Source of the DNA: Bacteroidota bacterium
GTDB lineage: Bacteria; Bacteroidota; Bacteroidia; UBA7662; JAYUJN01
Assembly: GCA_043765195.1 (NCBI GenBank)
Contig: JAYUJN010000055.1
Location: 1,041 to 65,040 of the forward strand
Direction of reading: 5' to 3'
Length of the DNA: 64,000 nt
Shown here one piece after another: positions 1 through 64,000 of the stretch. Under the pieces are notes generated by a model. The model did not search any database. It was not told the origin of the DNA and saw only the letters and a list, made by a program, of their open reading frames with translations. How positions within the stretch are numbered: the first letter of the stretch is position 1; every line of letters begins with the position of its first letter. The translations under genes were made by a program, and so were the position numbers.

Positions 1-3000
1 TTGTTTACAATCGTGGCAGACAGCCGCACCGTTTCGCCCAGTTTTGCGCTGTTTTGGCTCAGTTTTGTGGTTATTTCTATGGCGCATTTTTCGCTGTTTT
101 GCGGCATTTCGGTGTTGTACCGCACCGATAGCGTGTAGGGCAGGGCATCTTTGCAGTTTTCAAATTTTACCGTAATTTTATTGTTTGTACCCAAAAACTG
201 CTCTAAGTTTTTTACCATTATTTCGCCTTGTTGGTCGGCATCAAAGTGCGCTTTGCCCACCTGCGTGCCGTCTATGCTTACTATCATGTCGCCGCTTTCT
301 TGGGTTCTTTTCGCAAATTTGGCGTAAGCCGTGAGGGCTTTTAGTGCCATTATAGTCGTTTGTGTATTGCCAAAACCGCCCATGGCTTGCCGTTGGGTTA
401 CGATAAATTTTGTGGCTTTTTCTATCATTTCCATGCGTTTTTGCGTGCTTTTTATGCAAGCCATCACGGCTAAACTCGTGGTTTCGGTTTTTAGCCCCGT
501 GCCTTGTGTGTAAGTAATGCTATGCCTTTTGGAGCTAAAAGAACCATCTTGGTTTTGCATCGCCACCAGGCGCAGCACCAAACTTTCGGCTCGCTCGTCG
601 CTGGTGTTTAGCAGCGCATTGGCTACCAACCCAAGCACGTAGGCATCGGGGTTGGTGAGCGCATTTTGGTAGGCGGCTTCCAGTTGTTGGGTTATTTCGT
701 GGTTGTAGCCCGCCTCGCTCAAGCTCCACACAATGTAGGCATTGGTAATGTCTTTGTCCGCCCGCCCAAAGTCGTCGAGTGCCTGCGCCGATTGCTTAAA
801 TCCGCCAGCGTTGTCTTTTCTATCCAGCAGCCAGTTTGCGGTGCGCTCCACCATTTGGCTGTTCACGCCGCCAAAAACCTTGGTCATATCCACAAACTCC
901 ATCAAGCCATAAGCCGAAAGTGCCTCGTGGGCGGGCGTGCCACCAAACCATTCGTAGCCTTTTTCGGCGGTTTCAAAGCTGGTCAGTTTGCCGTAGCCAT
1001 TTTCTATGAGTTGCAATGCCTTTTTTTCGGCACTTGGGTTGTTGGCGTTGGTTTCTCGTAGGTAATCCAGCACCATAATGTTGGGGTAAGTGCTGCTCGA
1101 GGTTTGCTCAAAGCAGCCCGAGGGTTCTTGCAAAATGCTCTCGATGCCCGCCAGCAAATCCGAGAGCGCCGTGGGGTAAGCGGCTACCTGCACCCGCAGG
1201 CTACCAGCAATGGGTTGCGACAGTTTTAGGTCGTAATTGGCTGTTTTTTCAGAGCCAGAAAAAGCCAAATTCACAGGAAAACCCTTCGCCGCAATGGCTA
1301 TTTCTTGCAAAAAGCGGTCTTCTATCCCATTTTCTGTACCAAAACTCACGCCCAAAAGCTGCTTGCCCACTATGTTCTTGGCTACCGAACCTGTTAGGTA
1401 AGTGGTTTTGGTGCTTTTTGGTTCTATGCTTATATTTGGCTCAAAAACAAGCGAGGAAAACGCCTTCGGAGCAGATATTTTGAGCGTTCCTTGCACCGAT
1501 TTATCGGTATTGTTGCTAATTAAAATGGGAATGCTAAACTGGTCGCCGAAGCTCATGGCTACGGGCAGCTTACAATCCAGCCCCAAAGATTTGAAAACAG
1601 AAAAATCGGTTTCGTTGTGGGCTACATTGCCCTGCGAGCAAATGCCCTCGGTCGTTACCGCAAAATTACTCAGCACATCGGCGTTGTAAAACGAAACTTC
1701 GGCTTTGCCCTTCCTATCCGTTTCTATGTTTCCCTTCCAAAAAATGGTGCTGCGAAAATCCTTGCGCTCCACATCGGTTTGCGGTTGGTCGTACATCGGT
1801 GCCGCAAACTCACGGCTGCGGTAGTAAGTTACAGCCTGTGGCATGGGTTGCGGTGGCATCCATAGCCTTTTCATCAGCGCATCGGCTTGTGGTTCTTGCC
1901 TTGCATCGTCCAATCCGTCGGCTAACTTTTTTGCCATTTGCGGCGGTGCTGGTTTCATCATTATTTGGTCTTCTACTGCGCCATTGTTCTGTATTTTTGC
2001 GTCCAAATCCATTTCGTTGGGCATATTTGGCGCATTTACTGTGGGTAATTCCTCAACAATGTCAATCATTACGTTTTTTTCCATTTCGTTTGCTGCGCCC
2101 GCCGCCATTTGCAGTTCCACGCCGCCCCGCATCATGGCTGCCATCGGAAAAACACGGTTTATATAAATGCTCATCGGGTAGTAGCCATACACCATTTCGG
2201 TGGCTTCCAAGCCCTTTTGGGTTTTTATGTGCAGCGTATCGGGTTCATAAAGTAGCAAATCGGTGATTCTAAACGCACCTTTTTTGTCGGTTACGTACTG
2301 TTTTTTGGTCGATGAAACCGTAATTTTTGCATTCGGTTCTGGCTCGCCGTTTTCGCCATAGACTGTTGCTTCTATCACTGCTTTTTCGGTAAGAAACTGC
2401 GCAAACTGGCTCGTATCCGCTTGCAGCATCTGCTGCCACGTAAACCTGCGCCAGCCTTGAGTCAGCAGCAAATTGTCTAAGGCTTGGGCTGCTTTGGGTT
2501 CTTTTTTATCAAAATAAAAATTGGGTTCATACACCTCGCCAGTTACATCGGGTTCGAGCAGCAGCTTACTCAAAATAGTGCCTTGCTTGTCGTCGGCAAA
2601 GCTCAAATTTTTTGCATCTACCACAGCCATAGATAGTTGCGCATCTATGGGCAAGCCGTTGTTGTCGGTAGTTAAAATGCTAAGGGTTACTTTTTCTCGG
2701 GGCTGATACTGTTTTTTATTGGGTTTTACGCTAATGTTTAAGCCGTTTTCGCCGCTTACAAAAACCAGCCGCTCGGCACGCTCTATGTTTTTGGCATCAA
2801 AAAGGGTGATGTGCAGCACGCCCGTGGGTAGGTTTTTGGTTGGTATATTTATGTTAGCCCCAGTTTTTTGGGTAAATGATTTTGTAAAACAAACCTTGCC
2901 TCGCATCTGGGCTAAAAGGTGTATTTCGCCTTTGAGCGTAGCCGCTACTTTTACATTAATTTGGTTGTTTTGTTGCCTCAAAACCTGCATAGCATAGCCA

Positions 3001-4028
3001 TTTTTTAGTGCTTGGGGCAGCTCAAAAGTTTGCTCGCCCAGGCGCAAGTTGTAGCTTTGGTTGGGCGCAGGCGTAAGCTCAAAGCTACCCATGCCATCGT
3101 GGAAGCTCTGAATGTTAGCCACCGTTTCGCCTTTTTGGTTGCGTATGATGCCCGAAATTTCGGCGGGTTTTCCGAACTCATTTACCGCCGCAAAAGCGAT
3201 TTTACACGGCAAACCCACCACCATATCGCCGCCCTCGGGGAAAAACTGTACCACATAATTGCCCAAAACAATGGGTATGGCTCGGCTTATGCTCTCGGTA
3301 TTTCCGTTTATGGTGTAAGAAATATTGAGCAAACCATCGTTGCTATCCAGCTTTTGGGGCAGCGAAAAACCGATTTTCGCCGTGCCTTGGGCATCGGTGG
3401 TGGTGCTTAGTTTTTTGTAAATTTCATTGTTTAGGCTTACCACCATATCCAGTTTTTGATTGGTTATGGCTTCGTTTTTTAGGTTTTTTAGGCTAAAATC
3501 CGCCATCACATTGTCGTTTGCTTTATACGATTTTTGGGTAAAAGTGAGCGTTTGCAGCACACGTGGCAGCACCACTTTTTGTAGCGTAATTTCTTTTTCA
3601 AAAATATAGGGTTTGCCGTCGTTTTTTTGGTGGCTGGTGTACGCCCGCAGCTTATAAATGCCGCCCACGGCATCGGGCAAAAAAGAAAAATCGCCCTGCG
3701 CCACGCCCTTCCGCACAATCAGGCTTAGGGTTTGCTCGGTACTTCCCTTGGGGCTAACCAGCTCCACGTACATAATTTGGCTGGGCGTAACTGCGCTCAG
3801 GTTGCTATCGGAGCGCAAATAAGCCGAAAACCACAGCGTTTCGCCCGACTGGTACAGCGTTTTGTCGGTGTGAACGTAAATGCGCTCGCCCGTGTGCTTT
3901 TGCATAAATTTACCAAAAGTTGTTTTCATTTTTTTTATAAAAGGACTGTCAGGGGTTACAAAAGGGTTAGATGCCGCCAAAGCAAAACTTGTTGCGAGAA
4001 TTAGACAACCGAAGATTATTTTTTTCAT
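1..4028 (-). CDS. Alpha-2-macroglobulin family protein (MG2, bait, thioester domains); 3' end runs off the window
   Basis: Not in the ORF track; translated manually. ATG at 4028 gives MKKIIFGCLILATSFALAA (signal peptide), then ERIYVHTDKTLYQSGETLWF (MG2), FFPEGG, LDNLLLTQGWRRF, DFRSTIFW, thioester motif EPSGCFEQTSS (GCFEQ 1104-1118) and GYEWFG. The same frame is still open at the window edge (..LGETVRLSATIVN). Confidence 0.9.
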   Translation of the reverse strand, partial: MKKIIFGCLILATSFALAASNPFVTPDSPFIKKMKTTFGKFMQKHTGERIYVHTDKTLYQSGETLWFSAYLRSDSNLSAVTPSQIMYVELVSPKGSTEQTLSLIVRKGVAQGDFSFLPDAVGGIYKLRAYTSHQKNDGKPYIFEKEITLQKVVLPRVLQTLTFTQKSYKANDNVMADFSLKNLKNEAITNQKLDMVVSLNNEIYKKLSTTTDAQGTAKIGFSLPQKLDSNDGLLNISYTINGNTESISRAIPIVLGNYVVQFFPEGGDMVVGLPCKIAFAAVNEFGKPAEISGIIRNQKGETVANIQSFHDGMGSFELTPAPNQSYNLRLGEQTFELPQALKNGYAMQVLRQQNNQINVKVAATLKGEIHLLAQMRGKVCFTKSFTQKTGANINIPTKNLPTGVLHITLFDAKNIERAERLVFVSGENGLNISVKPNKKQYQPREKVTLSILTTDNNGLPIDAQLSMAVVDAKNLSFADDKQGTILSKLLLEPDVTGEVYEPNFYFDKKEPKAAQALDNLLLTQGWRRFTWQQMLQADTSQFAQFLTEKAVIEATVYGENGEPEPNAKITVSSTKKQYVTDKKGAFRITDLLLYEPDTLHIKTQKGLEATEMVYGYYPMSIYINRVFPMAAMMRGGVELQMAAGAANEMEKNVMIDIVEELPTVNAPNMPNEMDLDAKIQNNGAVEDQIMMKPAPPQMAKKLADGLDDARQEPQADALMKRLWMPPQPMPQAVTYYRSREFAAPMYDQPQTDVERKDFRSTIFWKGNIETDRKGKAEVSFYNADVLSNFAVTTEGICSQGNVAHNETDFSVFKSLGLDCKLPVAMSFGDQFSIPILISNNTDKSVQGTLKISAPKAFSSLVFEPNISIEPKSTKTTYLTGSVAKNIVGKQLLGVSFGTENGIEDRFLQEIAIAAKGFPVNLAFSGSEKTANYDLKLSQPIAGSLRVQVAAYPTALSDLLAGIESILQEPSGCFEQTSSSTYPNIMVLDYLRETNANNPSAEKKALQLIENGYGKLTSFETAEKGYEWFGGTPAHEALSAYGLMEFVDMTKVFGGVNSQMVERTANWLLDRKDNAGGFKQSAQALDDFGRADKDITNAYIVWSLSEAGYNHEITQQLEAAYQNALTNPDAYVLGLVANALLNTSDERAESLVLRLVAMQNQDGSFSSKRHSITYTQGTGLKTETTSLAVMACIKSTQKRMEMIEKATKFIVTQRQAMGGFGNTQTTIMALKALTAYAKFAKRTQESGDMIVSIDGTQVGKAHFDADQQGEIMVKNLEQFLGTNNKITVKFENCKDALPYTLSVRYNTEMPQNSEKCAIEITTKLSQNSAKLGETVRLSATIVN

Positions 4029-4140
4029 TTTAAGTATCGTTTATGTGCAGTTAAGATGCAAAAGTAAAACAAATTCCATAAATCCCGCAAATCTTTTGCG
4101 TAATTGGCTTATTTTTGTGGTTGAAACTTTGCGAACAAAC

Positions 4141-4890
4141 ATGATACTAAACATAGAAACTTCGGGCGAATATTGCTCGGTAGCCTTGGCGAGCAATGGC
4201 ACGCTCATAAGTCATTTAACCGACATTGCTCCGCTGACCCACGCCGAAAAAATAACGGTTTTTATACACGAAATTTTGACCAAAAACCAACTGCTGCCCA
4301 GCCAGCTACACGCCGTGGCGGTGAGCATCGGTCCGGGGTCGTACACGGGTTTGCGCATTGGGTTGGCGGCAGCCAAAGGCTTGTGCTATGCCCAAAATTT
4401 GCCTTTAATAAGCCTAATTACCCTCGAAACCATGGCTGATGCCTACCTGCAAACCCAAGAAACGGCGCACTTGCCGCCACATACGCAGCTCATACCCATG
4501 ATGGATGCCCGCCGAATGGAGGTATATACGGCTACTTACGACCTACATATTAATAATATAACAGACTGTGAATCAGTGATATTAGACGAAAATTACCTAA
4601 ATAATAAAAACGTCGACGAATTATGCGTGTTTATCGGCAATGGGGCTGAAAAATTAAAGGCATTTAACAAATCGGCACGGTTTTTGGTTAATCCAAGTGG
4701 CTTCACTAACGCTATGTATATGTGTCGGCTATCTTACACAAAATATGTAAAAAAAAGTTTTGAAAACTTGGCTTATATTGAGCCATTTTATTTAAAAGAA
4801 GCGCACATTACCCAACCAAACCAATCTGTAAAAAAAACCAAACCTATAAAAGAAGATGTCGGCTTTACAATTAGACCCCAAAGACCTTAA
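4141..4890 (+). CDS. tsaB: tRNA threonylcarbamoyladenosine biosynthesis protein TsaB
   Basis: MILNIETS start, GPGSYTGLRIG, DARRMEVY and EPFYLK motifs; start moved to ATG 4141. Confidence 0.95.
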   Translation: MILNIETSGEYCSVALASNGTLISHLTDIAPLTHAEKITVFIHEILTKNQLLPSQLHAVAVSIGPGSYTGLRIGLAAAKGLCYAQNLPLISLITLETMADAYLQTQETAHLPPHTQLIPMMDARRMEVYTATYDLHINNITDCESVILDENYLNNKNVDELCVFIGNGAEKLKAFNKSARFLVNPSGFTNAMYMCRLSYTKYVKKSFENLAYIEPFYLKEAHITQPNQSVKKTKPIKEDVGFTIRPQRP

Positions 4891-5149
4891 AACTGCAACC
4901 AAAGTACTGCGTGCCGTAAACCACCCGTTGCGCCTGTCCATTTTACGTTTGATAGAAGAAACGGGCAAATTGAGCGTAACCCAAATTTATTTTAAACTGC
5001 GCATAGAGCAATCGGTGGCTTCGCAGCACCTTGCCATACTGCGTGAAAGCGAGCTTTTGCTGCCCGAGCGTGATGGCAAAAATATATTTTATACCCTAAA
5101 CCACCCGAGGGTAGATGCGGTGAATAATTGTACCCAAATTTTTAAGTAA
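4856..5149 (+). CDS. ArsR/SmtB family transcriptional regulator
   Basis: LRAVNHPLRLSIL...QSVASQHLAILR...DGKNIFY winged-HTH signature. Confidence 0.9.
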   Translation: MSALQLDPKDLKTATKVLRAVNHPLRLSILRLIEETGKLSVTQIYFKLRIEQSVASQHLAILRESELLLPERDGKNIFYTLNHPRVDAVNNCTQIFK

Positions 5150-5518
5150 TTAGGGCTGCTCTTTGTGTAGCTCGGTGTTTATTTCGTTCAAAATTTGCTC
5201 TAATTCCTTGTTTTTTGTTAGTTTATAATACCGAAAAGTATTAAAAAAAGCGGTGTTGCGCACGCCATTTTTCTTAAATATTTCTTCATAGTACGCCTTT
5301 AAGTAAGAAATACGCAGGCTGTCTTCGTTGCGGTATAAAACCGACGACTTGTACGCCTCCACCAAAAAAAGGTCTTTTAGCACTGCTTTTAGCTGCACCG
5401 CCGATAGTTGGTTCTGCCCCAAATTTGGTGGCATTTTGTTTGTTTTTTTTTGCGTATGGGTACAGGCACAAGCCGTACTAATGAGCAAAATAAGTGTTAT
5501 TTTTGTAAAAAAATTCAT
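5150..5518 (-). CDS. Putative lipoprotein (DUF4296-like)
   Basis: Start at 5518, MNFFTKITLILLISTAC with lipobox-like Cys; VLKDLFLVEA and YEEIFKKNGV...FRYY pattern. Confidence 0.65.
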   Translation of the reverse strand: MNFFTKITLILLISTACACTHTQKKTNKMPPNLGQNQLSAVQLKAVLKDLFLVEAYKSSVLYRNEDSLRISYLKAYYEEIFKKNGVRNTAFFNTFRYYKLTKNKELEQILNEINTELHKEQP

Positions 5519-5527
5519 ACTGCAAAA

Positions 5528-6178
5528 ATGCACATCAAAAACAACATAAACAAGATAAATAATTCGCTTATTGGTAGCCGTGCAAAACTGATAGCGGTAT
5601 CTAAAACCAAGCCCGTGGCAGCCATTTTGGAAGCATACGAGGCGGGGCAGCGTGCCTTCGGCGAAAACTACGTGCAAGAGTTTGTGCAAAAACAAAGCGA
5701 ACTACCCCAAGACATACAATGGCATTTTATAGGGCATTTGCAGAGCAACAAAGCCAAGCTCATCGTGCCTTTTGTACATTTAATACACGCCGTGGATAGT
5801 GCTAAGTTGCTGAATACCATAGACATTGCGGCAAAAAAACACGATAAAGTGGTACAATGCCTGCTGCAAGTACACATTGCGCAGGAGGAAACAAAGTTTG
5901 GTTTTAGTGCCGAGGAGCTAACCGATTATTTGAAAACCGATGGTTTTTCTGACCTGAAAAACGTAAAAATTTTGGGACTTATGGGCATGGCTACCAACAC
6001 CAGTGATTTGGTGCAGGTAGAAAAAGAGTTTGTATATCTGAAAAGCATATATGATTTGCACCAAGCCGCCCACGGTTTTACGGAGCTAAGTATGGGCATG
6101 AGCGCCGATTATTTGGTTGGGGCGGCTTGCGGCGCTACTTTGGTGCGCATAGGTAGTTCGGTTTTTGGTGCCAGATAG
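5528..6178 (+). CDS. yggS: Pyridoxal phosphate homeostasis protein YggS
   Basis: LIAVSKTKP, FGENYVQE, WHFIGHLQSNK, LSMGMSAD, VRIGSSVFG. Confidence 0.95.
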   Translation: MHIKNNINKINNSLIGSRAKLIAVSKTKPVAAILEAYEAGQRAFGENYVQEFVQKQSELPQDIQWHFIGHLQSNKAKLIVPFVHLIHAVDSAKLLNTIDIAAKKHDKVVQCLLQVHIAQEETKFGFSAEELTDYLKTDGFSDLKNVKILGLMGMATNTSDLVQVEKEFVYLKSIYDLHQAAHGFTELSMGMSADYLVGAACGATLVRIGSSVFGAR

Positions 6179-6184
6179 CAGCAG

Positions 6185-6586
6185 CTAATCTATGTTTTGG
6201 CAAAGCTCTATGAGTACGCCGTTGGTGGTTTTGGGGTGTAAAAAGCAAACCAGTTTGTTGTCGGCACCTGGCTTGGGTTCGGCACTAAGCAATGTAAAAC
6301 CCTCGCTTGCCAGCCGCTGCATTTCGGCTCTAATGTCTGCTACCAAAAAAGCGATGTGGTGTATGCCCTCGCCCTTTTTTTCTATAAATTTATCTATGGT
6401 TGTATTTGGCGCAGTGGCTTGCAAAAGCTCTATTTTTTGGTTTCCCACCGCAAAAAACGACGTGGCTACGTTTTCGGTTGCCACAATTTCGGTTTTATAG
6501 CTTGCCGTGCCCAGTATCGCCGCAAAAATGGCGTTAGAAACCTCCAAATCTTTTACGGCAATGCCTATGTGTTCTATTTGTTGCAT
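6185..6586 (-). CDS. mce: Methylmalonyl-CoA epimerase (VOC family)
   Basis: IEHIGIAV, KIELL, GEGIHHIAF, FLHPKTTNGVLIELCQ. Confidence 0.92.
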   Translation of the reverse strand: MQQIEHIGIAVKDLEVSNAIFAAILGTASYKTEIVATENVATSFFAVGNQKIELLQATAPNTTIDKFIEKKGEGIHHIAFLVADIRAEMQRLASEGFTLLSAEPKPGADNKLVCFLHPKTTNGVLIELCQNID

Positions 6587-6610
6587 GGTGGGAATTGGAG
6601 ATTAGGGTTG
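6511..6610. repeat. 100-bp direct repeat, copy 1 (mce 5' end plus upstream bases)
   Basis: Aligns with 9934-10033 with about 6 mismatches. Confidence 0.93.
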
Positions 6611-6660
6611 GGTTGAGAGAAGCACAATGTGCGGTATGTTTTGCGCTCAAAATTACAAAA

Positions 6661-6693
6661 AAACCTTTGAAAATCTATGATTTTCAAAGGTTT
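6661..6693 (-). terminator. Intrinsic terminator downstream of the TonB-dependent receptor
   Basis: AAACCTTTGAAAATC-TAT-GATTTTCAAAGGTTT perfect stem, with an A-run on the left (U-tail on the minus strand). Confidence 0.75.
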
Positions 6694-6813
6694 GATAATT
6701 TTTTCTTAAATATTTGCCCCCAAACCACAACCCGTGCCACCAAAAACCTCGGTTTATGGCTTGTGCCGAATGTTGTGCGCAGACTTTTTATCCGAATGGT
6801 TGGGTTTGCCTAT

Positions 6814-9048
6814 TTATAGTTTTAGCCCAATTCCCAAATTGAAGGTAATGCCTTCGCCGGGCATTATGCCGGGACCAGGATAACCGCCTGCTCGTCTTGT
6901 GGCGTACTTGGTATCGGTCAAATTATTGATACCAAACTTAACATTGTAGATTTTTAAAAATTTGTATTCCATCGCTAAATCATAAATTTGATAACCCTCA
7001 ATTTTTCCGACGGTGCCAGTTGCGTTGGGCGTTTCGGTATTTGTGGCATCGGCAAATACATCGCTTGAAATACGGGTTTGGATAGTTGCCGAAAACCCTT
7101 TTAGAGCGTAGGTAAGCCCGATATTGTGTATCTGATTTGGGGCATATTCCACCCTATTGTTTTTGAGATTTGTTTCTTTGATTACCACATTTGGAACTGT
7201 ACCAGAAATCGTGGTTGTCTTAAAATCTGTATATTCGGCATTAATGAATGCCAATGAAGCAAAAAGGTTCAAGCCGCCAGCCCTTTTATCAAGTTTGAGG
7301 AACTTGCTTATATTCACATCTATGTACGCCTCAATGCCTTTATTTGCCGACTTGCCAAGGTTGGTTCTAAACTGGTAAGTTGCTTTTGTAGGGTCATTGT
7401 CTATGTACTTTCTGATTGTGCCGATTCGGTCGTTGTATTGAATATAAAATGCGCTAACATCAAAATCAAGAAAATCAAATAACGAACCTCTATAGCCCAA
7501 ATCGGCGTTGAACCCGTTGGCATCTTTTAGATTTGCGTCAATCACATCGGTGGTAGATGGCGGAGTGATGTCCGAAAACAAAACGGGGCGGTAGGCTTGC
7601 GAATAATTGGCGTAAAAACCCGTCGTTTTTAGTTTGTACTCCAATCCAATACCTGCCAGCAGCAAATTTCGGTTGGTTGATGCAGGAGTTACAGTAATTT
7701 CCGTTGTGCCTGTGGTATTTAAAAAGCCCTTGATGTCGGAGCTAATTTTTTCGTAGCGTATGCCGGGTGTAATGTTCAATTTTTCTGTTATTTTAAATTG
7801 GTTTTCAGCAAAAACCGCCACATTGTTGGTCGTAAACGCTATTTCCGCAGGAAATTTAGCCGTCAAAATATCGGTGTTGTAATCAAATCCAGTATCGCCT
7901 TTGCCCCTTTGCTTTCTGGTAGTGTTCGCCTTATAAACCCTTGCGCCAAAGGCAAGATTACTCTTGTTATTCAGTAAGTTATAAGTGTAAACGCCTCTCA
8001 ATTCAGAGCCAATATTTTTATAAAAATCCCTATCTATTTGCCTATTGTTGTAGCTATTTGTGGTCGTATTTATGGTGTCGGCGATGTTTGGCGCAGCTAT
8101 AAAGCCAATACTATTTCTTTCGCCTACCAAGCCGAATACTTTTAGATTCAAGGCGAATTTGTCATTTATTTTGGTGTCAAAATTGATAGCGGCTACATTC
8201 CAAGGCGTGCTAAACCAGTTGCGTTGGCGCACCGATTGTTGGTTATTTTCTTTAAATTGTGCGTCTGTAAGCCCGCCTGATTGCTGGATTTCGTAATCCA
8301 TATTGGTGTATTCGGCAGAAATATTGGTGTTTTCGTTGATTTTATATTGCAGATAAGCGTGCGTATTTCTTACTTCGTACTTGCCATTTTGTCGCCAACC
8401 ATTTCCTTTGCGATAGTGATTATAGGCATAAAAGTTCCATCTTTTTGTATTGCCACTGATAGCATTGTAGGAACTCAACATACCGTAGCTGCCGATGGTG
8501 TTTTGGGTTTGGAAAGCAAATGGTTTGTCGGCAGTTTCTTTTTTTAGCTTATAATTCAATAATCCGCCAAATTGGGAGCCAAATTGGAGTGACGCACCAC
8601 CTCGCACCACTTCTATCTTTTCCACAGCTTCCATCGGCGGATTGTAGTACGCCTCTGGGTAGCCAAACACGTCGCTGGATATGTCGTAGCCATTTTGTCG
8701 GGTGTTGAACTCCCAACTTCTATTCGGGTTCAGTCCCCTAACGCCGATAGAAACCTGCGTACCAGAGCCGTCATTTTCCCATATAGTAACGCCGGGAACT
8801 CTTGAAAATAATTGGCGTGGATTGTTGGTCGCAAGGTTTGCGTCAATACTTGAAAGCCGAATAACCTCACTTTTTTTGCCCGAAAAAATGGCGAAGTCTT
8901 CCACTTCTCGCAATCTTTCTGGCACGGCTCTTTTGCTTTGTACGGTTATTTCTGGCAGTTGTGTTAGTTGGGTGGTGTCGCTCGTTTCCCGTTGAGCAAA
9001 TACCGAAATGCTTATCAGCAGGAATGGTAATACCAAAGACTTTTTCAT
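6814..9048 (-). CDS. TonB-dependent outer membrane receptor, FecA-like iron uptake type
   Basis: Signal peptide, plug motif IEVVRGGASLQFG, C-terminal FGINNLTDTKY beta-barrel end; Fur-like box upstream. Confidence 0.9.
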   Translation of the reverse strand: MKKSLVLPFLLISISVFAQRETSDTTQLTQLPEITVQSKRAVPERLREVEDFAIFSGKKSEVIRLSSIDANLATNNPRQLFSRVPGVTIWENDGSGTQVSIGVRGLNPNRSWEFNTRQNGYDISSDVFGYPEAYYNPPMEAVEKIEVVRGGASLQFGSQFGGLLNYKLKKETADKPFAFQTQNTIGSYGMLSSYNAISGNTKRWNFYAYNHYRKGNGWRQNGKYEVRNTHAYLQYKINENTNISAEYTNMDYEIQQSGGLTDAQFKENNQQSVRQRNWFSTPWNVAAINFDTKINDKFALNLKVFGLVGERNSIGFIAAPNIADTINTTTNSYNNRQIDRDFYKNIGSELRGVYTYNLLNNKSNLAFGARVYKANTTRKQRGKGDTGFDYNTDILTAKFPAEIAFTTNNVAVFAENQFKITEKLNITPGIRYEKISSDIKGFLNTTGTTEITVTPASTNRNLLLAGIGLEYKLKTTGFYANYSQAYRPVLFSDITPPSTTDVIDANLKDANGFNADLGYRGSLFDFLDFDVSAFYIQYNDRIGTIRKYIDNDPTKATYQFRTNLGKSANKGIEAYIDVNISKFLKLDKRAGGLNLFASLAFINAEYTDFKTTTISGTVPNVVIKETNLKNNRVEYAPNQIHNIGLTYALKGFSATIQTRISSDVFADATNTETPNATGTVGKIEGYQIYDLAMEYKFLKIYNVKFGINNLTDTKYATRRAGGYPGPGIMPGEGITFNLGIGLKL

Positions 9049-9049
9049 T

Positions 9050-9072
9050 TTATTTAGACTAATTAAAAATTA
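9050..9072 (-). promoter_or_regulatory. Putative Fur box upstream of the TonB receptor; -7 box TATTTTTG at about 9078-9085
   Basis: TTATTTAGACTAATTAAAAATTA imperfect AT-rich palindrome resembling Bacteroidota Fur boxes, directly 5' of the ATG. Confidence 0.6.
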
Positions 9073-9128
9073 AGTCGCAAAAATACAACCACAAAACGAA
9101 TAAAATTTTAGAATACGGGAAAAGAGTT

Positions 9129-9866
9129 TTAGTTATTGGGAAAAACTTGCTTCAACTGCTCAGTTGGCGAAATGCCGAAATAGTTTTTGTACGCTTGGCT
9201 GAAACTACTCAAAGAAGAATAACCAACATCGTGGGCTATTTCGGTGATGTTAGGATTGTGGTTTTGGAGGAGATGCCTCGCTTTAATCATTCTATTTTCT
9301 TGAATAAACTCAAAAACCGTTTGTTCAAAAACCTCCTTAAATCCCTTTTTTAAGTAGCATTGGTTAGTACCAACATTGCCTGCTATGATTGGAATGGTCA
9401 GGTTGTTGGCTAAATTGTCAAGAATATATTTTTTGGCTAACTGGATTTTTTCAACTTCAACAGGTTTGTTTAAAATAGCGCAGCTATCGCAACCTACTTG
9501 AAAAACAAGGCTATTTCTTTGAGATTGATACAGCAAAAATAAAATGGTACTCTCCAAAAATATTTTTCGGTGAATATTCGTCAGCTTGCATTTGATAATA
9601 TCCAAAAGCCGTGACTGCGTGTTACAGCAAATGGTCTGTTTTTCTATGTTGATGTCCAGCGGTTCGTTGTACTTTTCTAAGTAACTTTTTGAAATTCTGA
9701 TTTGAAATTCATAATTATTTTCTGCCAAATCAAATAAGCAGTCATTTGCATTTAGCCCAAACGATAAATAAATACAGGTAGCGTCTTGAGTTGTTACACA
9801 AAATGAGCTGTCAATTTTAGGATTGATTTTGGTCGTTAAATAAATAAATTCGTTTATAAATTCCAT
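9129..9866 (-). CDS. AraC family transcriptional regulator
   Basis: C-terminal double HTH (LKKGFKEVF...ITEIAHDVGYSSLSSFSQAYKNYFGISP). Confidence 0.92.
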   Translation of the reverse strand: MEFINEFIYLTTKINPKIDSSFCVTTQDATCIYLSFGLNANDCLFDLAENNYEFQIRISKSYLEKYNEPLDINIEKQTICCNTQSRLLDIIKCKLTNIHRKIFLESTILFLLYQSQRNSLVFQVGCDSCAILNKPVEVEKIQLAKKYILDNLANNLTIPIIAGNVGTNQCYLKKGFKEVFEQTVFEFIQENRMIKARHLLQNHNPNITEIAHDVGYSSLSSFSQAYKNYFGISPTEQLKQVFPNN

Positions 9867-9933
9867 ACTTTAAGTGCTATTTTTGATGTTGTTTCCATAA
9901 GATTCCGTGCAACAGTCTGGGGTTTGGTGTATT

Positions 9934-10033
9934 CCAGCACAGCCGCAAAAATGGCGTTAGAAACCTCTAAATCTTTTACGGCAATGCCTATGTGTTCTAT
10001 TTGTTGCATGGTGGGGATTGGAGGTTAGGGTTG
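9934..10033 (-). pseudogene. Truncated duplicate of the mce 5' end (direct repeat copy 2)
   Basis: ATG at 10009 encodes MQQIEHIGIAVKDLEVSNAIFAAVL, then diverges into unrelated sequence. Confidence 0.88.
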
Positions 10034-10480
10034 TTATTTGTTTTTGAAAGTTCTCAATTCAAGTAATTCTTGTGTGTTGAGCACCCGTTTGAAATCCTTT
10101 TTTTTAAGTCCATTATACAAGATTTTATCACCCGTCCACAATGTTCCTTTTAAAAATTTTGTAAGAGCAATAAAATCCACATCGTCAGTATCAATGTCTT
10201 TGCATATTTCTTCTGAGGCTAACCAAATGTTCTGTGGTATAATAGCTTCGTCAATAAATTTTAGTTTGGATAGCACTTGTTGGTGGGAAATTGCAAGTTG
10301 TGCATCGGTAAGTTTTGAAATTTTTTTTAACTTTTCCCAATGTTTATGAATTTCGTAGCGCATATAACTACAGCTAAAAAATTCAAAGTCTTTGTAAGAA
10401 TTGAACAATAAGTTTCCAATAGTTCCATTTGAGTTTAGTAATGTACTAAAAATGATATTGGTATCCACTATTATTTTCAT
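10034..10480 (-). CDS. PIN domain toxin (VapC-like)
   Basis: IIVDTNII, DTDDVDFIAL and LWTGDK acidic PIN motifs. Confidence 0.9.
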   Translation of the reverse strand: MKIIVDTNIIFSTLLNSNGTIGNLLFNSYKDFEFFSCSYMRYEIHKHWEKLKKISKLTDAQLAISHQQVLSKLKFIDEAIIPQNIWLASEEICKDIDTDDVDFIALTKFLKGTLWTGDKILYNGLKKKDFKRVLNTQELLELRTFKNK

Positions 10481-10680
10481 TTTACAAACTTACTGCGGTT
10501 TTCTGCCCACCAGCCTTTTTTCGCATCTCTTGCGAGTTGATCCACATCAGATTGTTTTGCCTTTGATTTCGCCGTAACTTCTTTGTAAATCAAAAAATCA
10601 ACCAAACTTTGAAGCCCGTTTGTATCCACATAAGACGGAAGCCTTATAATTATTTCTTCACTTGTTCTTTCAATTACCAT
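10477..10680 (-). CDS. Putative antitoxin of a type II TA pair
   Basis: 67-aa ORF overlapping the PIN gene start by 4 nt; typical TA layout. Confidence 0.7.
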   Translation of the reverse strand: MVIERTSEEIIIRLPSYVDTNGLQSLVDFLIYKEVTAKSKAKQSDVDQLARDAKKGWWAENRSKFVK

Positions 10681-10728
10681 TTTTTCGGTGTTTGTGTAAA
10701 GTTATCGGTTTTTTCTTTCTAAATACTT

Positions 10729-13700
10729 TTACTGCACAACCAGTTTTTTGGTTGCGTTTTGTGTGCCGCTATTTATGTGGATAAAATAGATGCCTTTCGC
10801 CATGTTTTTGGTATTTATGGGTATTTTTTGGCTCGAAATACTTGTGTATTTTTGCGTAAAAATGGTTTTACCCATCGCATCGGTTACGTTTACAGCCACG
10901 CTTTGGCTTGGTTTTGTAGCAAAAACAATGTGCGTAAGCTCCGTGCTTGGGTTCGGCGATATGGTTATGCGCTGCGATAGCTCTATGTTTTCTAAGCCTA
11001 CGGTTAGCAGTCCACGGCGTAGTTGCAGTTCAAAAGGTGCGTTGGCAAAGCGGGAAATTGCGCCATTGGTGGCACGCACGGTGTGTATCAGTTTTAGGGT
11101 GTCGCCCACGGCTAATCCTCTGGTTGCCAGCAGGCTATCTAAGGCGGTGTAGGTAAATGTGAGTGTGGTGTCGCTGCCCGCATTGTTCGAGCCTGTGGCA
11201 AAAGTTGGGTTGGCAAAGTTGCCGCCTACGGCATCGGTGAGCCAAGTGTAGGTGATGGGCTGGGGCGTGTTGGAGCTGGTTTTTTGCCAAGAAATGGTAG
11301 CCGTGGTACCACCGCCGCCCTGTACATTTATGAGCTGCGAGGCAGTGGGCGTGCGTAGCACAAACGGGCTGAGTTGGGTGGGTAGGTTGGTTACCGAAAA
11401 ATCGTCGAAGGCGAAGCCGCCGCCAGGCGTGGTAGAGCCGTCGGAGCTGAAACAAATGCGGAATATCACGCTTGATTTGCCCGCCAAAACGGGTTCGAAG
11501 GTGCTTACAGCCACCCAGCCTGGCGAGCCATTCATGCCATTGCCCGACCAGCTATCTTGCTTCATTGGTCCAGCCACATTGGTTCGTGGGGTGTTGTACC
11601 AAGTCGGCGATACGCCGCCCAGCACCCGAAACGTAATGCCGCCGTCTGTGCTGTACTTAATATTGGCGTTGTCCCAGTTGGTTTCGCAGCCGTAGTATAT
11701 TTTCAATTCAATTTTCGGGTTGGTTATCGCACTCATATCAAAGCACGGCGACTGTACAAAACCCCTGTCATTGCTGCTGTAATTAGACGTTAGCCGTGTT
11801 TTCCACGCTTTTGTGCCACTTGCGGCGGTGTTCAAGGCTTGGCTGTTGGGTTCGCCCCATTCAAAGCTACAACTATCCGATGCCACATAAAAATTGCCAT
11901 TGCTCGCCTCAAAATTTTCCAAATAAGGAAAGCTCGACACCAAAAATGAGTTGTTTATATAGGCTTCGGCTCTGTTGTTGGTTAGGTCGCCATCGTTGGG
12001 CATATTTGCGCTGGCTTCGGCTCTATACACGCCATTGTTCGCCACATTTATTTGTGTTGTAAATACGTAAGTTGCCGTATCATTTGGGTTGAGTGTGGTG
12101 TTAAAGACCTCATTTACAGCCACTCCGCCGTTTATTTTATACGAAACGGGTATGTTCGTCAGCGTGGTAGCACCCGTGTTTTTTAGGGTAATGCTTAGTG
12201 GCACGCTGCCCGCCAAGCCACAGTTGGATATGTTCGGAAAACTGCTTTTTACCGTCGTTGCGTCTATAAAAGAGGCATTGTCATATACCGAAAAATCGTC
12301 GAACGCAAAACCATCGCCCACGTTGGCTATGCCATCGGCATTAAAATGAATGCGAAAAATCACGTTTGCTTGCCCTTTCAAAAACGACAAATCTTGCTTT
12401 TTAGACAGCCAACCCTGCGAGCCTTGCACGCCGTCGCCGTTCCAGCAGTCTTCGGCTATGGGTCCGCTGATAGAACCCGCCAAACGGTTGTACCACGCCG
12501 CCGAAACGCCGCTGCCCAACACCTGCCACGTGCTGCCGCCGTTTGTGCTGTATTTCACATTGGCATTGTCGTAAGCCGTTTCGCAGTCGTACCATACTTT
12601 TAGCCCCAAAGTGGGTACGGAGCTTGCCGAAAAATTGCTAAAATTAAAACAAGGAGACTGCACATAGCCCCTGTCGTCGTTGAAATACGGAAAAGTCGGC
12701 GCAGTAGTCCATATTTTTGTGCCAGATGCAGCCGCATTAAAAATGTAGTAAGGCTGCGGCGTGCTTAGGGTAAATGAGCTGTATCCGCCTTTGAAAAAAC
12801 CACCAGGACCATTTTCAAAATTCTCTAAATAAGGATAGTTGGTTACGTTGGGCGAACTCACAAAAAAAGTAGAGGCTGCGTTGTTGTTCGGATTTATGTC
12901 GTTTGCTGCGCTATTGGTTACTACTATGTTGTAGGTATTTGGTGCGCCTATGGTGTATGGCGTGGCAAAGGTGTAGTTAATACTGGCGTTGGGGGCTATG
13001 CTGGCTGTTACGGTTTCTGTTACGGGCGCAGCGCCATTTACGCTATACGAAACATTGAAATTGGATACCGTAGCGCCGCCCACATTGCTTATAACCGTGC
13101 TTACTATGGCATTGCCTGCCAGTGCGCAGCCCGAAACTCGGTTGGTTGAGGCATTGTTCAGTGCCAAATCTACCACGGGTGAAAAGTCAAATATCGAAAA
13201 ATCGTCGAAAGCAAAACCATCGCCACTTGGGTAAATGGGGTCGGAGCTGAAATAAATCCGAAAAATTACATTGCTCTGGCTCGCCAAAGCCGAGAGGTTT
13301 TGGCGCACGTACCGCCAGCCGTTGCTGTTGTCGTTCCAGCTATCTTCCATCATTGGTCCAAACATGGTGCTGCCTTGTTTGTTGTACCAAGTTCCCGTTG
13401 TACCCAATATTTGCCACGTAGAGCCGTTGTTGGTGCTGTATTTAATGTTGGCATTGTCCCAGTTTGCCTCGCAGTTGTACCATATTTTCAGACTAAGCAT
13501 GGGTATTTGGCTCGCCCCAAAACTACTAAGGTTAAAGCACGGCGACTCCACGTAGCCCGTTTCGTTGTTGTTGTACAAACCCGTGAGGTTGGTTTTCCAG
13601 GCTTTTGTACCGCTTGCGGCGGCATTTATGGTAGCACCAGCGGGCGTGCCATAGGCAAACGAGGTATTTCCGCCCGCCACAAAACCACCAGCCGAAGCCT

Positions 13701-13821
13701 CAAAATCTTGCGCATAAGGAAAACTACTGATGCACTGCGCATGGCTGTATTGTGGGGCAAGTGTGGCTAAAACGCCCAACACAAGGCAGTTGAGCGTTAC
13801 AAAAGCAATTATTTTATTCAT
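10729..13821 (-). CDS. T9SS-secreted protein with three MAM/jelly-roll-like repeats and CARDB-like Ig domains
   Basis: Signal peptide; three copies of (F/Y)PYxxxFE...AASGTKxW...SPCF...DNANxKYST...GFAFDDFS; CTD ISPNP...KGIYFIHI...KKLVVQ. Confidence 0.85.
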   Translation of the reverse strand: MNKIIAFVTLNCLVLGVLATLAPQYSHAQCISSFPYAQDFEASAGGFVAGGNTSFAYGTPAGATINAAASGTKAWKTNLTGLYNNNETGYVESPCFNLSSFGASQIPMLSLKIWYNCEANWDNANIKYSTNNGSTWQILGTTGTWYNKQGSTMFGPMMEDSWNDNSNGWRYVRQNLSALASQSNVIFRIYFSSDPIYPSGDGFAFDDFSIFDFSPVVDLALNNASTNRVSGCALAGNAIVSTVISNVGGATVSNFNVSYSVNGAAPVTETVTASIAPNASINYTFATPYTIGAPNTYNIVVTNSAANDINPNNNAASTFFVSSPNVTNYPYLENFENGPGGFFKGGYSSFTLSTPQPYYIFNAAASGTKIWTTAPTFPYFNDDRGYVQSPCFNFSNFSASSVPTLGLKVWYDCETAYDNANVKYSTNGGSTWQVLGSGVSAAWYNRLAGSISGPIAEDCWNGDGVQGSQGWLSKKQDLSFLKGQANVIFRIHFNADGIANVGDGFAFDDFSVYDNASFIDATTVKSSFPNISNCGLAGSVPLSITLKNTGATTLTNIPVSYKINGGVAVNEVFNTTLNPNDTATYVFTTQINVANNGVYRAEASANMPNDGDLTNNRAEAYINNSFLVSSFPYLENFEASNGNFYVASDSCSFEWGEPNSQALNTAASGTKAWKTRLTSNYSSNDRGFVQSPCFDMSAITNPKIELKIYYGCETNWDNANIKYSTDGGITFRVLGGVSPTWYNTPRTNVAGPMKQDSWSGNGMNGSPGWVAVSTFEPVLAGKSSVIFRICFSSDGSTTPGGGFAFDDFSVTNLPTQLSPFVLRTPTASQLINVQGGGGTTATISWQKTSSNTPQPITYTWLTDAVGGNFANPTFATGSNNAGSDTTLTFTYTALDSLLATRGLAVGDTLKLIHTVRATNGAISRFANAPFELQLRRGLLTVGLENIELSQRITISPNPSTELTHIVFATKPSQSVAVNVTDAMGKTIFTQKYTSISSQKIPINTKNMAKGIYFIHINSGTQNATKKLVVQ

Positions 13822-13880
13822 TTATTGGGAATTAATTGGTCGTTTTTTTATTTATGAAATGAGCTATCTGGCTCACTCGT

Positions 13881-16244
13881 TTAAAGTTTTACAAAAATTT
13901 GTGGGTTTTGCTCGTGCATTACCTCATACACCAAACTCACGAGGTGTTCGGTGGCAGGTTTGCTAAAATAATCGCCATCGGAGCCGTAGGCGGGGCGGTG
14001 GTTTTTGGCTGTGAGCGTGCGTGGCTTGCTATCCAAGTATTTGTAGGCATTTTGCACCTCCATTATTTGCTGCAATATATAAGCACTTGCGCCGCCTTCT
14101 ATGTCCTCATCAAACACAATGAGGTTGTTGGTTTTTTGTACGGAGCTTACTATAAAATGGTTTAGGTCAAACGGAATTAGGGTTTGTACATCTATTACTT
14201 CTATAAAAATGCCGAGTTTTTCCAGTTCCAATGCAGCCTCTATGGCTATGCGGCAGCAGCTACCGTAGGTTACCACGGTTACGTCGGTGCCGTGGTGCAG
14301 TATTTCGGGTTTGCCCAGTTGTACCGTAAACTGGCTTAGGTTGTCGGGCATTTTTTCTTTGAGCCTATAACCGTTTAGGCATTCTATTACAATGGCGGGC
14401 TCGTCGGCTTGCAGCAGCGTGTTGTATATGCCAGCGGCTTGTACCATGTTTCGGGGTACTGCTACATACATTCCTTGCAATGCGCTCATTATAAGCGACA
14501 TAGGTGAGCCGCTGTGCCAAGTGCCCTCGAGCCTATGCCCACGTGTGCGCACTATCAGTGGGGCTTTTTGCCCCGAAACTGAGCGGTAGCGCAGGCTCGC
14601 CAGGTCGTCGCTTAGTATTTGTATGGCATACAAAAAATAATCTAAGTATTGTATTTCCACCAGCGGGCGCAAACCTCGCATGGCTGCACCGATGCCTTGC
14701 CCCACAATGCTCATTTCCCTGATGCCCGTATCGCCCACACGCAGCTCGCCGTATTTTTTTTGCAGGTTTGCAAATCCCTGATTTACGTCGCCTATTTTGC
14801 CCACATCTTCGCCTATGGCAAAAAATGTAGGGTATTTTTGTAGCGTATCGTCAAAAAACTGGTTTAAAACTTCGTAGCCATTCACCATTTTAGAGCTTTC
14901 GCTGTATTTGGCGTTTACTTCTGGCACATTTAGTGCAGTTTGGCTGTACAAATGGCTGTTGTATGAGTTGGCGTACTGCGCTTTTTGGGCTTCCAACCAT
15001 GTTTTTAGTTGGTTGTATGCTTCGTTTTGTTGGTTGCGGCTGTGCATCACGGCTTTTTGGGCGGCTACCATAATGTCCCTTTTTTCGGTGGGTGCGCTTG
15101 CGCTTAGTTTTTGCGCTATTTGGGTCAATTCCGTATTTGGGGTTAGTGCGCTTATGAGGTTGGTTAGCGTGCTTTTATCTGCCAAAATCGCTTTTTGGTA
15201 GTTGTCCCAAGCGTAATTTTTGCAATCTTTTACGTATTCGGCGGCTTCGTGTTCCAAGCCATTTAGCTCTTGTTGGGTGGCTATGCCTTTTTCCATAATC
15301 CACGCACGCATTTTGGTTATGCAGTCGTGGTCGGTTTCCCATTGCAGGCGTTCGGCGGTTTTGTAGCGCTCGTGCGAGCCAGAGGTAGAATGCCCCTGCG
15401 GCTGGGTAAGCTCCGTGATGTGAAAAACCGCTGGTTCGTGGTGCTGGCGGCTGTGCGCCATGCCCTCGGCAAATGTGCGGCAGAGCGCAGGGTAATCCCA
15501 GCCCTTGCAGGTATGCAGTTGTATGCCCTTTTTTTGGTTGCTCACAAAGCCAGATAGCAGCTCGCTCAGGTTTTCTTTGGTCGTTTGGTGCTTTGCGTGT
15601 ACCGAAATGCCGTACTCATCGTCCCAAATAGCCACCACCAGCGGCACTTGCAGCACGCCAGCGGCATTTATTACTTCCCAAAAATGCCCTTCGCTCGTAC
15701 TGGCATTGCCTATGGTGCAAAAAGAAATTTCGTTGCCATTTGCCGAAAAACCACGGTAGTTTTCTTGGTTCAATGCCTCATTTTGGCGGTAGAGCTTGGA
15801 GGCAAAAGCGATGCCCAAGGCTCTGCCCATTTGCCCGCCCGTGGGCGAAATGTCGGAGGTAGAGTGTTTGCTGGCGGTGAGGTTTTTAAAACTGCCGTCG
15901 TCCTTCAAAAAACGAGTGCCAAAATGCCCGTTCATCATGCGCCCGCCCGAGGCAGGTTCTTCTTTGAGGTCGGTGTTGGCGTAGAGTTGTGCAAAAAACT
16001 TTTTTATATCGCTCATGCCCGTTGCAAACATAAAAGTTTGGTCTCGGTAGTAGCCGCTGCGTATGTCGCCATTCAAAAACGATTTGGCGGCAGCCACTTG
16101 TGCCACCTCTTTGCCATCGCCAAAAATACCAAATTTCGCCTTGCCCGTAAGCACTTCCTTACGCCCAAGTAGGCTGGCTTGGCGGCTTTCAACTGCGATT
16201 CTGTAATCGTTCAGTACTTCTATTTTAAATTCTTCGAAGGTCAT
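13881..16244 (-). CDS. Fused alpha/beta 2-oxoacid (branched-chain type) dehydrogenase E1
   Basis: GDGKE, YYRDQT, GNASTSEG, GHSTSGSHE, GEDVGKIGDVNQG and EIQYLD motifs. Confidence 0.9.
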   Translation of the reverse strand: MTFEEFKIEVLNDYRIAVESRQASLLGRKEVLTGKAKFGIFGDGKEVAQVAAAKSFLNGDIRSGYYRDQTFMFATGMSDIKKFFAQLYANTDLKEEPASGGRMMNGHFGTRFLKDDGSFKNLTASKHSTSDISPTGGQMGRALGIAFASKLYRQNEALNQENYRGFSANGNEISFCTIGNASTSEGHFWEVINAAGVLQVPLVVAIWDDEYGISVHAKHQTTKENLSELLSGFVSNQKKGIQLHTCKGWDYPALCRTFAEGMAHSRQHHEPAVFHITELTQPQGHSTSGSHERYKTAERLQWETDHDCITKMRAWIMEKGIATQQELNGLEHEAAEYVKDCKNYAWDNYQKAILADKSTLTNLISALTPNTELTQIAQKLSASAPTEKRDIMVAAQKAVMHSRNQQNEAYNQLKTWLEAQKAQYANSYNSHLYSQTALNVPEVNAKYSESSKMVNGYEVLNQFFDDTLQKYPTFFAIGEDVGKIGDVNQGFANLQKKYGELRVGDTGIREMSIVGQGIGAAMRGLRPLVEIQYLDYFLYAIQILSDDLASLRYRSVSGQKAPLIVRTRGHRLEGTWHSGSPMSLIMSALQGMYVAVPRNMVQAAGIYNTLLQADEPAIVIECLNGYRLKEKMPDNLSQFTVQLGKPEILHHGTDVTVVTYGSCCRIAIEAALELEKLGIFIEVIDVQTLIPFDLNHFIVSSVQKTNNLIVFDEDIEGGASAYILQQIMEVQNAYKYLDSKPRTLTAKNHRPAYGSDGDYFSKPATEHLVSLVYEVMHEQNPQIFVKL

Positions 16245-16375
16245 TTTTATAAAAAATAGGTGTGGTATATAAAAAATACGTGGCTGTTTTGAGGTGTGGT
16301 TGGTTGCGGTTGCCCATAAATTTTAACGAGCTACAAACAAAGATACAAAAAAAAAGCCTAATCTTGCTTTAATCT

Positions 16376-16405
16376 TAAAAAGCACTTAAAATTAAGTGCT
16401 TTTTA
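16376..16405 (-). terminator. Intrinsic terminator after gltA
   Basis: TAAAAAGCACTTAA-AA-TTAAGTGCTTTTTA inverted repeat. Confidence 0.75.
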
Positions 16406-16413
16406 GTGTTTAT

Positions 16414-17700
16414 TTACCTACTTACAATCGGCACATAATCCCTGAGCGGTGCGCCTGTGTATATTTGCCTTGGTCTGCCTATGGGTTCGTTGTTGGTGCG
16501 CATTTCTTTCCATTGGGCTATCCAGCCTGGTAGCCTGCCCATGGCAAACATTACGGTGAACATTTCGGTGGGTATGCCTATGGCTCTGTAAATAATGCCC
16601 GAGTAAAAATCTACATTTGGGTATAGTTTACGAGAGATGAAGTAATCGTCTTTTAGGGCTACTTCTTCCAGTGCTTTGGCTATTTCGAGTATTTCGTCGT
16701 TTACGCCGAGTTTTTCGAGTATGGCATCGCACGATTTTTTTATAATTTGCGCCCTTGGGTCAAAGTTTTTATACACCCTATGCCCAAAACCCATGAGGCG
16801 TGAGCTTTGGTTTTTGTCTTTTACCATGTCCACGTATTTTTGTACGTTGCCGCCCGTGGCTTTTATTTCTTCCAGCATTTCTATCACCGATTGGTTTGCG
16901 CCGCCGTGGCGTGGTCCCCACAGGGCGGCTATGCCAGCACCCACACTTGCGTACAAGTTGGTGTGTGCCGAGCCTACCATGCGCACGGTGGACGTAGAGC
17001 AGTTTTGCTCGTGGTCGGCGTGTAGTATAAACAGTTTGTCCAGCGCATCTACCACCACGGGGTCGGGTTCGTAGGCTTGGCTGCGCACACCAAAGAACAT
17101 ACTCGCAAAGTTGCTCATATAGTCCAGTCGGTTGTTGGGGTACATATATGGGTGTCCGAGCGATTTTTTGTAGGTCCAAGCGGCTATCGTCGGCATTTTT
17201 GCCATCAGGCGCAGCACATTTCTATTTACCTCTTCGGGCGTTTTGTTGGGGTTTAGCGAGCTGGGGTAAAACGACGACAAAGCCGTAACCACCGACATCA
17301 TTACGCCCATTGGGTGCGTATCCGAGGGGTAGGCGTTCAAAAACTTTTTCACGTTTTCGTGTACCAGCGTGTGCATCGTTATTTCGTGTTCGAAGCTGGA
17401 TAGCTGCTCGGCTGTGGGCAGCTCGCCATATATAAGCAAGTACGATACCTCCATAAACGTGGATTGTTCCGCCAGTTGCTCTATGGCATAGCCTCTATAA
17501 TAGAGCTTGCCAGCGTCGCCATCTATAAAAGTAATTTTGCTTTGGGTAGAGCCCGTATTTTTAAAACCCACATCGAGCGTTATCAGGTTCGAGTCCGATA
17601 GCAGGGTCGAAATATCCACGCCATTTTCATTTTCGGTGCCAGTTGTTACGGGGTATTTGTAGGTTTTTCCCTGATAGGTTATCTCTGCGAAGTCAGCCAT
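16414..17700 (-). CDS. gltA: Citrate synthase
   Basis: LHADHEQNCST, GPRHGGAN, MGFGHRVYKNFDPRA, YPNVDFYSG. Confidence 0.97.
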   Translation of the reverse strand: MADFAEITYQGKTYKYPVTTGTENENGVDISTLLSDSNLITLDVGFKNTGSTQSKITFIDGDAGKLYYRGYAIEQLAEQSTFMEVSYLLIYGELPTAEQLSSFEHEITMHTLVHENVKKFLNAYPSDTHPMGVMMSVVTALSSFYPSSLNPNKTPEEVNRNVLRLMAKMPTIAAWTYKKSLGHPYMYPNNRLDYMSNFASMFFGVRSQAYEPDPVVVDALDKLFILHADHEQNCSTSTVRMVGSAHTNLYASVGAGIAALWGPRHGGANQSVIEMLEEIKATGGNVQKYVDMVKDKNQSSRLMGFGHRVYKNFDPRAQIIKKSCDAILEKLGVNDEILEIAKALEEVALKDDYFISRKLYPNVDFYSGIIYRAIGIPTEMFTVMFAMGRLPGWIAQWKEMRTNNEPIGRPRQIYTGAPLRDYVPIVSR

Positions 17701-17844
17701 TTTTTTGTGTTTTATAGAAGAAAAAATTTAGTGCAAAATACGTTTTACGTCTTTATTTTGGTGTATTATATCCAATACTAAAAACTTTGCCAAAGTTAAT
17801 CAAAAAATCTTAAATTAAGTATTTTATGCCATCATTTTTGGCTT

Positions 17845-18123
17845 TTATTTGTTTTCTATCACCTTCGCCACCTGAAAATACCCGTGCCCGTGCCTCGGCG
17901 CATTGTGCAACGCCTCGGCTTGGGTAAGCTCTTGCGTTACCACATCGGGGCGGGTTTGGTTGGTTTCTTGGTTCATATACACCAGAGGCTTTATGTTGCT
18001 GGTATCCAGTTCGTTGAGCTGGTTTACAAACGCCAAAATGCGCTGCAAATCTTGCTCCATAGCCGCTTTTTCTTCTGTACTAAACGATAGCTGCGCCAGC
18101 GTTGCCAATTTGTCTATGTTCAT
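17845..18123 (-). CDS. gatC: Asp-tRNA(Asn)/Glu-tRNA(Gln) amidotransferase subunit C
   Basis: IDKLATLAQL...ILAFVNQLNELDT...NAP...YFQVAKVI. Confidence 0.9.
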   Translation of the reverse strand: MNIDKLATLAQLSFSTEEKAAMEQDLQRILAFVNQLNELDTSNIKPLVYMNQETNQTRPDVVTQELTQAEALHNAPRHGHGYFQVAKVIENK

Positions 18124-18575
18124 TTATATACCCAAATTTTTGGGGTGGTTATGGTGTTGCTTAGGGTGCTATCTCGGTCCATTATGGTTATTTGGTAGGC
18201 GATGCTGTCGCCTTGTATGTTGGGTGCTACCAGCCCAAAACTGCTAAATTGCAGCGAAATTTCGCCCTCGAGGCTTTTTTTGTTTCCTATGGGCGCAATG
18301 AGGGGCAGCCGAGCCGCAAAATTTACGCTGGTAGCGTTGTTTCGCAAAATTTTATACAGCACGTCATTTACATTTTCACTGGCTGCAAAACCAAGGTTTC
18401 CGTCGCCATCTGTAAACGAAAATTTGATTACAATGCTGTCTTTGGGCGAACGCACGCTCTTGGGGTTTATGTCCAAAAAAACAATGGCGGGCGTAATTGG
18501 ATAGATGGGCGTTTGGTTGCAATTGCTGGCAAGGCAGGGCAATATGCAAACAAATAAAAAGTATTTTAGGCGCAT
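18120..18575 (-). CDS. Hypothetical lipoprotein
   Basis: Hydrophobic N-terminus with Cys; FSFTDGDGNLG motif; overlaps the gatC start. Confidence 0.7.
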   Translation of the reverse strand: MRLKYFLFVCILPCLASNCNQTPIYPITPAIVFLDINPKSVRSPKDSIVIKFSFTDGDGNLGFAASENVNDVLYKILRNNATSVNFAARLPLIAPIGNKKSLEGEISLQFSSFGLVAPNIQGDSIAYQITIMDRDSTLSNTITTPKIWVYK

Positions 18576-18682
18576 TGGGGTTTGTTTAGCTGGTTATAAA
18601 AAACGGATTAAATCTTTTTTAAGTACTAAAACCAGTATTTTAAGCCCAAAAATACTGTATCTTTGCGTCTTTTGCAAGTATT

Positions 18683-19681
18683 ATGTTTTATATGCCCCAA
18701 AATTATGCCGAATGGCTTCAAATTCAACCCCAGAATTTTGAAGAAAAAGCACTTTCTTTGTTCCGATACCAAGCCCAGCATTGCAAAATATACAAGGATT
18801 ACCTTTTTTACCTCAATATTAGCCCGAGCAGGGTGCATTACCCCGAGCATATTCCGTTTTTGCCCATCGAGTTTTTTAAGCAACATGAGGTAAAAACGCA
18901 CAATTTTACGCCAGAGCGTGTGTTTAGCAGCAGCGGCACTTCCAACACCCAAAACAGCCAGCATTTTGTGGCAGATTTGCAGGTGTATCAGGCGAGCTTT
19001 GAGCTTGCTTTTTCTTGTTTTTATGGCGATGTAAAAAATTACTGCGTTTTGGCATTGCTGCCCTCTTATTTGGAGCGGCAAGGCTCGTCGCTGGTGTACA
19101 TGGCGCAGCAGTTTATTGCCCAAAGCGGGCATGAGCGCAGCGGTTTTTATGTAAACGATTACGATGAACTGCTAAAAACTTTGGAGGAACTTGCCCTACA
19201 AAATCAAAAAGTTTTGTTGCTCGGCGTAACCTTTGCGCTGCTGCATTTGGCTCGGAATTACAAGGTGCATTTGGGCAGCGATGTGCTGGTAATGGAAACT
19301 GGCGGCATGAAGGGCAGGGGCAAGGAGCTGGTGCGGGCGGAGCTACACCAAGTTTTGTGCGGCGGTTTGGGCGTGGAGCGCATACACTCCGAGTACGGCA
19401 TGACGGAGCTGCTGTCGCAGGCTTATTCCAAGGGCAAGGGCGTTTTTTATGCGCCGCCCCACCTAAAAATTTTTATTAGAGATGCCGAAAACCCGCTCTA
19501 CACCTACCCACAGGGCAAGGCGGCACGGGGCGGCATCAATGCCATCGATTTTGCCAATGTGCATAGTTGCGCCTTTGTGGCTACCCAAGACCTCGGCAGG
19601 CTGCACACCAACGGCTCTTTTGAGGTGCTGGGCAGGTTCGATTACAGCGATGTGCGTGGCTGCAATTTGCTGCTGGCGTAG
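18683..19681 (+). CDS. LuxE-like acyl-protein synthetase / acyltransferase
   Basis: FSSSGT, LLPSYLERQGSSL, METGGMKGRGKE, SEYGMTELLSQAY, TQDLGR, EVLGR. Confidence 0.85.
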   Translation: MFYMPQNYAEWLQIQPQNFEEKALSLFRYQAQHCKIYKDYLFYLNISPSRVHYPEHIPFLPIEFFKQHEVKTHNFTPERVFSSSGTSNTQNSQHFVADLQVYQASFELAFSCFYGDVKNYCVLALLPSYLERQGSSLVYMAQQFIAQSGHERSGFYVNDYDELLKTLEELALQNQKVLLLGVTFALLHLARNYKVHLGSDVLVMETGGMKGRGKELVRAELHQVLCGGLGVERIHSEYGMTELLSQAYSKGKGVFYAPPHLKIFIRDAENPLYTYPQGKAARGGINAIDFANVHSCAFVATQDLGRLHTNGSFEVLGRFDYSDVRGCNLLLA

Positions 19682-21193
19682 CTATTCCATTGCCAAAATT
19701 TCCTCTAAATACGTGCGCTCGTTGCTAAGGCGAGGCACTTTGTTTTGCCCGCCGAGCTTGCCTCTGTTTTTCAGCCAGTTGTAAAAAGTCCCCGATTTTA
19801 CGGCTTTTACCACAGGAAAATCCATAGCCAAGTTGCCCTTTCGCTTCGATTCATAGTCGGAGTTTAGGCTTTTTAGAGTTTCGTCCAGCAAAAAGCAAAA
19901 GGTACTAAAATCGTTGGGTGCGGTTTCAAACTCGATAGCCCACTGGTGCGCACCTTTGGTATTTTGGCTCAAAAAAATGGGCGCAGCCGTGTAGTCGGTT
20001 ATGGTGGCGTGGGTTATTTCGCAGGCTATTTTCAGGGCTTTTTCGGCATTTTCTATAATCAACTCCTCGCCAAAGGCATTGATAAAATGCTTGGTACGTC
20101 CCGTAATTTTAAACCTAAAAGGGTATTTGGAAGTAAAACGAATGGTGTCGCCTATGGCATAGCGCCACAGCCCAGCGTTGGTGCTTATAACCACGGCATA
20201 GTTTTGGTGCAGCACTATCTGGCTCAACCCGATGGTTTTTGGGTGTTCTTTTTCAAGTTCGGAGGTGGCTATAAACTCGTAATAAATGCCGTAGTCCAAC
20301 ATGAGCAGCATTTCTTGGCTGTTTTTTTGGTCTTGTATCCCAAAAAAACCTTCGGAGGCATTGTAGGTCTCGAGGTAGTTTACGGCACTCGAGGGCAGGT
20401 ATTGCTCAAACTGTTTGCGGTACGGCTCAAAACTCACGCCGCCGTGGCAATACACCTCGAAGTTGGGCCACAGCTCCAAAATATTGCTTTTGCCTGTGTG
20501 TTCCAGCAGCCAGTTAAACAGCACAATGGTCCAGGTAGGCACGCCCGACACGTTGGTTACATTTTCGTGGAGGGTCGCCAGTCCCATTTTGGCTACTTTT
20601 TCCTCCCAGTTGTCCAGTAGGGCGATGCTGAGGTCGGGCGTGCGCATAAAACTCACCCAAAACGGTAGGTTTTGAATAAGCACCGCCGACAGGTCGCCGT
20701 AGTAAATATCGGAACTAAGCTGGCTTATTTGGTGGCTGCCGCCGATGGCTAAGAGCTTGCCCGAAAAAATTTTGCTCTCGGGGTAATTGTTGCAGTACAT
20801 CGCCAACATATCTTTGCCTGCTTTGTAGTGGCATTCTTCCAAGGCTTCGTTCGAAACGGGTATAAACTTGCTCTTATCGTTGGTAGTGCCGCTGCTTTTT
20901 GCAAACCAACAGGTTTTTGAGTGCCACAAAAGGTTGGTTTCGCCCTGCATCACACGCTCTATATAAGGTTGTAGCTGCTCGTAGCTGCTCACGGGTACAC
21001 GGTTGGCGTATTGCTCGGCGTTGGGTAGCTCGGCATAGCCGTATTTTTGCCCCCAAACCGTGTTTTTGGCATCGTGCAGCAGCTTGCGCCGCACTTCTTC
21101 TTGTACTTCTATGGGGTATTTTATAAATAACTCAATTTGGTGTACACGCTTTTTTATGAGCCACGAGGCTATGGAGTTTATAACCTCTTTCAT
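19682..21193 (-). CDS. GH3 family acyl-acid amido synthetase-like protein
   Basis: FAKSSGTTNDKSKFIP, YNASEGF, GLWRYAIGD, LGGQNKVPRL. Confidence 0.9.
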   Translation of the reverse strand: MKEVINSIASWLIKKRVHQIELFIKYPIEVQEEVRRKLLHDAKNTVWGQKYGYAELPNAEQYANRVPVSSYEQLQPYIERVMQGETNLLWHSKTCWFAKSSGTTNDKSKFIPVSNEALEECHYKAGKDMLAMYCNNYPESKIFSGKLLAIGGSHQISQLSSDIYYGDLSAVLIQNLPFWVSFMRTPDLSIALLDNWEEKVAKMGLATLHENVTNVSGVPTWTIVLFNWLLEHTGKSNILELWPNFEVYCHGGVSFEPYRKQFEQYLPSSAVNYLETYNASEGFFGIQDQKNSQEMLLMLDYGIYYEFIATSELEKEHPKTIGLSQIVLHQNYAVVISTNAGLWRYAIGDTIRFTSKYPFRFKITGRTKHFINAFGEELIIENAEKALKIACEITHATITDYTAAPIFLSQNTKGAHQWAIEFETAPNDFSTFCFLLDETLKSLNSDYESKRKGNLAMDFPVVKAVKSGTFYNWLKNRGKLGGQNKVPRLSNERTYLEEILAME

Positions 21194-21418
21194 TTTTCAA
21201 TCATTTTTTGGGTTATAGGTCGTGGTAGTTTATGGTTTTTTGTGCTGGGTTTGTATTATTGCAAAGATACACAAATTTTTTTTTGCCCAATGCCCTTTTT
21301 TCCGTCGGTTTTTTTGGGTCGTATAGTTTTTTTTGTAAATCTCAATTTTCAACTATTTATTCCAATTTTATTAAATATTTTTGTGGGCAAATTAAACCCA
21401 ACCCAAATTTTTATAGCA

Positions 21419-22375
21419 ATGTCTAAATTGTACCACAGCAACGAAATTAAGCTATTTTCGGCAACGCAATCCATTGAATTGTCGCAAAAAATAGCAGAGT
21501 GTTTTCAAAAGCCGCTCGGAAAAATGACCATAGCCAGGTTTAGCGATGGCGAGTTTCAGCCGAGTTTCGACGAAACGGTGCGTGGTTGCGATGTGTTTAT
21601 CATACAATCTACCACGCCGCCAGCCGACAATTTGATGGAGCTGCTGCTGCTAGTAGATGCCGCCAAGCGGGCTTCGGCGCACTACATCACGGCTATTATA
21701 CCGTATTTTGGTTTTTCTCGCCAGGATAGAAAAGACCGTCCACGTGTAGCCATAGGCGCACGTTTGGTAGCCGATTTGCTCACGGCAGCGGGCGTAACCC
21801 GCATTATGACCATGGACTTGCACGCCCCACAAATTCAGGGTTTTTTCAACCTCCCAGTGGACCATCTCTACGCAAGCTCCGTATTTATACAGTACATCAA
21901 TTCACTTAATTTGCCCAACCTCACCATTTGCTCGCCCGATATGGGCGGCACCGCCCGAGCCCGAGCCTACGCCAGTGCGCTGGGTACGGACATGGTGATA
22001 TGCTCCAAAGAGCGCAAACAAGCCAATGTGGTGAGCAGCATAAGCGTGATAGGCGACGTGCGTGGCAGAGACATTGTGATTATAGACGACATTATAGACA
22101 CCGCTGGCACAATTTGTAAAGTGGCGCAAACCCTCGTGGATAGCGGCGCAAACAGCGTGCGGGCGGTGTGTACCCACGCCGTGCTTTCGGGCAAAGCCTA
22201 CGAAAACCTAAATGCCTCGGTGCTGCAAGAAGTAGTGGTAACCGATACCATACCGCTCGATGCCACTAAAAAATGCGATAAAATAAAACAGATTTCGGTG
22301 GCGCAAATGTTCTCCGATGCCATAAGGCACGTGTACGAGCATACGAGCATCAGCTCATTGTTTGGCGGGCAATAG
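21419..22375 (+). CDS. prs: Ribose-phosphate pyrophosphokinase
   Basis: FSDGE, PYFGFSRQDRK, DLHAPQIQGFF, IIDDIIDTAGT; start moved to ATG 21419. Confidence 0.97.
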   Translation: MSKLYHSNEIKLFSATQSIELSQKIAECFQKPLGKMTIARFSDGEFQPSFDETVRGCDVFIIQSTTPPADNLMELLLLVDAAKRASAHYITAIIPYFGFSRQDRKDRPRVAIGARLVADLLTAAGVTRIMTMDLHAPQIQGFFNLPVDHLYASSVFIQYINSLNLPNLTICSPDMGGTARARAYASALGTDMVICSKERKQANVVSSISVIGDVRGRDIVIIDDIIDTAGTICKVAQTLVDSGANSVRAVCTHAVLSGKAYENLNASVLQEVVVTDTIPLDATKKCDKIKQISVAQMFSDAIRHVYEHTSISSLFGGQ

Positions 22376-22384
22376 GTTGTAGTT

Positions 22385-23047
22385 TTATAAATGCGTGTGT
22401 TTCGCCATCAAACAGGCTTTGTTGGTGCTTACAAGTATTTCGAGGTTTGGTTTGGCAATGTCCAGCGGAATTTTTAGTGCGTTGGGGCTGCGCTTATCGA
22501 AGGGCGGCGGCGGTTTTGCGCCCGTCCAATGCTGCAAAAAATGGATAGGGCAGGTGTAAAAAAAACGCTCTATCTGGTAGTTTTTTTGCCACAGCTGCAG
22601 TTTTTCGTTTATTTCTTCAAAAAACCGATACGAGTTTTGCAACCTAAGCCTCGACCCCTCGCTGTGCCGTGGTTTAATTTTTTGTTGCAAAAGCTCTGCC
22701 CTGCCTTGCTTGGCACGCACCATGTATTTTTTTATAACCTTGTGCTGCACCATTTCGCCTTGCTCAAAATACCCCAACGCCGCACTGCCAGCCTGTATAA
22801 GCACAATGCAATAATTGGGTATGTGCGGCTGCACCCGCTCGGCGTAAGCCCACAAAAATTCGTGGGGGGCAATGGGCGTAAACGGCAGCGGAAACCGAAA
22901 TATTTGGGTTGTATTGCCCGTTTGTGGGTCGCTTATTTCGAGCTGGTGTTTTTTATGGTTTAAAAAATGCGGCTTGGGCGGCGGCTGGCTTATGTAGCTT
23001 TTTAGCTGGTGGTAGGCTTGGGTATAATCCAAGTGTTGGGTCGTCAT
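22385..23047 (-). CDS. Bacteroidetes VLRF1 (Vms1-like release factor) domain protein
   Basis: LIQAGSAALGYF...HKVIKKYMVRAKQG...GSRLR...FFEEINEKL...KIPL pattern. Confidence 0.75.
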   Translation of the reverse strand: MTTQHLDYTQAYHQLKSYISQPPPKPHFLNHKKHQLEISDPQTGNTTQIFRFPLPFTPIAPHEFLWAYAERVQPHIPNYCIVLIQAGSAALGYFEQGEMVQHKVIKKYMVRAKQGRAELLQQKIKPRHSEGSRLRLQNSYRFFEEINEKLQLWQKNYQIERFFYTCPIHFLQHWTGAKPPPPFDKRSPNALKIPLDIAKPNLEILVSTNKACLMAKHTHL

Positions 23048-23085
23048 TTTTTATAGCAATGTATTTTTTGGGCAAAGGCGTTGGT

Positions 23086-24108
23086 TTACACCTTTTTATC
23101 CATTACCCAAAACCAAACTGGCGGCAGCAACGCCAGCAGCATCATGCCTGGGTAGCCCGTGGGCATTTGCGGCGTGTTGGGGTGGTTTTGTAGCACTTGG
23201 TAGGTGCGGCTGGCTTTGTAGTGGTGGTCGCTGTGCCGAGAAAGCTCGAACAAAACCAGCCGCCCCACTACGTGGTTCGAGTTCCAAGAATGGTGCGGCT
23301 GCACCCGCTCGTAGCTGGTTTCGGTAGTGGCTTTGCGGCTTAGTCCGTAGTGTTCTATGTAGTTTACGGTTTCCAAAAGTAAAAAACCGATGGCAGCCGC
23401 AGGCAGGTAGTACAGCAGCGTTTGCGCCCCACAAAAATAGGCTATTGCCCCCAAAAACGACGCTTGTGCCACCGTAAAACGCAGCATTTCGTTGTGCCAG
23501 CTCCAAAAACTTTTGCCCGCTTTTTTCAGTTGGTTAGCCTCTATGTGCCACGCCGATAGGTAGCTACCCAAGGTAGAGCGCACCCAAAATGCGTAGAGGT
23601 TTTCGCCCTTTGTAGCCGAGGCGGGGTCGTGGCTGGTGGCTACGTGTTTGTGGTGTCCACGGTTGTGTTCTATAAAAAAGTGCGTGTAAAGTGCGGGCAG
23701 CAGCAGCAGTTTGGCTATGTTTTGCTCGTGTGCATTTACCCGATGCCCAAGCTCGTGCGCCACATTGATGCCCAGCACGCCCAAACCCAAACCCAAGGCT
23801 ACTATCAAGCCCGCCCGCTCGGTGCTGCTTAGTGCGGGGCTGTTTATTTGCCATAAAAACAGCAAAACCAAGCCATAAAGCACTGGCAACATCGTGTAGG
23901 TAAGTACATCGTAAAACGCATCTTTTTTTGCGATGGCTTCTTCGGCTTCTGATAAATTTTTGTGGTCGGGTTTTAAAAAAAGCTCTAAAAACGGCACAAA
24001 ACCAAATACATAGCCCAGCGGCAGCCAAACCCAAGCATTTTTTAGGTAAAAAGCCAGCAGAATGGTTACGGGAAGTATAAAAGCAGCCAGATATTTGATT
24101 TTTTGCAT
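23086..24108 (-). CDS. alkB: Alkane 1-monooxygenase (membrane di-iron family)
   Basis: His boxes HELGH, EHNRGHH, NYIEHYG and RHSDHH; several TM helices. Confidence 0.9.
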   Translation of the reverse strand: MQKIKYLAAFILPVTILLAFYLKNAWVWLPLGYVFGFVPFLELFLKPDHKNLSEAEEAIAKKDAFYDVLTYTMLPVLYGLVLLFLWQINSPALSSTERAGLIVALGLGLGVLGINVAHELGHRVNAHEQNIAKLLLLPALYTHFFIEHNRGHHKHVATSHDPASATKGENLYAFWVRSTLGSYLSAWHIEANQLKKAGKSFWSWHNEMLRFTVAQASFLGAIAYFCGAQTLLYYLPAAAIGFLLLETVNYIEHYGLSRKATTETSYERVQPHHSWNSNHVVGRLVLFELSRHSDHHYKASRTYQVLQNHPNTPQMPTGYPGMMLLALLPPVWFWVMDKKV

Positions 24109-24161
24109 GGTTTGTAGTTGTTATCATTTGTGTAACACACAAAATACCGATTTTGATTTTA

Positions 24162-25391
24162 TTAGCCTTTAAATTGTATGGTTTTTACGATGCTTAGTTT
24201 ATTTATAACCAAAAGCGGTACCCAAAGCATGGTGGCGCACGCCATTAAACTGCCCACATTCAACCAAAAAACCTGTGCGCTGGTGATGTAAACGGGGACT
24301 TCGCTCACGTAGTATGATTGGGCGGGCAGTTTTAGGAAACCCGTTTGTTTTTGCGCATAAATAATGAGCAGCCCCAGCCCGTTGCCCAGCAGCAAACCAA
24401 TGGCGATGAGGTAAGTGCCTGTGTAAAAAAACATTTTTTTGATGCCAAAGTTCGTCAAGCCAAGTGCTTTTAGCAGCCCGATGGTGGTGGTTTTTTCTAA
24501 AATTAAAATGAGCAATGCCGAAACCATGTTGATGCCCGCCACCAAAACCATGATGCCGATAATTACTTTTTGGTTGGTATCAAAGAGGCTCAACCACGAA
24601 AAAAGTTGGGGGTACAGCTCTTGTATGTTTTGCGCATTTTCGGTGATGGGCAGCGCATCTCGCACGGTTTCGGTGGTAGCGTTCAGGTTTTTTAGGTTTT
24701 TTGTGTATATTTCGTAGCCGCCTATCTGGTTTTTTGCCCACCCATTTAGCCTTTGTATTTGGCGTAGGTCGGCTATCACAATGGGTTTGCCCAGCTCGGC
24801 TTCTATGCCAAGGTTGTAAATGCCCGCCACGGTAAAAGCCCGCATTCGGGGCGGTTGCTCTATAAAATACACGGGTAGGCGGCTGCCCACGTGCAGCTCC
24901 AAGCGGTTGGCGAGTAGCTGCGAAACCAAAATTTGGTTGCTGGGCAGGCTATCGGCTGCATTTATGCTAAAAACTGTGCCTGCCACCATTTTACTTTTTA
25001 AAAAAACGGTGGAAAAACTGCTGTCTATCCCTTTTAGTACAATGCCCTCGAACTGCTGGCTGGTTTTGGCTATGGCGGCTTTTAGCGCAAAACTTTGTAC
25101 GTGTGCCACGTTTTCTATCTTGGCTATTTGTGTGCTAAGTGCGGCATTTTGTACAATCGGTTGGCTGTCGGTGATGCTGTTTGGGTTCAGTTTTGTAACC
25201 TGTATGCTGCCCCAAAAACCCGTAATTTCTTCGGGTATTGCTTTTTGAAACCCGCCCACCACCGCCACCGATACCAGCATGGTAGCCAGCCCAATGGCTA
25301 TGCCGCCTATCGCTATTTTTACGATGAGTTTGCCAAACAGCCCCTGCCCACGCAAGGTGGTGCGCTCAAATAAATAGTAAGAAAAATTCAA
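24162..25391 (-). CDS. ABC transporter permease, LolC/E (FtsX/MacB) family
   Basis: N-terminal TM, periplasmic domain, ILILEKTTTIGLLKALG, YYVSEVP. Confidence 0.88.
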   Translation of the reverse strand: MNFSYYLFERTTLRGQGLFGKLIVKIAIGGIAIGLATMLVSVAVVGGFQKAIPEEITGFWGSIQVTKLNPNSITDSQPIVQNAALSTQIAKIENVAHVQSFALKAAIAKTSQQFEGIVLKGIDSSFSTVFLKSKMVAGTVFSINAADSLPSNQILVSQLLANRLELHVGSRLPVYFIEQPPRMRAFTVAGIYNLGIEAELGKPIVIADLRQIQRLNGWAKNQIGGYEIYTKNLKNLNATTETVRDALPITENAQNIQELYPQLFSWLSLFDTNQKVIIGIMVLVAGINMVSALLILILEKTTTIGLLKALGLTNFGIKKMFFYTGTYLIAIGLLLGNGLGLLIIYAQKQTGFLKLPAQSYYVSEVPVYITSAQVFWLNVGSLMACATMLWVPLLVINKLSIVKTIQFKG

Positions 25392-25529
25392 ATGCTTTGG
25401 GTGTATAAAGTGGTTTTTTGGGTGGCATATTGCTTTTTGGGCATAAACCGTTGCTGGTAATTAAATTATCCATTGTAAAGGTATGAAAAAATGCTTAATT
25501 TTGCAAAAATATTAGAGCAATACAACCCA

Positions 25530-28343
25530 ATGCAAGACGAAGTTATAGAAATTTTTGGCGCAAGAGAACATAATTTAAAAAACATAGATTTAACCATACC
25601 ACGCAATAAATTGGTGGTTTTTACGGGCATGAGTGGCAGCGGCAAGTCTTCGCTTGCCTTCGACACGCTTTTTGCGGAGGGGCAGCGCAGGTATATGGAG
25701 AGTTTTTCGGCGTATGCACGGCAGTTTATAGGCAATTTGCAGCGACCAGATGTAGATAAAATAGAGGGACTTAGCCCCGTGATTTCGATAGAGCAAAAAA
25801 CCACCAACCGCAACCCACGCTCTACGGTGGGTACAGTTACCGAAATTTACGATTTTTTGCGCTTGCTTTTTGCCCGAATTGGTACGGCGCACAGCTATGT
25901 AACTGGCTTGCCGATGGTAAAAATGAGCGAAGACCAAATCCTTCGCCAAATTTTTGAGCAATACGCTGACAAAAAAATAGCCATACTTGCACCGCTTATC
26001 AGAGCCAGAAAAGGGCATTATCGGGAGCTTTTTGAGCAAATACGCAAGCAAGGCTACCTAAAAGTGCGTGTAGATGGCGAAATGCTCGACCTTAGTGAGC
26101 GCATACAACTGGACCGCTACAAAACCCACGACATAGAAGTGGTGATAGACCGTGTGGAAATAACCGAAGACAATAGAACCCGCCTAAGCCAGAGCATTGC
26201 TACGGCACTAAAAACGGGCAAAGGCACGATTCAGCTCATGGATTTGGAGAGCGCAAAAACGGCTTTTTTCAGCAGCCTGCTCATGTGTGTGGAGAGCGGC
26301 ATTGCGTACGACGAGCCGCAGCCCAATAGTTTTTCGTTTAACTCGCCCTACGGCGCTTGCCCACACTGCGACGGCTTGGGTAGTATGCCCTCCGTTTCCA
26401 TAGATACCATAATACCCGACCCAAGCCTAAGCATAAAAGACGGCGGTATAGCGGCTTTTGGCGAGTACAGAGACGTGTGGACGTACAGAATTATAGATAT
26501 TTTGGCAAAAAAGTACAAGTTTAGCACCAGCGTACCTATAAAAGACTTGTCGGAAAATGTAAAAAAAATGCTTTTTGAAGGCACGGCGGATTACAACTCT
26601 AACCTGTCTTTTTCGGAAAACTACGACCAAAAAGCCTTTGAGGGCATTAGAGCCATGCTCATTCGCTACTACAAAAGCCCCGATGCCGAGTACCTAAGCC
26701 GCTGGGCGGAGCAGTTTGTGCAGCAAGACCCTTGCCCTGAGTGCGCTGGCGCAAGGCTTAAAAAGGAGTCGCTTTATTTTCTCATTGCCCAAAAAAACAT
26801 AGCCGAGCTTACCCAAATGGACTTGATAGAGTTGCAGGCTTGGTTTGAGGCATTGCCCCAAAAACTAAAAAAACGAGAATTGAGCATCGCCCAAGAAATT
26901 GTGAAAGAAATAGTGGAGCGCTCGGGTTTTTTGAACAACATTGGGCTTACGTACCTAAGCCTGAGCCGAGGCTCAAAGACCCTTTCTGGCGGCGAAAGCC
27001 AGCGCATTCGGTTGGCTACGCAAATAGGCTCGCAGCTCACGGGCGTGCTTTATATACTGGACGAACCCAGCATTGGGCTGCACCAGCGGGACAACCAGCG
27101 GCTCATACAATCGCTGAAAAACCTGCGGGACATAGGCAACTCGGTGATTGTGGTGGAGCATGACAAGGACATGATTTTGCAAAGTGATTTTGTGGTGGAT
27201 ATTGGTCCGGGGGCGGGTAAGTTTGGCGGGCAAATTGTATCCATAGGTACGCCCGAGCAGTTTGCGCACAGCCACACCATTACCGCCGACTACTTAAACG
27301 GTACACGAAGTATAGCCGTGCCAGAGGCTCGTAGGCAGGGCAATGGGTTGTACCTGACCCTAAATGGCTGCACGGGCAACAACCTAAAAAAACTAAGTAT
27401 TGCTTTTCCGCTCGGGAAATTTATATGCGTTACGGGCGTTTCGGGCAGCGGAAAATCCACGCTCATAAACGAAACATTGTACCCAATACTAAGCCAGCAT
27501 TTTTATAGAAGCAAGCAAAAACCGCTGGCGTACCAAAGCATTGTGGGCTTGGAAAACGTGGATAAGGTAATAGAAATAGACCAAAGCCCGATAGGGCGCA
27601 CGCCACGGAGTAATCCTGCTACTTATACGGGCGTTTTTACGAACATTCGCAGCTTGTACGCCGAGCTGCCCGAAGCCAAAATTAGGGGATATGCCGCAGG
27701 GCGGTTTTCGTTTAATGTGCGTGGCGGTAGGTGCGAAACCTGCGGCGGCGGCGGTATGCGCATTATAGAAATGAATTTTATGCCCGATGTGGAGGTAGTG
27801 TGCGAAACTTGCAACGGAAAAAGGTATAACCGAGAAACGCTCGAGGTGCGGTTTAAAGGAAAAAGCATCAATGACGTGTTGAACATGAGCATAGACGAAG
27901 GCGTGCTGTTTTTTGAGAACCAACCCGCCATTTTGCGCCGCATAAAAACCTTGCAAGACGTGGGGCTGGGCTACATAACGATAGGGCAAAGCTCGACCAC
28001 GCTGTCGGGGGGCGAGGCGCAACGGGTAAAACTGGCTACGGAACTAAGCAAAAGAGACACTGGAAAAACTTTTTATATACTGGACGAACCCACCACGGGT
28101 TTGCATTTTGAGGACGTGAAAGTGCTGCTGGGCGTGCTGCAAAAACTCGCCGACCGAGGCAATACCGTACTCGTAATAGAGCATAACCTCGATGTAATAA
28201 AGGTGGCAGACCATATTATAGACATTGGTTTGGAGGGCGGCAGAAACGGCGGCACGCTGCTTTACGAAGGCACGCCCGAGCTGATGCTCAACCACCAGCA
28301 CAGCCACACAGCTACTTACCTAAAAGTGGAAATGGAGGCGTAG
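25530..28343 (+). CDS. uvrA: Excinuclease ABC subunit A
   Basis: GAREHNLKN, two Walker A motifs (GMSGSGKS, GVSGSGKS), LSGGE twice, zinc fingers. Confidence 0.98.
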   Translation: MQDEVIEIFGAREHNLKNIDLTIPRNKLVVFTGMSGSGKSSLAFDTLFAEGQRRYMESFSAYARQFIGNLQRPDVDKIEGLSPVISIEQKTTNRNPRSTVGTVTEIYDFLRLLFARIGTAHSYVTGLPMVKMSEDQILRQIFEQYADKKIAILAPLIRARKGHYRELFEQIRKQGYLKVRVDGEMLDLSERIQLDRYKTHDIEVVIDRVEITEDNRTRLSQSIATALKTGKGTIQLMDLESAKTAFFSSLLMCVESGIAYDEPQPNSFSFNSPYGACPHCDGLGSMPSVSIDTIIPDPSLSIKDGGIAAFGEYRDVWTYRIIDILAKKYKFSTSVPIKDLSENVKKMLFEGTADYNSNLSFSENYDQKAFEGIRAMLIRYYKSPDAEYLSRWAEQFVQQDPCPECAGARLKKESLYFLIAQKNIAELTQMDLIELQAWFEALPQKLKKRELSIAQEIVKEIVERSGFLNNIGLTYLSLSRGSKTLSGGESQRIRLATQIGSQLTGVLYILDEPSIGLHQRDNQRLIQSLKNLRDIGNSVIVVEHDKDMILQSDFVVDIGPGAGKFGGQIVSIGTPEQFAHSHTITADYLNGTRSIAVPEARRQGNGLYLTLNGCTGNNLKKLSIAFPLGKFICVTGVSGSGKSTLINETLYPILSQHFYRSKQKPLAYQSIVGLENVDKVIEIDQSPIGRTPRSNPATYTGVFTNIRSLYAELPEAKIRGYAAGRFSFNVRGGRCETCGGGGMRIIEMNFMPDVEVVCETCNGKRYNRETLEVRFKGKSINDVLNMSIDEGVLFFENQPAILRRIKTLQDVGLGYITIGQSSTTLSGGEAQRVKLATELSKRDTGKTFYILDEPTTGLHFEDVKVLLGVLQKLADRGNTVLVIEHNLDVIKVADHIIDIGLEGGRNGGTLLYEGTPELMLNHQHSHTATYLKVEMEA

Positions 28344-28356
28344 GGTGTTGGGTTTT

Positions 28357-28662
28357 GGTCGTTGAGCGTAGCCGAAACGCCTCTTGTCCGAACAGGATTA
28401 CAGGATTTTAGGATTTTCAAGATTGCGGTAAAAATCCTGTTCTTACAATGTTGGTACAGACGTTGCACTGCAACGTCTCGGGTATTGTGGTGGAAAATCA
28501 TGGCGGAGACGCGATTAATCGCGTCTGTACATATTTGTTCAAAATTCATGGTCGTTGAGGGTAGCCGAAGCGACCCTTCGGCTACCCTCAGGGTACAGTT
28601 CGTTGAGCGTAGCCGAAACGACCCTTCGGCTACGCTCAGGGTACAGTTCGTTTAGCGCAGCC
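28357..28662. repeat. Composite REP-like palindromic repeat array
   Basis: GTCGTTGAGCGTAGCCGAAACG units with inverted CTTCGGCTACGCTCA partners, CAGGATT/AATCCTG repeats, GACGTTGCACTGCAACGTC and GACGCGATTAATCGCGTC palindromes, between convergent genes. Confidence 0.85.
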
Positions 28663-28672
28663 CAAACCAATT

Positions 28673-29308
28673 TTACAAATTCGGCTGGGGCGTAGTGCGC
28701 AGGTAAGGCTTTATTTTTGTATGCCCTTTCGGAAACTTCTGGGCGATGTCCTCATCTTTCACAGCCATTGTAATAATTACATCGTCGCCGTGCTGCCAGT
28801 CGGCGGGCGTGGCTACCGAGTAGTTTGCGGTGAGTTGTAGCGAGTCTATGACCCTAAGCAGCTCATCGAAGTTGCGCCCTGTGGAGGCTGGGTAGGTGAG
28901 CATCAGCTTAATTTTTTTGTCGGGCGCAATAATAAACACGCTGCGCACCGTCATGTTGTCCAGCGCATTGGGGTGAATCATGTCGTAGAGGTTGGCTATG
29001 CTCTTGTCAGCGTCGGCTATCAGCGGAAAAGTTACCTCCGTGCCTTGGGTTTCGTTTATATCGCTAATCCAAGCGTGGTGTTTTATGAGTTCATCTACAC
29101 TTATGGCAATCATTTTTACGTTGCGCTTCGCAAAATCTTGGGTTCTTTTGGCTGCTGCGCCCAGCTCGGTGGTGCAAACGGGTGTATAATCCGCAGGGTG
29201 CGAAAAAAATATTACCCAGCCGTCGCCAGCCCATTCATGAAAATCTATTTCGCCGATGGTGGTTTGTGCCGTAAAATTGGGTGCGGTGTCGCCAAGTCGT
29301 AGGGTCAT
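28673..29308 (-). CDS. 1-Cys peroxiredoxin (Prx6 family)
   Basis: FSHPADYTPVCTTE, YPASTGRNFDE, ATPADW. Confidence 0.95.
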   Translation of the reverse strand: MTLRLGDTAPNFTAQTTIGEIDFHEWAGDGWVIFFSHPADYTPVCTTELGAAAKRTQDFAKRNVKMIAISVDELIKHHAWISDINETQGTEVTFPLIADADKSIANLYDMIHPNALDNMTVRSVFIIAPDKKIKLMLTYPASTGRNFDELLRVIDSLQLTANYSVATPADWQHGDDVIITMAVKDEDIAQKFPKGHTKIKPYLRTTPQPNL

Positions 29309-29523
29309 TTTGTGGTTATTTTAAGTTTTTTGTGTAAAATGTGTGTTTTTATTCTATTAAAACGAAAAATAAATGAAAATAGTTTTGAATATCGCAAAAA
29401 ATGCGACTAAATATTGAAAAAAGATACATATTTTTTATTTTAATAATATGGGCTTTAAATTGTAATATTTTTTGGCTAAAAATATTTTAAGTTAAACAAA
29501 GTTATATTTTGCTGTTTTCAAGC

Positions 29524-29562
29524 ATAGTACCTTGCAATGCAAAGTACTATACGATACCTTTG
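29524..29562 (+). promoter_or_regulatory. Palindromic operator overlapping the padR promoter (-7 box TACCTTTG)
   Basis: ATAGTACCTTGCA-A-TGCAAAGTACTAT near-perfect inverted repeat at 29524-29550, followed by a TAnnTTTG box at 29555-29562. Confidence 0.7.
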
Positions 29563-29588
29563 TGCCATCATTAAACAAAAAACACCAA

Positions 29589-29951
29589 ATGAATGTAGAA
29601 AACACCTCAGTTCAGATGCGAAAGGGCTTTTTGGAGTACTGTATTTTGCTGGCGATACAGCAGGGCGGCGAGGTATATACCTCCGACCTGATAGACCAAC
29701 TAAAACAAGCCGAAATAATAGTGGTGGAGGGTACGCTGTATCCGCTACTGAGCCGCTTGCACAAATCGGGTACGCTGGAGTATAGCTGGCAAGAGTCCAA
29801 TGCGGGTCCGCCACGCAAGTATTACCGCTTGGCGCAGCCCGAGGGCGCTCATTTTTTGAAAGAACTCGACGAAACTTGGGCGAGCTTGGCGGCATCGGTA
29901 CAAAAACTTTTAAACAACCAAACAAACTCTAAACTAAAAAACGATGAATAA
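29589..29951 (+). CDS. PadR family transcriptional regulator
   Basis: QMRKGFLEYCIL, EGTLYPLLSRL, GPPRKYY; start moved to ATG 29589. Confidence 0.93.
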   Translation: MNVENTSVQMRKGFLEYCILLAIQQGGEVYTSDLIDQLKQAEIIVVEGTLYPLLSRLHKSGTLEYSWQESNAGPPRKYYRLAQPEGAHFLKELDETWASLAASVQKLLNNQTNSKLKNDE

Positions 29952-31764
29952 AACGGTATCTATAAACCTTGCGGGCATGGTTTTTAGCATTGACGAAAAT
30001 GCTTACATCGCCCTAAATACGTACATCAACGAAATACGCAAAATATTTGTGGGCTACACCGATGGCAACGAAATAGTAACGGATATTGAAGCTCGGATAG
30101 CTGAAAAATTTCGGCTTGCGCTCACCCAGCAGCAAAAAGAGGCGGTTTCGCTCGCCGATTTGGAGCGTGTGCAGGCGGAGCTGGGTAGCACCCAAGATTT
30201 TGCGCAAGATGCCCACGAAAACCTCGAGCAAAGCAAACCCAGTGCGCCCGCCCAACCCATTGTGGTTCAGAAGTTTAGCCGCAGCGCCAACCAAAAAATT
30301 GTGGGCGGCGTGGCTATGGGTTTGGCGCACTATTTGCGTATCGACCCCGTGATAGTCCGCATTTTATGGCTCGTGAGCATCGCTTTGGGTGGCGTGGGCG
30401 TGCTTGCTTACCTCATTTTGTGGGTGCTGCTGCCCGTGGCGCAGCTACCAGAGTTTGTGCATTCGGCGCACAGCAAGCGGTTTTTTAGAAACAAAGAAGC
30501 CCGAAAAATAGCGGGCGTAGCCGCAGGCATTTCCACTTATTTTGGCATAGATGTGTTGTTTGTGCGCATTTTGTTTGTACTCGGCGTTTTGGGGGCGGGC
30601 GTGGGTTTGGTGGCTTACGTGGTTATTTGGGCGAGTGCCGCCTACGCCCACACCCTGAGCCAGCGCACGCTCATGCACGGCACCCAAGCCAACCTATCCA
30701 ATATGTACGCCACACGCCAAAACCAGCTACAAAACCCCAGCCAACCCAACGTTTTTATAGAAATAATTGAGCGCAGTTTTGCCGTATTTTTTCGGGTATT
30801 AAAAATGATTTTGGGCGCATTGCTGCTGCTAAAAAGCATGGCTTTGTTTCTATTGTCCTTTGTTTTTGTGGGCTTTGCATCTATGATTTATTGGCGCAAT
30901 GGCGATTTTTCGGGCATACCGCTGCGCAATTTTGCGGGCAGCCTCACCAACGATTTGGGGCTACAAACCCTCATTGTGCTGGCATTTGTATTGCCTGCTA
31001 TCTTGTTGGTTTACATGGGTTTACGCCTTTTGTTGGGTTATCGTTTGTTTGGCAAGCAAGCCATAAAAACGCTTGCTTTTGCCTGCATAGCCGTACTGGC
31101 TACGGCATTTGTGTTTGGGTTTAGCCTGTTTTCTAATTTTGTAGAAACGGCTCGCTACCAAAAAATACAAACCATAACATTGCCCGATACCACACGGCTG
31201 TTGGAGCTGGAAATGAGCGATTTTTACACCAACAATATGCAGCACTACGACAATTTTGACATTACGCTGCACGCCCACAACCAGCCCAGTATTCTGGTAA
31301 AAAAATCGTTTGAGGCACAGGGTGCAAACCAAGCCGATGCCCAAAAAAATGCACAGGCAGCCATTTACAACCTCGAGTTGCAGGGCAATAAACTGGTATT
31401 TGACAACAAAATAAAATTTGAGAAAAACGCCATTTTTCGTTTTCAAAGGGCAAAAATAGACATTTATTTGCCACAAAACATGGTTGTAAAAATCAATAAT
31501 TTTTATAAATTTCACCTCTCAAACCCAAATTTTTGGTACGATAACTGGCAGTATGGCTTTCATGACTATGATTTTGAAGGCAAAAAATACAAAATAGTAA
31601 ACGATACCATAAAATGCCAAAACTGCGATGATTTGCTGCAAAACCCCAAATATTGGCAGAACGAAAACCGTGGCTATTCGCCCAATGATAGTTCGTGGAG
31701 TGAAGCGGAAACAGACGAAATGAACGAGCAAAAAGCAGTTTTGAAAAATTATTTGACCAATTAA
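29944..31764 (+). CDS. PspC domain membrane protein
   Basis: MNKTVSINLAG...IDENAY...DIEARIAE; two PspC repeats (KIVGGVAMGLAHY, KIAGVAAGISTYFG). Confidence 0.9.
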   Translation: MNKTVSINLAGMVFSIDENAYIALNTYINEIRKIFVGYTDGNEIVTDIEARIAEKFRLALTQQQKEAVSLADLERVQAELGSTQDFAQDAHENLEQSKPSAPAQPIVVQKFSRSANQKIVGGVAMGLAHYLRIDPVIVRILWLVSIALGGVGVLAYLILWVLLPVAQLPEFVHSAHSKRFFRNKEARKIAGVAAGISTYFGIDVLFVRILFVLGVLGAGVGLVAYVVIWASAAYAHTLSQRTLMHGTQANLSNMYATRQNQLQNPSQPNVFIEIIERSFAVFFRVLKMILGALLLLKSMALFLLSFVFVGFASMIYWRNGDFSGIPLRNFAGSLTNDLGLQTLIVLAFVLPAILLVYMGLRLLLGYRLFGKQAIKTLAFACIAVLATAFVFGFSLFSNFVETARYQKIQTITLPDTTRLLELEMSDFYTNNMQHYDNFDITLHAHNQPSILVKKSFEAQGANQADAQKNAQAAIYNLELQGNKLVFDNKIKFEKNAIFRFQRAKIDIYLPQNMVVKINNFYKFHLSNPNFWYDNWQYGFHDYDFEGKKYKIVNDTIKCQNCDDLLQNPKYWQNENRGYSPNDSSWSEAETDEMNEQKAVLKNYLTN

Positions 31765-31798
31765 ATGCCTAAAATTGCGGTAAAAAAGCCCTCTAATT

Positions 31799-31913
31799 CC
31801 TCACTTTTATGTTAATTATTACCCAAAACCTACCACTTAACACGGAAAACACGTTCTTTATCCCGGTTTTGGGTTTTGCTATTGCATAGTATTTATTGGT
31901 TGCATAACTTTGT
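31799..31913 (+). promoter_or_regulatory. Promoter module copy 1: 21-bp-periodic repeats plus TTG/TAACTTTG promoter
   Basis: About 95% identical to 32310-32424; imperfect repeats end at 31824, 31845 and 31866; -7 box TAACTTTG at 31905-31912. Confidence 0.8.
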
Positions 31914-31916
31914 ACC

Positions 31917-32080
31917 CGTGAACGAAATAACATCGTGTGTGATGTTGAAAGCATATAGCACTTGAAAGCAAATGCTATATCTACTTAAATGTGCGTGTCG
32001 TGTGTGGTGCGCCGTTGTGTAAGAAAGTAAATGCCATTAGGTATTGAAAACTCCCAAGTTTCGGCTTGGGAGTTTTGTTT
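31917..32080 (+). ncRNA. Candidate small RNA 1 (about 160 nt)
   Basis: Bounded by a promoter and an intrinsic terminator; three internal hairpins; no ORF over 16 aa lies wholly inside it. Transcription is inferred, not shown. Confidence 0.5.
32047..32080 (+). terminator. Intrinsic terminator of unit 1
   Basis: AAAACTCCCAAGT-TTCG-GCTTGGGAGTTTT followed by GTTT. Confidence 0.8.
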
Positions 32081-32099
32081 TGTAGAGCGTGGAGTGCAG

Positions 32100-32240
32100 C
32101 CGAAGTGGCTCGTTTCGGCTACGCTCAACGACCATGAATTAGAACGAATAAAAAACCCACGTTCGTTGAGCGTAGCCGAAACGGACAATGGGTGTTGAAT
32201 GGAATAATCCTGTGCATTTTTTAATCCTAAAAATCCTGTG
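32100..32240. repeat. REP-like inverted pair plus AATCCT repeats
   Basis: CGTTTCGGCTACGCTCAACGA (about 32112) and inverted TCGTTGAGCGTAGCCGAAACG (about 32163); AATCCTGT and AATCCTAAAAATCCTGT. Confidence 0.8.
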
Positions 32241-32309
32241 GAGACAAGAAAAATACCAAAAAATGAGCCGCTAATTTTGGACTTTTTGTTAAAAAAAAGC
32301 ACCCCGACC

Positions 32310-32424
32310 CCTCGCTTTTTTGTTAATTCTTACGCAAAACCTACCACTTAACACGGAAAACACGTTCTTTATCCCGGTTTTGGGTTTTGCTATTGCACAG
32401 TATTTTTTGGTTGCATAACTTTGT
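32310..32424 (+). promoter_or_regulatory. Promoter module copy 2
   Basis: Direct repeat of 31799-31913 (offset 511 bp, 6 mismatches in 115 bp). Confidence 0.8.
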
Positions 32425-32427
32425 GGT

Positions 32428-32532
32428 GTTGAAAACAACAAGTAGTGTGTAATTATAATGCTATGAAAAAAACACAATGCCATGCTATATTTGGTATTAC
32501 AAACTCCCAGATTTCGATTTGGGAGTTTTCTT
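32428..32532 (+). ncRNA. Candidate small RNA 2 or terminated leader of the kinase operon (about 100 nt)
   Basis: Shares TGTTGAAA, GTGTGT and ATGCYAT motifs with unit 1 and ends in a homologous hairpin AAACTCCCAGAT-TTCG-ATTTGGGAGTTTT (32501-32529). Confidence 0.45.
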
Positions 32533-32543
32533 ATACTTTACCC

Positions 32544-35500
32544 ATGAAGCCAGTTTACATACTTATTTACCTTATACTTTGGGCTAGCCAAGCAGGTGCC
32601 CAGCAGCTTGCCCACCGCCGATACACCACCGCCGAGGGGCTGCCCCAAATGCAGGTAATGGACGTGGCGCAAGACCAAAACGATGTTTTGTGGATAGGTA
32701 CAAAAAACGGACTGTGTACCTTCGATGGCGTTTCGTTTTACAACAAATTAGGCGGCGAAAAAAAGGAAATTTATGCAGTTTTGGTAAGTAAAAAACGGGA
32801 AGTCTTCGCCTTTTATACCTACCAAACCAAGTTAGAGGTTTACGAAAACTACAAGCTCAACCCAAACTACATAACGAATAAAGAAGTACTAACCAAGTAC
32901 AACTTGATAGAAAATCCTTTTTTGGCGGGCGATACTGTATGGCTTACACTCGTTAGCAAACCAACCTTAGAAGAAGACAAAGCCCAAAATGAAAAAACCA
33001 GAGTATCTACCATTGCTTTTTTGCTCAACCATAAAATTACGATTTTGCCCAAAACCAAAATCGTTGCCCCAAACGGAGAATACACGTCCGCTGCCGTAAC
33101 CAACAATACCTTATACCTCAGTAGCGCGGGCTTCGGCATTTTTAGGTTTAATGCCCAAACCCAAACCCTGCAAAATATATATAAATTTAGCCCAAGTGAA
33201 AAAATAAATGGCTGTAATGCTATAAAAGCCACAGACGATGGCAACATTTATTTGACATCGAATAAGTACGTAGCCAAACTTGTAAATGGGCGCATTTTTT
33301 ATTTAGATAGCGGCGAAATAGGCAATAAACTCATCTATTTAAAAGAAAAAAAACAGCTCCTGTATTTCAAAAAAATAGGCGAGCGCACCCAGCAGCTCAT
33401 AACCATGAATACCCAAGGCGTGCGCCTAAGTACCCTGAATATAGACATAAATTTGCCCTACGGCGTAATCATAGACAAAGAAGGCAACTACTGGATAGCC
33501 AGCGAAGAGGGTTTGGTGCAACTTATAAAAAACGGTTTTACCAATTTTTATGAAAAAGACGGTATGCCCCCCAAAATATGGCAGATAATAGAAGACAAAA
33601 AGCAAAATATGTGGTTTGCGCCCTACGAAATGCGCAACGGTATATGCAAATACGATGACCAAACCCTAAAAAGGTACTATGTACCCAAAGCAACCACAAA
33701 GGCAAACTACTTTTATTTTGCAGGATATTGCACCCCAAAAAACGAGCTTATGTTTACCACCGATGGGGGTTTGTTGTCGTTTACCGAAAAAAATGGGTTT
33801 AAAGAAGATTTTAATAAAAGCCTGATTTTTAATACCTATGAAAGTGCCACAACCAAAGATGTATTTATAGGTGCCTGGGACAATAAAGGGTTTTATTTCA
33901 AAAAAAACAACACCAACCAATGGCAGCAATACAAAATACCACGCATGAAAAACGTGGTGGGTGCTACCCAAGACAAAGACCAAAATTATTGGTTTGGGGG
34001 CTTTGGTGGCATCGGCGTATTTGATGGCAAAAGCACTTTTAGCATTTGCGCCTACGACAGCACACATAGCCACCTGCGGGGTATGTGCTACACCACCGAC
34101 CACAAGGGCAATGTGTGGATAGGCAGCGATACCCACGGTTTTTTGATGTATGATGCCAACCGTTATCCGTTTAAAATGGCGGATAGTTCGCTGGTAGCCA
34201 AGCGGATACAAATGGTAAACGACAGCAATTATTTAAGCAACATCATTACTGCCATAAAATACTACGCCACGCCCAAAGACACTTTTTTGCTTTTTGGGCA
34301 CTCGCAGGGCTTTGGTATGTTCGACCTGGCGCACTGGTACAAAACCAAGCAAATACGCATTCAGTTTTTTGACGATGCCAATGGTTTTATGGGGCATGAA
34401 GTGGAGCAAAATGCGATAACCGTGGATTCTAAAAACCGCATTTGGATAGCCACCAACGACTTGCTTACGCTGTTTGATTTTCCGAAATATAGAAAAAATG
34501 ACGTTGTGCCAAACATTTACATCAAGCAACTTGTGTATTTTGATGGTAAATTAAAGCCAAACACGCTTTTTGACAACAATATTTACCAAAAACAGCCCAG
34601 CCAAGAACTGGTACTGAAACCAAGCCAAAACAACATACAAATTAGTTTTATAGGCATAAGCACCACTGCGCCCACACGAGTGCAGTACAGCTACCGATTG
34701 ATGGGCAGCAACGCCTCGTGGAGCGTGTGGAACACGGATACCAAGGCTACGTTTACCAATCTTGCTGCGGGCGATTATCGGTTTGAGGTGCGCAGCATAA
34801 ACAGCGAAACGCCGCTCGAGTTAGCCGACAAACAAATGGTGAGCCTCACGTTTCGGGTGGAGCAAATTTGGTACAAATCGTGGTGGTTTTTACTCTTGTG
34901 CGCATTGTTTGCTGGGAGTGTTATCGTTTTTATAACCCAACTTTTAGCCAAGCGCAAAAGGGCTGAAATACTCACCGAACTTAGGCTAAAAGAGGGCGAG
35001 CTGGTGCGCAGCCAGAGCAGTGAGCAGATTTCTAAAATGCAGTTTCAGATGCTCATAACCCAGCTCAATCCGCATTTTATAAACAACGTACTTACGGGCA
35101 TACAAAACAAAGTATTCCACGAAACGGAGTCATTTGTGGCAATTAGCTACCTCGCCAAACTTATAAGGAGTTTGTTTATGGAAAGTAGGTCTGGAAAAAT
35201 GGTTTGGTCGTTGGCAGAAGAAATGGATTTTTTGCAGCATTATTTAGACCTGCAAAAATTTAGGTTTCCAAGTAATTTTGAATATACGCTGCCTATCAAA
35301 GCCGAATTAGCCGCATTTGAGCGCATAAAAATACCCATTATGTACCTACAAATCCACTGCGAAAATTCCATAGAACATGGTATAAAAGCCGTGCCAGATG
35401 GCAAGCTGATGGGCAAACTTATTGTAAGTGTAGCTCAGGTAAACCAAAGCCAAATAGCCATAACCATAACCGACAACGGCGTGGGTAGAACCGAAGCAAG

Positions 35501-35672
35501 CCAAAAAAACAGCCGCAGCACCAAGCAAGGCACAGCGATGCTTAGTGAGGTTTCGGATATATTTAACAAAAATAACAACAACAACCTGCTTAACTTTACC
35601 TACCAAGATGCGCCGCAGGGCGGCGGTACCACGGTTACGGTGTTTGTACCCACGCATTACAAATACGACTAA
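32544..35672 (+). CDS. LytS-type sensor histidine kinase with periplasmic beta-propeller and YYY domains
   Basis: Signal peptide, YTTAEGLP and QDQNDVLWIGT propeller repeats, FTNLAAGDYRFEV (YYY), TM helix, QLNPHFINNVL, ENSIEHG, DNGVG. Confidence 0.9.
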   Translation: MKPVYILIYLILWASQAGAQQLAHRRYTTAEGLPQMQVMDVAQDQNDVLWIGTKNGLCTFDGVSFYNKLGGEKKEIYAVLVSKKREVFAFYTYQTKLEVYENYKLNPNYITNKEVLTKYNLIENPFLAGDTVWLTLVSKPTLEEDKAQNEKTRVSTIAFLLNHKITILPKTKIVAPNGEYTSAAVTNNTLYLSSAGFGIFRFNAQTQTLQNIYKFSPSEKINGCNAIKATDDGNIYLTSNKYVAKLVNGRIFYLDSGEIGNKLIYLKEKKQLLYFKKIGERTQQLITMNTQGVRLSTLNIDINLPYGVIIDKEGNYWIASEEGLVQLIKNGFTNFYEKDGMPPKIWQIIEDKKQNMWFAPYEMRNGICKYDDQTLKRYYVPKATTKANYFYFAGYCTPKNELMFTTDGGLLSFTEKNGFKEDFNKSLIFNTYESATTKDVFIGAWDNKGFYFKKNNTNQWQQYKIPRMKNVVGATQDKDQNYWFGGFGGIGVFDGKSTFSICAYDSTHSHLRGMCYTTDHKGNVWIGSDTHGFLMYDANRYPFKMADSSLVAKRIQMVNDSNYLSNIITAIKYYATPKDTFLLFGHSQGFGMFDLAHWYKTKQIRIQFFDDANGFMGHEVEQNAITVDSKNRIWIATNDLLTLFDFPKYRKNDVVPNIYIKQLVYFDGKLKPNTLFDNNIYQKQPSQELVLKPSQNNIQISFIGISTTAPTRVQYSYRLMGSNASWSVWNTDTKATFTNLAAGDYRFEVRSINSETPLELADKQMVSLTFRVEQIWYKSWWFLLLCALFAGSVIVFITQLLAKRKRAEILTELRLKEGELVRSQSSEQISKMQFQMLITQLNPHFINNVLTGIQNKVFHETESFVAISYLAKLIRSLFMESRSGKMVWSLAEEMDFLQHYLDLQKFRFPSNFEYTLPIKAELAAFERIKIPIMYLQIHCENSIEHGIKAVPDGKLMGKLIVSVAQVNQSQIAITITDNGVGRTEASQKNSRSTKQGTAMLSEVSDIFNKNNNNNLLNFTYQDAPQGGGTTVTVFVPTHYKYD

Positions 35673-35683
35673 CCATACGCACC

Positions 35684-36547
35684 ATGCAAAAAATAACCTG
35701 CCTCATTGTAGAAGATGAAATAAACGATAGAGAGCTGCTGGAGAAATGCCTGCACTTTTTTCATGAGCGGCTCACCGTTTTGCCCACCAAGCCCACCACC
35801 GTAAACGACGCGGTAGAAGCCATTTTGGCGCACAGCCCCGATGTGGTTTTTGCGGATATTCGGCTACAAGGCGGCGATTATTTTGATGTGTTGGAGGTGC
35901 TAAAAAAACAAAATGTGGTGGTAGCCAGCGTACTTTTTACGGCTTATAGAAGCGATATGGCGGAATACGCCCAAAAATACACCAACAACTACACCGAGTA
36001 CATAAAAGCCATTACCTACAAACCCATAGCGCACAATTGGAAGGAGGAATATGCCGCTTTTTTGGATAAAATAGCGCAGGAAAAACCCAAAAAGGACGTT
36101 CAAAATCAGTTTATAAAAATAAGCGATCTAAAACTCCGCATAGATGATATATACTACATCGCTACCAACGACACCAAAAAAAACAGCCTTACGTTTTATG
36201 TTTTGCCCAACACGCTACCAAATACAGTGAGGCAAAAAAATGCCGCACAGGGTATAGTTACCCTAAATGCAACGCTTACAGAATGGTTGAAAGTGCATAC
36301 AAACGAGCAATTTATACGAATTAGTAGGGATAGGGCTATAAACTCGGATAAAATAGTGTCGGTAATATCAAAGCCTGAAACGGAAGGCGGTGGTTTTACG
36401 GTGGTTTTTGGGTATAAAAACAATAGGGGCGAAAACTCGTCGTTTCCTGTAAGCCGTAATTTTGTAGCGGAAATAAAGGCTTTTTTGAAGGGAAAGGGAG
36501 TGGGTTTAACTAAAAAAATTGAGTTTGGCGATGACCAAAATGGATAG
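35684..36547 (+). CDS. LytR/AlgR (LytTR) family response regulator
   Basis: IVEDE...VVFADIRL receiver; IDDIYYI...FIRISRDRAIN...PVSRN LytTR domain. Confidence 0.85.
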   Translation: MQKITCLIVEDEINDRELLEKCLHFFHERLTVLPTKPTTVNDAVEAILAHSPDVVFADIRLQGGDYFDVLEVLKKQNVVVASVLFTAYRSDMAEYAQKYTNNYTEYIKAITYKPIAHNWKEEYAAFLDKIAQEKPKKDVQNQFIKISDLKLRIDDIYYIATNDTKKNSLTFYVLPNTLPNTVRQKNAAQGIVTLNATLTEWLKVHTNEQFIRISRDRAINSDKIVSVISKPETEGGGFTVVFGYKNNRGENSSFPVSRNFVAEIKAFLKGKGVGLTKKIEFGDDQNG

Positions 36548-37300
36548 CACCAAAAATGCGGTGCGTATGTATTTTTCGGGGAGGTGTGCAGCAAAAGCCA
36601 CGCCCTGCGGTGCGCCCAGCACGATGCCGATGGCTAAGGGCAAAATGGTTTTAAAATCCAAGATGCCGATGCTGTACGGCAGCGCAATGTCGGTTGGTTT
36701 TTGGGTATAAAATAGCACCATAGCCAGCGATATGGGTACGATGGCGGCTAAGGATACGGAGGTGGCTTTTTTTATGGGAAAATGCGCAAACACGGTCATG
36801 AGCGGAATCATGACGATGCCGCCGCCCAAGCCCGACACGGCGGCTATGCCGCCCGCTACCACGCCTATGGCGGTTATCACGGCGTTGCTCACGGGCTTTT
36901 GGAGGGCGTTTTGTTGGTTTTGGGTATAAATTTTATACACACCAAAGAGCAATATGAGGCTAAAAAACTGGGCAAAATGGTTTTTGTTGTACCACGGCTG
37001 CGGCACCACAAATGCCGAAACCAGCACCGAAGCCACTGCGCCGCCCAAGCCCATAAAAAGTGCGGGCTGCCAAAAGAAATTTTGCTTGCGGTATTGTTTG
37101 TAGCTGCCACTCAGCCCCGAAACGAGCGTTAAAAAGATGGAGTTGGCGATGGTAAAAATGATGGCTTGCTTGCCTTGCAGCCCCAGCCGCTGCGCCAGCT
37201 CCATGAGCGTGGGTACAAAAATAATGCCGCCGCCCACGCCCAGCAAGCCCGCCAGTGCGCCACCCAAAAGCCCGATAAGTAATAAAATAAAAAACATCAT
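36506..37300 (-). CDS. Sulfite exporter TauE/SafE family membrane protein
   Basis: GLLGVGGGIIFVP and SGLGGGIVMIP repeated motifs; multiple TM helices. Confidence 0.9.
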   Translation of the reverse strand: MMFFILLLIGLLGGALAGLLGVGGGIIFVPTLMELAQRLGLQGKQAIIFTIANSIFLTLVSGLSGSYKQYRKQNFFWQPALFMGLGGAVASVLVSAFVVPQPWYNKNHFAQFFSLILLFGVYKIYTQNQQNALQKPVSNAVITAIGVVAGGIAAVSGLGGGIVMIPLMTVFAHFPIKKATSVSLAAIVPISLAMVLFYTQKPTDIALPYSIGILDFKTILPLAIGIVLGAPQGVAFAAHLPEKYIRTAFLVLSILVIAKLNFFS

Positions 37301-37614
37301 TTGGGTGGATTATCGTTTTGTGGGTTGTATAAGGCGTAAAATAAAAAACATCATTTGGGCGGATTATGGTTTTGTGGCTATCACTTTTTGAAGATTATAC
37401 CAATTATAAGTCATGAGTAGTCTTTTTTTGCGAATTTTGCATTTTCACTGTCCGTCTGGGCAAATTGCATTTGCCCTCACCAGCATTCGCCCTATATCAC
37501 ATTTGCACATCATCTAATTACAGGCGAATGCAATTCGCCCTTACATTTTCACTGTCCGTCGGGGCAAATTGGGCAGATTATCGTTTGACGGCTATCATTT
37601 TTTGGAGTTCGTAC
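37283..37614. repeat. Duplicated uvrB-3'/tauE-5' junctions with REP-like palindromes
   Basis: 41-bp repeat at 37283-37323 and 37337-37377; 37355-37400 matches the uvrB end 37569-37614 at 36 of 46 positions; ATTTTCACTGTCCGTCnGGGCAAATT occurs twice; GGCGAATGCAATTCGCC palindrome. Confidence 0.8.
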
Positions 37615-39620
37615 ATTTCGTCTCGCAGGCGTGCTGCCTCCAAAAAGTCGAGGTTTTTTGCCGCAGTTTCCATCGTTTTTTTGGTTTCTTTCATTAGTTT
37701 CGTCAGTTGGTCGGCGCTCATGTACTGCACTATGGGGTCGGCGGCTATGGCGGTGCTTAGTTCGGGTTCGGTGTAGTATTTCACTTTTACTACCTCTGGC
37801 GTTTTTTCGGCTCTAATGTCCAGCACGGAGGTCTGTGCCAAAATTTCCTCTCGGGTTTTAATAATTCCTCTGGGCGTTATGTTGTGCAGCTCGTTGTACT
37901 CGAGTTGTTTTATGCGCCTGCGGTTGGTTTCGTCTATGGTTTTGCGCATCGACTCCGTAATTTTATTGGCGTACATAATTACCTTTCCGTTTACGTTGCG
38001 TGCCGCCCTACCTGCGGTTTGGGTTAGGCTACGCTCCGAGCGTAAAAAACCCTCTTTGTCCGCATCGAGTATGGCTACCAGCGAAACTTCGGGCAAATCC
38101 AAGCCCTCACGCAGCAGGTTTACGCCTATCAGCACATCAAACTCGCCGAGGCGCAAATCCCTAAGAATTTCCACCCGCTCCAGCGTATCCACATCGGAGT
38201 GTATGTAGCGGCATTTAAACCCAAGTTGTATCATGTAGCTGCTCAGTTCCTCCGCCATGCGCTTGGTCAGGGTCGTTACCAAAATCCGCTCTCCCGCCTC
38301 TATGCGCAGGTTCGCCTCGTGCAGCAGGTCATCTACTTGCGTGGCTACGGGGCGCACTTCTATGGGCGGGTCCAGCAAACCCGTGGGGCGTATCACTTGC
38401 TCCACCACAATGCCCTCGGCTTTTTGTAGCTCGTAGTCGGCGGGCGTGGCGCTCACATAAACGGCTTGTTTTACCAGGTCTTCAAACTCATGAAACATCA
38501 GCGGACGGTTGTCCATCGCCGACGGCAGTCGGAAACCGTTTTTTATCAACGCTATTTTTCGGGAGCGGTCGCCCCCATACATCGCCCGTATTTGCGGCAC
38601 CGATACGTGGCTTTCGTCCACCACAAGCAAAAAATCGTCGGGGAAATAATCCAGCAAACAATAGGGGCGAGTGCCTTCTTTGCGCCCGTCCAAATACCGA
38701 GAATAATTCTCTATCCCCGAGCAATAACCCAGCTCACGCATCATTTCTATGTCAAAATTCACACGCTGCTCCAGCCGCTGGCTTTCCACTATCATCGTTT
38801 CTTGGTTAAAATAAGCCGTTTGCTTACCCAAGTCGTCTTGTATGTTGATAATGGCATTGTTCAGCGTATCTTGGCTGGTAACGTACATATTGGCAGGAAA
38901 AATGGCTATGTGGCTGTGCCTATCATACACCTTGCCCGAAATGGGGTCTATCGTTTCCAGGCTTTCTACCTCATTGCCAAAAAAAACAATGCGGTAGCCA
39001 TAGTCGGCATACGCCAAAAAAACATCTACCGTATCGCCATTTACCCGAAAACTACCCCTCGTAAACTCCGTGGTGGTGCGGGAGTACAAATTGTCCACCA
39101 ATCCGTACAAAAAAGCCTGCCTGCCCATGTTGTCGCCCACTTTTATGCGCAGTATTTTGTCGGAGTATTCGGCTGGGTTGCCCATGCCATATATACACGA
39201 AACCGATGCCACCACTATCACATCTCGCCGCCCGCTCATGAGGCTCATGGTGGTGCGCAGCCGCAGTTTTTCTATTTCGGCGTTTATAGCCATTTCTTTT
39301 TCTATAAATGTACCCGTGCTTTCTATAAATGCCTCGGGCTGGTAATAGTCGTAGTAGCTCACAAAATACTCCACGGCGCTCTCTGGAAAAAACTGCTTAA
39401 ACTCGCCATAAAGCTGCGAAACCAGCGTTTTGTTGTGCGTGAGTACCAGCACGGGTTTTTGCACCTGCTCTATCACGTTCGACATCGTAAATGTTTTTCC
39501 GCTGCCCGTTACGCCCAGCAGCACCTGGTTTTTTTCGCCATTTTGTATGCCCGCCACCAGCTCCGCTATGGCAGTAGGCTGGTCGCCAGTGGGTACAAAC
39601 TCACTCCTAAGTTTAAACAT
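37578..39620 (-). CDS. uvrB: Excinuclease ABC subunit B
   Basis: PTGDQP, GVTGSGKT, YFVSYYDYYQPEA, DESH, QTAGRAARN, C-terminal UVR domain. Confidence 0.98.
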   Translation of the reverse strand: MFKLRSEFVPTGDQPTAIAELVAGIQNGEKNQVLLGVTGSGKTFTMSNVIEQVQKPVLVLTHNKTLVSQLYGEFKQFFPESAVEYFVSYYDYYQPEAFIESTGTFIEKEMAINAEIEKLRLRTTMSLMSGRRDVIVVASVSCIYGMGNPAEYSDKILRIKVGDNMGRQAFLYGLVDNLYSRTTTEFTRGSFRVNGDTVDVFLAYADYGYRIVFFGNEVESLETIDPISGKVYDRHSHIAIFPANMYVTSQDTLNNAIINIQDDLGKQTAYFNQETMIVESQRLEQRVNFDIEMMRELGYCSGIENYSRYLDGRKEGTRPYCLLDYFPDDFLLVVDESHVSVPQIRAMYGGDRSRKIALIKNGFRLPSAMDNRPLMFHEFEDLVKQAVYVSATPADYELQKAEGIVVEQVIRPTGLLDPPIEVRPVATQVDDLLHEANLRIEAGERILVTTLTKRMAEELSSYMIQLGFKCRYIHSDVDTLERVEILRDLRLGEFDVLIGVNLLREGLDLPEVSLVAILDADKEGFLRSERSLTQTAGRAARNVNGKVIMYANKITESMRKTIDETNRRRIKQLEYNELHNITPRGIIKTREEILAQTSVLDIRAEKTPEVVKVKYYTEPELSTAIAADPIVQYMSADQLTKLMKETKKTMETAAKNLDFLEAARLRDEMYELQKMIAVKR

Positions 39621-40053
39621 TGCGCAATTTTTTTATGGTTTACCAACCCTTTAAAACACCAATATTTTATTTTTAGTTTAATTCGCTGTCATTATTTTCA
39701 TGGTAATGTTTTTGAAAAACAACTAAAATTAGGCGCAAGTTCGCAAAACAGCTCAAAACGCATAAATTGAAAAAATGGCTATTTTGGGTGTTAATTTAGT
39801 TCAAAGTAGAAGTTATTTATAGTTAAATCGTTGATTTTTAAAAAAATTAATTATTTTTATATTCTTTTAACTATTTAAAAGTGAGATAGATACAAATTAA
39901 ATTTTTTTCATTTCGTTTAATGCGTTCATTTTGTCGATGAATTTATTTTGTAGTCTCAGAAAAAAGCGCGAAACTTGTTGTACGAAATACACAAAATTTG
40001 TGTTTTTTGTACAAAAACTAAATATTTACAATCTTTATTTAACCAATTCTCAG

Positions 40054-43035
40054 ATGATGAAAAACGTACACAATTTACGCAGAGCCATTTATTTGGTGGC
40101 TGTGCTTGCTGGCTGTTGTGGCTGGCAAAACGCATTTGCGCAAGGCACGCCGCCGCTCTTTGGTGGTCGCACGCCAACTTCCCACTCGAATTTCTTTTTT
40201 ATTCGTGGTCAATACAATGGCTTTACTGGCGATGACTATTCATTTGTAGGTTCTACCTGCGATGGTGGCGTATCGGGTGTAACCATTTTAGCCACTGCGG
40301 CAGCGAATGGCAACCAATTTTTGATACACAACGACAACAACAAAAACAACGGATTTGGCAACAAATGGGGTGCTGCAAACGTGCCTTTTGGCGTACCTGC
40401 CAATGCAGCCCATCAGTTCGGACCAAACTCCAACATGGCGAGTGCTTTTGTAGCTGGTAGCTATTACAGCTTCCGTGCTACTTACAAAGCGTTTACAGGC
40501 AATAGAATAGCTGTACACAGTACTACTTTTAAACCTACGCAGTTTACGCACGTATCAGCCATAGACGGCAAGGTGGTAGGCTGCTTAGACAAAGCACCAG
40601 CCGCAGTTGAGTATTTGTATTTGCGCTATTCTACCAATGGTGGAACGTCATACACTACTGTGCCTATCGTGCCAGCAGGCGTAGCAGGCACCACAGGTGC
40701 CGATGCACGTTGTTTTACCATTACGGTTCCAGCTGTAAGCTACACTTTTTATGTAATGAACTCTACCTTAGCCACCGTAGCAGCCGTAAACGCTGCCCCA
40801 GCCGCCGATGTAGATTTATACTCATTAAACGACTACGGAACTGATGTAAATGGTTCTGGTGTTACTGGGGGTAATGCAAATGCAGATTGTAACAAACTAT
40901 CTAACTTTCGTACACGCACCAACATAAAAGCAGTATGCGTACCAGAAGGTGGCTACGACGTAACCCTTACCGACAATGCAACGATAGACGGTTGTAAATA
41001 TCAGTTGGCTAAAGAATCTGACTTTGCTACACCCCTAAACGACCCAACCGCAAGTACTACGCAGTCGGATTTTACGGGCGAATCTTCGGCATTTACTTAT
41101 TATACTGATGCAGCATTTGCTTACGGCGACAATGCAAACCGTACCAACTGGAACAATCCTACAAGCACGCAAGCCGACATCAAAAACCTTTCTGTTTCTT
41201 GGGACAATACCTACCTTTATTTATTAACCGAAGGCAACACCAACTGGAACAACGCTGGTGCCAATGGCGATATAATGGACTTGTTTATACTCATAGATAC
41301 CGACAACGACAAAGCAGCCACGGCTTATACCACGGGTACGAATGTAGCCAATACATCTTTGCCTTACAACAAGCGTGTGGACTGTAATGGTTGGAGACCA
41401 AACTATGTGGTAGCCATAGAAAAAGACGATGTAGGCGGCGGTGATTACGCCTCGCTACACAGCGTGGGTGCAGGCGCACCTGTGCTAAAAGACGATACGG
41501 ACGATACCGCCGAACGTGCCTGCGATTTTGACTACCGTCAGGTAGATGCTAAAATAGAGGTACGTGTGCCTTGGAGTGCCATCGGTGGCGCACCCAGTGC
41601 CATAAACGGACAAACCATGAACTTTGCGATGTACACCACCTACGATGCCGACGGCTACGATACCTACGACTCGGCACCAGGTTTGGGGCAGGGACACGGC
41701 AAGCCGTTTGAGCAAATAGGCGACACACCTTGGGACGGCGACCACTGGGGCGGACACGTGGACCCAGTAACGGGTACAAACGATGCCACAAGTACAGCAC
41801 AATATGGCGAGTCGTACAACGCCGACCCTTTTGATGCAGTAACCAACGACCAAGGACCAGGCGACAACCAATCTAACAGCCAAAACGGTCGCCAACCTAG
41901 CTCGGACAGAACTGCCCTAAATGGCACAGATGCAGCCGACTTTGATACCATAGAAGAATATTGGAGCATAAAAAATGTGGGACAAATAAGCTCGGAGGTA
42001 GCCTGTGTTACCTTGCCTGATGGCGGTGCCGCCGTAACTATAGCTTGTACAGCACCATTGCCTTCACAAAAAGTAGGCACTGCTCTTTTGGCTGGCTCTG
42101 GTTGTTTGGTGGACGACAATCCTTATACCGCAGCCTATGACCCTTATGCTACGGCAGCGCAAACTTTGGCTTTTAGAACACAATTAAATGCCACAGCATT
42201 TGTAACTGCTGGTGGTGCTATATCTTACACAAGCGGTGGCGGTTTGTGCAAAGAGCAAGTAATCATTACGGCTGCTGATGTAGAAACTGGTCGTACTTTT
42301 AGTGCAGTTGGTTGCTCTGCTTGTGCTGGATTAAAAGAAATAGTAACTCGTACTTATACCCTTACCCACGTAGATAAAATAGTTACCAACGTACCTTGCT
42401 CGCCAGTAACCAAAGCAAATAAAGTTACTACTTGCGTGCAAACATTTACACGTACTCCTGACGGTGCCAACTGTGCTTTGCCTGTAAACTTGTTGTTTTT
42501 TGATGCAGACCTAAAAGGCAATGATGTATTGCTTACTTGGACTACTTCAAGCGAGCAAAACGCCGATAAATTTAACGTACAACGCAGCATAGATGGCGAT
42601 AATTTTGAGACCATAGGCAGCGTGAAAGCCGCAGGAAACAGCAACATACGCAAAAACTACAACTTTACCGATGCCAACATCAACCAAAACATGGGTAGGA
42701 TTTATTACAGAATCCAAAGCGTGGACTTGGACGGTAGAAGCAAAGTTTGGGACATTCGCACCGTGAAACTACGTGCCGACGTTTACACCCTAAACATAGT
42801 GCCTAACCCTGCACAAGATGTGGTAAGAATTAGCGTAGCAGCGTTGGTAAGTGCCAACACGCAGCTAAACATATACAACATCATGGGGCAATCGGTGTAT
42901 AGCCAAAACTTTACGCCTGCTGCCAACACACCGAATAACTTTGAAGTGGATTTGAGCGCATACAGCAAAGGCATATACCAAGTTGTGGTTAGGTCTGGTA
43001 GCAACATCGCTTCTCAAAAACTGATAGTGAAGTAA
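40054..43035 (+). CDS. T9SS-secreted protein with a DOMON/CBM9-like central domain
   Basis: Signal peptide; DIKNLSVSWDNTYLY...ILIDTD...IEVRVPWSAIG; LPVNLLFF...WTTSSEQN...YYRI Ig domain; CTD IVPNP...KGIYQV...QKLIVK. Confidence 0.8.
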   Translation: MMKNVHNLRRAIYLVAVLAGCCGWQNAFAQGTPPLFGGRTPTSHSNFFFIRGQYNGFTGDDYSFVGSTCDGGVSGVTILATAAANGNQFLIHNDNNKNNGFGNKWGAANVPFGVPANAAHQFGPNSNMASAFVAGSYYSFRATYKAFTGNRIAVHSTTFKPTQFTHVSAIDGKVVGCLDKAPAAVEYLYLRYSTNGGTSYTTVPIVPAGVAGTTGADARCFTITVPAVSYTFYVMNSTLATVAAVNAAPAADVDLYSLNDYGTDVNGSGVTGGNANADCNKLSNFRTRTNIKAVCVPEGGYDVTLTDNATIDGCKYQLAKESDFATPLNDPTASTTQSDFTGESSAFTYYTDAAFAYGDNANRTNWNNPTSTQADIKNLSVSWDNTYLYLLTEGNTNWNNAGANGDIMDLFILIDTDNDKAATAYTTGTNVANTSLPYNKRVDCNGWRPNYVVAIEKDDVGGGDYASLHSVGAGAPVLKDDTDDTAERACDFDYRQVDAKIEVRVPWSAIGGAPSAINGQTMNFAMYTTYDADGYDTYDSAPGLGQGHGKPFEQIGDTPWDGDHWGGHVDPVTGTNDATSTAQYGESYNADPFDAVTNDQGPGDNQSNSQNGRQPSSDRTALNGTDAADFDTIEEYWSIKNVGQISSEVACVTLPDGGAAVTIACTAPLPSQKVGTALLAGSGCLVDDNPYTAAYDPYATAAQTLAFRTQLNATAFVTAGGAISYTSGGGLCKEQVIITAADVETGRTFSAVGCSACAGLKEIVTRTYTLTHVDKIVTNVPCSPVTKANKVTTCVQTFTRTPDGANCALPVNLLFFDADLKGNDVLLTWTTSSEQNADKFNVQRSIDGDNFETIGSVKAAGNSNIRKNYNFTDANINQNMGRIYYRIQSVDLDGRSKVWDIRTVKLRADVYTLNIVPNPAQDVVRISVAALVSANTQLNIYNIMGQSVYSQNFTPAANTPNNFEVDLSAYSKGIYQVVVRSGSNIASQKLIVK

Positions 43036-43056
43036 TTAACGCTAAGTTATAGTTAT

Positions 43057-43096
43057 ACTAAAAAATCCCCCAGCTTTCGCTGGGGGATTTTTTAGT
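43057..43096 (+). terminator. Intrinsic terminator
   Basis: ACTAAAAAATCCCCCAGC-TTTC-GCTGGGGGATTTTTTAGT perfect stem. Confidence 0.88.
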
Positions 43097-43143
43097 TTCC
43101 GTATGTATTCAGGCTTTGGGTTGTTTTGCATCAATGTATTTTC

Positions 43144-43342
43144 AATCCCGCAGGGATTTAATGTTTGTAGAACTGATGAACCAGTTTTGGGGTTCGACTC
43201 CTTCGGAGTCGGATTTGCCTACCACGTATTTTTTCTACAAACGTTTGATGCCTACGGCATCTTGCGTGTATTTGAAATTCTGTACTGTATAAGTTTGTAT
43301 AAAAACAATGAGCCAATGTACCTAAAATCCCTAACAGGATTG
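43144..43342. repeat. Multi-hairpin REP/MITE-like element
   Basis: Hairpins AATCCC-GCA-GGGATT, CGACTCC-TTC-GGAGTCG and GATGCC-TAC-GGCATC, with inverted arms TGTTTGTAGAA / TTCTACAAACG. Confidence 0.65.
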
Positions 43343-43392
43343 TGAATACACTGGCTCGTATAGTTATCTGCTTTCGTTTGCCTACGCCAATT

Positions 43393-44397
43393 CTATTTTT
43401 GTAGCTGCATTTTTATCATCAGCGGAAAATGGTCGCTGTATCCGCCTATGTATTTCGGACCTACGTAGGTGCGCTTGGGCGAGCCAGCGTAGCGCTCTTC
43501 GCTTTCTTGCATAAAACTTGGCTTGTAAACCACCGCAGATTGCGGTATGTACTGTACTTTTGCCTCTGGGTTCAGAGTATTGGTACTTACTATAATTTGG
43601 TCCAACATATCCCATTTCCCCTTGTATTTAAAAGTGCCTTCGCCCGAGCGGTGCATTCTATAAAACGGATTGTAGAGCTGGTGTTTGTGGTCGTTGTTGC
43701 CCCATGCGCCTATGGTTCGGCTAATGCTCGAGTCGCTTGGCGTATCGTTAAAGTCGCCCATCACAAAAATATACTCGTTTGGGTTGTTTTTGGCTATGGC
43801 ATCACGCACAGTGCGCACCACTTGGGCGGCGGCTATGCGCTTGGGTTCGCTTTCTTGCGTGCCTTCTCGCCGTGATGGAAAATGCACGATGATAAAGCTG
43901 ACTTTGGCATCGTTTTTTAACTTGCCTTGCACCAGCAGCACGTCTCTGGTTTTGTCGCCATCGGGTAGCGGCACGGTGTAAGCAGTTTGTTTGGTGGGGG
44001 TAAACACACTTTTTTTATAAAGCATAGCTACATCTATGCCCCGCTCGTCGGGCGATTCGCTGTGTACAATGCCATAATTCATGTCTTTAATGGATTTGCG
44101 GGTTACTAAATCCTCTAAAACCTTCTTGTTTTCTACTTCACAAACGCTCAAAATATCGATGCCAGCACCATTTTCGAACGATGCTATTACCTCCGCCATG
44201 TTTTTTAGTTTGGTTTCGTAGCGTTCTTTTGTCCATTGGTTGGCACCCGTGGGCAAAAAATCGGCATCATTTATTTTGGGGTCGTCCACGATGTCAAACA
44301 GGTTTTCGAGGTTGTACTGACCCACGGTTACCACTTGGGCATTGGAGTTTGCGGCATATACTATAAATAGCAAACCGACATAAATTTTTTTAATCAT
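43393..44397 (-). CDS. Secreted endonuclease/exonuclease/phosphatase family protein
   Basis: YNLENLFD, CEVEN, DERGIDV, HFPSR, MGDFND, GYSDHFP; signal peptide from ATG 44397. Confidence 0.92.
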   Translation of the reverse strand: MIKKIYVGLLFIVYAANSNAQVVTVGQYNLENLFDIVDDPKINDADFLPTGANQWTKERYETKLKNMAEVIASFENGAGIDILSVCEVENKKVLEDLVTRKSIKDMNYGIVHSESPDERGIDVAMLYKKSVFTPTKQTAYTVPLPDGDKTRDVLLVQGKLKNDAKVSFIIVHFPSRREGTQESEPKRIAAAQVVRTVRDAIAKNNPNEYIFVMGDFNDTPSDSSISRTIGAWGNNDHKHQLYNPFYRMHRSGEGTFKYKGKWDMLDQIIVSTNTLNPEAKVQYIPQSAVVYKPSFMQESEERYAGSPKRTYVGPKYIGGYSDHFPLMIKMQLQK

Positions 44398-44525
44398 TTT
44401 TATTTTATTTTGGGGCAAAGATACGCAAATAAGCAAGTTATTTGTATTGTTTTGGGCAAAAACGATGCCAACACCCCCAAGTTTTAATTATTTGGTAATT
44501 TATAACCAATTGTTGAAACGCCGTT

Positions 44526-44563
44526 AAAAAAAAGCGGCTGCCTCATTTTGAGGCAGCCGCTTT
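44526..44563 (-). terminator. Intrinsic terminator
   Basis: AAAGCGGCTGCCTCA-TTT-TGAGGCAGCCGCTTT, with an A-run on the left. Confidence 0.85.
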
Positions 44564-44577
44564 ACTAAGTTCAAAAC

Positions 44578-46722
44578 TTAAATCTTCACAAATTTCCCCC
44601 TTTGCTTTTGGTTGTTGCTCCTAAGCTCGTACATATACACGCCTTGCGCCAAGCGTGTGGCATCAAACCTGTATTTGCCGTCGTTTTGGGTGGTTTCGTG
44701 TACCACTTTGCCGCTCATATCCATCACCAAAATTTGGGTGTTTGTGCCGCCCACAAACTGAAAATCCAAATAATCTTGCACTGGATTGGGGTAAACCATG
44801 GCTATATTTGGCTGTAAGTTTTGCGTACCCACCGCAATTACGGCGGTACACACCGAGTCGTTGGATAGCGTGGGGTCGGCTGGGTAGTTTACTTTTACGC
44901 ACAGGTTGCCGCTGCGAGCCACCAAGGGCGTGCTAAACGTAAAGTCGGTGCTATCGCCAGTAGCCAAGGCTGCGCCAATGTAGCTTTCGGTAATTCTGGC
45001 ACCGCCCGTAATTTGGTAGCTTACGCTAAACGGTTGGGTGGTAGTGCCGTTGGCTAAGTTGCGCAGGCGCACTTTTACTATCGAGGCTTGGTTTATTGTG
45101 CCTGGGCTGGGGCTTAGTATTTGCGATGCGCTTAGGTCGGGTGCGGCTATTCTTTGTATGTTCAAGCCCACCAAAAAATCCTCCAATGATTTATCTCTGT
45201 ATTCGCCCCATATTCCGTTTAGGTTTTCAAATGTGCGGTTGGATATGGGTTGTGTGTCATCACGGGCTATTTGTATGCCGTCGCCGTCCATGTACCAAAG
45301 CACATATACGCCGCCGCTCGTTACCGTAAACGGCAGCGATACTGGCACGGTGGTATATACGCCCGTGGTAATGCCCAGGGCATCTACAAACACGCTATCG
45401 AGCAGCGTGCCTGGTCCGTTATTTAGTCCGTTGTCGTCGTATATTTTAGCAAAAAAACCAACTTGTGTGGCATTGCTCGTTATGTAATATTGGGTAGAAG
45501 CCACCACCGCTGGGTAAAACGGCGGCTCGAAGTACACGCCCACGCCGCCATTGCCGCCTGCCCATGATAAGCCCACCGCAGTAGGCGTGGCATCGGCATA
45601 GTTTAGGGCTATGGTGGCTTGTGTGGTATCCACCACTATTATTTTTTGTACCAACGTATTGTTGGTCGCTTGCAGGTCGCCAGGCAGGGCATTTGTACCA
45701 AAACCCGTGGTGTTTTTATAAATACCAGGTCCAATGTTGGGCGCAGCGGGGTTAAATGTATTGGTAAATTGCGCAATGTGCGAGTTGTTGGGCAAAAGCG
45801 CAGGCACAGTAGCAGAGCCATTGCTCAACGAAGTAGCGCCAGTAATGCTTTGTATGTTGCTCGTAACCACAAACGAAGGCGTGGGCTGGTTGCCCACATT
45901 GCTTATTTTACTGCTTAGGCTGCGTGGCGCACCGTTGTCGGATACAAACAGCCCGCCGTTTTTTGCATTGTTGTTCCACGAAACGCCAGCATCGAGCACC
46001 TGATAGGTGGTGGTGCGGGGCGCATAGTATTTTACGCTATAATTCACGGGCGGATATATGTTTATCGACTGTTGCAAGCCCACAATGCCACCCACGTTTT
46101 CTATGCCCATGCTTATTTGCGATGCCCTACCAGCATAAGTAGCGTCCACCGTGCCTGTTTGTAGCTTATAATTGATGGTTATGCTGCTGTCGGCTCTGTT
46201 GAGCACAATCTGAAAGCTGTTTAAGCCGCCGTATTGCTGTGCCGAGGTCGAAATCCAAAACGGCACATCTACAAACGAAATGGTGAGGCTATCGTTGTTT
46301 TGGTACGTATATACTTTGGCTGGGTTGGCGGCGCCGTCGTGTTTTAGGTCGCACATAAAAGGAGCGATGTAGTCGTTTGGTGCAGCACTACCGCCAGGAA
46401 AAACTGGAAATCCGCTTGCGCCCGAGGCTATATTTACATTATTAAAGGCGATGTAACCATTAGAGCCAATCCAAAATTGGTCTCTGGTGTACCAATAAAA
46501 ATTAAAACCAGCACCCATGCCAAATGGACCTACTACATTGTCGTCGCCCAAGCCAGTAATCAATGTGCCTATCGTACTTATGTCGTGCCAGGCGTAGGTC
46601 GGTCCGCCAGGTTCGTTGCTATCCTTCCAAGTGTAGCCATAAGCGTCGGGTCCGCCTTGGCTTGCGTAGCCTACATTTGCCAGTAAGCATGCCAAAATTA
46701 AAGTGGTAAAAAGTTGTTTCAT
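44578..46722 (-). CDS. T9SS-secreted protein (GGPDxYGY N-terminal domain, CARDB-like domains)
   Basis: Signal peptide, GGPDAYGYTWKDSNEPGGP; CTD VYPNPV...QGVYMYEL...KFVKI. Confidence 0.85.
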   Translation of the reverse strand: MKQLFTTLILACLLANVGYASQGGPDAYGYTWKDSNEPGGPTYAWHDISTIGTLITGLGDDNVVGPFGMGAGFNFYWYTRDQFWIGSNGYIAFNNVNIASGASGFPVFPGGSAAPNDYIAPFMCDLKHDGAANPAKVYTYQNNDSLTISFVDVPFWISTSAQQYGGLNSFQIVLNRADSSITINYKLQTGTVDATYAGRASQISMGIENVGGIVGLQQSINIYPPVNYSVKYYAPRTTTYQVLDAGVSWNNNAKNGGLFVSDNGAPRSLSSKISNVGNQPTPSFVVTSNIQSITGATSLSNGSATVPALLPNNSHIAQFTNTFNPAAPNIGPGIYKNTTGFGTNALPGDLQATNNTLVQKIIVVDTTQATIALNYADATPTAVGLSWAGGNGGVGVYFEPPFYPAVVASTQYYITSNATQVGFFAKIYDDNGLNNGPGTLLDSVFVDALGITTGVYTTVPVSLPFTVTSGGVYVLWYMDGDGIQIARDDTQPISNRTFENLNGIWGEYRDKSLEDFLVGLNIQRIAAPDLSASQILSPSPGTINQASIVKVRLRNLANGTTTQPFSVSYQITGGARITESYIGAALATGDSTDFTFSTPLVARSGNLCVKVNYPADPTLSNDSVCTAVIAVGTQNLQPNIAMVYPNPVQDYLDFQFVGGTNTQILVMDMSGKVVHETTQNDGKYRFDATRLAQGVYMYELRSNNQKQRGKFVKI

Positions 46723-46840
46723 CTTTTTGGGGTTTATGTTGAAGATATAAAGGTATTCTTTTTTTTTAAAAAAATGTAATTTATTATGGTTTTACAGCCG
46801 TTTCAACCATTTTTTTTGCCATAAACCATAGCTGTACAGC

Positions 46841-47602
46841 CTATTTAAAGGCTTTTATGAGTAAATTTGGGCTAAAAAGTACATTTTTGGTGCTGCGCCC
46901 CGATGCAAAAACGATGAGTTTGCAAGCCGTTTTTATGTAAAACCAAGCCACCATTCTTAGGCATTCCCTAAAAAAGCCCACGGTTTGTATGTGCGCCGCC
47001 AGCACCTGCACCAGCCTAAAATTACAGTTTGCCATCACTTGCCTTGCCGAGTAGCCGTTTAGTTGGTTTTCGTGGGTAAAGTCGCCAGCGATGAATATGG
47101 ACGAAAAAACTGCATCGGCGTTTGGTGTGCGAAACAAACAAAATCCGTCGGTTTTCAGGGCGTTTCTGATGTTTTGCAGCAGTTCTACCAGCTCATCTTT
47201 TGTAAAATGCTCTATAATATCCATGCCCAAAACCACATCGAAGGTATCGGGGTTTTGCGCCAAAAACTGCAATAGGTCGGCTTGCACCACTTGCTTTACC
47301 CCAAAACTGTGCGCCAAAGCCACTTGGTCGGGTGCTATGTCTATGCCCTGCGTGTTTTGGTAGCCTTTTTGGTTGAGTGCAGCCAGCAGCGAGCCGTTTC
47401 CGCAGCCAATGTCTATGATGCGTAGGTTCGTTTTTTGGGGTATAAGGGGCAGTATTTCTCGGGCGAACTGCTTTTTTTCCTGCTCAAACTTTTGGGCGAG
47501 GTTGCTTACATCTCGGGTGGCTTGGGTGCTGGCGTATTGGCTATAAAATATGCTGCGGTATTTCAAAATATGTTTTTGGTTAAATGAGCGTTTCAAAATC
47601 AA
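46841..47602 (-). CDS. Class I SAM-dependent methyltransferase
   Basis: IIDIGCGNG, GIDI, FDVV...DIIEHF, RTPN, DFTH; start uncertain. Confidence 0.88.
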   Translation of the reverse strand: MILKRSFNQKHILKYRSIFYSQYASTQATRDVSNLAQKFEQEKKQFAREILPLIPQKTNLRIIDIGCGNGSLLAALNQKGYQNTQGIDIAPDQVALAHSFGVKQVVQADLLQFLAQNPDTFDVVLGMDIIEHFTKDELVELLQNIRNALKTDGFCLFRTPNADAVFSSIFIAGDFTHENQLNGYSARQVMANCNFRLVQVLAAHIQTVGFFRECLRMVAWFYIKTACKLIVFASGRSTKNVLFSPNLLIKAFK

Positions 47603-48503
47603 TTTTATCGGGCAATAAGCCCACGGTTTCTAATTTGAGCTTTGCCATTTTGCTTCCAATTGCGGCGCAATGCACAAGCTCGTATTTTTTTAGGTGGGCT
47701 GTCAGAAAAGCCGCCCAGTATGCGTCGCCTGCGCCTGTGGCATCGCCTATTGTGCCAAGCTCTTGCGCTTGGGCGTGTATGGGTTCGGGCTGGCTTTTGC
47801 TGGCTACCCAGCTACCCAGTTTGCCCTTGGTGTAGCACACTATGTTCGCACCTTTTTTCAAAAAATAATCAATTACCCGCTCGGGTGCGGCATCTTTTAC
47901 GTTAAAAAGCCTGTAAAAGTCGTCTTGGCTCACTTTTACAAAAGCCCCGTTGCCACAAATTTCGTTTATAATAAGGTGCGCATCGCCCGTGTTGCTCCAT
48001 ATCTCGGGGGCGTAGTTTAGGTCTATGCTGGTGGCTACGCCGAGCTTGTGCGCTTCTTCAAAGGCATTCACAATCGTACTTTTGGCGGGTTCTATGCTTA
48101 GAGCAAAGCACGTAGTGTGCAAAATTTGGGTTTGCTTTATCACTTCTGTCGGAATGTGTTTGGGCAATATGTACGCATCGGCTTGCCTGTAAGCTATAAA
48201 GTCGGGCGTGCCTTCGGTGCGAGACACCAGTACGATGCTGCTGGGCAAGTGGTTTATTTTTTGTATAAATTGGGTGTGTACGCCCGTGTCGGCTACTTTT
48301 TTTATGAGGTATTTGCCCAAGTTTTCGTTGCCTACGCAGCTTACGATGGCTGTTTTTGCGCCGAGCCTTGCCATGTTGGCGGCGAGGTTGCTGGGCGAGC
48401 CGCCTTGGTAGCGCACGTATTTTTGGCTAAATTCTAAGTTTTGGTTTAGCTCCGTACCTATAAAATCGGCGAGCAATTCGCCTATGGCTATCATGTCGAA
48501 CAT
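47580..48503 (-). CDS. PfkB family carbohydrate kinase (fructokinase-like)
   Basis: IGELLADF, GGSPSN, DLNY, DATGAGDAY. Confidence 0.9.
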   Translation of the reverse strand: MFDMIAIGELLADFIGTELNQNLEFSQKYVRYQGGSPSNLAANMARLGAKTAIVSCVGNENLGKYLIKKVADTGVHTQFIQKINHLPSSIVLVSRTEGTPDFIAYRQADAYILPKHIPTEVIKQTQILHTTCFALSIEPAKSTIVNAFEEAHKLGVATSIDLNYAPEIWSNTGDAHLIINEICGNGAFVKVSQDDFYRLFNVKDAAPERVIDYFLKKGANIVCYTKGKLGSWVASKSQPEPIHAQAQELGTIGDATGAGDAYWAAFLTAHLKKYELVHCAAIGSKMAKLKLETVGLLPDKIDFETLI

Positions 48504-48507
48504 TGTA

Positions 48508-49689
48508 TTAAAATAGTAGGTAATTTTGTTTGAGGTAATTTTGCAGTATGATTTGCGCTGCGGCGCTCCATGCGCAGTATTTTGTGCCTATTGGTTTTTG
48601 GGTTTGGGTATTAAAATTTTCGTAAAAACCCCAATCTTCCACTTGGTTTATGCTTTCTATGCTTGCCAAAACTTGTGTGGCTTGTGGCAAAAAGCCACTT
48701 TTGCACATTGCTGCACCCAAAAAACCGTTGGTCATAGCCCACGTGCCACCGTTGTGGAACTCGTGGGGCAGGTTGCGAAACTCGTATTTGTAGTTGTTTT
48801 GTAGCTCCAACCAGCCAGGCTCGTTGGGCATTATGGGCGGAAAAAATGCGGGCATTAGCTCCAAACCTAAGTTGCTGCTGGTTTTTTGTACATAGTTGGC
48901 TATGCTTTGGGTTTGTGCCGCATCTGCCACGCCCGCCAATATGCACAGCGCATTGGCGAGGCTATCGAACTGCTTGGCGTAGCCGCCAGGCGTGAGTGCG
49001 GCTGCAAAATAGGGTAGCTCGGGCGCAAGCTCGTAAGCCCGTGCGTGGTATAGGTCGGGGTTTTGGGTGGTTTTATTTATCCAATAATTGGTTTTTAGTA
49101 GTTTTTTTAGGTTGGCTGCCTGCTCGCCTGCTTGTGCATCACCAAAAACGAGCGTGTATGCCTGCAATGCGCACAGGCGCAAGGCTTGGTCGTACAGCAC
49201 ATAGCCGTGCAGCACGTATTCGTCCGCCCAATCGCCCGACTGCGGCACGTACATCAGCCCTTTGTTGTTGTATTCCCAGCAGCGCATGAGCCGCAAACCC
49301 AAGTCTATTTGCGCCTTGTAGCGGTACGCAAAACTGGGTTCGTTGGCAAAATGAGCGTAGTTGCACACGCCCAAAATCCACCACGCAATGGTATCTGCCC
49401 TGCCTGCAATGCCGCCCAAGCTCACTTGCGCAGGCATACCATCGTCGGTGATAGCCACATTTGAGGGTATATGCCCAAGTTCGGTTTGCGCAGCACCCAA
49501 AGTAATGAGCGTTTGCCTAAAACCCAAAATGAGTTCGGTATCGCTACTAAGCATCGCCGCCAAGCCGCAAATAATGCCGTCTCTGCTCCAAACCCGCCTG
49601 TAATTGGTTACATTGCTCGGGCTTGCCAAATAGCCGCTTTTACTCAGCGACCGCTCCAACAGACCTATTGCTTGGTCGTAATTACTCAT
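48508..49689 (-). CDS. (alpha/alpha)6 glycoside hydrolase, GH100 alkaline/neutral invertase-like
   Basis: NYRRVWSRD, GHIPSNV, GDWADE, HEFHNGGTW, GFYE, WSAA; no signal peptide; cotranscribed with the PfkB kinase. Confidence 0.75.
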   Translation of the reverse strand: MSNYDQAIGLLERSLSKSGYLASPSNVTNYRRVWSRDGIICGLAAMLSSDTELILGFRQTLITLGAAQTELGHIPSNVAITDDGMPAQVSLGGIAGRADTIAWWILGVCNYAHFANEPSFAYRYKAQIDLGLRLMRCWEYNNKGLMYVPQSGDWADEYVLHGYVLYDQALRLCALQAYTLVFGDAQAGEQAANLKKLLKTNYWINKTTQNPDLYHARAYELAPELPYFAAALTPGGYAKQFDSLANALCILAGVADAAQTQSIANYVQKTSSNLGLELMPAFFPPIMPNEPGWLELQNNYKYEFRNLPHEFHNGGTWAMTNGFLGAAMCKSGFLPQATQVLASIESINQVEDWGFYENFNTQTQKPIGTKYCAWSAAAQIILQNYLKQNYLLF

Positions 49690-50092
49690 ATATTTTGTGG
49701 TTAAAAAAAATCAAGTACAAAAGTAATTTTTTTCGCCCACATATTAAATTATTTCTTTACTTTTGTGCCTTATTGTTTAAAAAGCCTAATTTCATTGCAA
49801 AATGAAAATTTTTGCAAAAAAAATAAAATGCTTGTAATCAAATACTTAGTATTTTTTTTCATTTTTTTTACTCTTTTTTTTCATAAAAGTTTGCATAATT
49901 CAAAGTTAATGTAGAGCTTTGGCGGTGTAAATAGTACATAAACCCCAAAAACGTTGGCGAATATTCGCCGCAAGCGAATATTAAAAAACCATTATCAAAA
50001 AATCTTGTTAGTATTAAGTTTATTATTTACCACCAACTTGCCTTAAACGGAAAACTAAATAAATCAATTCAATTTTTAACCCCAACAATCAA

Positions 50093-53000
50093 ATGAGCGT
50101 GAATACTAATTCATGGACAACGAAGTGCCTTATGGTACTGTTGATGTGCGGTATGAGCCTTGCGGCTTATGCACAGCGTACCATTACGGGCAAAGTAACC
50201 GATGTGAAGCGTAACGGCTTACCAGGAGCTACTGTGTCGGTACAAGGTACAACCAACGGAACGATTACCGACATAAACGGTAATTTTTCTTTAAAAGTAC
50301 CCGAGGGAGCAACTTTAAATGCTTCTTACGTAGGTTACAATGCTACAACCGCCGTAGTAGGCGATGCCACCGTGGTAAACATTGAGCTTTCTGAAAACAG
50401 CTCGGTGTTAGACGAATTGGTAGTAGTAGGTTACGGTACCCAAAAGAAAAGCGACGTTACGGGCGCAGTAGCCTCTGTAACCGAAAAAGACTTTAACCGT
50501 GGTGTGGTTACCAGCCCAGAGCAACTCCTACAAGGACGTGCTGCGGGTGTAGTAATTACCCAAGGTGGTGGCGAGCCAGGCGCAGGTGCAAACATTCGTA
50601 TCCGTGGTGGTACGTCTATTTCTGCCAGCAACGAGCCGCTTTACGTAATAGATGGCGTGCCTATCGACAACTCATCATCTACCACTGGCTTGCCAGGCGG
50701 CGATGCTTCTTTTGGCGGTACCAACAACCCACTTCGCTTTTTGAACACCAATGACATAGAACGCATAGAAGTACTTAAAGATGCTTCAGCTTCTGCCATC
50801 TACGGTTCAAGGGGTGCAAACGGTGTAATATTGGTTACAACCAAAAAAGGAAAAGCAGGCAAATTCTCTGTGGATTACAGCGTATCTATTGCACAAGCTA
50901 AAATTGCAAAACAATTGAAAGTGCTTACTGCTCAAGAATTCCGTGACCAAAGCAAAGTGCTAAACCCCAACTATTTAGATGGTGGCGCAAGCGTGGATTA
51001 CATGAGCGAAATTTTGTCTCCAAATGCACTTACTCAGCAGCACAACCTATCGTTTAGCGGCGGAACTGCGGCTACTCAATACCGTGCTTCTTTGGGCTAC
51101 ATCAACCAAAATGGTATTGTACTCAACACAGGTCAAACAAACTTAAACGGTCGTGTGAACGTAACCCAAAAAGCATTGAACGACAAATTGACTATCAGCG
51201 CAAACCTATCTACGGGTTCGGTAGCAGATAGAGGCACACCAGAAAGCCAAACCAATGGTTACACAGGTGGTGTTTTTCAGAACGTACTAAAAATGAACCC
51301 AACCATTCCAATCAAAGATGCAGCGGGTAAATTTACCGACCTAAACTCACAAGACCTTCGTAACCCTGTAGCATTGCTATACGACATTATAGACAGGTCA
51401 GAGAGCAACCGTGTGTTGGCGAACATAAACACCAGCTACTTATTGGCAAAAAACCTTACCGTAACAGGCGTGGTAGGTATAGACCGTGTACAAGGTAGCC
51501 GTAGCTACTACCAAAAACGTGGTAGTGCCATTGCAAAAGACGTAAATGGTCGTGCATTTAGGTCGCTACAAAACCGTAGCAACCGCTCATTGCAAGCCTA
51601 CGCAACGTACAGCTTGCCTTTGGCTAACAGTGGTAACCTAAGCCTAATGGGCGGTTACGAAACCCAAGATTTTGCATTAAACGGTTTCGGTATAGAGGCT
51701 CGTGGCTTTACAACCGACGCTTTCGAATACAACAACTTAGGTTTTGGTTCAGGCGCATCACAAAGACCATATTCTTTCCGTGAACTAAGCGTAATACAAT
51801 CACAATTTAGCCGTTTGAACTACAACTCTGGTGGCTTGTTGGACATTACAGCTACGATACGCCGTGATGGTTCATCTCGCTTTGGTGCGAACAACAAATA
51901 TGCGTTGTTCCCATCTTTGGCAGGTAGCTTGAACTTAGGCAAAATCATGTTTGCAAATTCAGACTTGGTTTCTGCACTTAAAGTACGTGTAGGCTGGGGC
52001 AAAACGGGTAGCCAAGAAATTGGTAACTACCGCTCATTGTTTACCCTAAGCTCGGCTGATAACACTACTGCTGTAATAGGTTCTACTACTGATGTAGTAG
52101 TAGGTTTGGCTCCTGGTCAAAACCCGAACCCAGGCTTGCAATGGGAAAAAACAGCCGCTACAAACATAGGTTTGGACTTTGAACTTAAAGGTGGCAGAGT
52201 AGGTGGTTCATTAGACGTGTACAACAAAAAAACAACCGACCTTTTGTTAGACGCTCCATATCCAGCTCCTGGTTTTTCTGGTAGCATTTTAGCCAACGTA
52301 GGTGCAATAACCAACAAAGGTGTAGAAGCTACGGTAAACCTTGTGCCAATAGACAACAAAGAATCTGGTTTCCGCTGGAACATCACACTTGTAGCAGCCG
52401 CAAACAGAAACAACGTAGATACCTTGGGTAAAGGCGTAAAAGAACTTTTGGTAGGTCAAGCCTACGGTAAAGGTCTATCAAGCACAGGTTTGTTGCGTTT
52501 CGCACCAGGTTCACCCATTTCTTTTTATGTACTTGAGTCTGCTGGTGCTACTGCCGAAGGTAAAGAACTATTCATAGACCAACAAACTGGAACAGCTCGT
52601 TTCGCAGGTGAAAAAGACCTTGCTACTGGCAAAGACTACATCGGTGGCGACGACCGCATCAACGCTGGTTCACCAGTGCCATTGTTTACTTACGGTATCA
52701 ACAACTCTTTTGCCTTGGGTAATTTAGACTTTGGTATTTTTGTACGTGGTTCAAGGGGCGGTAAAGTGTTTAACAACACAGCACTAAACGCTGGCTTGCT
52801 AAACAACATAACTACCAGCCAAAACGTATTGGCAAGTGCGCTTACAAGCGGCTTGAACAGAGAAGCCGGTCCAGTAGTTTCTACACGCTGGATAGAAGAT
52901 GCTTCTTTTGTACGTATAGACAACCTAAACGTAGGATACAACCTAAAATTGGCTGACTCTCAAATCAAAACAGTACGTATATTCCTTACAGGAAACAACG

Positions 53001-53140
53001 TATTTTTGTCGAGCAAATACACAGGATACGACCCAGAAGTGGCTCAAAGCCAAGGTAATGGCAGCCGTACCATTGGTATAGACCGTCAAACTTACCCACG
53101 CTCAAGAGCATTTGCAGTAGGGCTTAACGTAGGATTTTAA
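50093..53140 (+). CDS. susC: SusC/RagA family TonB-dependent transporter
   Basis: LDELVVVGYGTQKK, PLYVIDGVP, LKDASASAIYGSRGANGVILVTTKKG, LQWEKT, YPRSR. Confidence 0.97.
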   Translation: MSVNTNSWTTKCLMVLLMCGMSLAAYAQRTITGKVTDVKRNGLPGATVSVQGTTNGTITDINGNFSLKVPEGATLNASYVGYNATTAVVGDATVVNIELSENSSVLDELVVVGYGTQKKSDVTGAVASVTEKDFNRGVVTSPEQLLQGRAAGVVITQGGGEPGAGANIRIRGGTSISASNEPLYVIDGVPIDNSSSTTGLPGGDASFGGTNNPLRFLNTNDIERIEVLKDASASAIYGSRGANGVILVTTKKGKAGKFSVDYSVSIAQAKIAKQLKVLTAQEFRDQSKVLNPNYLDGGASVDYMSEILSPNALTQQHNLSFSGGTAATQYRASLGYINQNGIVLNTGQTNLNGRVNVTQKALNDKLTISANLSTGSVADRGTPESQTNGYTGGVFQNVLKMNPTIPIKDAAGKFTDLNSQDLRNPVALLYDIIDRSESNRVLANINTSYLLAKNLTVTGVVGIDRVQGSRSYYQKRGSAIAKDVNGRAFRSLQNRSNRSLQAYATYSLPLANSGNLSLMGGYETQDFALNGFGIEARGFTTDAFEYNNLGFGSGASQRPYSFRELSVIQSQFSRLNYNSGGLLDITATIRRDGSSRFGANNKYALFPSLAGSLNLGKIMFANSDLVSALKVRVGWGKTGSQEIGNYRSLFTLSSADNTTAVIGSTTDVVVGLAPGQNPNPGLQWEKTAATNIGLDFELKGGRVGGSLDVYNKKTTDLLLDAPYPAPGFSGSILANVGAITNKGVEATVNLVPIDNKESGFRWNITLVAAANRNNVDTLGKGVKELLVGQAYGKGLSSTGLLRFAPGSPISFYVLESAGATAEGKELFIDQQTGTARFAGEKDLATGKDYIGGDDRINAGSPVPLFTYGINNSFALGNLDFGIFVRGSRGGKVFNNTALNAGLLNNITTSQNVLASALTSGLNREAGPVVSTRWIEDASFVRIDNLNVGYNLKLADSQIKTVRIFLTGNNVFLSSKYTGYDPEVAQSQGNGSRTIGIDRQTYPRSRAFAVGLNVGF

Positions 53141-53263
53141 TCATAAAAACAATGTTGCTCCAAACCATACAAACAAAAAACCAATTCAAGCGTTATAACG
53201 TATGTATGGTTTGGTAGCCATAAACAAAATCACAAAAAAACAAAACAATTTTAAGTAATCACA

Positions 53264-54823
53264 ATGAAATTGAATCTAAAAAATGTAGTTGCTTTTATGG
53301 CAATTACAGCAGTTGCAGCCACATCGTTGGTAGTAACATCGTGTAACAGCGATAGGCTAAACGAGCAAGTGTTCGACCGCTTGGGCGGTGAAACCTATTA
53401 CAAAACCGAAGACGAATTTAAAGTGGCATCTGCCTCTGTATATGCGCAACTTCGCTCTTATTTTTGGGCATACTACAACTGTTCAGAAGTATCATCAGAT
53501 GAGATTGTAGTGCCTACCCGTGCAGGCGACTGGGGTGATGGTGGTCGTTGGAAACAACTACACAAGCACACTTGGGACGCTAACCAAAGCGACTTGGGCG
53601 AAGCCTATACCAATGCTTACACAGGTGTAGCCCGTGCCAACATTGTGTTGCAAAAATTGGCTGAAACAGATGCTGCCTTTACTGGGCAGAGCAAAGCAGC
53701 CTATGCCGCAGAATTGCGTGTATTGCGTGCGTTCTACTATGTACAATTGTTGGACTTTTATGGTGGCGTACCCATCGTAAAAGAAGACAAAGCCAGCTTC
53801 CCCTTAGACCTTAAAAACTTGCCAGCAAGAAACACCGCTGCCGAGCTATTTGCCTACATAGAATCTGAACTAAAAGCCAGTGCAGCCGACCTACCAGCTA
53901 CCCGCCCTGCCACCGAGTACGGACGTGTAACCAAAGGTACTGCCAACGGATTGCTTACCAAACTTTACCTAAACGCAAAAGTATGGTCGGGTGCTGCAAA
54001 ATGGGACGAAACCATAGCCACCGCCGATGCCATCATAAGCAGCGGTAACTACAGCTTGGCGAACAGCTATTTTGACAACTTTAAAGTAGCCAACGAAAGT
54101 TCACCTGAAATTTTGTTTGTAGCTCCTTTCCACGCAAAAGATGACTTGGGTTTCCCACAAATGAACATCAACATGCGTTCTTTGCACTACAAGCAATTGC
54201 CACAAGAGCCTTGGAATGGTTTTAGTGCCACTGCGGAGTATTACAGCACGTTTGAAGCAGGCGACCCACGTAAAAACATTTTCTTGGTTGGTCAGCAGTA
54301 CAAAGATTTTGACCCTACAAAAGCACCTTTGACCACCCGTGGTGGCTTGCCTTTGGTATTCACATTGGACATCGCAGACATAGAGTCAGCTAACGAAGCA
54401 GAAGGTATCCGTGTACAAAAATGGCAGATAGATGCAGGCGCTGACGGCGGTGCATCTGGCAACGACCTAATTTTGTTGCGCTACGCAGACATTCTTTTGG
54501 CAAAAGCCGAAGCACTCAACGAAAAAGGTGATGTAGCTGGTGCAGTAGCACTTGTGAATCAAATACGTAGCCGTCCAGGTTCAGCAGCTCCTGCTATCAC
54601 AGCACCAGCAAGCAACGACCTGATGCGTGAGCGCATTTTGAAAGAGCGTGGTTATGAATTGGCTTGGGAAGGTTTCCGTCGCCAAGACTTACTCCGCATG
54701 GGCAAATACAGCACACAACCACGTAAATTCTTGCAAAACACAGACGCAAGCCGCAACCTTTTCCCGTTGCCACAACGTGAAGTGGATTTGAACGACAAAT
54801 TGACTCAAAATCCTGGTTATTAA
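53264..54823 (+). CDS. susD: SusD/RagB family surface lipoprotein
   Basis: Lipobox VTSC, LRAFYY, RYADILL, ERGYELAWEGFRRQDL, QNPGY. Confidence 0.96.
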   Translation: MKLNLKNVVAFMAITAVAATSLVVTSCNSDRLNEQVFDRLGGETYYKTEDEFKVASASVYAQLRSYFWAYYNCSEVSSDEIVVPTRAGDWGDGGRWKQLHKHTWDANQSDLGEAYTNAYTGVARANIVLQKLAETDAAFTGQSKAAYAAELRVLRAFYYVQLLDFYGGVPIVKEDKASFPLDLKNLPARNTAAELFAYIESELKASAADLPATRPATEYGRVTKGTANGLLTKLYLNAKVWSGAAKWDETIATADAIISSGNYSLANSYFDNFKVANESSPEILFVAPFHAKDDLGFPQMNINMRSLHYKQLPQEPWNGFSATAEYYSTFEAGDPRKNIFLVGQQYKDFDPTKAPLTTRGGLPLVFTLDIADIESANEAEGIRVQKWQIDAGADGGASGNDLILLRYADILLAKAEALNEKGDVAGAVALVNQIRSRPGSAAPAITAPASNDLMRERILKERGYELAWEGFRRQDLLRMGKYSTQPRKFLQNTDASRNLFPLPQREVDLNDKLTQNPGY

Positions 54824-54846
54824 TTTATTAATTACCGCATAATTTT

Positions 54847-54879
54847 AACCTTCCGCCAAACTTTGGCGGAAGGTTTTTT
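54847..54879 (+). terminator. Intrinsic terminator after susD
   Basis: AACCTTCCGCCAAA-C-TTTGGCGGAAGGTT plus a T-run. Confidence 0.85.
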
Positions 54880-54916
54880 GTTTTATGGCTATACTAAATA
54901 GTTACAAACCCGTTCA

Positions 54917-56215
54917 ATGAAACACATTATTTTTTGGCACAGAAGAGACCTTCGGCTTTTTGACAATGCTGGGCTTTTTCATGCGCTGCAAGCTGGCTTG
55001 CCCGTAATACCCATTTTTATATTCGATAAAAATATTTTGGATAAACTACCCAAAAACGACTTGCGTGTCGTATTTATCCATCAAATGATAGAGGCAATGC
55101 AGCAAAAGCTCATTTCTTTGGGTAGCTCGATGCAAGTTTTTTATGGCAACCCAAAGCAAGTATTTGAAGCGCTTTTGACAAAATACGAGGTAGAAGCCGT
55201 ATATACCAATGCAGATTATGAGCCTTATGCAAGGCAACGAGATGCAGACATTGCAGATGTTTTGCAAAAAAAAGGCGTGGATTTTTGTGTGCATAAAGAC
55301 CACGTAATTTGTGAGAAGTACGAAGTGCTAAAAGACGACCAAAAACCCTATACGGTATTTACACCCTATAAAAATAAGTGGCTAAAAACCGTTACCGACG
55401 ATTTTTTTGTGCAGTACGACCACGAAAAAGTTCAGAAAAATTATTACAAATCCGAGGCGGTAGCCATACCTTCGCTGACCGAAATGGGTTTTGAGGCGCA
55501 AAATGTGGTATTTGCCCAACCCGAAATAAACGAAAAAATCATAGAACTGTACGCCCAGCAGCGTGATTTCCCCGCCATAAAAGGCACTACTCGGCTGAGT
55601 ATGCACCTGCGGTTTGGTACGGTGAGCGTGCGCCAGTTGGCTGTGGTAGCCAAGCGGTTGAGTGAAACTTGGCTGAACGAGCTTATTTGGCGAGACTTTT
55701 ATGCCATGATTATTTACCATTTTCCGCATTCGGCGCAAGCTGCATTCAGACCCGCTTACGACAAAATACCTTGGCGTGATGCGCCCCAGGACTTTGCGCT
55801 TTGGTGTGCGGGAAAAACGGGCTATCCGCTGGTAGATGCTGGTATGCGGGAGCTAAACGCCACTGGTTTTATGCACAACAGGGTGCGCATGGTGGTAGCC
55901 AGTTTTTTGACCAAGCATTTGCTCTTGGATTGGCGGTTGGGCGAAGCCTATTTTGCCCAAAAACTCTTGGATTTTGAGCTTGCGAGCAATGTGGGCGGCT
56001 GGCAGTGGGCGGCAGGCAGCGGCTGCGATGCTGCGCCTTATTTTAGGGTTTTTAACCCGATGGAGCAAGCCAAAAAGTTTGATGCCAAGGGCGAGTACGT
56101 GCGCAAATGGGTGCCAGAAATAGATGGTTTTGGGTACGTAGCCCCGATGGTGGAGCATAGCTTCGCCCGAAACAGAGCCATAGATACCTACAAAAAAGAA
56201 TTGTCGGCGGGTTAA
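54917..56215 (+). CDS. phr: Class I CPD DNA photolyase
   Basis: WHRRDLRLFDN, TTRLSMHLRFG, ELIWRDF, GFMHNRVRM, SNVGGWQW. Confidence 0.95.
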   Translation: MKHIIFWHRRDLRLFDNAGLFHALQAGLPVIPIFIFDKNILDKLPKNDLRVVFIHQMIEAMQQKLISLGSSMQVFYGNPKQVFEALLTKYEVEAVYTNADYEPYARQRDADIADVLQKKGVDFCVHKDHVICEKYEVLKDDQKPYTVFTPYKNKWLKTVTDDFFVQYDHEKVQKNYYKSEAVAIPSLTEMGFEAQNVVFAQPEINEKIIELYAQQRDFPAIKGTTRLSMHLRFGTVSVRQLAVVAKRLSETWLNELIWRDFYAMIIYHFPHSAQAAFRPAYDKIPWRDAPQDFALWCAGKTGYPLVDAGMRELNATGFMHNRVRMVVASFLTKHLLLDWRLGEAYFAQKLLDFELASNVGGWQWAAGSGCDAAPYFRVFNPMEQAKKFDAKGEYVRKWVPEIDGFGYVAPMVEHSFARNRAIDTYKKELSAG

Positions 56216-57123
56216 GCCACGGCATTTAAACAAGCCAAAAAGCCATAGAAACTGCATAGAACGAGCGTTTTTATGGCTGTTTTTTTTAGGTAAGGGTCGA
56301 GCAGCGCATTTTCTTTGATGGCGTATAGCTGTTTTGCATCTATGTAAAAAGGTAGGACAAGGAGCAAGAATGCGTATTGGTACCAATTTTTAAAATTTAA
56401 AAAAGCATAAAAAATCAAGCAAACCCAAGCCAAAATCAATATGGCTATGTGGTAGTATTTGGCGTGTTGCAGCCCCAAAAACACGGCTATTGTTTTTTTG
56501 TTGGCGTTTTTGTCGTTTTCTATGTCCCGCATATTGTTTAGGTTTAGCACCGCCACCGATAGCAAGCCCGCCGCCACACTGGGCAAAAGCAGCGGCGCAC
56601 TAAGCGTAAAACTGTGCAGGTAGTAGGTACCCAGCACGGACATTAACCCGAAAAAAATGAACACCGACGCATCGCCTAAGCCAATGTAGCCGTAAGGATT
56701 TTTGCCAGCGGTATAAAACAAGGCGGCGGCTATGGCAAGCAAACCCAAGCCTAAAAATGCCAGCCCCTGCCAAATATTTAGGTGTAATATGAGGTGGTAA
56801 ATGAGGCTGCTACCGCTCAAAAAACTGAGCGTTGCGGTTATGGCTATCGCTTTTTTCATTTGTGTGGCGGATATAGCACCAGACTGTACGGCTCGTGCCG
56901 GACCAATCCGCTGCGCATTGTCCGCACCGTTTTGGTAGTCGCCGTAGTCGTTGGCGAAGTTGCTCAAAATTTGTAATAAAATGGCGGTTAGCAGGCAAAA
57001 AATGCCCACAAAAGCGTTGAAATGGTCGGTGGAAAATGCTAAAAAGTTGGCTAAAATAATGCTGGCAGATGCCAGTGGTAGGGTGCGCAGGCGCATGGCG
57101 CTGGTCCAGGTTTTGTAGTTCAA
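56212..57123 (-). CDS. menA: 1,4-dihydroxy-2-naphthoate octaprenyltransferase
   Basis: RLRTLP, NFANDYGD, NNMRDIENDK; multiple TM helices. Confidence 0.95.
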   Translation of the reverse strand: MNYKTWTSAMRLRTLPLASASIILANFLAFSTDHFNAFVGIFCLLTAILLQILSNFANDYGDYQNGADNAQRIGPARAVQSGAISATQMKKAIAITATLSFLSGSSLIYHLILHLNIWQGLAFLGLGLLAIAAALFYTAGKNPYGYIGLGDASVFIFFGLMSVLGTYYLHSFTLSAPLLLPSVAAGLLSVAVLNLNNMRDIENDKNANKKTIAVFLGLQHAKYYHIAILILAWVCLIFYAFLNFKNWYQYAFLLLVLPFYIDAKQLYAIKENALLDPYLKKTAIKTLVLCSFYGFLACLNAVA

Positions 57124-57253
57124 GTGTTTGGTTTTTGCGCAAAATTACGCAATTTTTGGCTATTTCTAAATAATTATGTGGTTTAGATAAATGGGCTTTT
57201 GTGGTTGTAAATTTATTGCTAACTTGCACCGTAATTTAAACCAAATTTTTGTG

Positions 57254-59431
57254 ATGAAAAAGTATTCATTTTGTGCGTTCATTTTGTGTTTTTGGGTTAG
57301 CCTAAGCGGCATTTGTGCGCCGCCAAACGAGGGAATGTACCCACTTAGCGAACTGGGGCGCATAGCGCAGCAGATAAAAGATGCGGGTTTGAAAATACCT
57401 TTGGAGCAGGTGTACAACCCCAAGGGCGTGTCTATGATAGATGCGCTGGTGCGCTTGGGCGGCTGCACGGGTTCTTTTGTGAGCAATCAGGGTTTGATTA
57501 TAACCAACCACCACTGCGCTTTTGGGTCGGTGGCGGCAGCCAGCACGCCCGCCCAAGATTATTTGACCAACGGCTTTACTGCCAACGGTTTAGAGTACGA
57601 AATACCAGCGCAGGGCTTGACCGTTCGCATTACATTGAGCTATGTAGATGTATCGGAAAAGGTGTTGGAAAACGCCAAAAAGACCCAAGACCCCCAAAAA
57701 CGCATAGATGCCATAAGGGCGCAAATTAAAGCAATAACCGACCTCGAAAAGGCTAAAAACGACAAACTTACCTACGAGGTATCGGAGATGTTTACGGGGA
57801 AAACCTACGTGCTTTTTCGCTACCAAACCATAAAAGACGTGCGGCTGGTGTACGCCCCGCCCCGTAGTATAGGCGAGTACGGCGGCGAAACCGACAACTG
57901 GGTGTGGCCCAGGCATACGGGCGATTTTTCGTTTGTGCGGGCGTATGTAGCCGCCGACGGTAGCTCGGCAGAATACTCGAAAGACAATGTGCCGTATATG
58001 CCCAAAACGTTTTTGAAAGTGGCGGCGCAGGGCGTAGCCGAAAACGATTTTGTGATGGTACTCGGCTACCCAGGGCGCACATTTAGGCATCAGCCCGCCA
58101 AGTATTTGCAGCTACAAAACGACTACCAATTGCCCTACATTGCTCAAACCTACGATTGGCTCATAGCCCAAATGACCGAGCAAGGCAAAACCGACAAGGT
58201 TACTGAGCTTGCTTTTTCGTCGGAGATTAAGAGCCTCGCCAACGTAACCAAAAACTACAAAGGCAAAATTCAGGGTTTGCGCCGAGTGCCGCTCATACAG
58301 CAAAAACTGGGCGAAGAAGCTGATTTGCAGCGATATATAGACAATAATCCTACCATGCAGCCCATTTATGGCGAGGTTTTACCCCAAATAAACGCCATTT
58401 ATACCAATATGATAGACATTGCGCCCGTTGGTTTTTGGTTCAGAATGTTTAGTGGTAATTCGGCGAGCGTGGCTTTTTTGAAGGAACTGATAAAAGCCCA
58501 AGCCGAATATAGAAATGCGCCGAAGGCGCAACAAAAAGCTGTTTTGGCAAAAATTGTAACCGAACTTACAAAAGTGGTAAACGACAACTATGAGCCGTAT
58601 AGCGGCAAGATAGACCAGAATTTTTGGAAAAAAATGCTCGACGATGCCGCAGGGTTCAAGGATAAAAACGAAATTCAGTTTTTGCGCAACCAAACGGCTA
58701 CCGAAATGATGCGCTATGCCTATATCCAAAAACTCTTTGCCAGTATGCCTTTTGTGTTTGACAAGGCGGCATTGCTAAAAAATATAAATGCCAATACCAG
58801 CAAACTTTTGAAGGCGAACAATGCCCTAACGGCTTTTATAACCGAATATACCAACGCCGAAAATAAGCTAAATGCGCAAAATAACCAGTATAGTGCGCAG
58901 CTAAATGCGCTGATGCCGCAGTTTTTGGACGCAAAAATGGCGATGAACGAAGCCACGAGCCAAGCCAAAATTTTTGTGCCAGATGCCAACGCCACGCTCA
59001 GGCTCACTTTTGGGCATATTCGTGGGTTTACGCCCGCCGATGGCGTTTACAACAGCCCATTTACGACCTTGGCTGGCGTACTCGAAAAAAATGATGTGAA
59101 CGAAAACAACGATTTTTTGATGCCGCTTTTGTTGCGCACTTTGCACCAACAAAAAGATTTCGGTAATTTTGCGCACCCAGTGCTGAACGATGTGCCAGTG
59201 GCTTTTTTGTACGATTTGGATACCACGGGCGGCAATTCGGGCAGCCCAGTAATAAATGCCAACGGCGAGCTGGTGGGCGTAAATTTTGATAGGGCATATA
59301 CGGCGACCATCAACGATTTTGCGTGGAACGATGCGTACAGCCGCAGCATCGGTTGCGATGTGCGCTATGTGTGCTGGGTTTTGCAAAAATACTCCAAAGC
59401 CAATAATATTTTGGCAGAACTGGGCGTTTAA
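57254..59431 (+). CDS. S46 family dipeptidyl peptidase, DPP11-like
   Basis: EGMY, TNHHC, NWVWPRHTGDF, TTGGNSGSPV. FDR places Arg at the S1 position, as in Asp/Glu-specific DPP11, whereas DPP7 has Gly. Confidence 0.92.
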   Translation: MKKYSFCAFILCFWVSLSGICAPPNEGMYPLSELGRIAQQIKDAGLKIPLEQVYNPKGVSMIDALVRLGGCTGSFVSNQGLIITNHHCAFGSVAAASTPAQDYLTNGFTANGLEYEIPAQGLTVRITLSYVDVSEKVLENAKKTQDPQKRIDAIRAQIKAITDLEKAKNDKLTYEVSEMFTGKTYVLFRYQTIKDVRLVYAPPRSIGEYGGETDNWVWPRHTGDFSFVRAYVAADGSSAEYSKDNVPYMPKTFLKVAAQGVAENDFVMVLGYPGRTFRHQPAKYLQLQNDYQLPYIAQTYDWLIAQMTEQGKTDKVTELAFSSEIKSLANVTKNYKGKIQGLRRVPLIQQKLGEEADLQRYIDNNPTMQPIYGEVLPQINAIYTNMIDIAPVGFWFRMFSGNSASVAFLKELIKAQAEYRNAPKAQQKAVLAKIVTELTKVVNDNYEPYSGKIDQNFWKKMLDDAAGFKDKNEIQFLRNQTATEMMRYAYIQKLFASMPFVFDKAALLKNINANTSKLLKANNALTAFITEYTNAENKLNAQNNQYSAQLNALMPQFLDAKMAMNEATSQAKIFVPDANATLRLTFGHIRGFTPADGVYNSPFTTLAGVLEKNDVNENNDFLMPLLLRTLHQQKDFGNFAHPVLNDVPVAFLYDLDTTGGNSGSPVINANGELVGVNFDRAYTATINDFAWNDAYSRSIGCDVRYVCWVLQKYSKANNILAELGV

Positions 59432-59449
59432 CCGTTTTTATTTAGAAAT

Positions 59450-60301
59450 ATGCACGTTTTTACCACAAACAACGACCTACAAGCGCATTTAGAAATTGAG
59501 AGAAAAAAGGGCAAGTCCGTTGGATTTGTGCCTACCATGGGTGCGCTGCACGCTGGGCATGGCAGCCTGATACAAGCGGCAAAGTCGCAAAAAGATTATG
59601 TGGTGTGCAGTATTTTTGTAAATCCTACGCAGTTTAACAATGCGCTGGACTTGGAAAAATACCCAAGAACGCTTTCGGCGGACATAGAACTGCTGGAAAC
59701 GATGGGTTGCGATGCGCTTTTTTGCCCGAGCCAAACCGAAATGTACCCGCAGGGCAACCAAACGGATTTGATTGAATTTGGTGCGTTGGAAACCGTAATG
59801 GAGGGTGCGCACCGCCCAGGGCATTTTGCAGGTGTGGCTACGATTGTAAAAAAACTGCTCGAGGTAGTGCAGCCCCACAACCTTTATATGGGGCAAAAAG
59901 ACGGGCAGCAGTGCGCCATAGTGGCTGCATTGCTACAAAAAACTGGGCTGGATAGTGCCGTAAAACTGGTGGTTTGCCCCACCATAAGGCAGGCTAATGG
60001 CTTGGCTATGAGCTCTCGAAATACCCGTTTGAACACTCAGGAAGCGCAAGATGCGCTTGCGATTTATAAAAGTTTGGTTTTTGCCCAAAAGCACTACCAA
60101 AATTATACGGTGAGCCAAATGACCGAAATTTTAGAGCTGCATTTTGGGTGCTATGCCAGCCTAAAACTGGAATATGTGTGCTTTGCCGATGCCCAAAGTT
60201 TGCAGCCCGTGCAGGCGTGGGCAGATGCGGCGCAGGTTTCGCTTTTTGTGGCTTGTTTTGTGGGTGCTACGAGGTTGATAGACAATGTTCGGATATTTTA
60301 G
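59450..60301 (+). CDS. panC: Pantoate--beta-alanine ligase
   Basis: PTMGALHAGH, FVNPTQF, RPGHF, GQKD, AMSSRN, RLIDN. Confidence 0.97.
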   Translation: MHVFTTNNDLQAHLEIERKKGKSVGFVPTMGALHAGHGSLIQAAKSQKDYVVCSIFVNPTQFNNALDLEKYPRTLSADIELLETMGCDALFCPSQTEMYPQGNQTDLIEFGALETVMEGAHRPGHFAGVATIVKKLLEVVQPHNLYMGQKDGQQCAIVAALLQKTGLDSAVKLVVCPTIRQANGLAMSSRNTRLNTQEAQDALAIYKSLVFAQKHYQNYTVSQMTEILELHFGCYASLKLEYVCFADAQSLQPVQAWADAAQVSLFVACFVGATRLIDNVRIF

Positions 60302-60334
60302 CTAACTTTGCACCTGCAAAAAAACAAATAGATT

Positions 60335-60685
60335 ATGCTTTTAGAAATTTTCAAATCCAAGATACACAGGGTGAAGGTAACCCAGGCGGAGCTGCATTAT
60401 GTGGGCAGCATTACGGTAGATGAAGACCTGATAGATGCCGCTAATTTGGTGGTGGGCGAAAAGGTGCAGATAGTGAATATAAGCAACGGCGAGCGTTTTG
60501 AGACGTATATTATAAAGGGCGAGCGGAACTCGGGTACGGTGTGCCTCAACGGACCTGCTGCCCGCAAGGTGGCGGTGGGCGATGTGGTAATTATAGTGGC
60601 GTATGCCTACATGACCCCCGAAGAGGCGCAGGTTTTTGAGCCTACCATTGTTTTTCCTGATGCCAACAATAGGCTAATAAGCTGA
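60335..60685 (+). CDS. panD: Aspartate 1-decarboxylase
   Basis: KSKIHR, YVGSIT cleavage site, [14 protein letters not shown]. Confidence 0.97.
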
Positions 60686-60688
60686 TAA

Positions 60689-61633
60689 TTAAGGTACTAA
60701 GATAACACATTCCACTCGGCTGCCGAGCAGCACGTTTTTGGCATCGTAGAGCTGTACCCTTACTTCTCGCACACGGCGGTCTTCGAGGTTGCTTGGGTTG
60801 TCGCTAAAAAGTGATTTTTTGCGCAGGTATGGGCTGGCTAAAATTACGTAGCCTTTGGCTAAGGTATCGGTTGCGCCTTGCGCCCTGATGTAGGCTTTTT
60901 GCCCAAGTTTTATTTTGGTGGCAAAGAGTTCGTCTATTTCGGTAAATGCCATGGTAGGTCCGTCGGGCGCAAAATCGCCGATGGAGGTTGTATTGTTCAA
61001 AAAACTGCCTATTTTAGCCTCGAGGCTTAGTAATGTACCTGATTTTGGTGCGGTAATGCGCTTTTTTTGCTGCACAGTAGCGGTGTAAACTTCGTCTTTT
61101 TGTAGTTCCACAAGGCGGCTTTGCGCTTGTTTTACGTTGCCTCTTGCGGCTTCGAGCTGGTTTTGTAGCTCTTGGTAGGCATATTTGCTGTCGTCGTATT
61201 GTTGTTTGGTAATGGCTTCGGCGGCAAAAAGGCTTTCGTTGCGGCTTAGGTCGTTTTGCGCCTTGGATAGCCTTACCGCCAGTGCTTCGGCGTTGGCATT
61301 TTGGGTTTTTATGGTGGTTTCTTGGGTAGATAGCTTGCTTTGGCTTTGGGCTATTTGGGCGTTTTCCGAGGCGTTTTCCAGCACAATCAGGGTTTGCCCT
61401 TGGGTTACGTGGTCGCCTACGTTCACCAAAATTTGGCGCACCACGCCTGGGCTTTCGGGCGTAATGGCTACCAAGCGGCTCACTGGCTCTATGTTGGCTA
61501 TGCCCACCACTTGGCTAACCAAGCTGGCGAGGCTGTCGGAACTGGGGGGCGGCGTGGCGGCTTGCTCGGGTTTGGAGCTGCAGCCCGCCAAGGCAATGCT
61601 ACAAATGGCGAGGTAAAAGTAGGTAGGTTTCAT
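60689..61633 (-). CDS. HlyD/DevB-like periplasmic adaptor lipoprotein
   Basis: Lipobox LAGC, lipoyl halves (VNVGDHVTQGQ, ITAPKSG), coiled coil, DRRVREV. Confidence 0.85.
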   Translation of the reverse strand: MKPTYFYLAICSIALAGCSSKPEQAATPPPSSDSLASLVSQVVGIANIEPVSRLVAITPESPGVVRQILVNVGDHVTQGQTLIVLENASENAQIAQSQSKLSTQETTIKTQNANAEALAVRLSKAQNDLSRNESLFAAEAITKQQYDDSKYAYQELQNQLEAARGNVKQAQSRLVELQKDEVYTATVQQKKRITAPKSGTLLSLEAKIGSFLNNTTSIGDFAPDGPTMAFTEIDELFATKIKLGQKAYIRAQGATDTLAKGYVILASPYLRKKSLFSDNPSNLEDRRVREVRVQLYDAKNVLLGSRVECVILVP

Positions 61634-61703
61634 TAGAAATAATTTACAGCAAAGTTACGACTGATTTGGTATTTATTTTTAAAAAAGGCGAAAGGTAATT
61701 GTT

Positions 61704-62208
61704 CGTTTCGGCTGCGCTTGACGACCTGAATAAAAATGTAGAGACAAGGCACTGCCTTGTCTCCCGCCAAAACGTATTTTGGCTTGTGGTGGAAAATGTG
61801 ATGATGGAGACGTTGCAGTGCAACGTCTGTACAAAAAAATGGTAGATACGTTTGCTGGGTAGAGACGCGATTAATCGCGTCTGTACAAATATAGAAATAA
61901 CGGAAAAAATGTAGAGACAGGGCATTGCCTTGTCTCCCGCCAAAACGTATTTGTAATTGTGGTGGAAAATGTGATGATGGAGACGTTGCAGTGCAACGTC
62001 TGTACAAAAAAATGGTAGAGACCTTGCGGCGGGAGACAAGGCAGTGCCTTGTCTCTACATTCGGGTTCATGGTCGTTGAGCGTAGCCGAAACGAGCTGTC
62101 GCCGAGCGTAGCCGAAATAAAAAAATATCCGAACATGATTACGGGATTTTAGGATTTAGAAGATTGAAAAATCCTGTAAATCTTTTAATCCTAAAAATCC
62201 TGTTCTGA
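61704..62208. repeat. Composite GTAG-type REP array with an internal ~115-bp duplication
   Basis: GAGACAAGGCAnTGCCTTGTCTC three times (one variant), GACGTTGCAGTGCAACGTC twice, GACGCGATTAATCGCGTC, flanking GAGCGTAGCCGAAA units and AATCCT repeats; 61732-61846 is repeated at about 61905-62019. Confidence 0.88.
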
Positions 62209-62301
62209 CAATAAATTTACACAATTATAACAAAATGCCAAACCAAATACTAAAACTTTTATTGTGGCGTTTGAAATTCAATAGTTAAAACAACATTTAA
62301 A

Positions 62302-63813
62302 ATGAAAAACTTCTTATTTTGTTTACTCCTTTTCCCAGCCAGCTTATTTGCTCAAAACAAATTTTTGGATAAAATAGCCCAAAGTAAGCCCGATTTGCCC
62401 GAAACCTATTTGGTCGCTGATAGTTTGTCTTATCCCATGTACAGGGAGCGTTATACTTGGCAGCCCAGTACAAACAGTTGGCAGTTAGCCAACAAGTTTT
62501 ATAGCTATAATTTCGATACTTTGTGCCGCATAGCCAATTATATGGTAAGTTTAGATGCGCAAAATGATACATCGGCGCGTTACTATATGGGTTGTGTTAA
62601 ATATGCCGATAGCACGGCTACGTTACAAAATTACCAAGTGTTTAGCAATGGTGCGTTTTATCCAGCTCAAATTACACAAAGAACGAAGTTTAATACTGGA
62701 AAATATCCATTTTTCCCTAACATAGATGTAAAAAAAGCAGATAGCAACGGCGTTTTGAGGCGGTACTGGGAAGAAAAAACACGGTTTAATGCCATGAATT
62801 TTCCGATAGCCCACAACGAAAAGCACTATAATGTGGGTAATTTGGATTATGAAAATGAGGTTAGATTCAGTTACGACAGCCAAAATAGGTTGGATAGCAT
62901 GGTTTCTATTTCCAAAGATTCGCTTGGTACGATAAGATATGCTTTGGTTCAGGTTTTTGGCTACCAAGCTAATGATAGCTGCCCAAAACAGATAATAAAT
63001 TACGATTATGACGTGCCTACGGGTACGTATTACATCAGAAGTGCCCAAATAAACATGGTTTGGCAAAACTGCGTGGCTGGCAACTACGATGGCAGGGTAT
63101 TTGATTTTTATAGCGGTAGGCTGAAGAGTTACAATGAATTTAATGAAAATGGCGACTCGGCTTTGGTCATAAATAATTATACAGATGGGCTGATAGCCGT
63201 GTCCCGAGAGGTGTATCCGATTAAGGGCAATCCTACAATTTATAGGTATAGCACTATAACCCAAAACGGCGAAACGATTAACTTGGTTGAGGAAAAAAAT
63301 GGGGCTGTGTGGACTAATAAAGAGCGGGATAGGGCTAAAATTATGAATATTGCGCCTCGCTATCCGTATGTATATTATTTAAAAGAAACTTGGCTGGGCA
63401 ATGTTTGGTCGGTGCCAGATAGCATAGAAAACAACAGCTATACATATGTAAATACCATTGATTTGCAGCAAGTTATAGATAGAAGAAAGGGTTTTTCGGG
63501 TAATATGGAGTATTTTAGGAAAAACATATACGGCAATTTTATACATCTTTTGCCCGCCCTCGCCACGCACGCACCTTTGGTGGGTAGCACGAGCATTTAC
63601 CCCACGCCCGCCACGCACGAGCTGGTGGTGGAGCGCAGCGCAGGCAGCCCGCCCGCCGTAGCCACGCTCTACGATTTGTGGGGTAGGGTGGTGCTGGCTA
63701 CCACGCTCACGCAGCCCCGCAGCCAGCTTGGTGTGGGCGAGCTACCGAGTGGTTTTTACGTGCTACGCATAGCAGGCGAGGGTCGGAGTTATAAGGTTGT
63801 GGTACAGCATTGA
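62302..63813 (+). CDS. Hypothetical T9SS-secreted protein
   Basis: Signal peptide; Tyr/Asn-rich passenger; CTD IYPTPA...LPSGFYVLRI...KVVVQH. Confidence 0.8.
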   Translation: MKNFLFCLLLFPASLFAQNKFLDKIAQSKPDLPETYLVADSLSYPMYRERYTWQPSTNSWQLANKFYSYNFDTLCRIANYMVSLDAQNDTSARYYMGCVKYADSTATLQNYQVFSNGAFYPAQITQRTKFNTGKYPFFPNIDVKKADSNGVLRRYWEEKTRFNAMNFPIAHNEKHYNVGNLDYENEVRFSYDSQNRLDSMVSISKDSLGTIRYALVQVFGYQANDSCPKQIINYDYDVPTGTYYIRSAQINMVWQNCVAGNYDGRVFDFYSGRLKSYNEFNENGDSALVINNYTDGLIAVSREVYPIKGNPTIYRYSTITQNGETINLVEEKNGAVWTNKERDRAKIMNIAPRYPYVYYLKETWLGNVWSVPDSIENNSYTYVNTIDLQQVIDRRKGFSGNMEYFRKNIYGNFIHLLPALATHAPLVGSTSIYPTPATHELVVERSAGSPPAVATLYDLWGRVVLATTLTQPRSQLGVGELPSGFYVLRIAGEGRSYKVVVQH

Positions 63814-63818
63814 TTTAT

Positions 63819-63950
63819 TGGTCGTTGAGCGTAGCCGAAACGCCTCTTATCCGTACAGGGTTTTCAGGATTAAAAGATGAACAGGATTGTCTATGACAAT
63901 CTTGCAAATCCCAAAATCCCATAACCCAACGGCTAAAGCCGTCGGCTATT
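63819..63950. repeat. Composite REP-like element homologous to 28357-28445
   Basis: GGTCGTTGAGCGTAGCCGAAACGCCTCTTRTCCG start shared with 28357; CAGGATT repeats; ACGGCTAAAGCCGT hairpin. Confidence 0.8.
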
Positions 63951-64000
63951 GAAAAACCATTTGTTGTGTGGTTAATTCATTGCGGTTGTCAATAAAAATC

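Follow-up and report, generated by a model that had tools for sequence, protein, structure and literature searches.

Duplicated promoter modules and candidate sister small RNAs upstream of a LytS/LytTR two-component operon in an uncultured Bacteroidota bacterium

Introduction

The precedent for small RNAs driven by LytTR response regulators comes from Firmicutes (AgrA, VirR and RgaR). In the AgrCA/RNAIII and RgaS-RgaR/SpoZ systems, the LytTR regulator binds two direct repeats located upstream of a promoter, and one of the main outputs is a regulatory RNA (PMC4227749, PMC10602386). The repeats of RgaR from Clostridioides difficile contain a critical G at positions -72 and -51, and the Agr system is described in the same paper (PMC10602386). 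The VirR boxes of Clostridium perfringens contain a core of 50 bp that directly adjoins the -35 element on its upstream side (PMC2838878).

Bacteroidota commonly encode LytTR regulators and LytS kinases of the propeller type. The link of two-component systems to RNA regulation has been little studied in this phylum, and our literature search found no study of the targets of either protein type. To our knowledge, Bacteroidota have neither Hfq nor ProQ. Here we analysed a 64,000-nucleotide stretch of DNA (the window) from an uncultured member of the phylum, the genome of which is a metagenome assembly of 59 contigs that is 82.6% complete. The window contains two promoter modules ahead of the genes for a sensor kinase and a LytTR regulator, and a short structured unit with a terminator follows each module (Table 1). 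An original prediction, made from the letters of the sequence alone, had proposed that these units are small RNAs under the control of the adjacent two-component pair. We computed the repeats, promoter boxes, terminators and folds of the locus, located a third copy of the module and determined the domain content of the proteins. It is plausible from the sequence that the units are sister small RNAs, with read-through from the second into the kinase operon.

Table 1 Features of the two-cassette locus and the downstream operon, in window coordinates.
Feature	Position	Strand	Basis
P1 promoter/operator module	31782..31913	+	Repeat comparison, -7 box
Unit 1, predicted non-coding RNA, about 165 nt from an inferred start at 31917 +/- 2	31917..32084	+	Fold, terminator
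T1 terminator, 13 pairs, TTCG loop, then U-tract	32047-32076	+	Terminator search
Dispersed REP/MITE-like repeat between the cassettes	32092..32247		93 HSPs in 24 contigs; 50-100x depth
P2 promoter/operator module	32293..32424	+	Repeat comparison, -7 box
Unit 2, predicted RNA, about 107 nt from an inferred start at 32428 +/- 2, also 5' leader of the kinase operon	32428..32536	+	Fold, terminator
T2 terminator, 12 pairs, TTCG loop	32501-32528	+	Terminator search
Sensor histidine kinase, 1042 aa	32544..35672	+	Domain search, start from homologue N-termini
Response regulator, REC and LytTR DNA-binding domains, 287 aa	35684..36547	+	Pfam

Results

Promoter modules

The original prediction described two 115-bp modules with about 95% identity, and segments 31799-31913 and 32310-32424 indeed share 109 of 115 bases. 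The repeat reaches further, over the spans of P1 and P2 given in Table 1 (120 of 132 bases identical). Both modules are closed by the -7 box TAACTTTG (31905-31912 in P1 and 32416-32423 in P2), which is preceded by a TTG at a distance of 20 nt (31882-31884 in P1) that we take to be the -33 element of a Bacteroidota sigma-A promoter, and the predicted TTG-N20-box arrangement is thus present in both. The box TAACTTTG is present in all three modules, including the third copy, P3, and agrees with the Bacteroidota -7 consensus TAnnTTTG at positions -12 to -5 (PMC9723704).

A 45-nt segment of P1 (31835-31879) is identical in P2 and matches P3 at 43 of 45 positions, and none of the three copies differs within a 41-nt core (about 31836-31878, roughly -81 to -39). 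This block is positioned directly upstream of the -33 element in each of the three promoters, and such near-identical copies cannot define half-sites. In a contig of a co-occurring variant strain, 13 of the differences listed fall within 31722-31809 and none within 31810-31851. The weakest part of the original prediction was that of three repeats with a 21-bp period. This periodicity is weak: the self-match of 31805-31880 at offset 21 is 40% (z = 2.2 against 1000 shuffles, uncorrected for 35 offsets), and offset 7 scores higher (z = 3.5). The GG of CGGAAAAC, at about -73/-72, lies 21 bp from the GG of CGGTTTTG, at about -52/-51.

P3 is located on another contig, is 84% identical with an unchanged core, and has unrelated flanks. 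The conservation that includes P3 spans about 107 nt. No two-component gene is linked to P3, which lies upstream of a protein gene, about 35 nt from the first ATG and 90 nt from the likely true one. The product is a small, secreted, cysteine-containing protein from a rare uncharacterised family. A genome-wide search allowing up to 14 mismatches in 45 positions identified only these three sites, and looser half-site patterns found no further ones in the genome. In three runs, sequencing depth over the module was about 2-5x that of its flanks, which is what a segment present in several copies should show. With three copies only, the module is not the dispersed repeat unlinked to LytTR genes that would have undermined the proposal but probably the promoter of a small regulon; many scattered copies were found instead for the spacer between the cassettes, which contains a hairpin with 26-nt arms (32111-32183). 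The third copy, located ahead of a protein gene, shows the module to act as a regulated promoter that is portable. The claim that the output of the pair consists of two small RNAs was too narrow, as the gene for a secreted protein shares the promoter set. We consider it very probable that one regulated promoter is common to the three transcription units.

Predicted RNA units and terminators

T1 and T2 are the sole terminator-like sites in 31500-32800, where shuffled sequences contain a mean of 1.2, and both combine a G+C-containing stem-loop with a U-run, as intrinsic terminators do. The 44-nt terminator segments have 36 bases in common. Of the 12 stem pairs in common, a single one has both bases replaced, from G-C to A-U, and two have one base replaced, and all three still pair, which upholds the description of homologous terminators with stem differences that preserve pairing around a TTCG loop. 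A gap of 15 nt separates the stem of T2 from the kinase ATG (about 14 nt had been estimated).

The units themselves are slightly longer than the predicted 160 and 100 nt. Unit 2 aligns with the 3' 100 nt of unit 1 at about 65%, and the bodies, which are about 60-65% alike, have, as proposed, diverged far more than the 95% identical promoters. Both units fold more stably than shuffled sequences (z of -5.2 for unit 1 and -3.1 for unit 2), and their folds were not equalled by any of 200 shuffles. A conserved 6-bp hairpin of unit 1 (32030-32045) has its counterpart at 32476-32498 in unit 2. The motif GUGUGU forms two 6-nt hairpin loops in unit 1 (hairpins 31929-31946 and 31993-32012), both with an unpaired probability of about 0.9; its single copy in unit 2 (32445-32450) is predicted to be mostly paired (unpaired probability 0.22). 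Genome-wide, TCGTGTGTG occurs 12 times on both strands, including twice in unit 1. CACACAC is found 13 times at positions -40 to -1 of crude ORF starts and 3-7 times in neighbouring bins, an enrichment of about 2-4x that may only mirror A/C-rich leaders.

The Rfam search of the units returned six matches with E up to 10, all under their own gathering cut-offs (the best, HrrF, scored 32.2 bits against 77), which places the units outside the known Rfam families. No homologous cassette, nor any close relative of the bacterium, was found in the genome collections searched, and covariation is therefore limited to the sequences of units 1 and 2. In the variant strain, five small deletions fall within the 5' half of unit 2. 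Together with the divergence of the bodies, these indicate that the sequence of the RNA bodies is under low constraint, as would suit either a leader or a small RNA. Units 1 and 2 are probably short non-coding transcripts.

Kinase and regulator

The kinase contains a signal peptide, Reg_prop beta-propeller repeats, a Y_Y_Y domain, a LytS-type His_kinase domain and HATPase_c. Its start was assigned to ATG 32544 and not to the longer GTG frame at 32445, based on the N-termini of homologues and on a 1-nt deletion of the variant strain within the upstream in-frame extension. The regulator matches Response_reg with 30.8 bits (cut-off 30.2) and LytTR with 29.9 bits (cut-off 22.6), and resembles the BtsR and LytR models only weakly, with scores well below the respective cut-offs. 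These domain matches confirm the adjacent LytS/LytTR pair. The genome encodes four LytTR regulators and many other regulators.

Of 301 genomes sampled from the class, 133 contain a homologue of the kinase (E <= 1e-30), a tally in which one genome is unpublished. None of 29 distant homologues has a terminator beside its start, and neither does the in-genome paralogue, the kinase-regulator pair of which (contig C46) has its own simple promoter without the module. The layout of module, short unit and terminator is thus not general for this kinase family. No match to AgrB (PF04647) was found in the 82.6% complete genome.

Discussion

Based on these features, we infer how the locus may be transcribed and activated, and how read-through and trans action may contribute to its function. 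One activator would probably switch on all three module copies. The most likely candidate is the LytTR response regulator of the adjoining downstream operon, which would bind the invariant block, about -81 to -39, directly upstream of the Bacteroidota sigma-A promoter; adjacency and the geometry of the binding site make this assignment slightly favoured. Transcription from P1 would produce a stand-alone, highly structured RNA of ~165 nt ending at T1, and P2 would give rise to a sister RNA of ~107 nt ending at T2. Since a separate promoter would not fit ahead of the kinase-regulator operon, the operon would be transcribed by read-through of T2, which would result in attenuated positive autoregulation. 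P3 would drive the synthesis of the small secreted protein. Both RNAs would most likely pair in trans through GUGUGU with C/A-rich stretches of target mRNAs, although we put the chance of trans action by the two predicted RNAs at a little under even. Taken as a whole, the combination of a shared activator, two sister RNAs, read-through of T2 and a protein output from P3 is the best explanation that we can offer, and we hold it tentatively.

The two units may instead act only in cis: unit 2 would be the leader of the kinase operon, with T2 as an attenuator that limits or conditions expression, and unit 1 would be a tandem duplicate of promoter and leader that the REP insertion has separated from the operon. 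Neither terminated RNA would then have a function in trans. The short distance between T2 and the kinase ATG, into which another promoter would not fit, agrees with such a leader, as do the fast-evolving bodies between a retained promoter and terminator and the position of the dispersed repeat exactly between the two copies. However, no alternative, anti-terminator pairing of either terminator arm was seen in the units, and GGGAG and CTCCC are absent from both bodies. Furthermore, the terminator of unit 1 is intact and has a compensatory change, the stronger fold is that of unit 1, and its gain of a second GUGUGU-loop hairpin is unexpected in a decaying copy. We consider a function restricted to the leader rather unlikely. 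It is also conceivable that the RNAs are real and that one of the three other LytTR proteins, or an unrelated factor, binds the module, so that there is no autoregulation. The number of LytTR ORFs in the genome and the separation of P3 from two-component genes are in line with another regulator, and the ~107 nt of conserved sequence exceed the need of one dimer site. This alternative is nevertheless distinctly unlikely, since P2 is the only available promoter of the adjacent kinase-regulator operon, and the paralogous pair has a simple promoter.

In Firmicute peptide signalling, a short gene is classically located between a regulated promoter and the kinase and regulator genes. The order at this locus is the same, and the units contain candidate small ORFs of 16 aa (31972-32022) and 21 aa (32482-32547), both starting with MLYL. 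The second ends in the sequence ATGA, in which its stop codon and the kinase ATG overlap, a placement suited to translational coupling. Beyond these first four residues the peptides differ, and no ORF is conserved between the units. The conserved terminator hairpin lies within the ORF of unit 2, the ORF of unit 1 is frameshifted by a 4-nt deletion in the variant strain, and an AgrB-like processing protein was not found in the genome at its present completeness. Thus, peptide-encoding units are highly improbable. A recent, functionless segmental duplication or an assembly artefact has to be considered in a metagenome assembly of many contigs, and none of the public contigs covers the whole stretch by itself. 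Yet recent copies should have bodies as alike as their promoters, the third copy keeps the invariant core despite its lower identity, and each copy has unique flanks, with the module at elevated depth. We regard this origin as extremely improbable.

In the most far-reaching version of the circuit, the two sister RNAs with GUGUGU loops would silence or activate mRNAs with C/A-rich leaders, and one of them would double as a terminator-gated leader, providing conditional autoinduction of the kinase operon. We speculate that the P3 protein could be the extracellular cue sensed by the propeller domain, which would create a loop resembling quorum sensing. It is very unlikely that the locus represents this version, a Bacteroidota circuit without a described counterpart in which a propeller-sensor LytS-type kinase and its LytTR regulator control only three direct outputs. 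The locus is a compact and testable regulon with three promoters, an invariant operator-like block, two candidate small RNAs and an obvious candidate seed, and T2 is placed so that expression of the operon must pass through a terminator. Were the model true, it would extend the design of LytTR regulators acting through regulatory RNAs from Firmicutes to Bacteroidota and define a binding site for a Bacteroidota LytTR protein.

The VirS/VirR system with VR-RNA, VirT and VirU resembles the locus in the conserved block that immediately precedes the -35 or -33 element, through which VirR activates its promoters, and in a small LytTR regulon that mixes genes for regulatory RNAs and secreted proteins, as proposed here (PMC2838878). 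The locus differs from it in the phylum and in the type of sigma-A promoter, in the large periplasmic propeller sensor and LytS-type His_kinase domain of its kinase, and in the position of the predicted RNAs as tandem siblings directly before the kinase gene. The predicted units were compared with the VirR-regulated RNAs through Rfam. In the RgaR repeats, the critical G residues have a 21-bp spacing that resembles that of the GG pairs in the modules. In the agr system of Staphylococcus aureus, the two-component operon is activated by its own regulator, similar to what we propose. In contrast to AgrCA, no AgrB was found in the 82.6% complete genome and no credible AgrD-like peptide at the locus, and the predicted RNA and the operon are not divergent but co-directional and joined through a terminator. 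The locus would produce two sibling RNAs, whereas AgrCA and RgaS-RgaR each have one. Sibling small RNAs can carry repeated seed motifs in hairpin loops, and G/U-rich seeds of the GcvB type pair with C/A-rich mRNA leaders. The paralogous units of this locus are similar to these RNAs in that they have a terminator domain in common and a short repeated motif that is predicted to be exposed in loops.

Tandem cassettes of promoter module, short unit and terminator

Two tandem cassettes are located between a PadR/PspC gene pair and the operon encoding a propeller-sensor LytS-type histidine kinase and a LytTR response regulator. Each cassette consists of a promoter/operator module (P1 or P2), a short predicted non-coding RNA (unit 1 or unit 2), and a terminator (T1 or T2). 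The modules are identical at 120 of 132 bases, and at 109 of 115 within the narrower limits of the original prediction. Together with the homology of the terminators (36 of 44 bases, with a common TTCG loop), this confirms its description of near-identical modules, each followed by a short unit and a homologous terminator. Both modules end in TAACTTTG, which matches the sigma-A −7 box TAnnTTTG and has a TTG 20 nt upstream; in Flavobacterium this box is placed at −12 to −5 (PMC9723704). This geometry puts the predicted transcription starts near 31917 and 32428. Since T1 and T2 are the sole terminator-like sites within 31500–32800, the units would be about 165 and 107 nt long. The stretch 31300–33300 was found in four public DNA contig sets, all from one study, and in no listed RNA data set.

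Features of the locus; positions refer to the window unless stated otherwise
Feature	Position	Strand	Description
uvrA	25491-28343	+	
1-Cys peroxiredoxin-like gene	28673-29308	-	
PadR-like regulator ORF	29532-29951		
PspC-domain protein	29944-31764		606 aa; PspC, LiaI-LiaF-TM, ToastRack
Module P1	31782-31913		By repeat comparison
-7 box of P1	31905-31912		TAACTTTG; module end
ORF in unit 1	31972-32022	+	16 aa
T1	32047-32076		By terminator search
REP/MITE-like repeat	32092-32247		Spacer between cassettes; hairpin 32111-32183, 26-nt inverted arms
Module P2	32293-32424		By repeat comparison
-7 box of P2	32416-32423		TAACTTTG; module end
ORF in unit 2	32482-32547	+	21 aa
T2	32501-32528		By terminator search
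Sensor kinase	Starts at ATG 32544		1042 aa; Reg_prop repeats, Y_Y_Y, LytS-type His_kinase, HATPase_c
Response regulator	35684-36547		REC and LytTR domains
uvrB	37578-39620	-	
1034-aa protein	39931-43035		T9SS C-terminal sorting domain
P3 protein gene	L003:925-1473 (contig C1 of the same genome, G000), outside window	-	Behind third module copy

The twelve stem pairs common to T1 and T2 all remain paired despite substitutions on both sides of one pair and on a single side of two others, and a 6-bp hairpin directly before the terminator is kept in both units. The predicted folding of each unit surpasses that of all its 200 shuffled versions (z-scores −5.2 for unit 1 and −3.1 for unit 2). They matched no Rfam family at its cut-off (best match 32.2 versus 77 bits), in line with the new system originally proposed. 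Two of the just 12 occurrences of TCGTGTGTG in the genome, both strands counted, fall in unit 1, and at each of them GUGUGU forms a 6-nt hairpin loop with a predicted unpaired probability of about 0.9. A single GUGUGU remains in unit 2, where it is predicted to be mostly paired. The best alignment of unit 2 is to the 3′ 100 nt of unit 1, and unit 1 therefore looks internally duplicated.

The spacer repeat is dispersed: it produces 93 HSPs across 24 contigs of the genome, of which 55 lie no more than 1.5 kb from the end of a contig, and its depth in public runs is 50–100 times that of its flanks. A variant strain, which co-occurs in the DNA runs X1, X3 and X4, is about 10% divergent over 31656–32470 and carries five 1–2-nt deletions at 32435–32466. 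At 31803 and 31809 its P1 carries the bases of P2, a possible trace of gene conversion between the modules. One X4 contig omits 109 nt of the spacer (32096 to 32206). The uvrA and uvrB genes flank the locus on either side, within 12 kb of one another.

A third module copy precedes a secreted-protein gene

A third module copy, P3, was found on another contig of the same genome (C1, 1760–1866, minus strand), with 84% identity over 107 nt and a 41-nt core that P1, P2 and P3 share without change. A genome scan with a 45-nt core, allowing up to 14 mismatches, returned P1, P2 and P3 and no other site. Patterns built on looser half-sites added none; one permissive half-site pattern gave 48 matches, only two of which were known copies. 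A copy of the spacer repeat lies about 120 nt upstream of P3. P3 sits ahead of a protein gene. Therefore, the module is neither a dispersed repeat, an outcome that the original prediction had allowed for, nor private to the RNA units, and it behaves like a promoter common to a regulon of very few members. The two cassettes fit the predicted output of two small RNAs, to which the third copy would add a secreted protein.

The P3 protein family is rare, with 17 proteins in a set of 5.8 billion that are, the query's own entry left aside, 37–79% identical to it; homologues P0002–P0006 share 60–79% identity and are encoded on contigs of up to 82 kb. The members are small and secreted, and share invariant cysteines and the invariant motifs CCS, WGG, SWTG and DSGGF-GC-C. 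The second methionine is the likely true start of the P3 protein. Its AlphaFold model (pLDDT 77) is a single long helix against a four-stranded sheet, which had no match in the PDB at E ≤ 0.001. The protein belongs to no Pfam family and had no usable match in the Atlas, and the family was absent from 400 further sampled genomes of the class.

It is unlikely that the units encode peptides. Their only notable plus-strand ORFs have MLYL alone in common, that of unit 2 passes through T2, and that of unit 1 contains a 4-nt deletion in the variant strain (at 31984). ORFs of 53 and 64 aa that cross the modules on the minus strand were rejected, since their frame lacks an ATG start in P3 and the core shows no variation at any codon position. 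The TGA stop of the unit 2 ORF overlaps the kinase ATG (ATGA), and translation of the two could be coupled.

Transcription of the kinase-regulator operon

T2 ends 15 nt before the kinase ATG, and the operon can thus be transcribed only through T2, barring an unrecognised start in unit 2. A possible internal −7 box, TATATTTG at 32486–32493, was rejected as a bypass promoter: it fits the consensus but lacks a TTG at the −33 distance, and its transcript would still include the whole of T2. Such a transcript would start at the foot of T2, and unit 1 lacks the motif at the equivalent position. A longer kinase frame from GTG 32445 or ATG 32463 was also discarded, because homologues begin with a signal peptide like that at 32544 and the variant strain has a 1-nt deletion inside the extension. 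There is no terminator-like site between the stop codon of the PspC-domain protein and P1, so transcripts of that gene may also end at T1.

Searches for the layout elsewhere

A DNA search with the 779-nt region matched the module and units in none of 60 relatives; only the REP-like spacer was matched, in three genomes. A covariance model of the common 3′ domain, built on two sequences, recovered the two own copies and nothing in the 60 relatives. A search with the kinase covered 300 genomes of the class and yielded no orthologue (best identities 25–34%); homologues were present in 133 of 301 genomes, a tally that includes the unpublished G125. A metagenome scan with the kinase yielded two loci at 21–28% identity and no close relative. 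A core 19-mer had four matches in the genome collection (Desulfobacterales, Pseudomonas), where by our estimate about four are expected by chance.

The original prediction had proposed looking for the layout upstream of homologous kinases and elsewhere in the genome. None of 29 distant kinase homologues had a hairpin-plus-T site in the 100 nt next to the assigned start, and one had such a site at 370 nt; the full 450 nt of upstream sequence were present for 22 loci only, and about 17 starts appeared credible by eye, being signal-peptide-like. The paralogous kinase-regulator pair of the same genome, on contig C46, has a simple promoter without the module, which mildly favours the adjacent pair as the driver of the module. 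The genome collection contains no family-level relative, and absence elsewhere therefore says little about the real distribution; relatives are present in the protein set, as homologues of the P3 protein. The open full text searched contained no report of a LytTR regulator with a small RNA in Bacteroidota, and nothing comparable for LytTR with a Y_Y_Y kinase.

Proposed regulon and comparison with known systems

The evidence best fits a regulon of three promoters controlled by a single activator, for which the adjacent LytTR regulator is the most likely candidate. That activator would switch on P1, P2 and P3, yielding a pair of sister non-coding RNAs and a secreted protein, and the kinase operon would be fed through read-through of T2. 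We infer that the RNAs may act in trans through their GUGUGU loops on C/A-rich leaders. Crude ORF starts in this genome show an excess of CACACAC directly upstream (13 versus 3–7 per 40-nt bin), and both CACACAC and ACACAC reach about twice or more the level of neighbouring 40-nt bins at −40 to −1, which may be compositional. When both units were scanned for duplexes with 2251 crude gene starts, the duplexes were long and unrealistic, and P3, kinase and regulator ranked at fractions of 0.12–0.89, so that no usable targets emerged. The main rival is that the units are a purely cis-acting leader or attenuator plus its duplicated copy, which the fast-evolving unit bodies fit equally; however, unit 1 has an intact terminator, folds strongly and carries its loop motif twice, which speaks against simple decay. 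The observation underlying the original prediction is thus confirmed and its interpretation partly supported, with the RNA and binding levels still inferential.

The genome encodes four LytTR regulators and three LytS-type kinases, and the adjacent regulator is a candidate by its position and by the geometry of the module. The conserved block of the module runs from about −81 to −39 and lies immediately before the −33 element. Among the variant-strain differences listed, 13 lie in 31722–31809 and none in 31810–31851, which is only a hint that the core is under constraint. The block takes a place like that of VirR boxes, whose 50-bp core is immediately upstream of −35 (PMC2838878), and lies in the region of the AgrA repeats, with their proximal centre near −60 (PMC4227749). 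The 21-bp self-match of the module is weak (z 2.2). Its two GG steps, 21 bp apart at about −73/−72 and −52/−51, are spaced similarly to the critical G residues at −72 and −51 of RgaR sites (PMC10602386). LytTR regulators acting largely via regulatory RNAs are established in Firmicutes, with RNAIII, VR-RNA, VirT, VirU and SpoZ as examples (PMC10602386, PMC2838878). With its predicted RNAs and predicted regulator binding, the locus of this uncultured organism is a candidate Bacteroidota variant of that known design.
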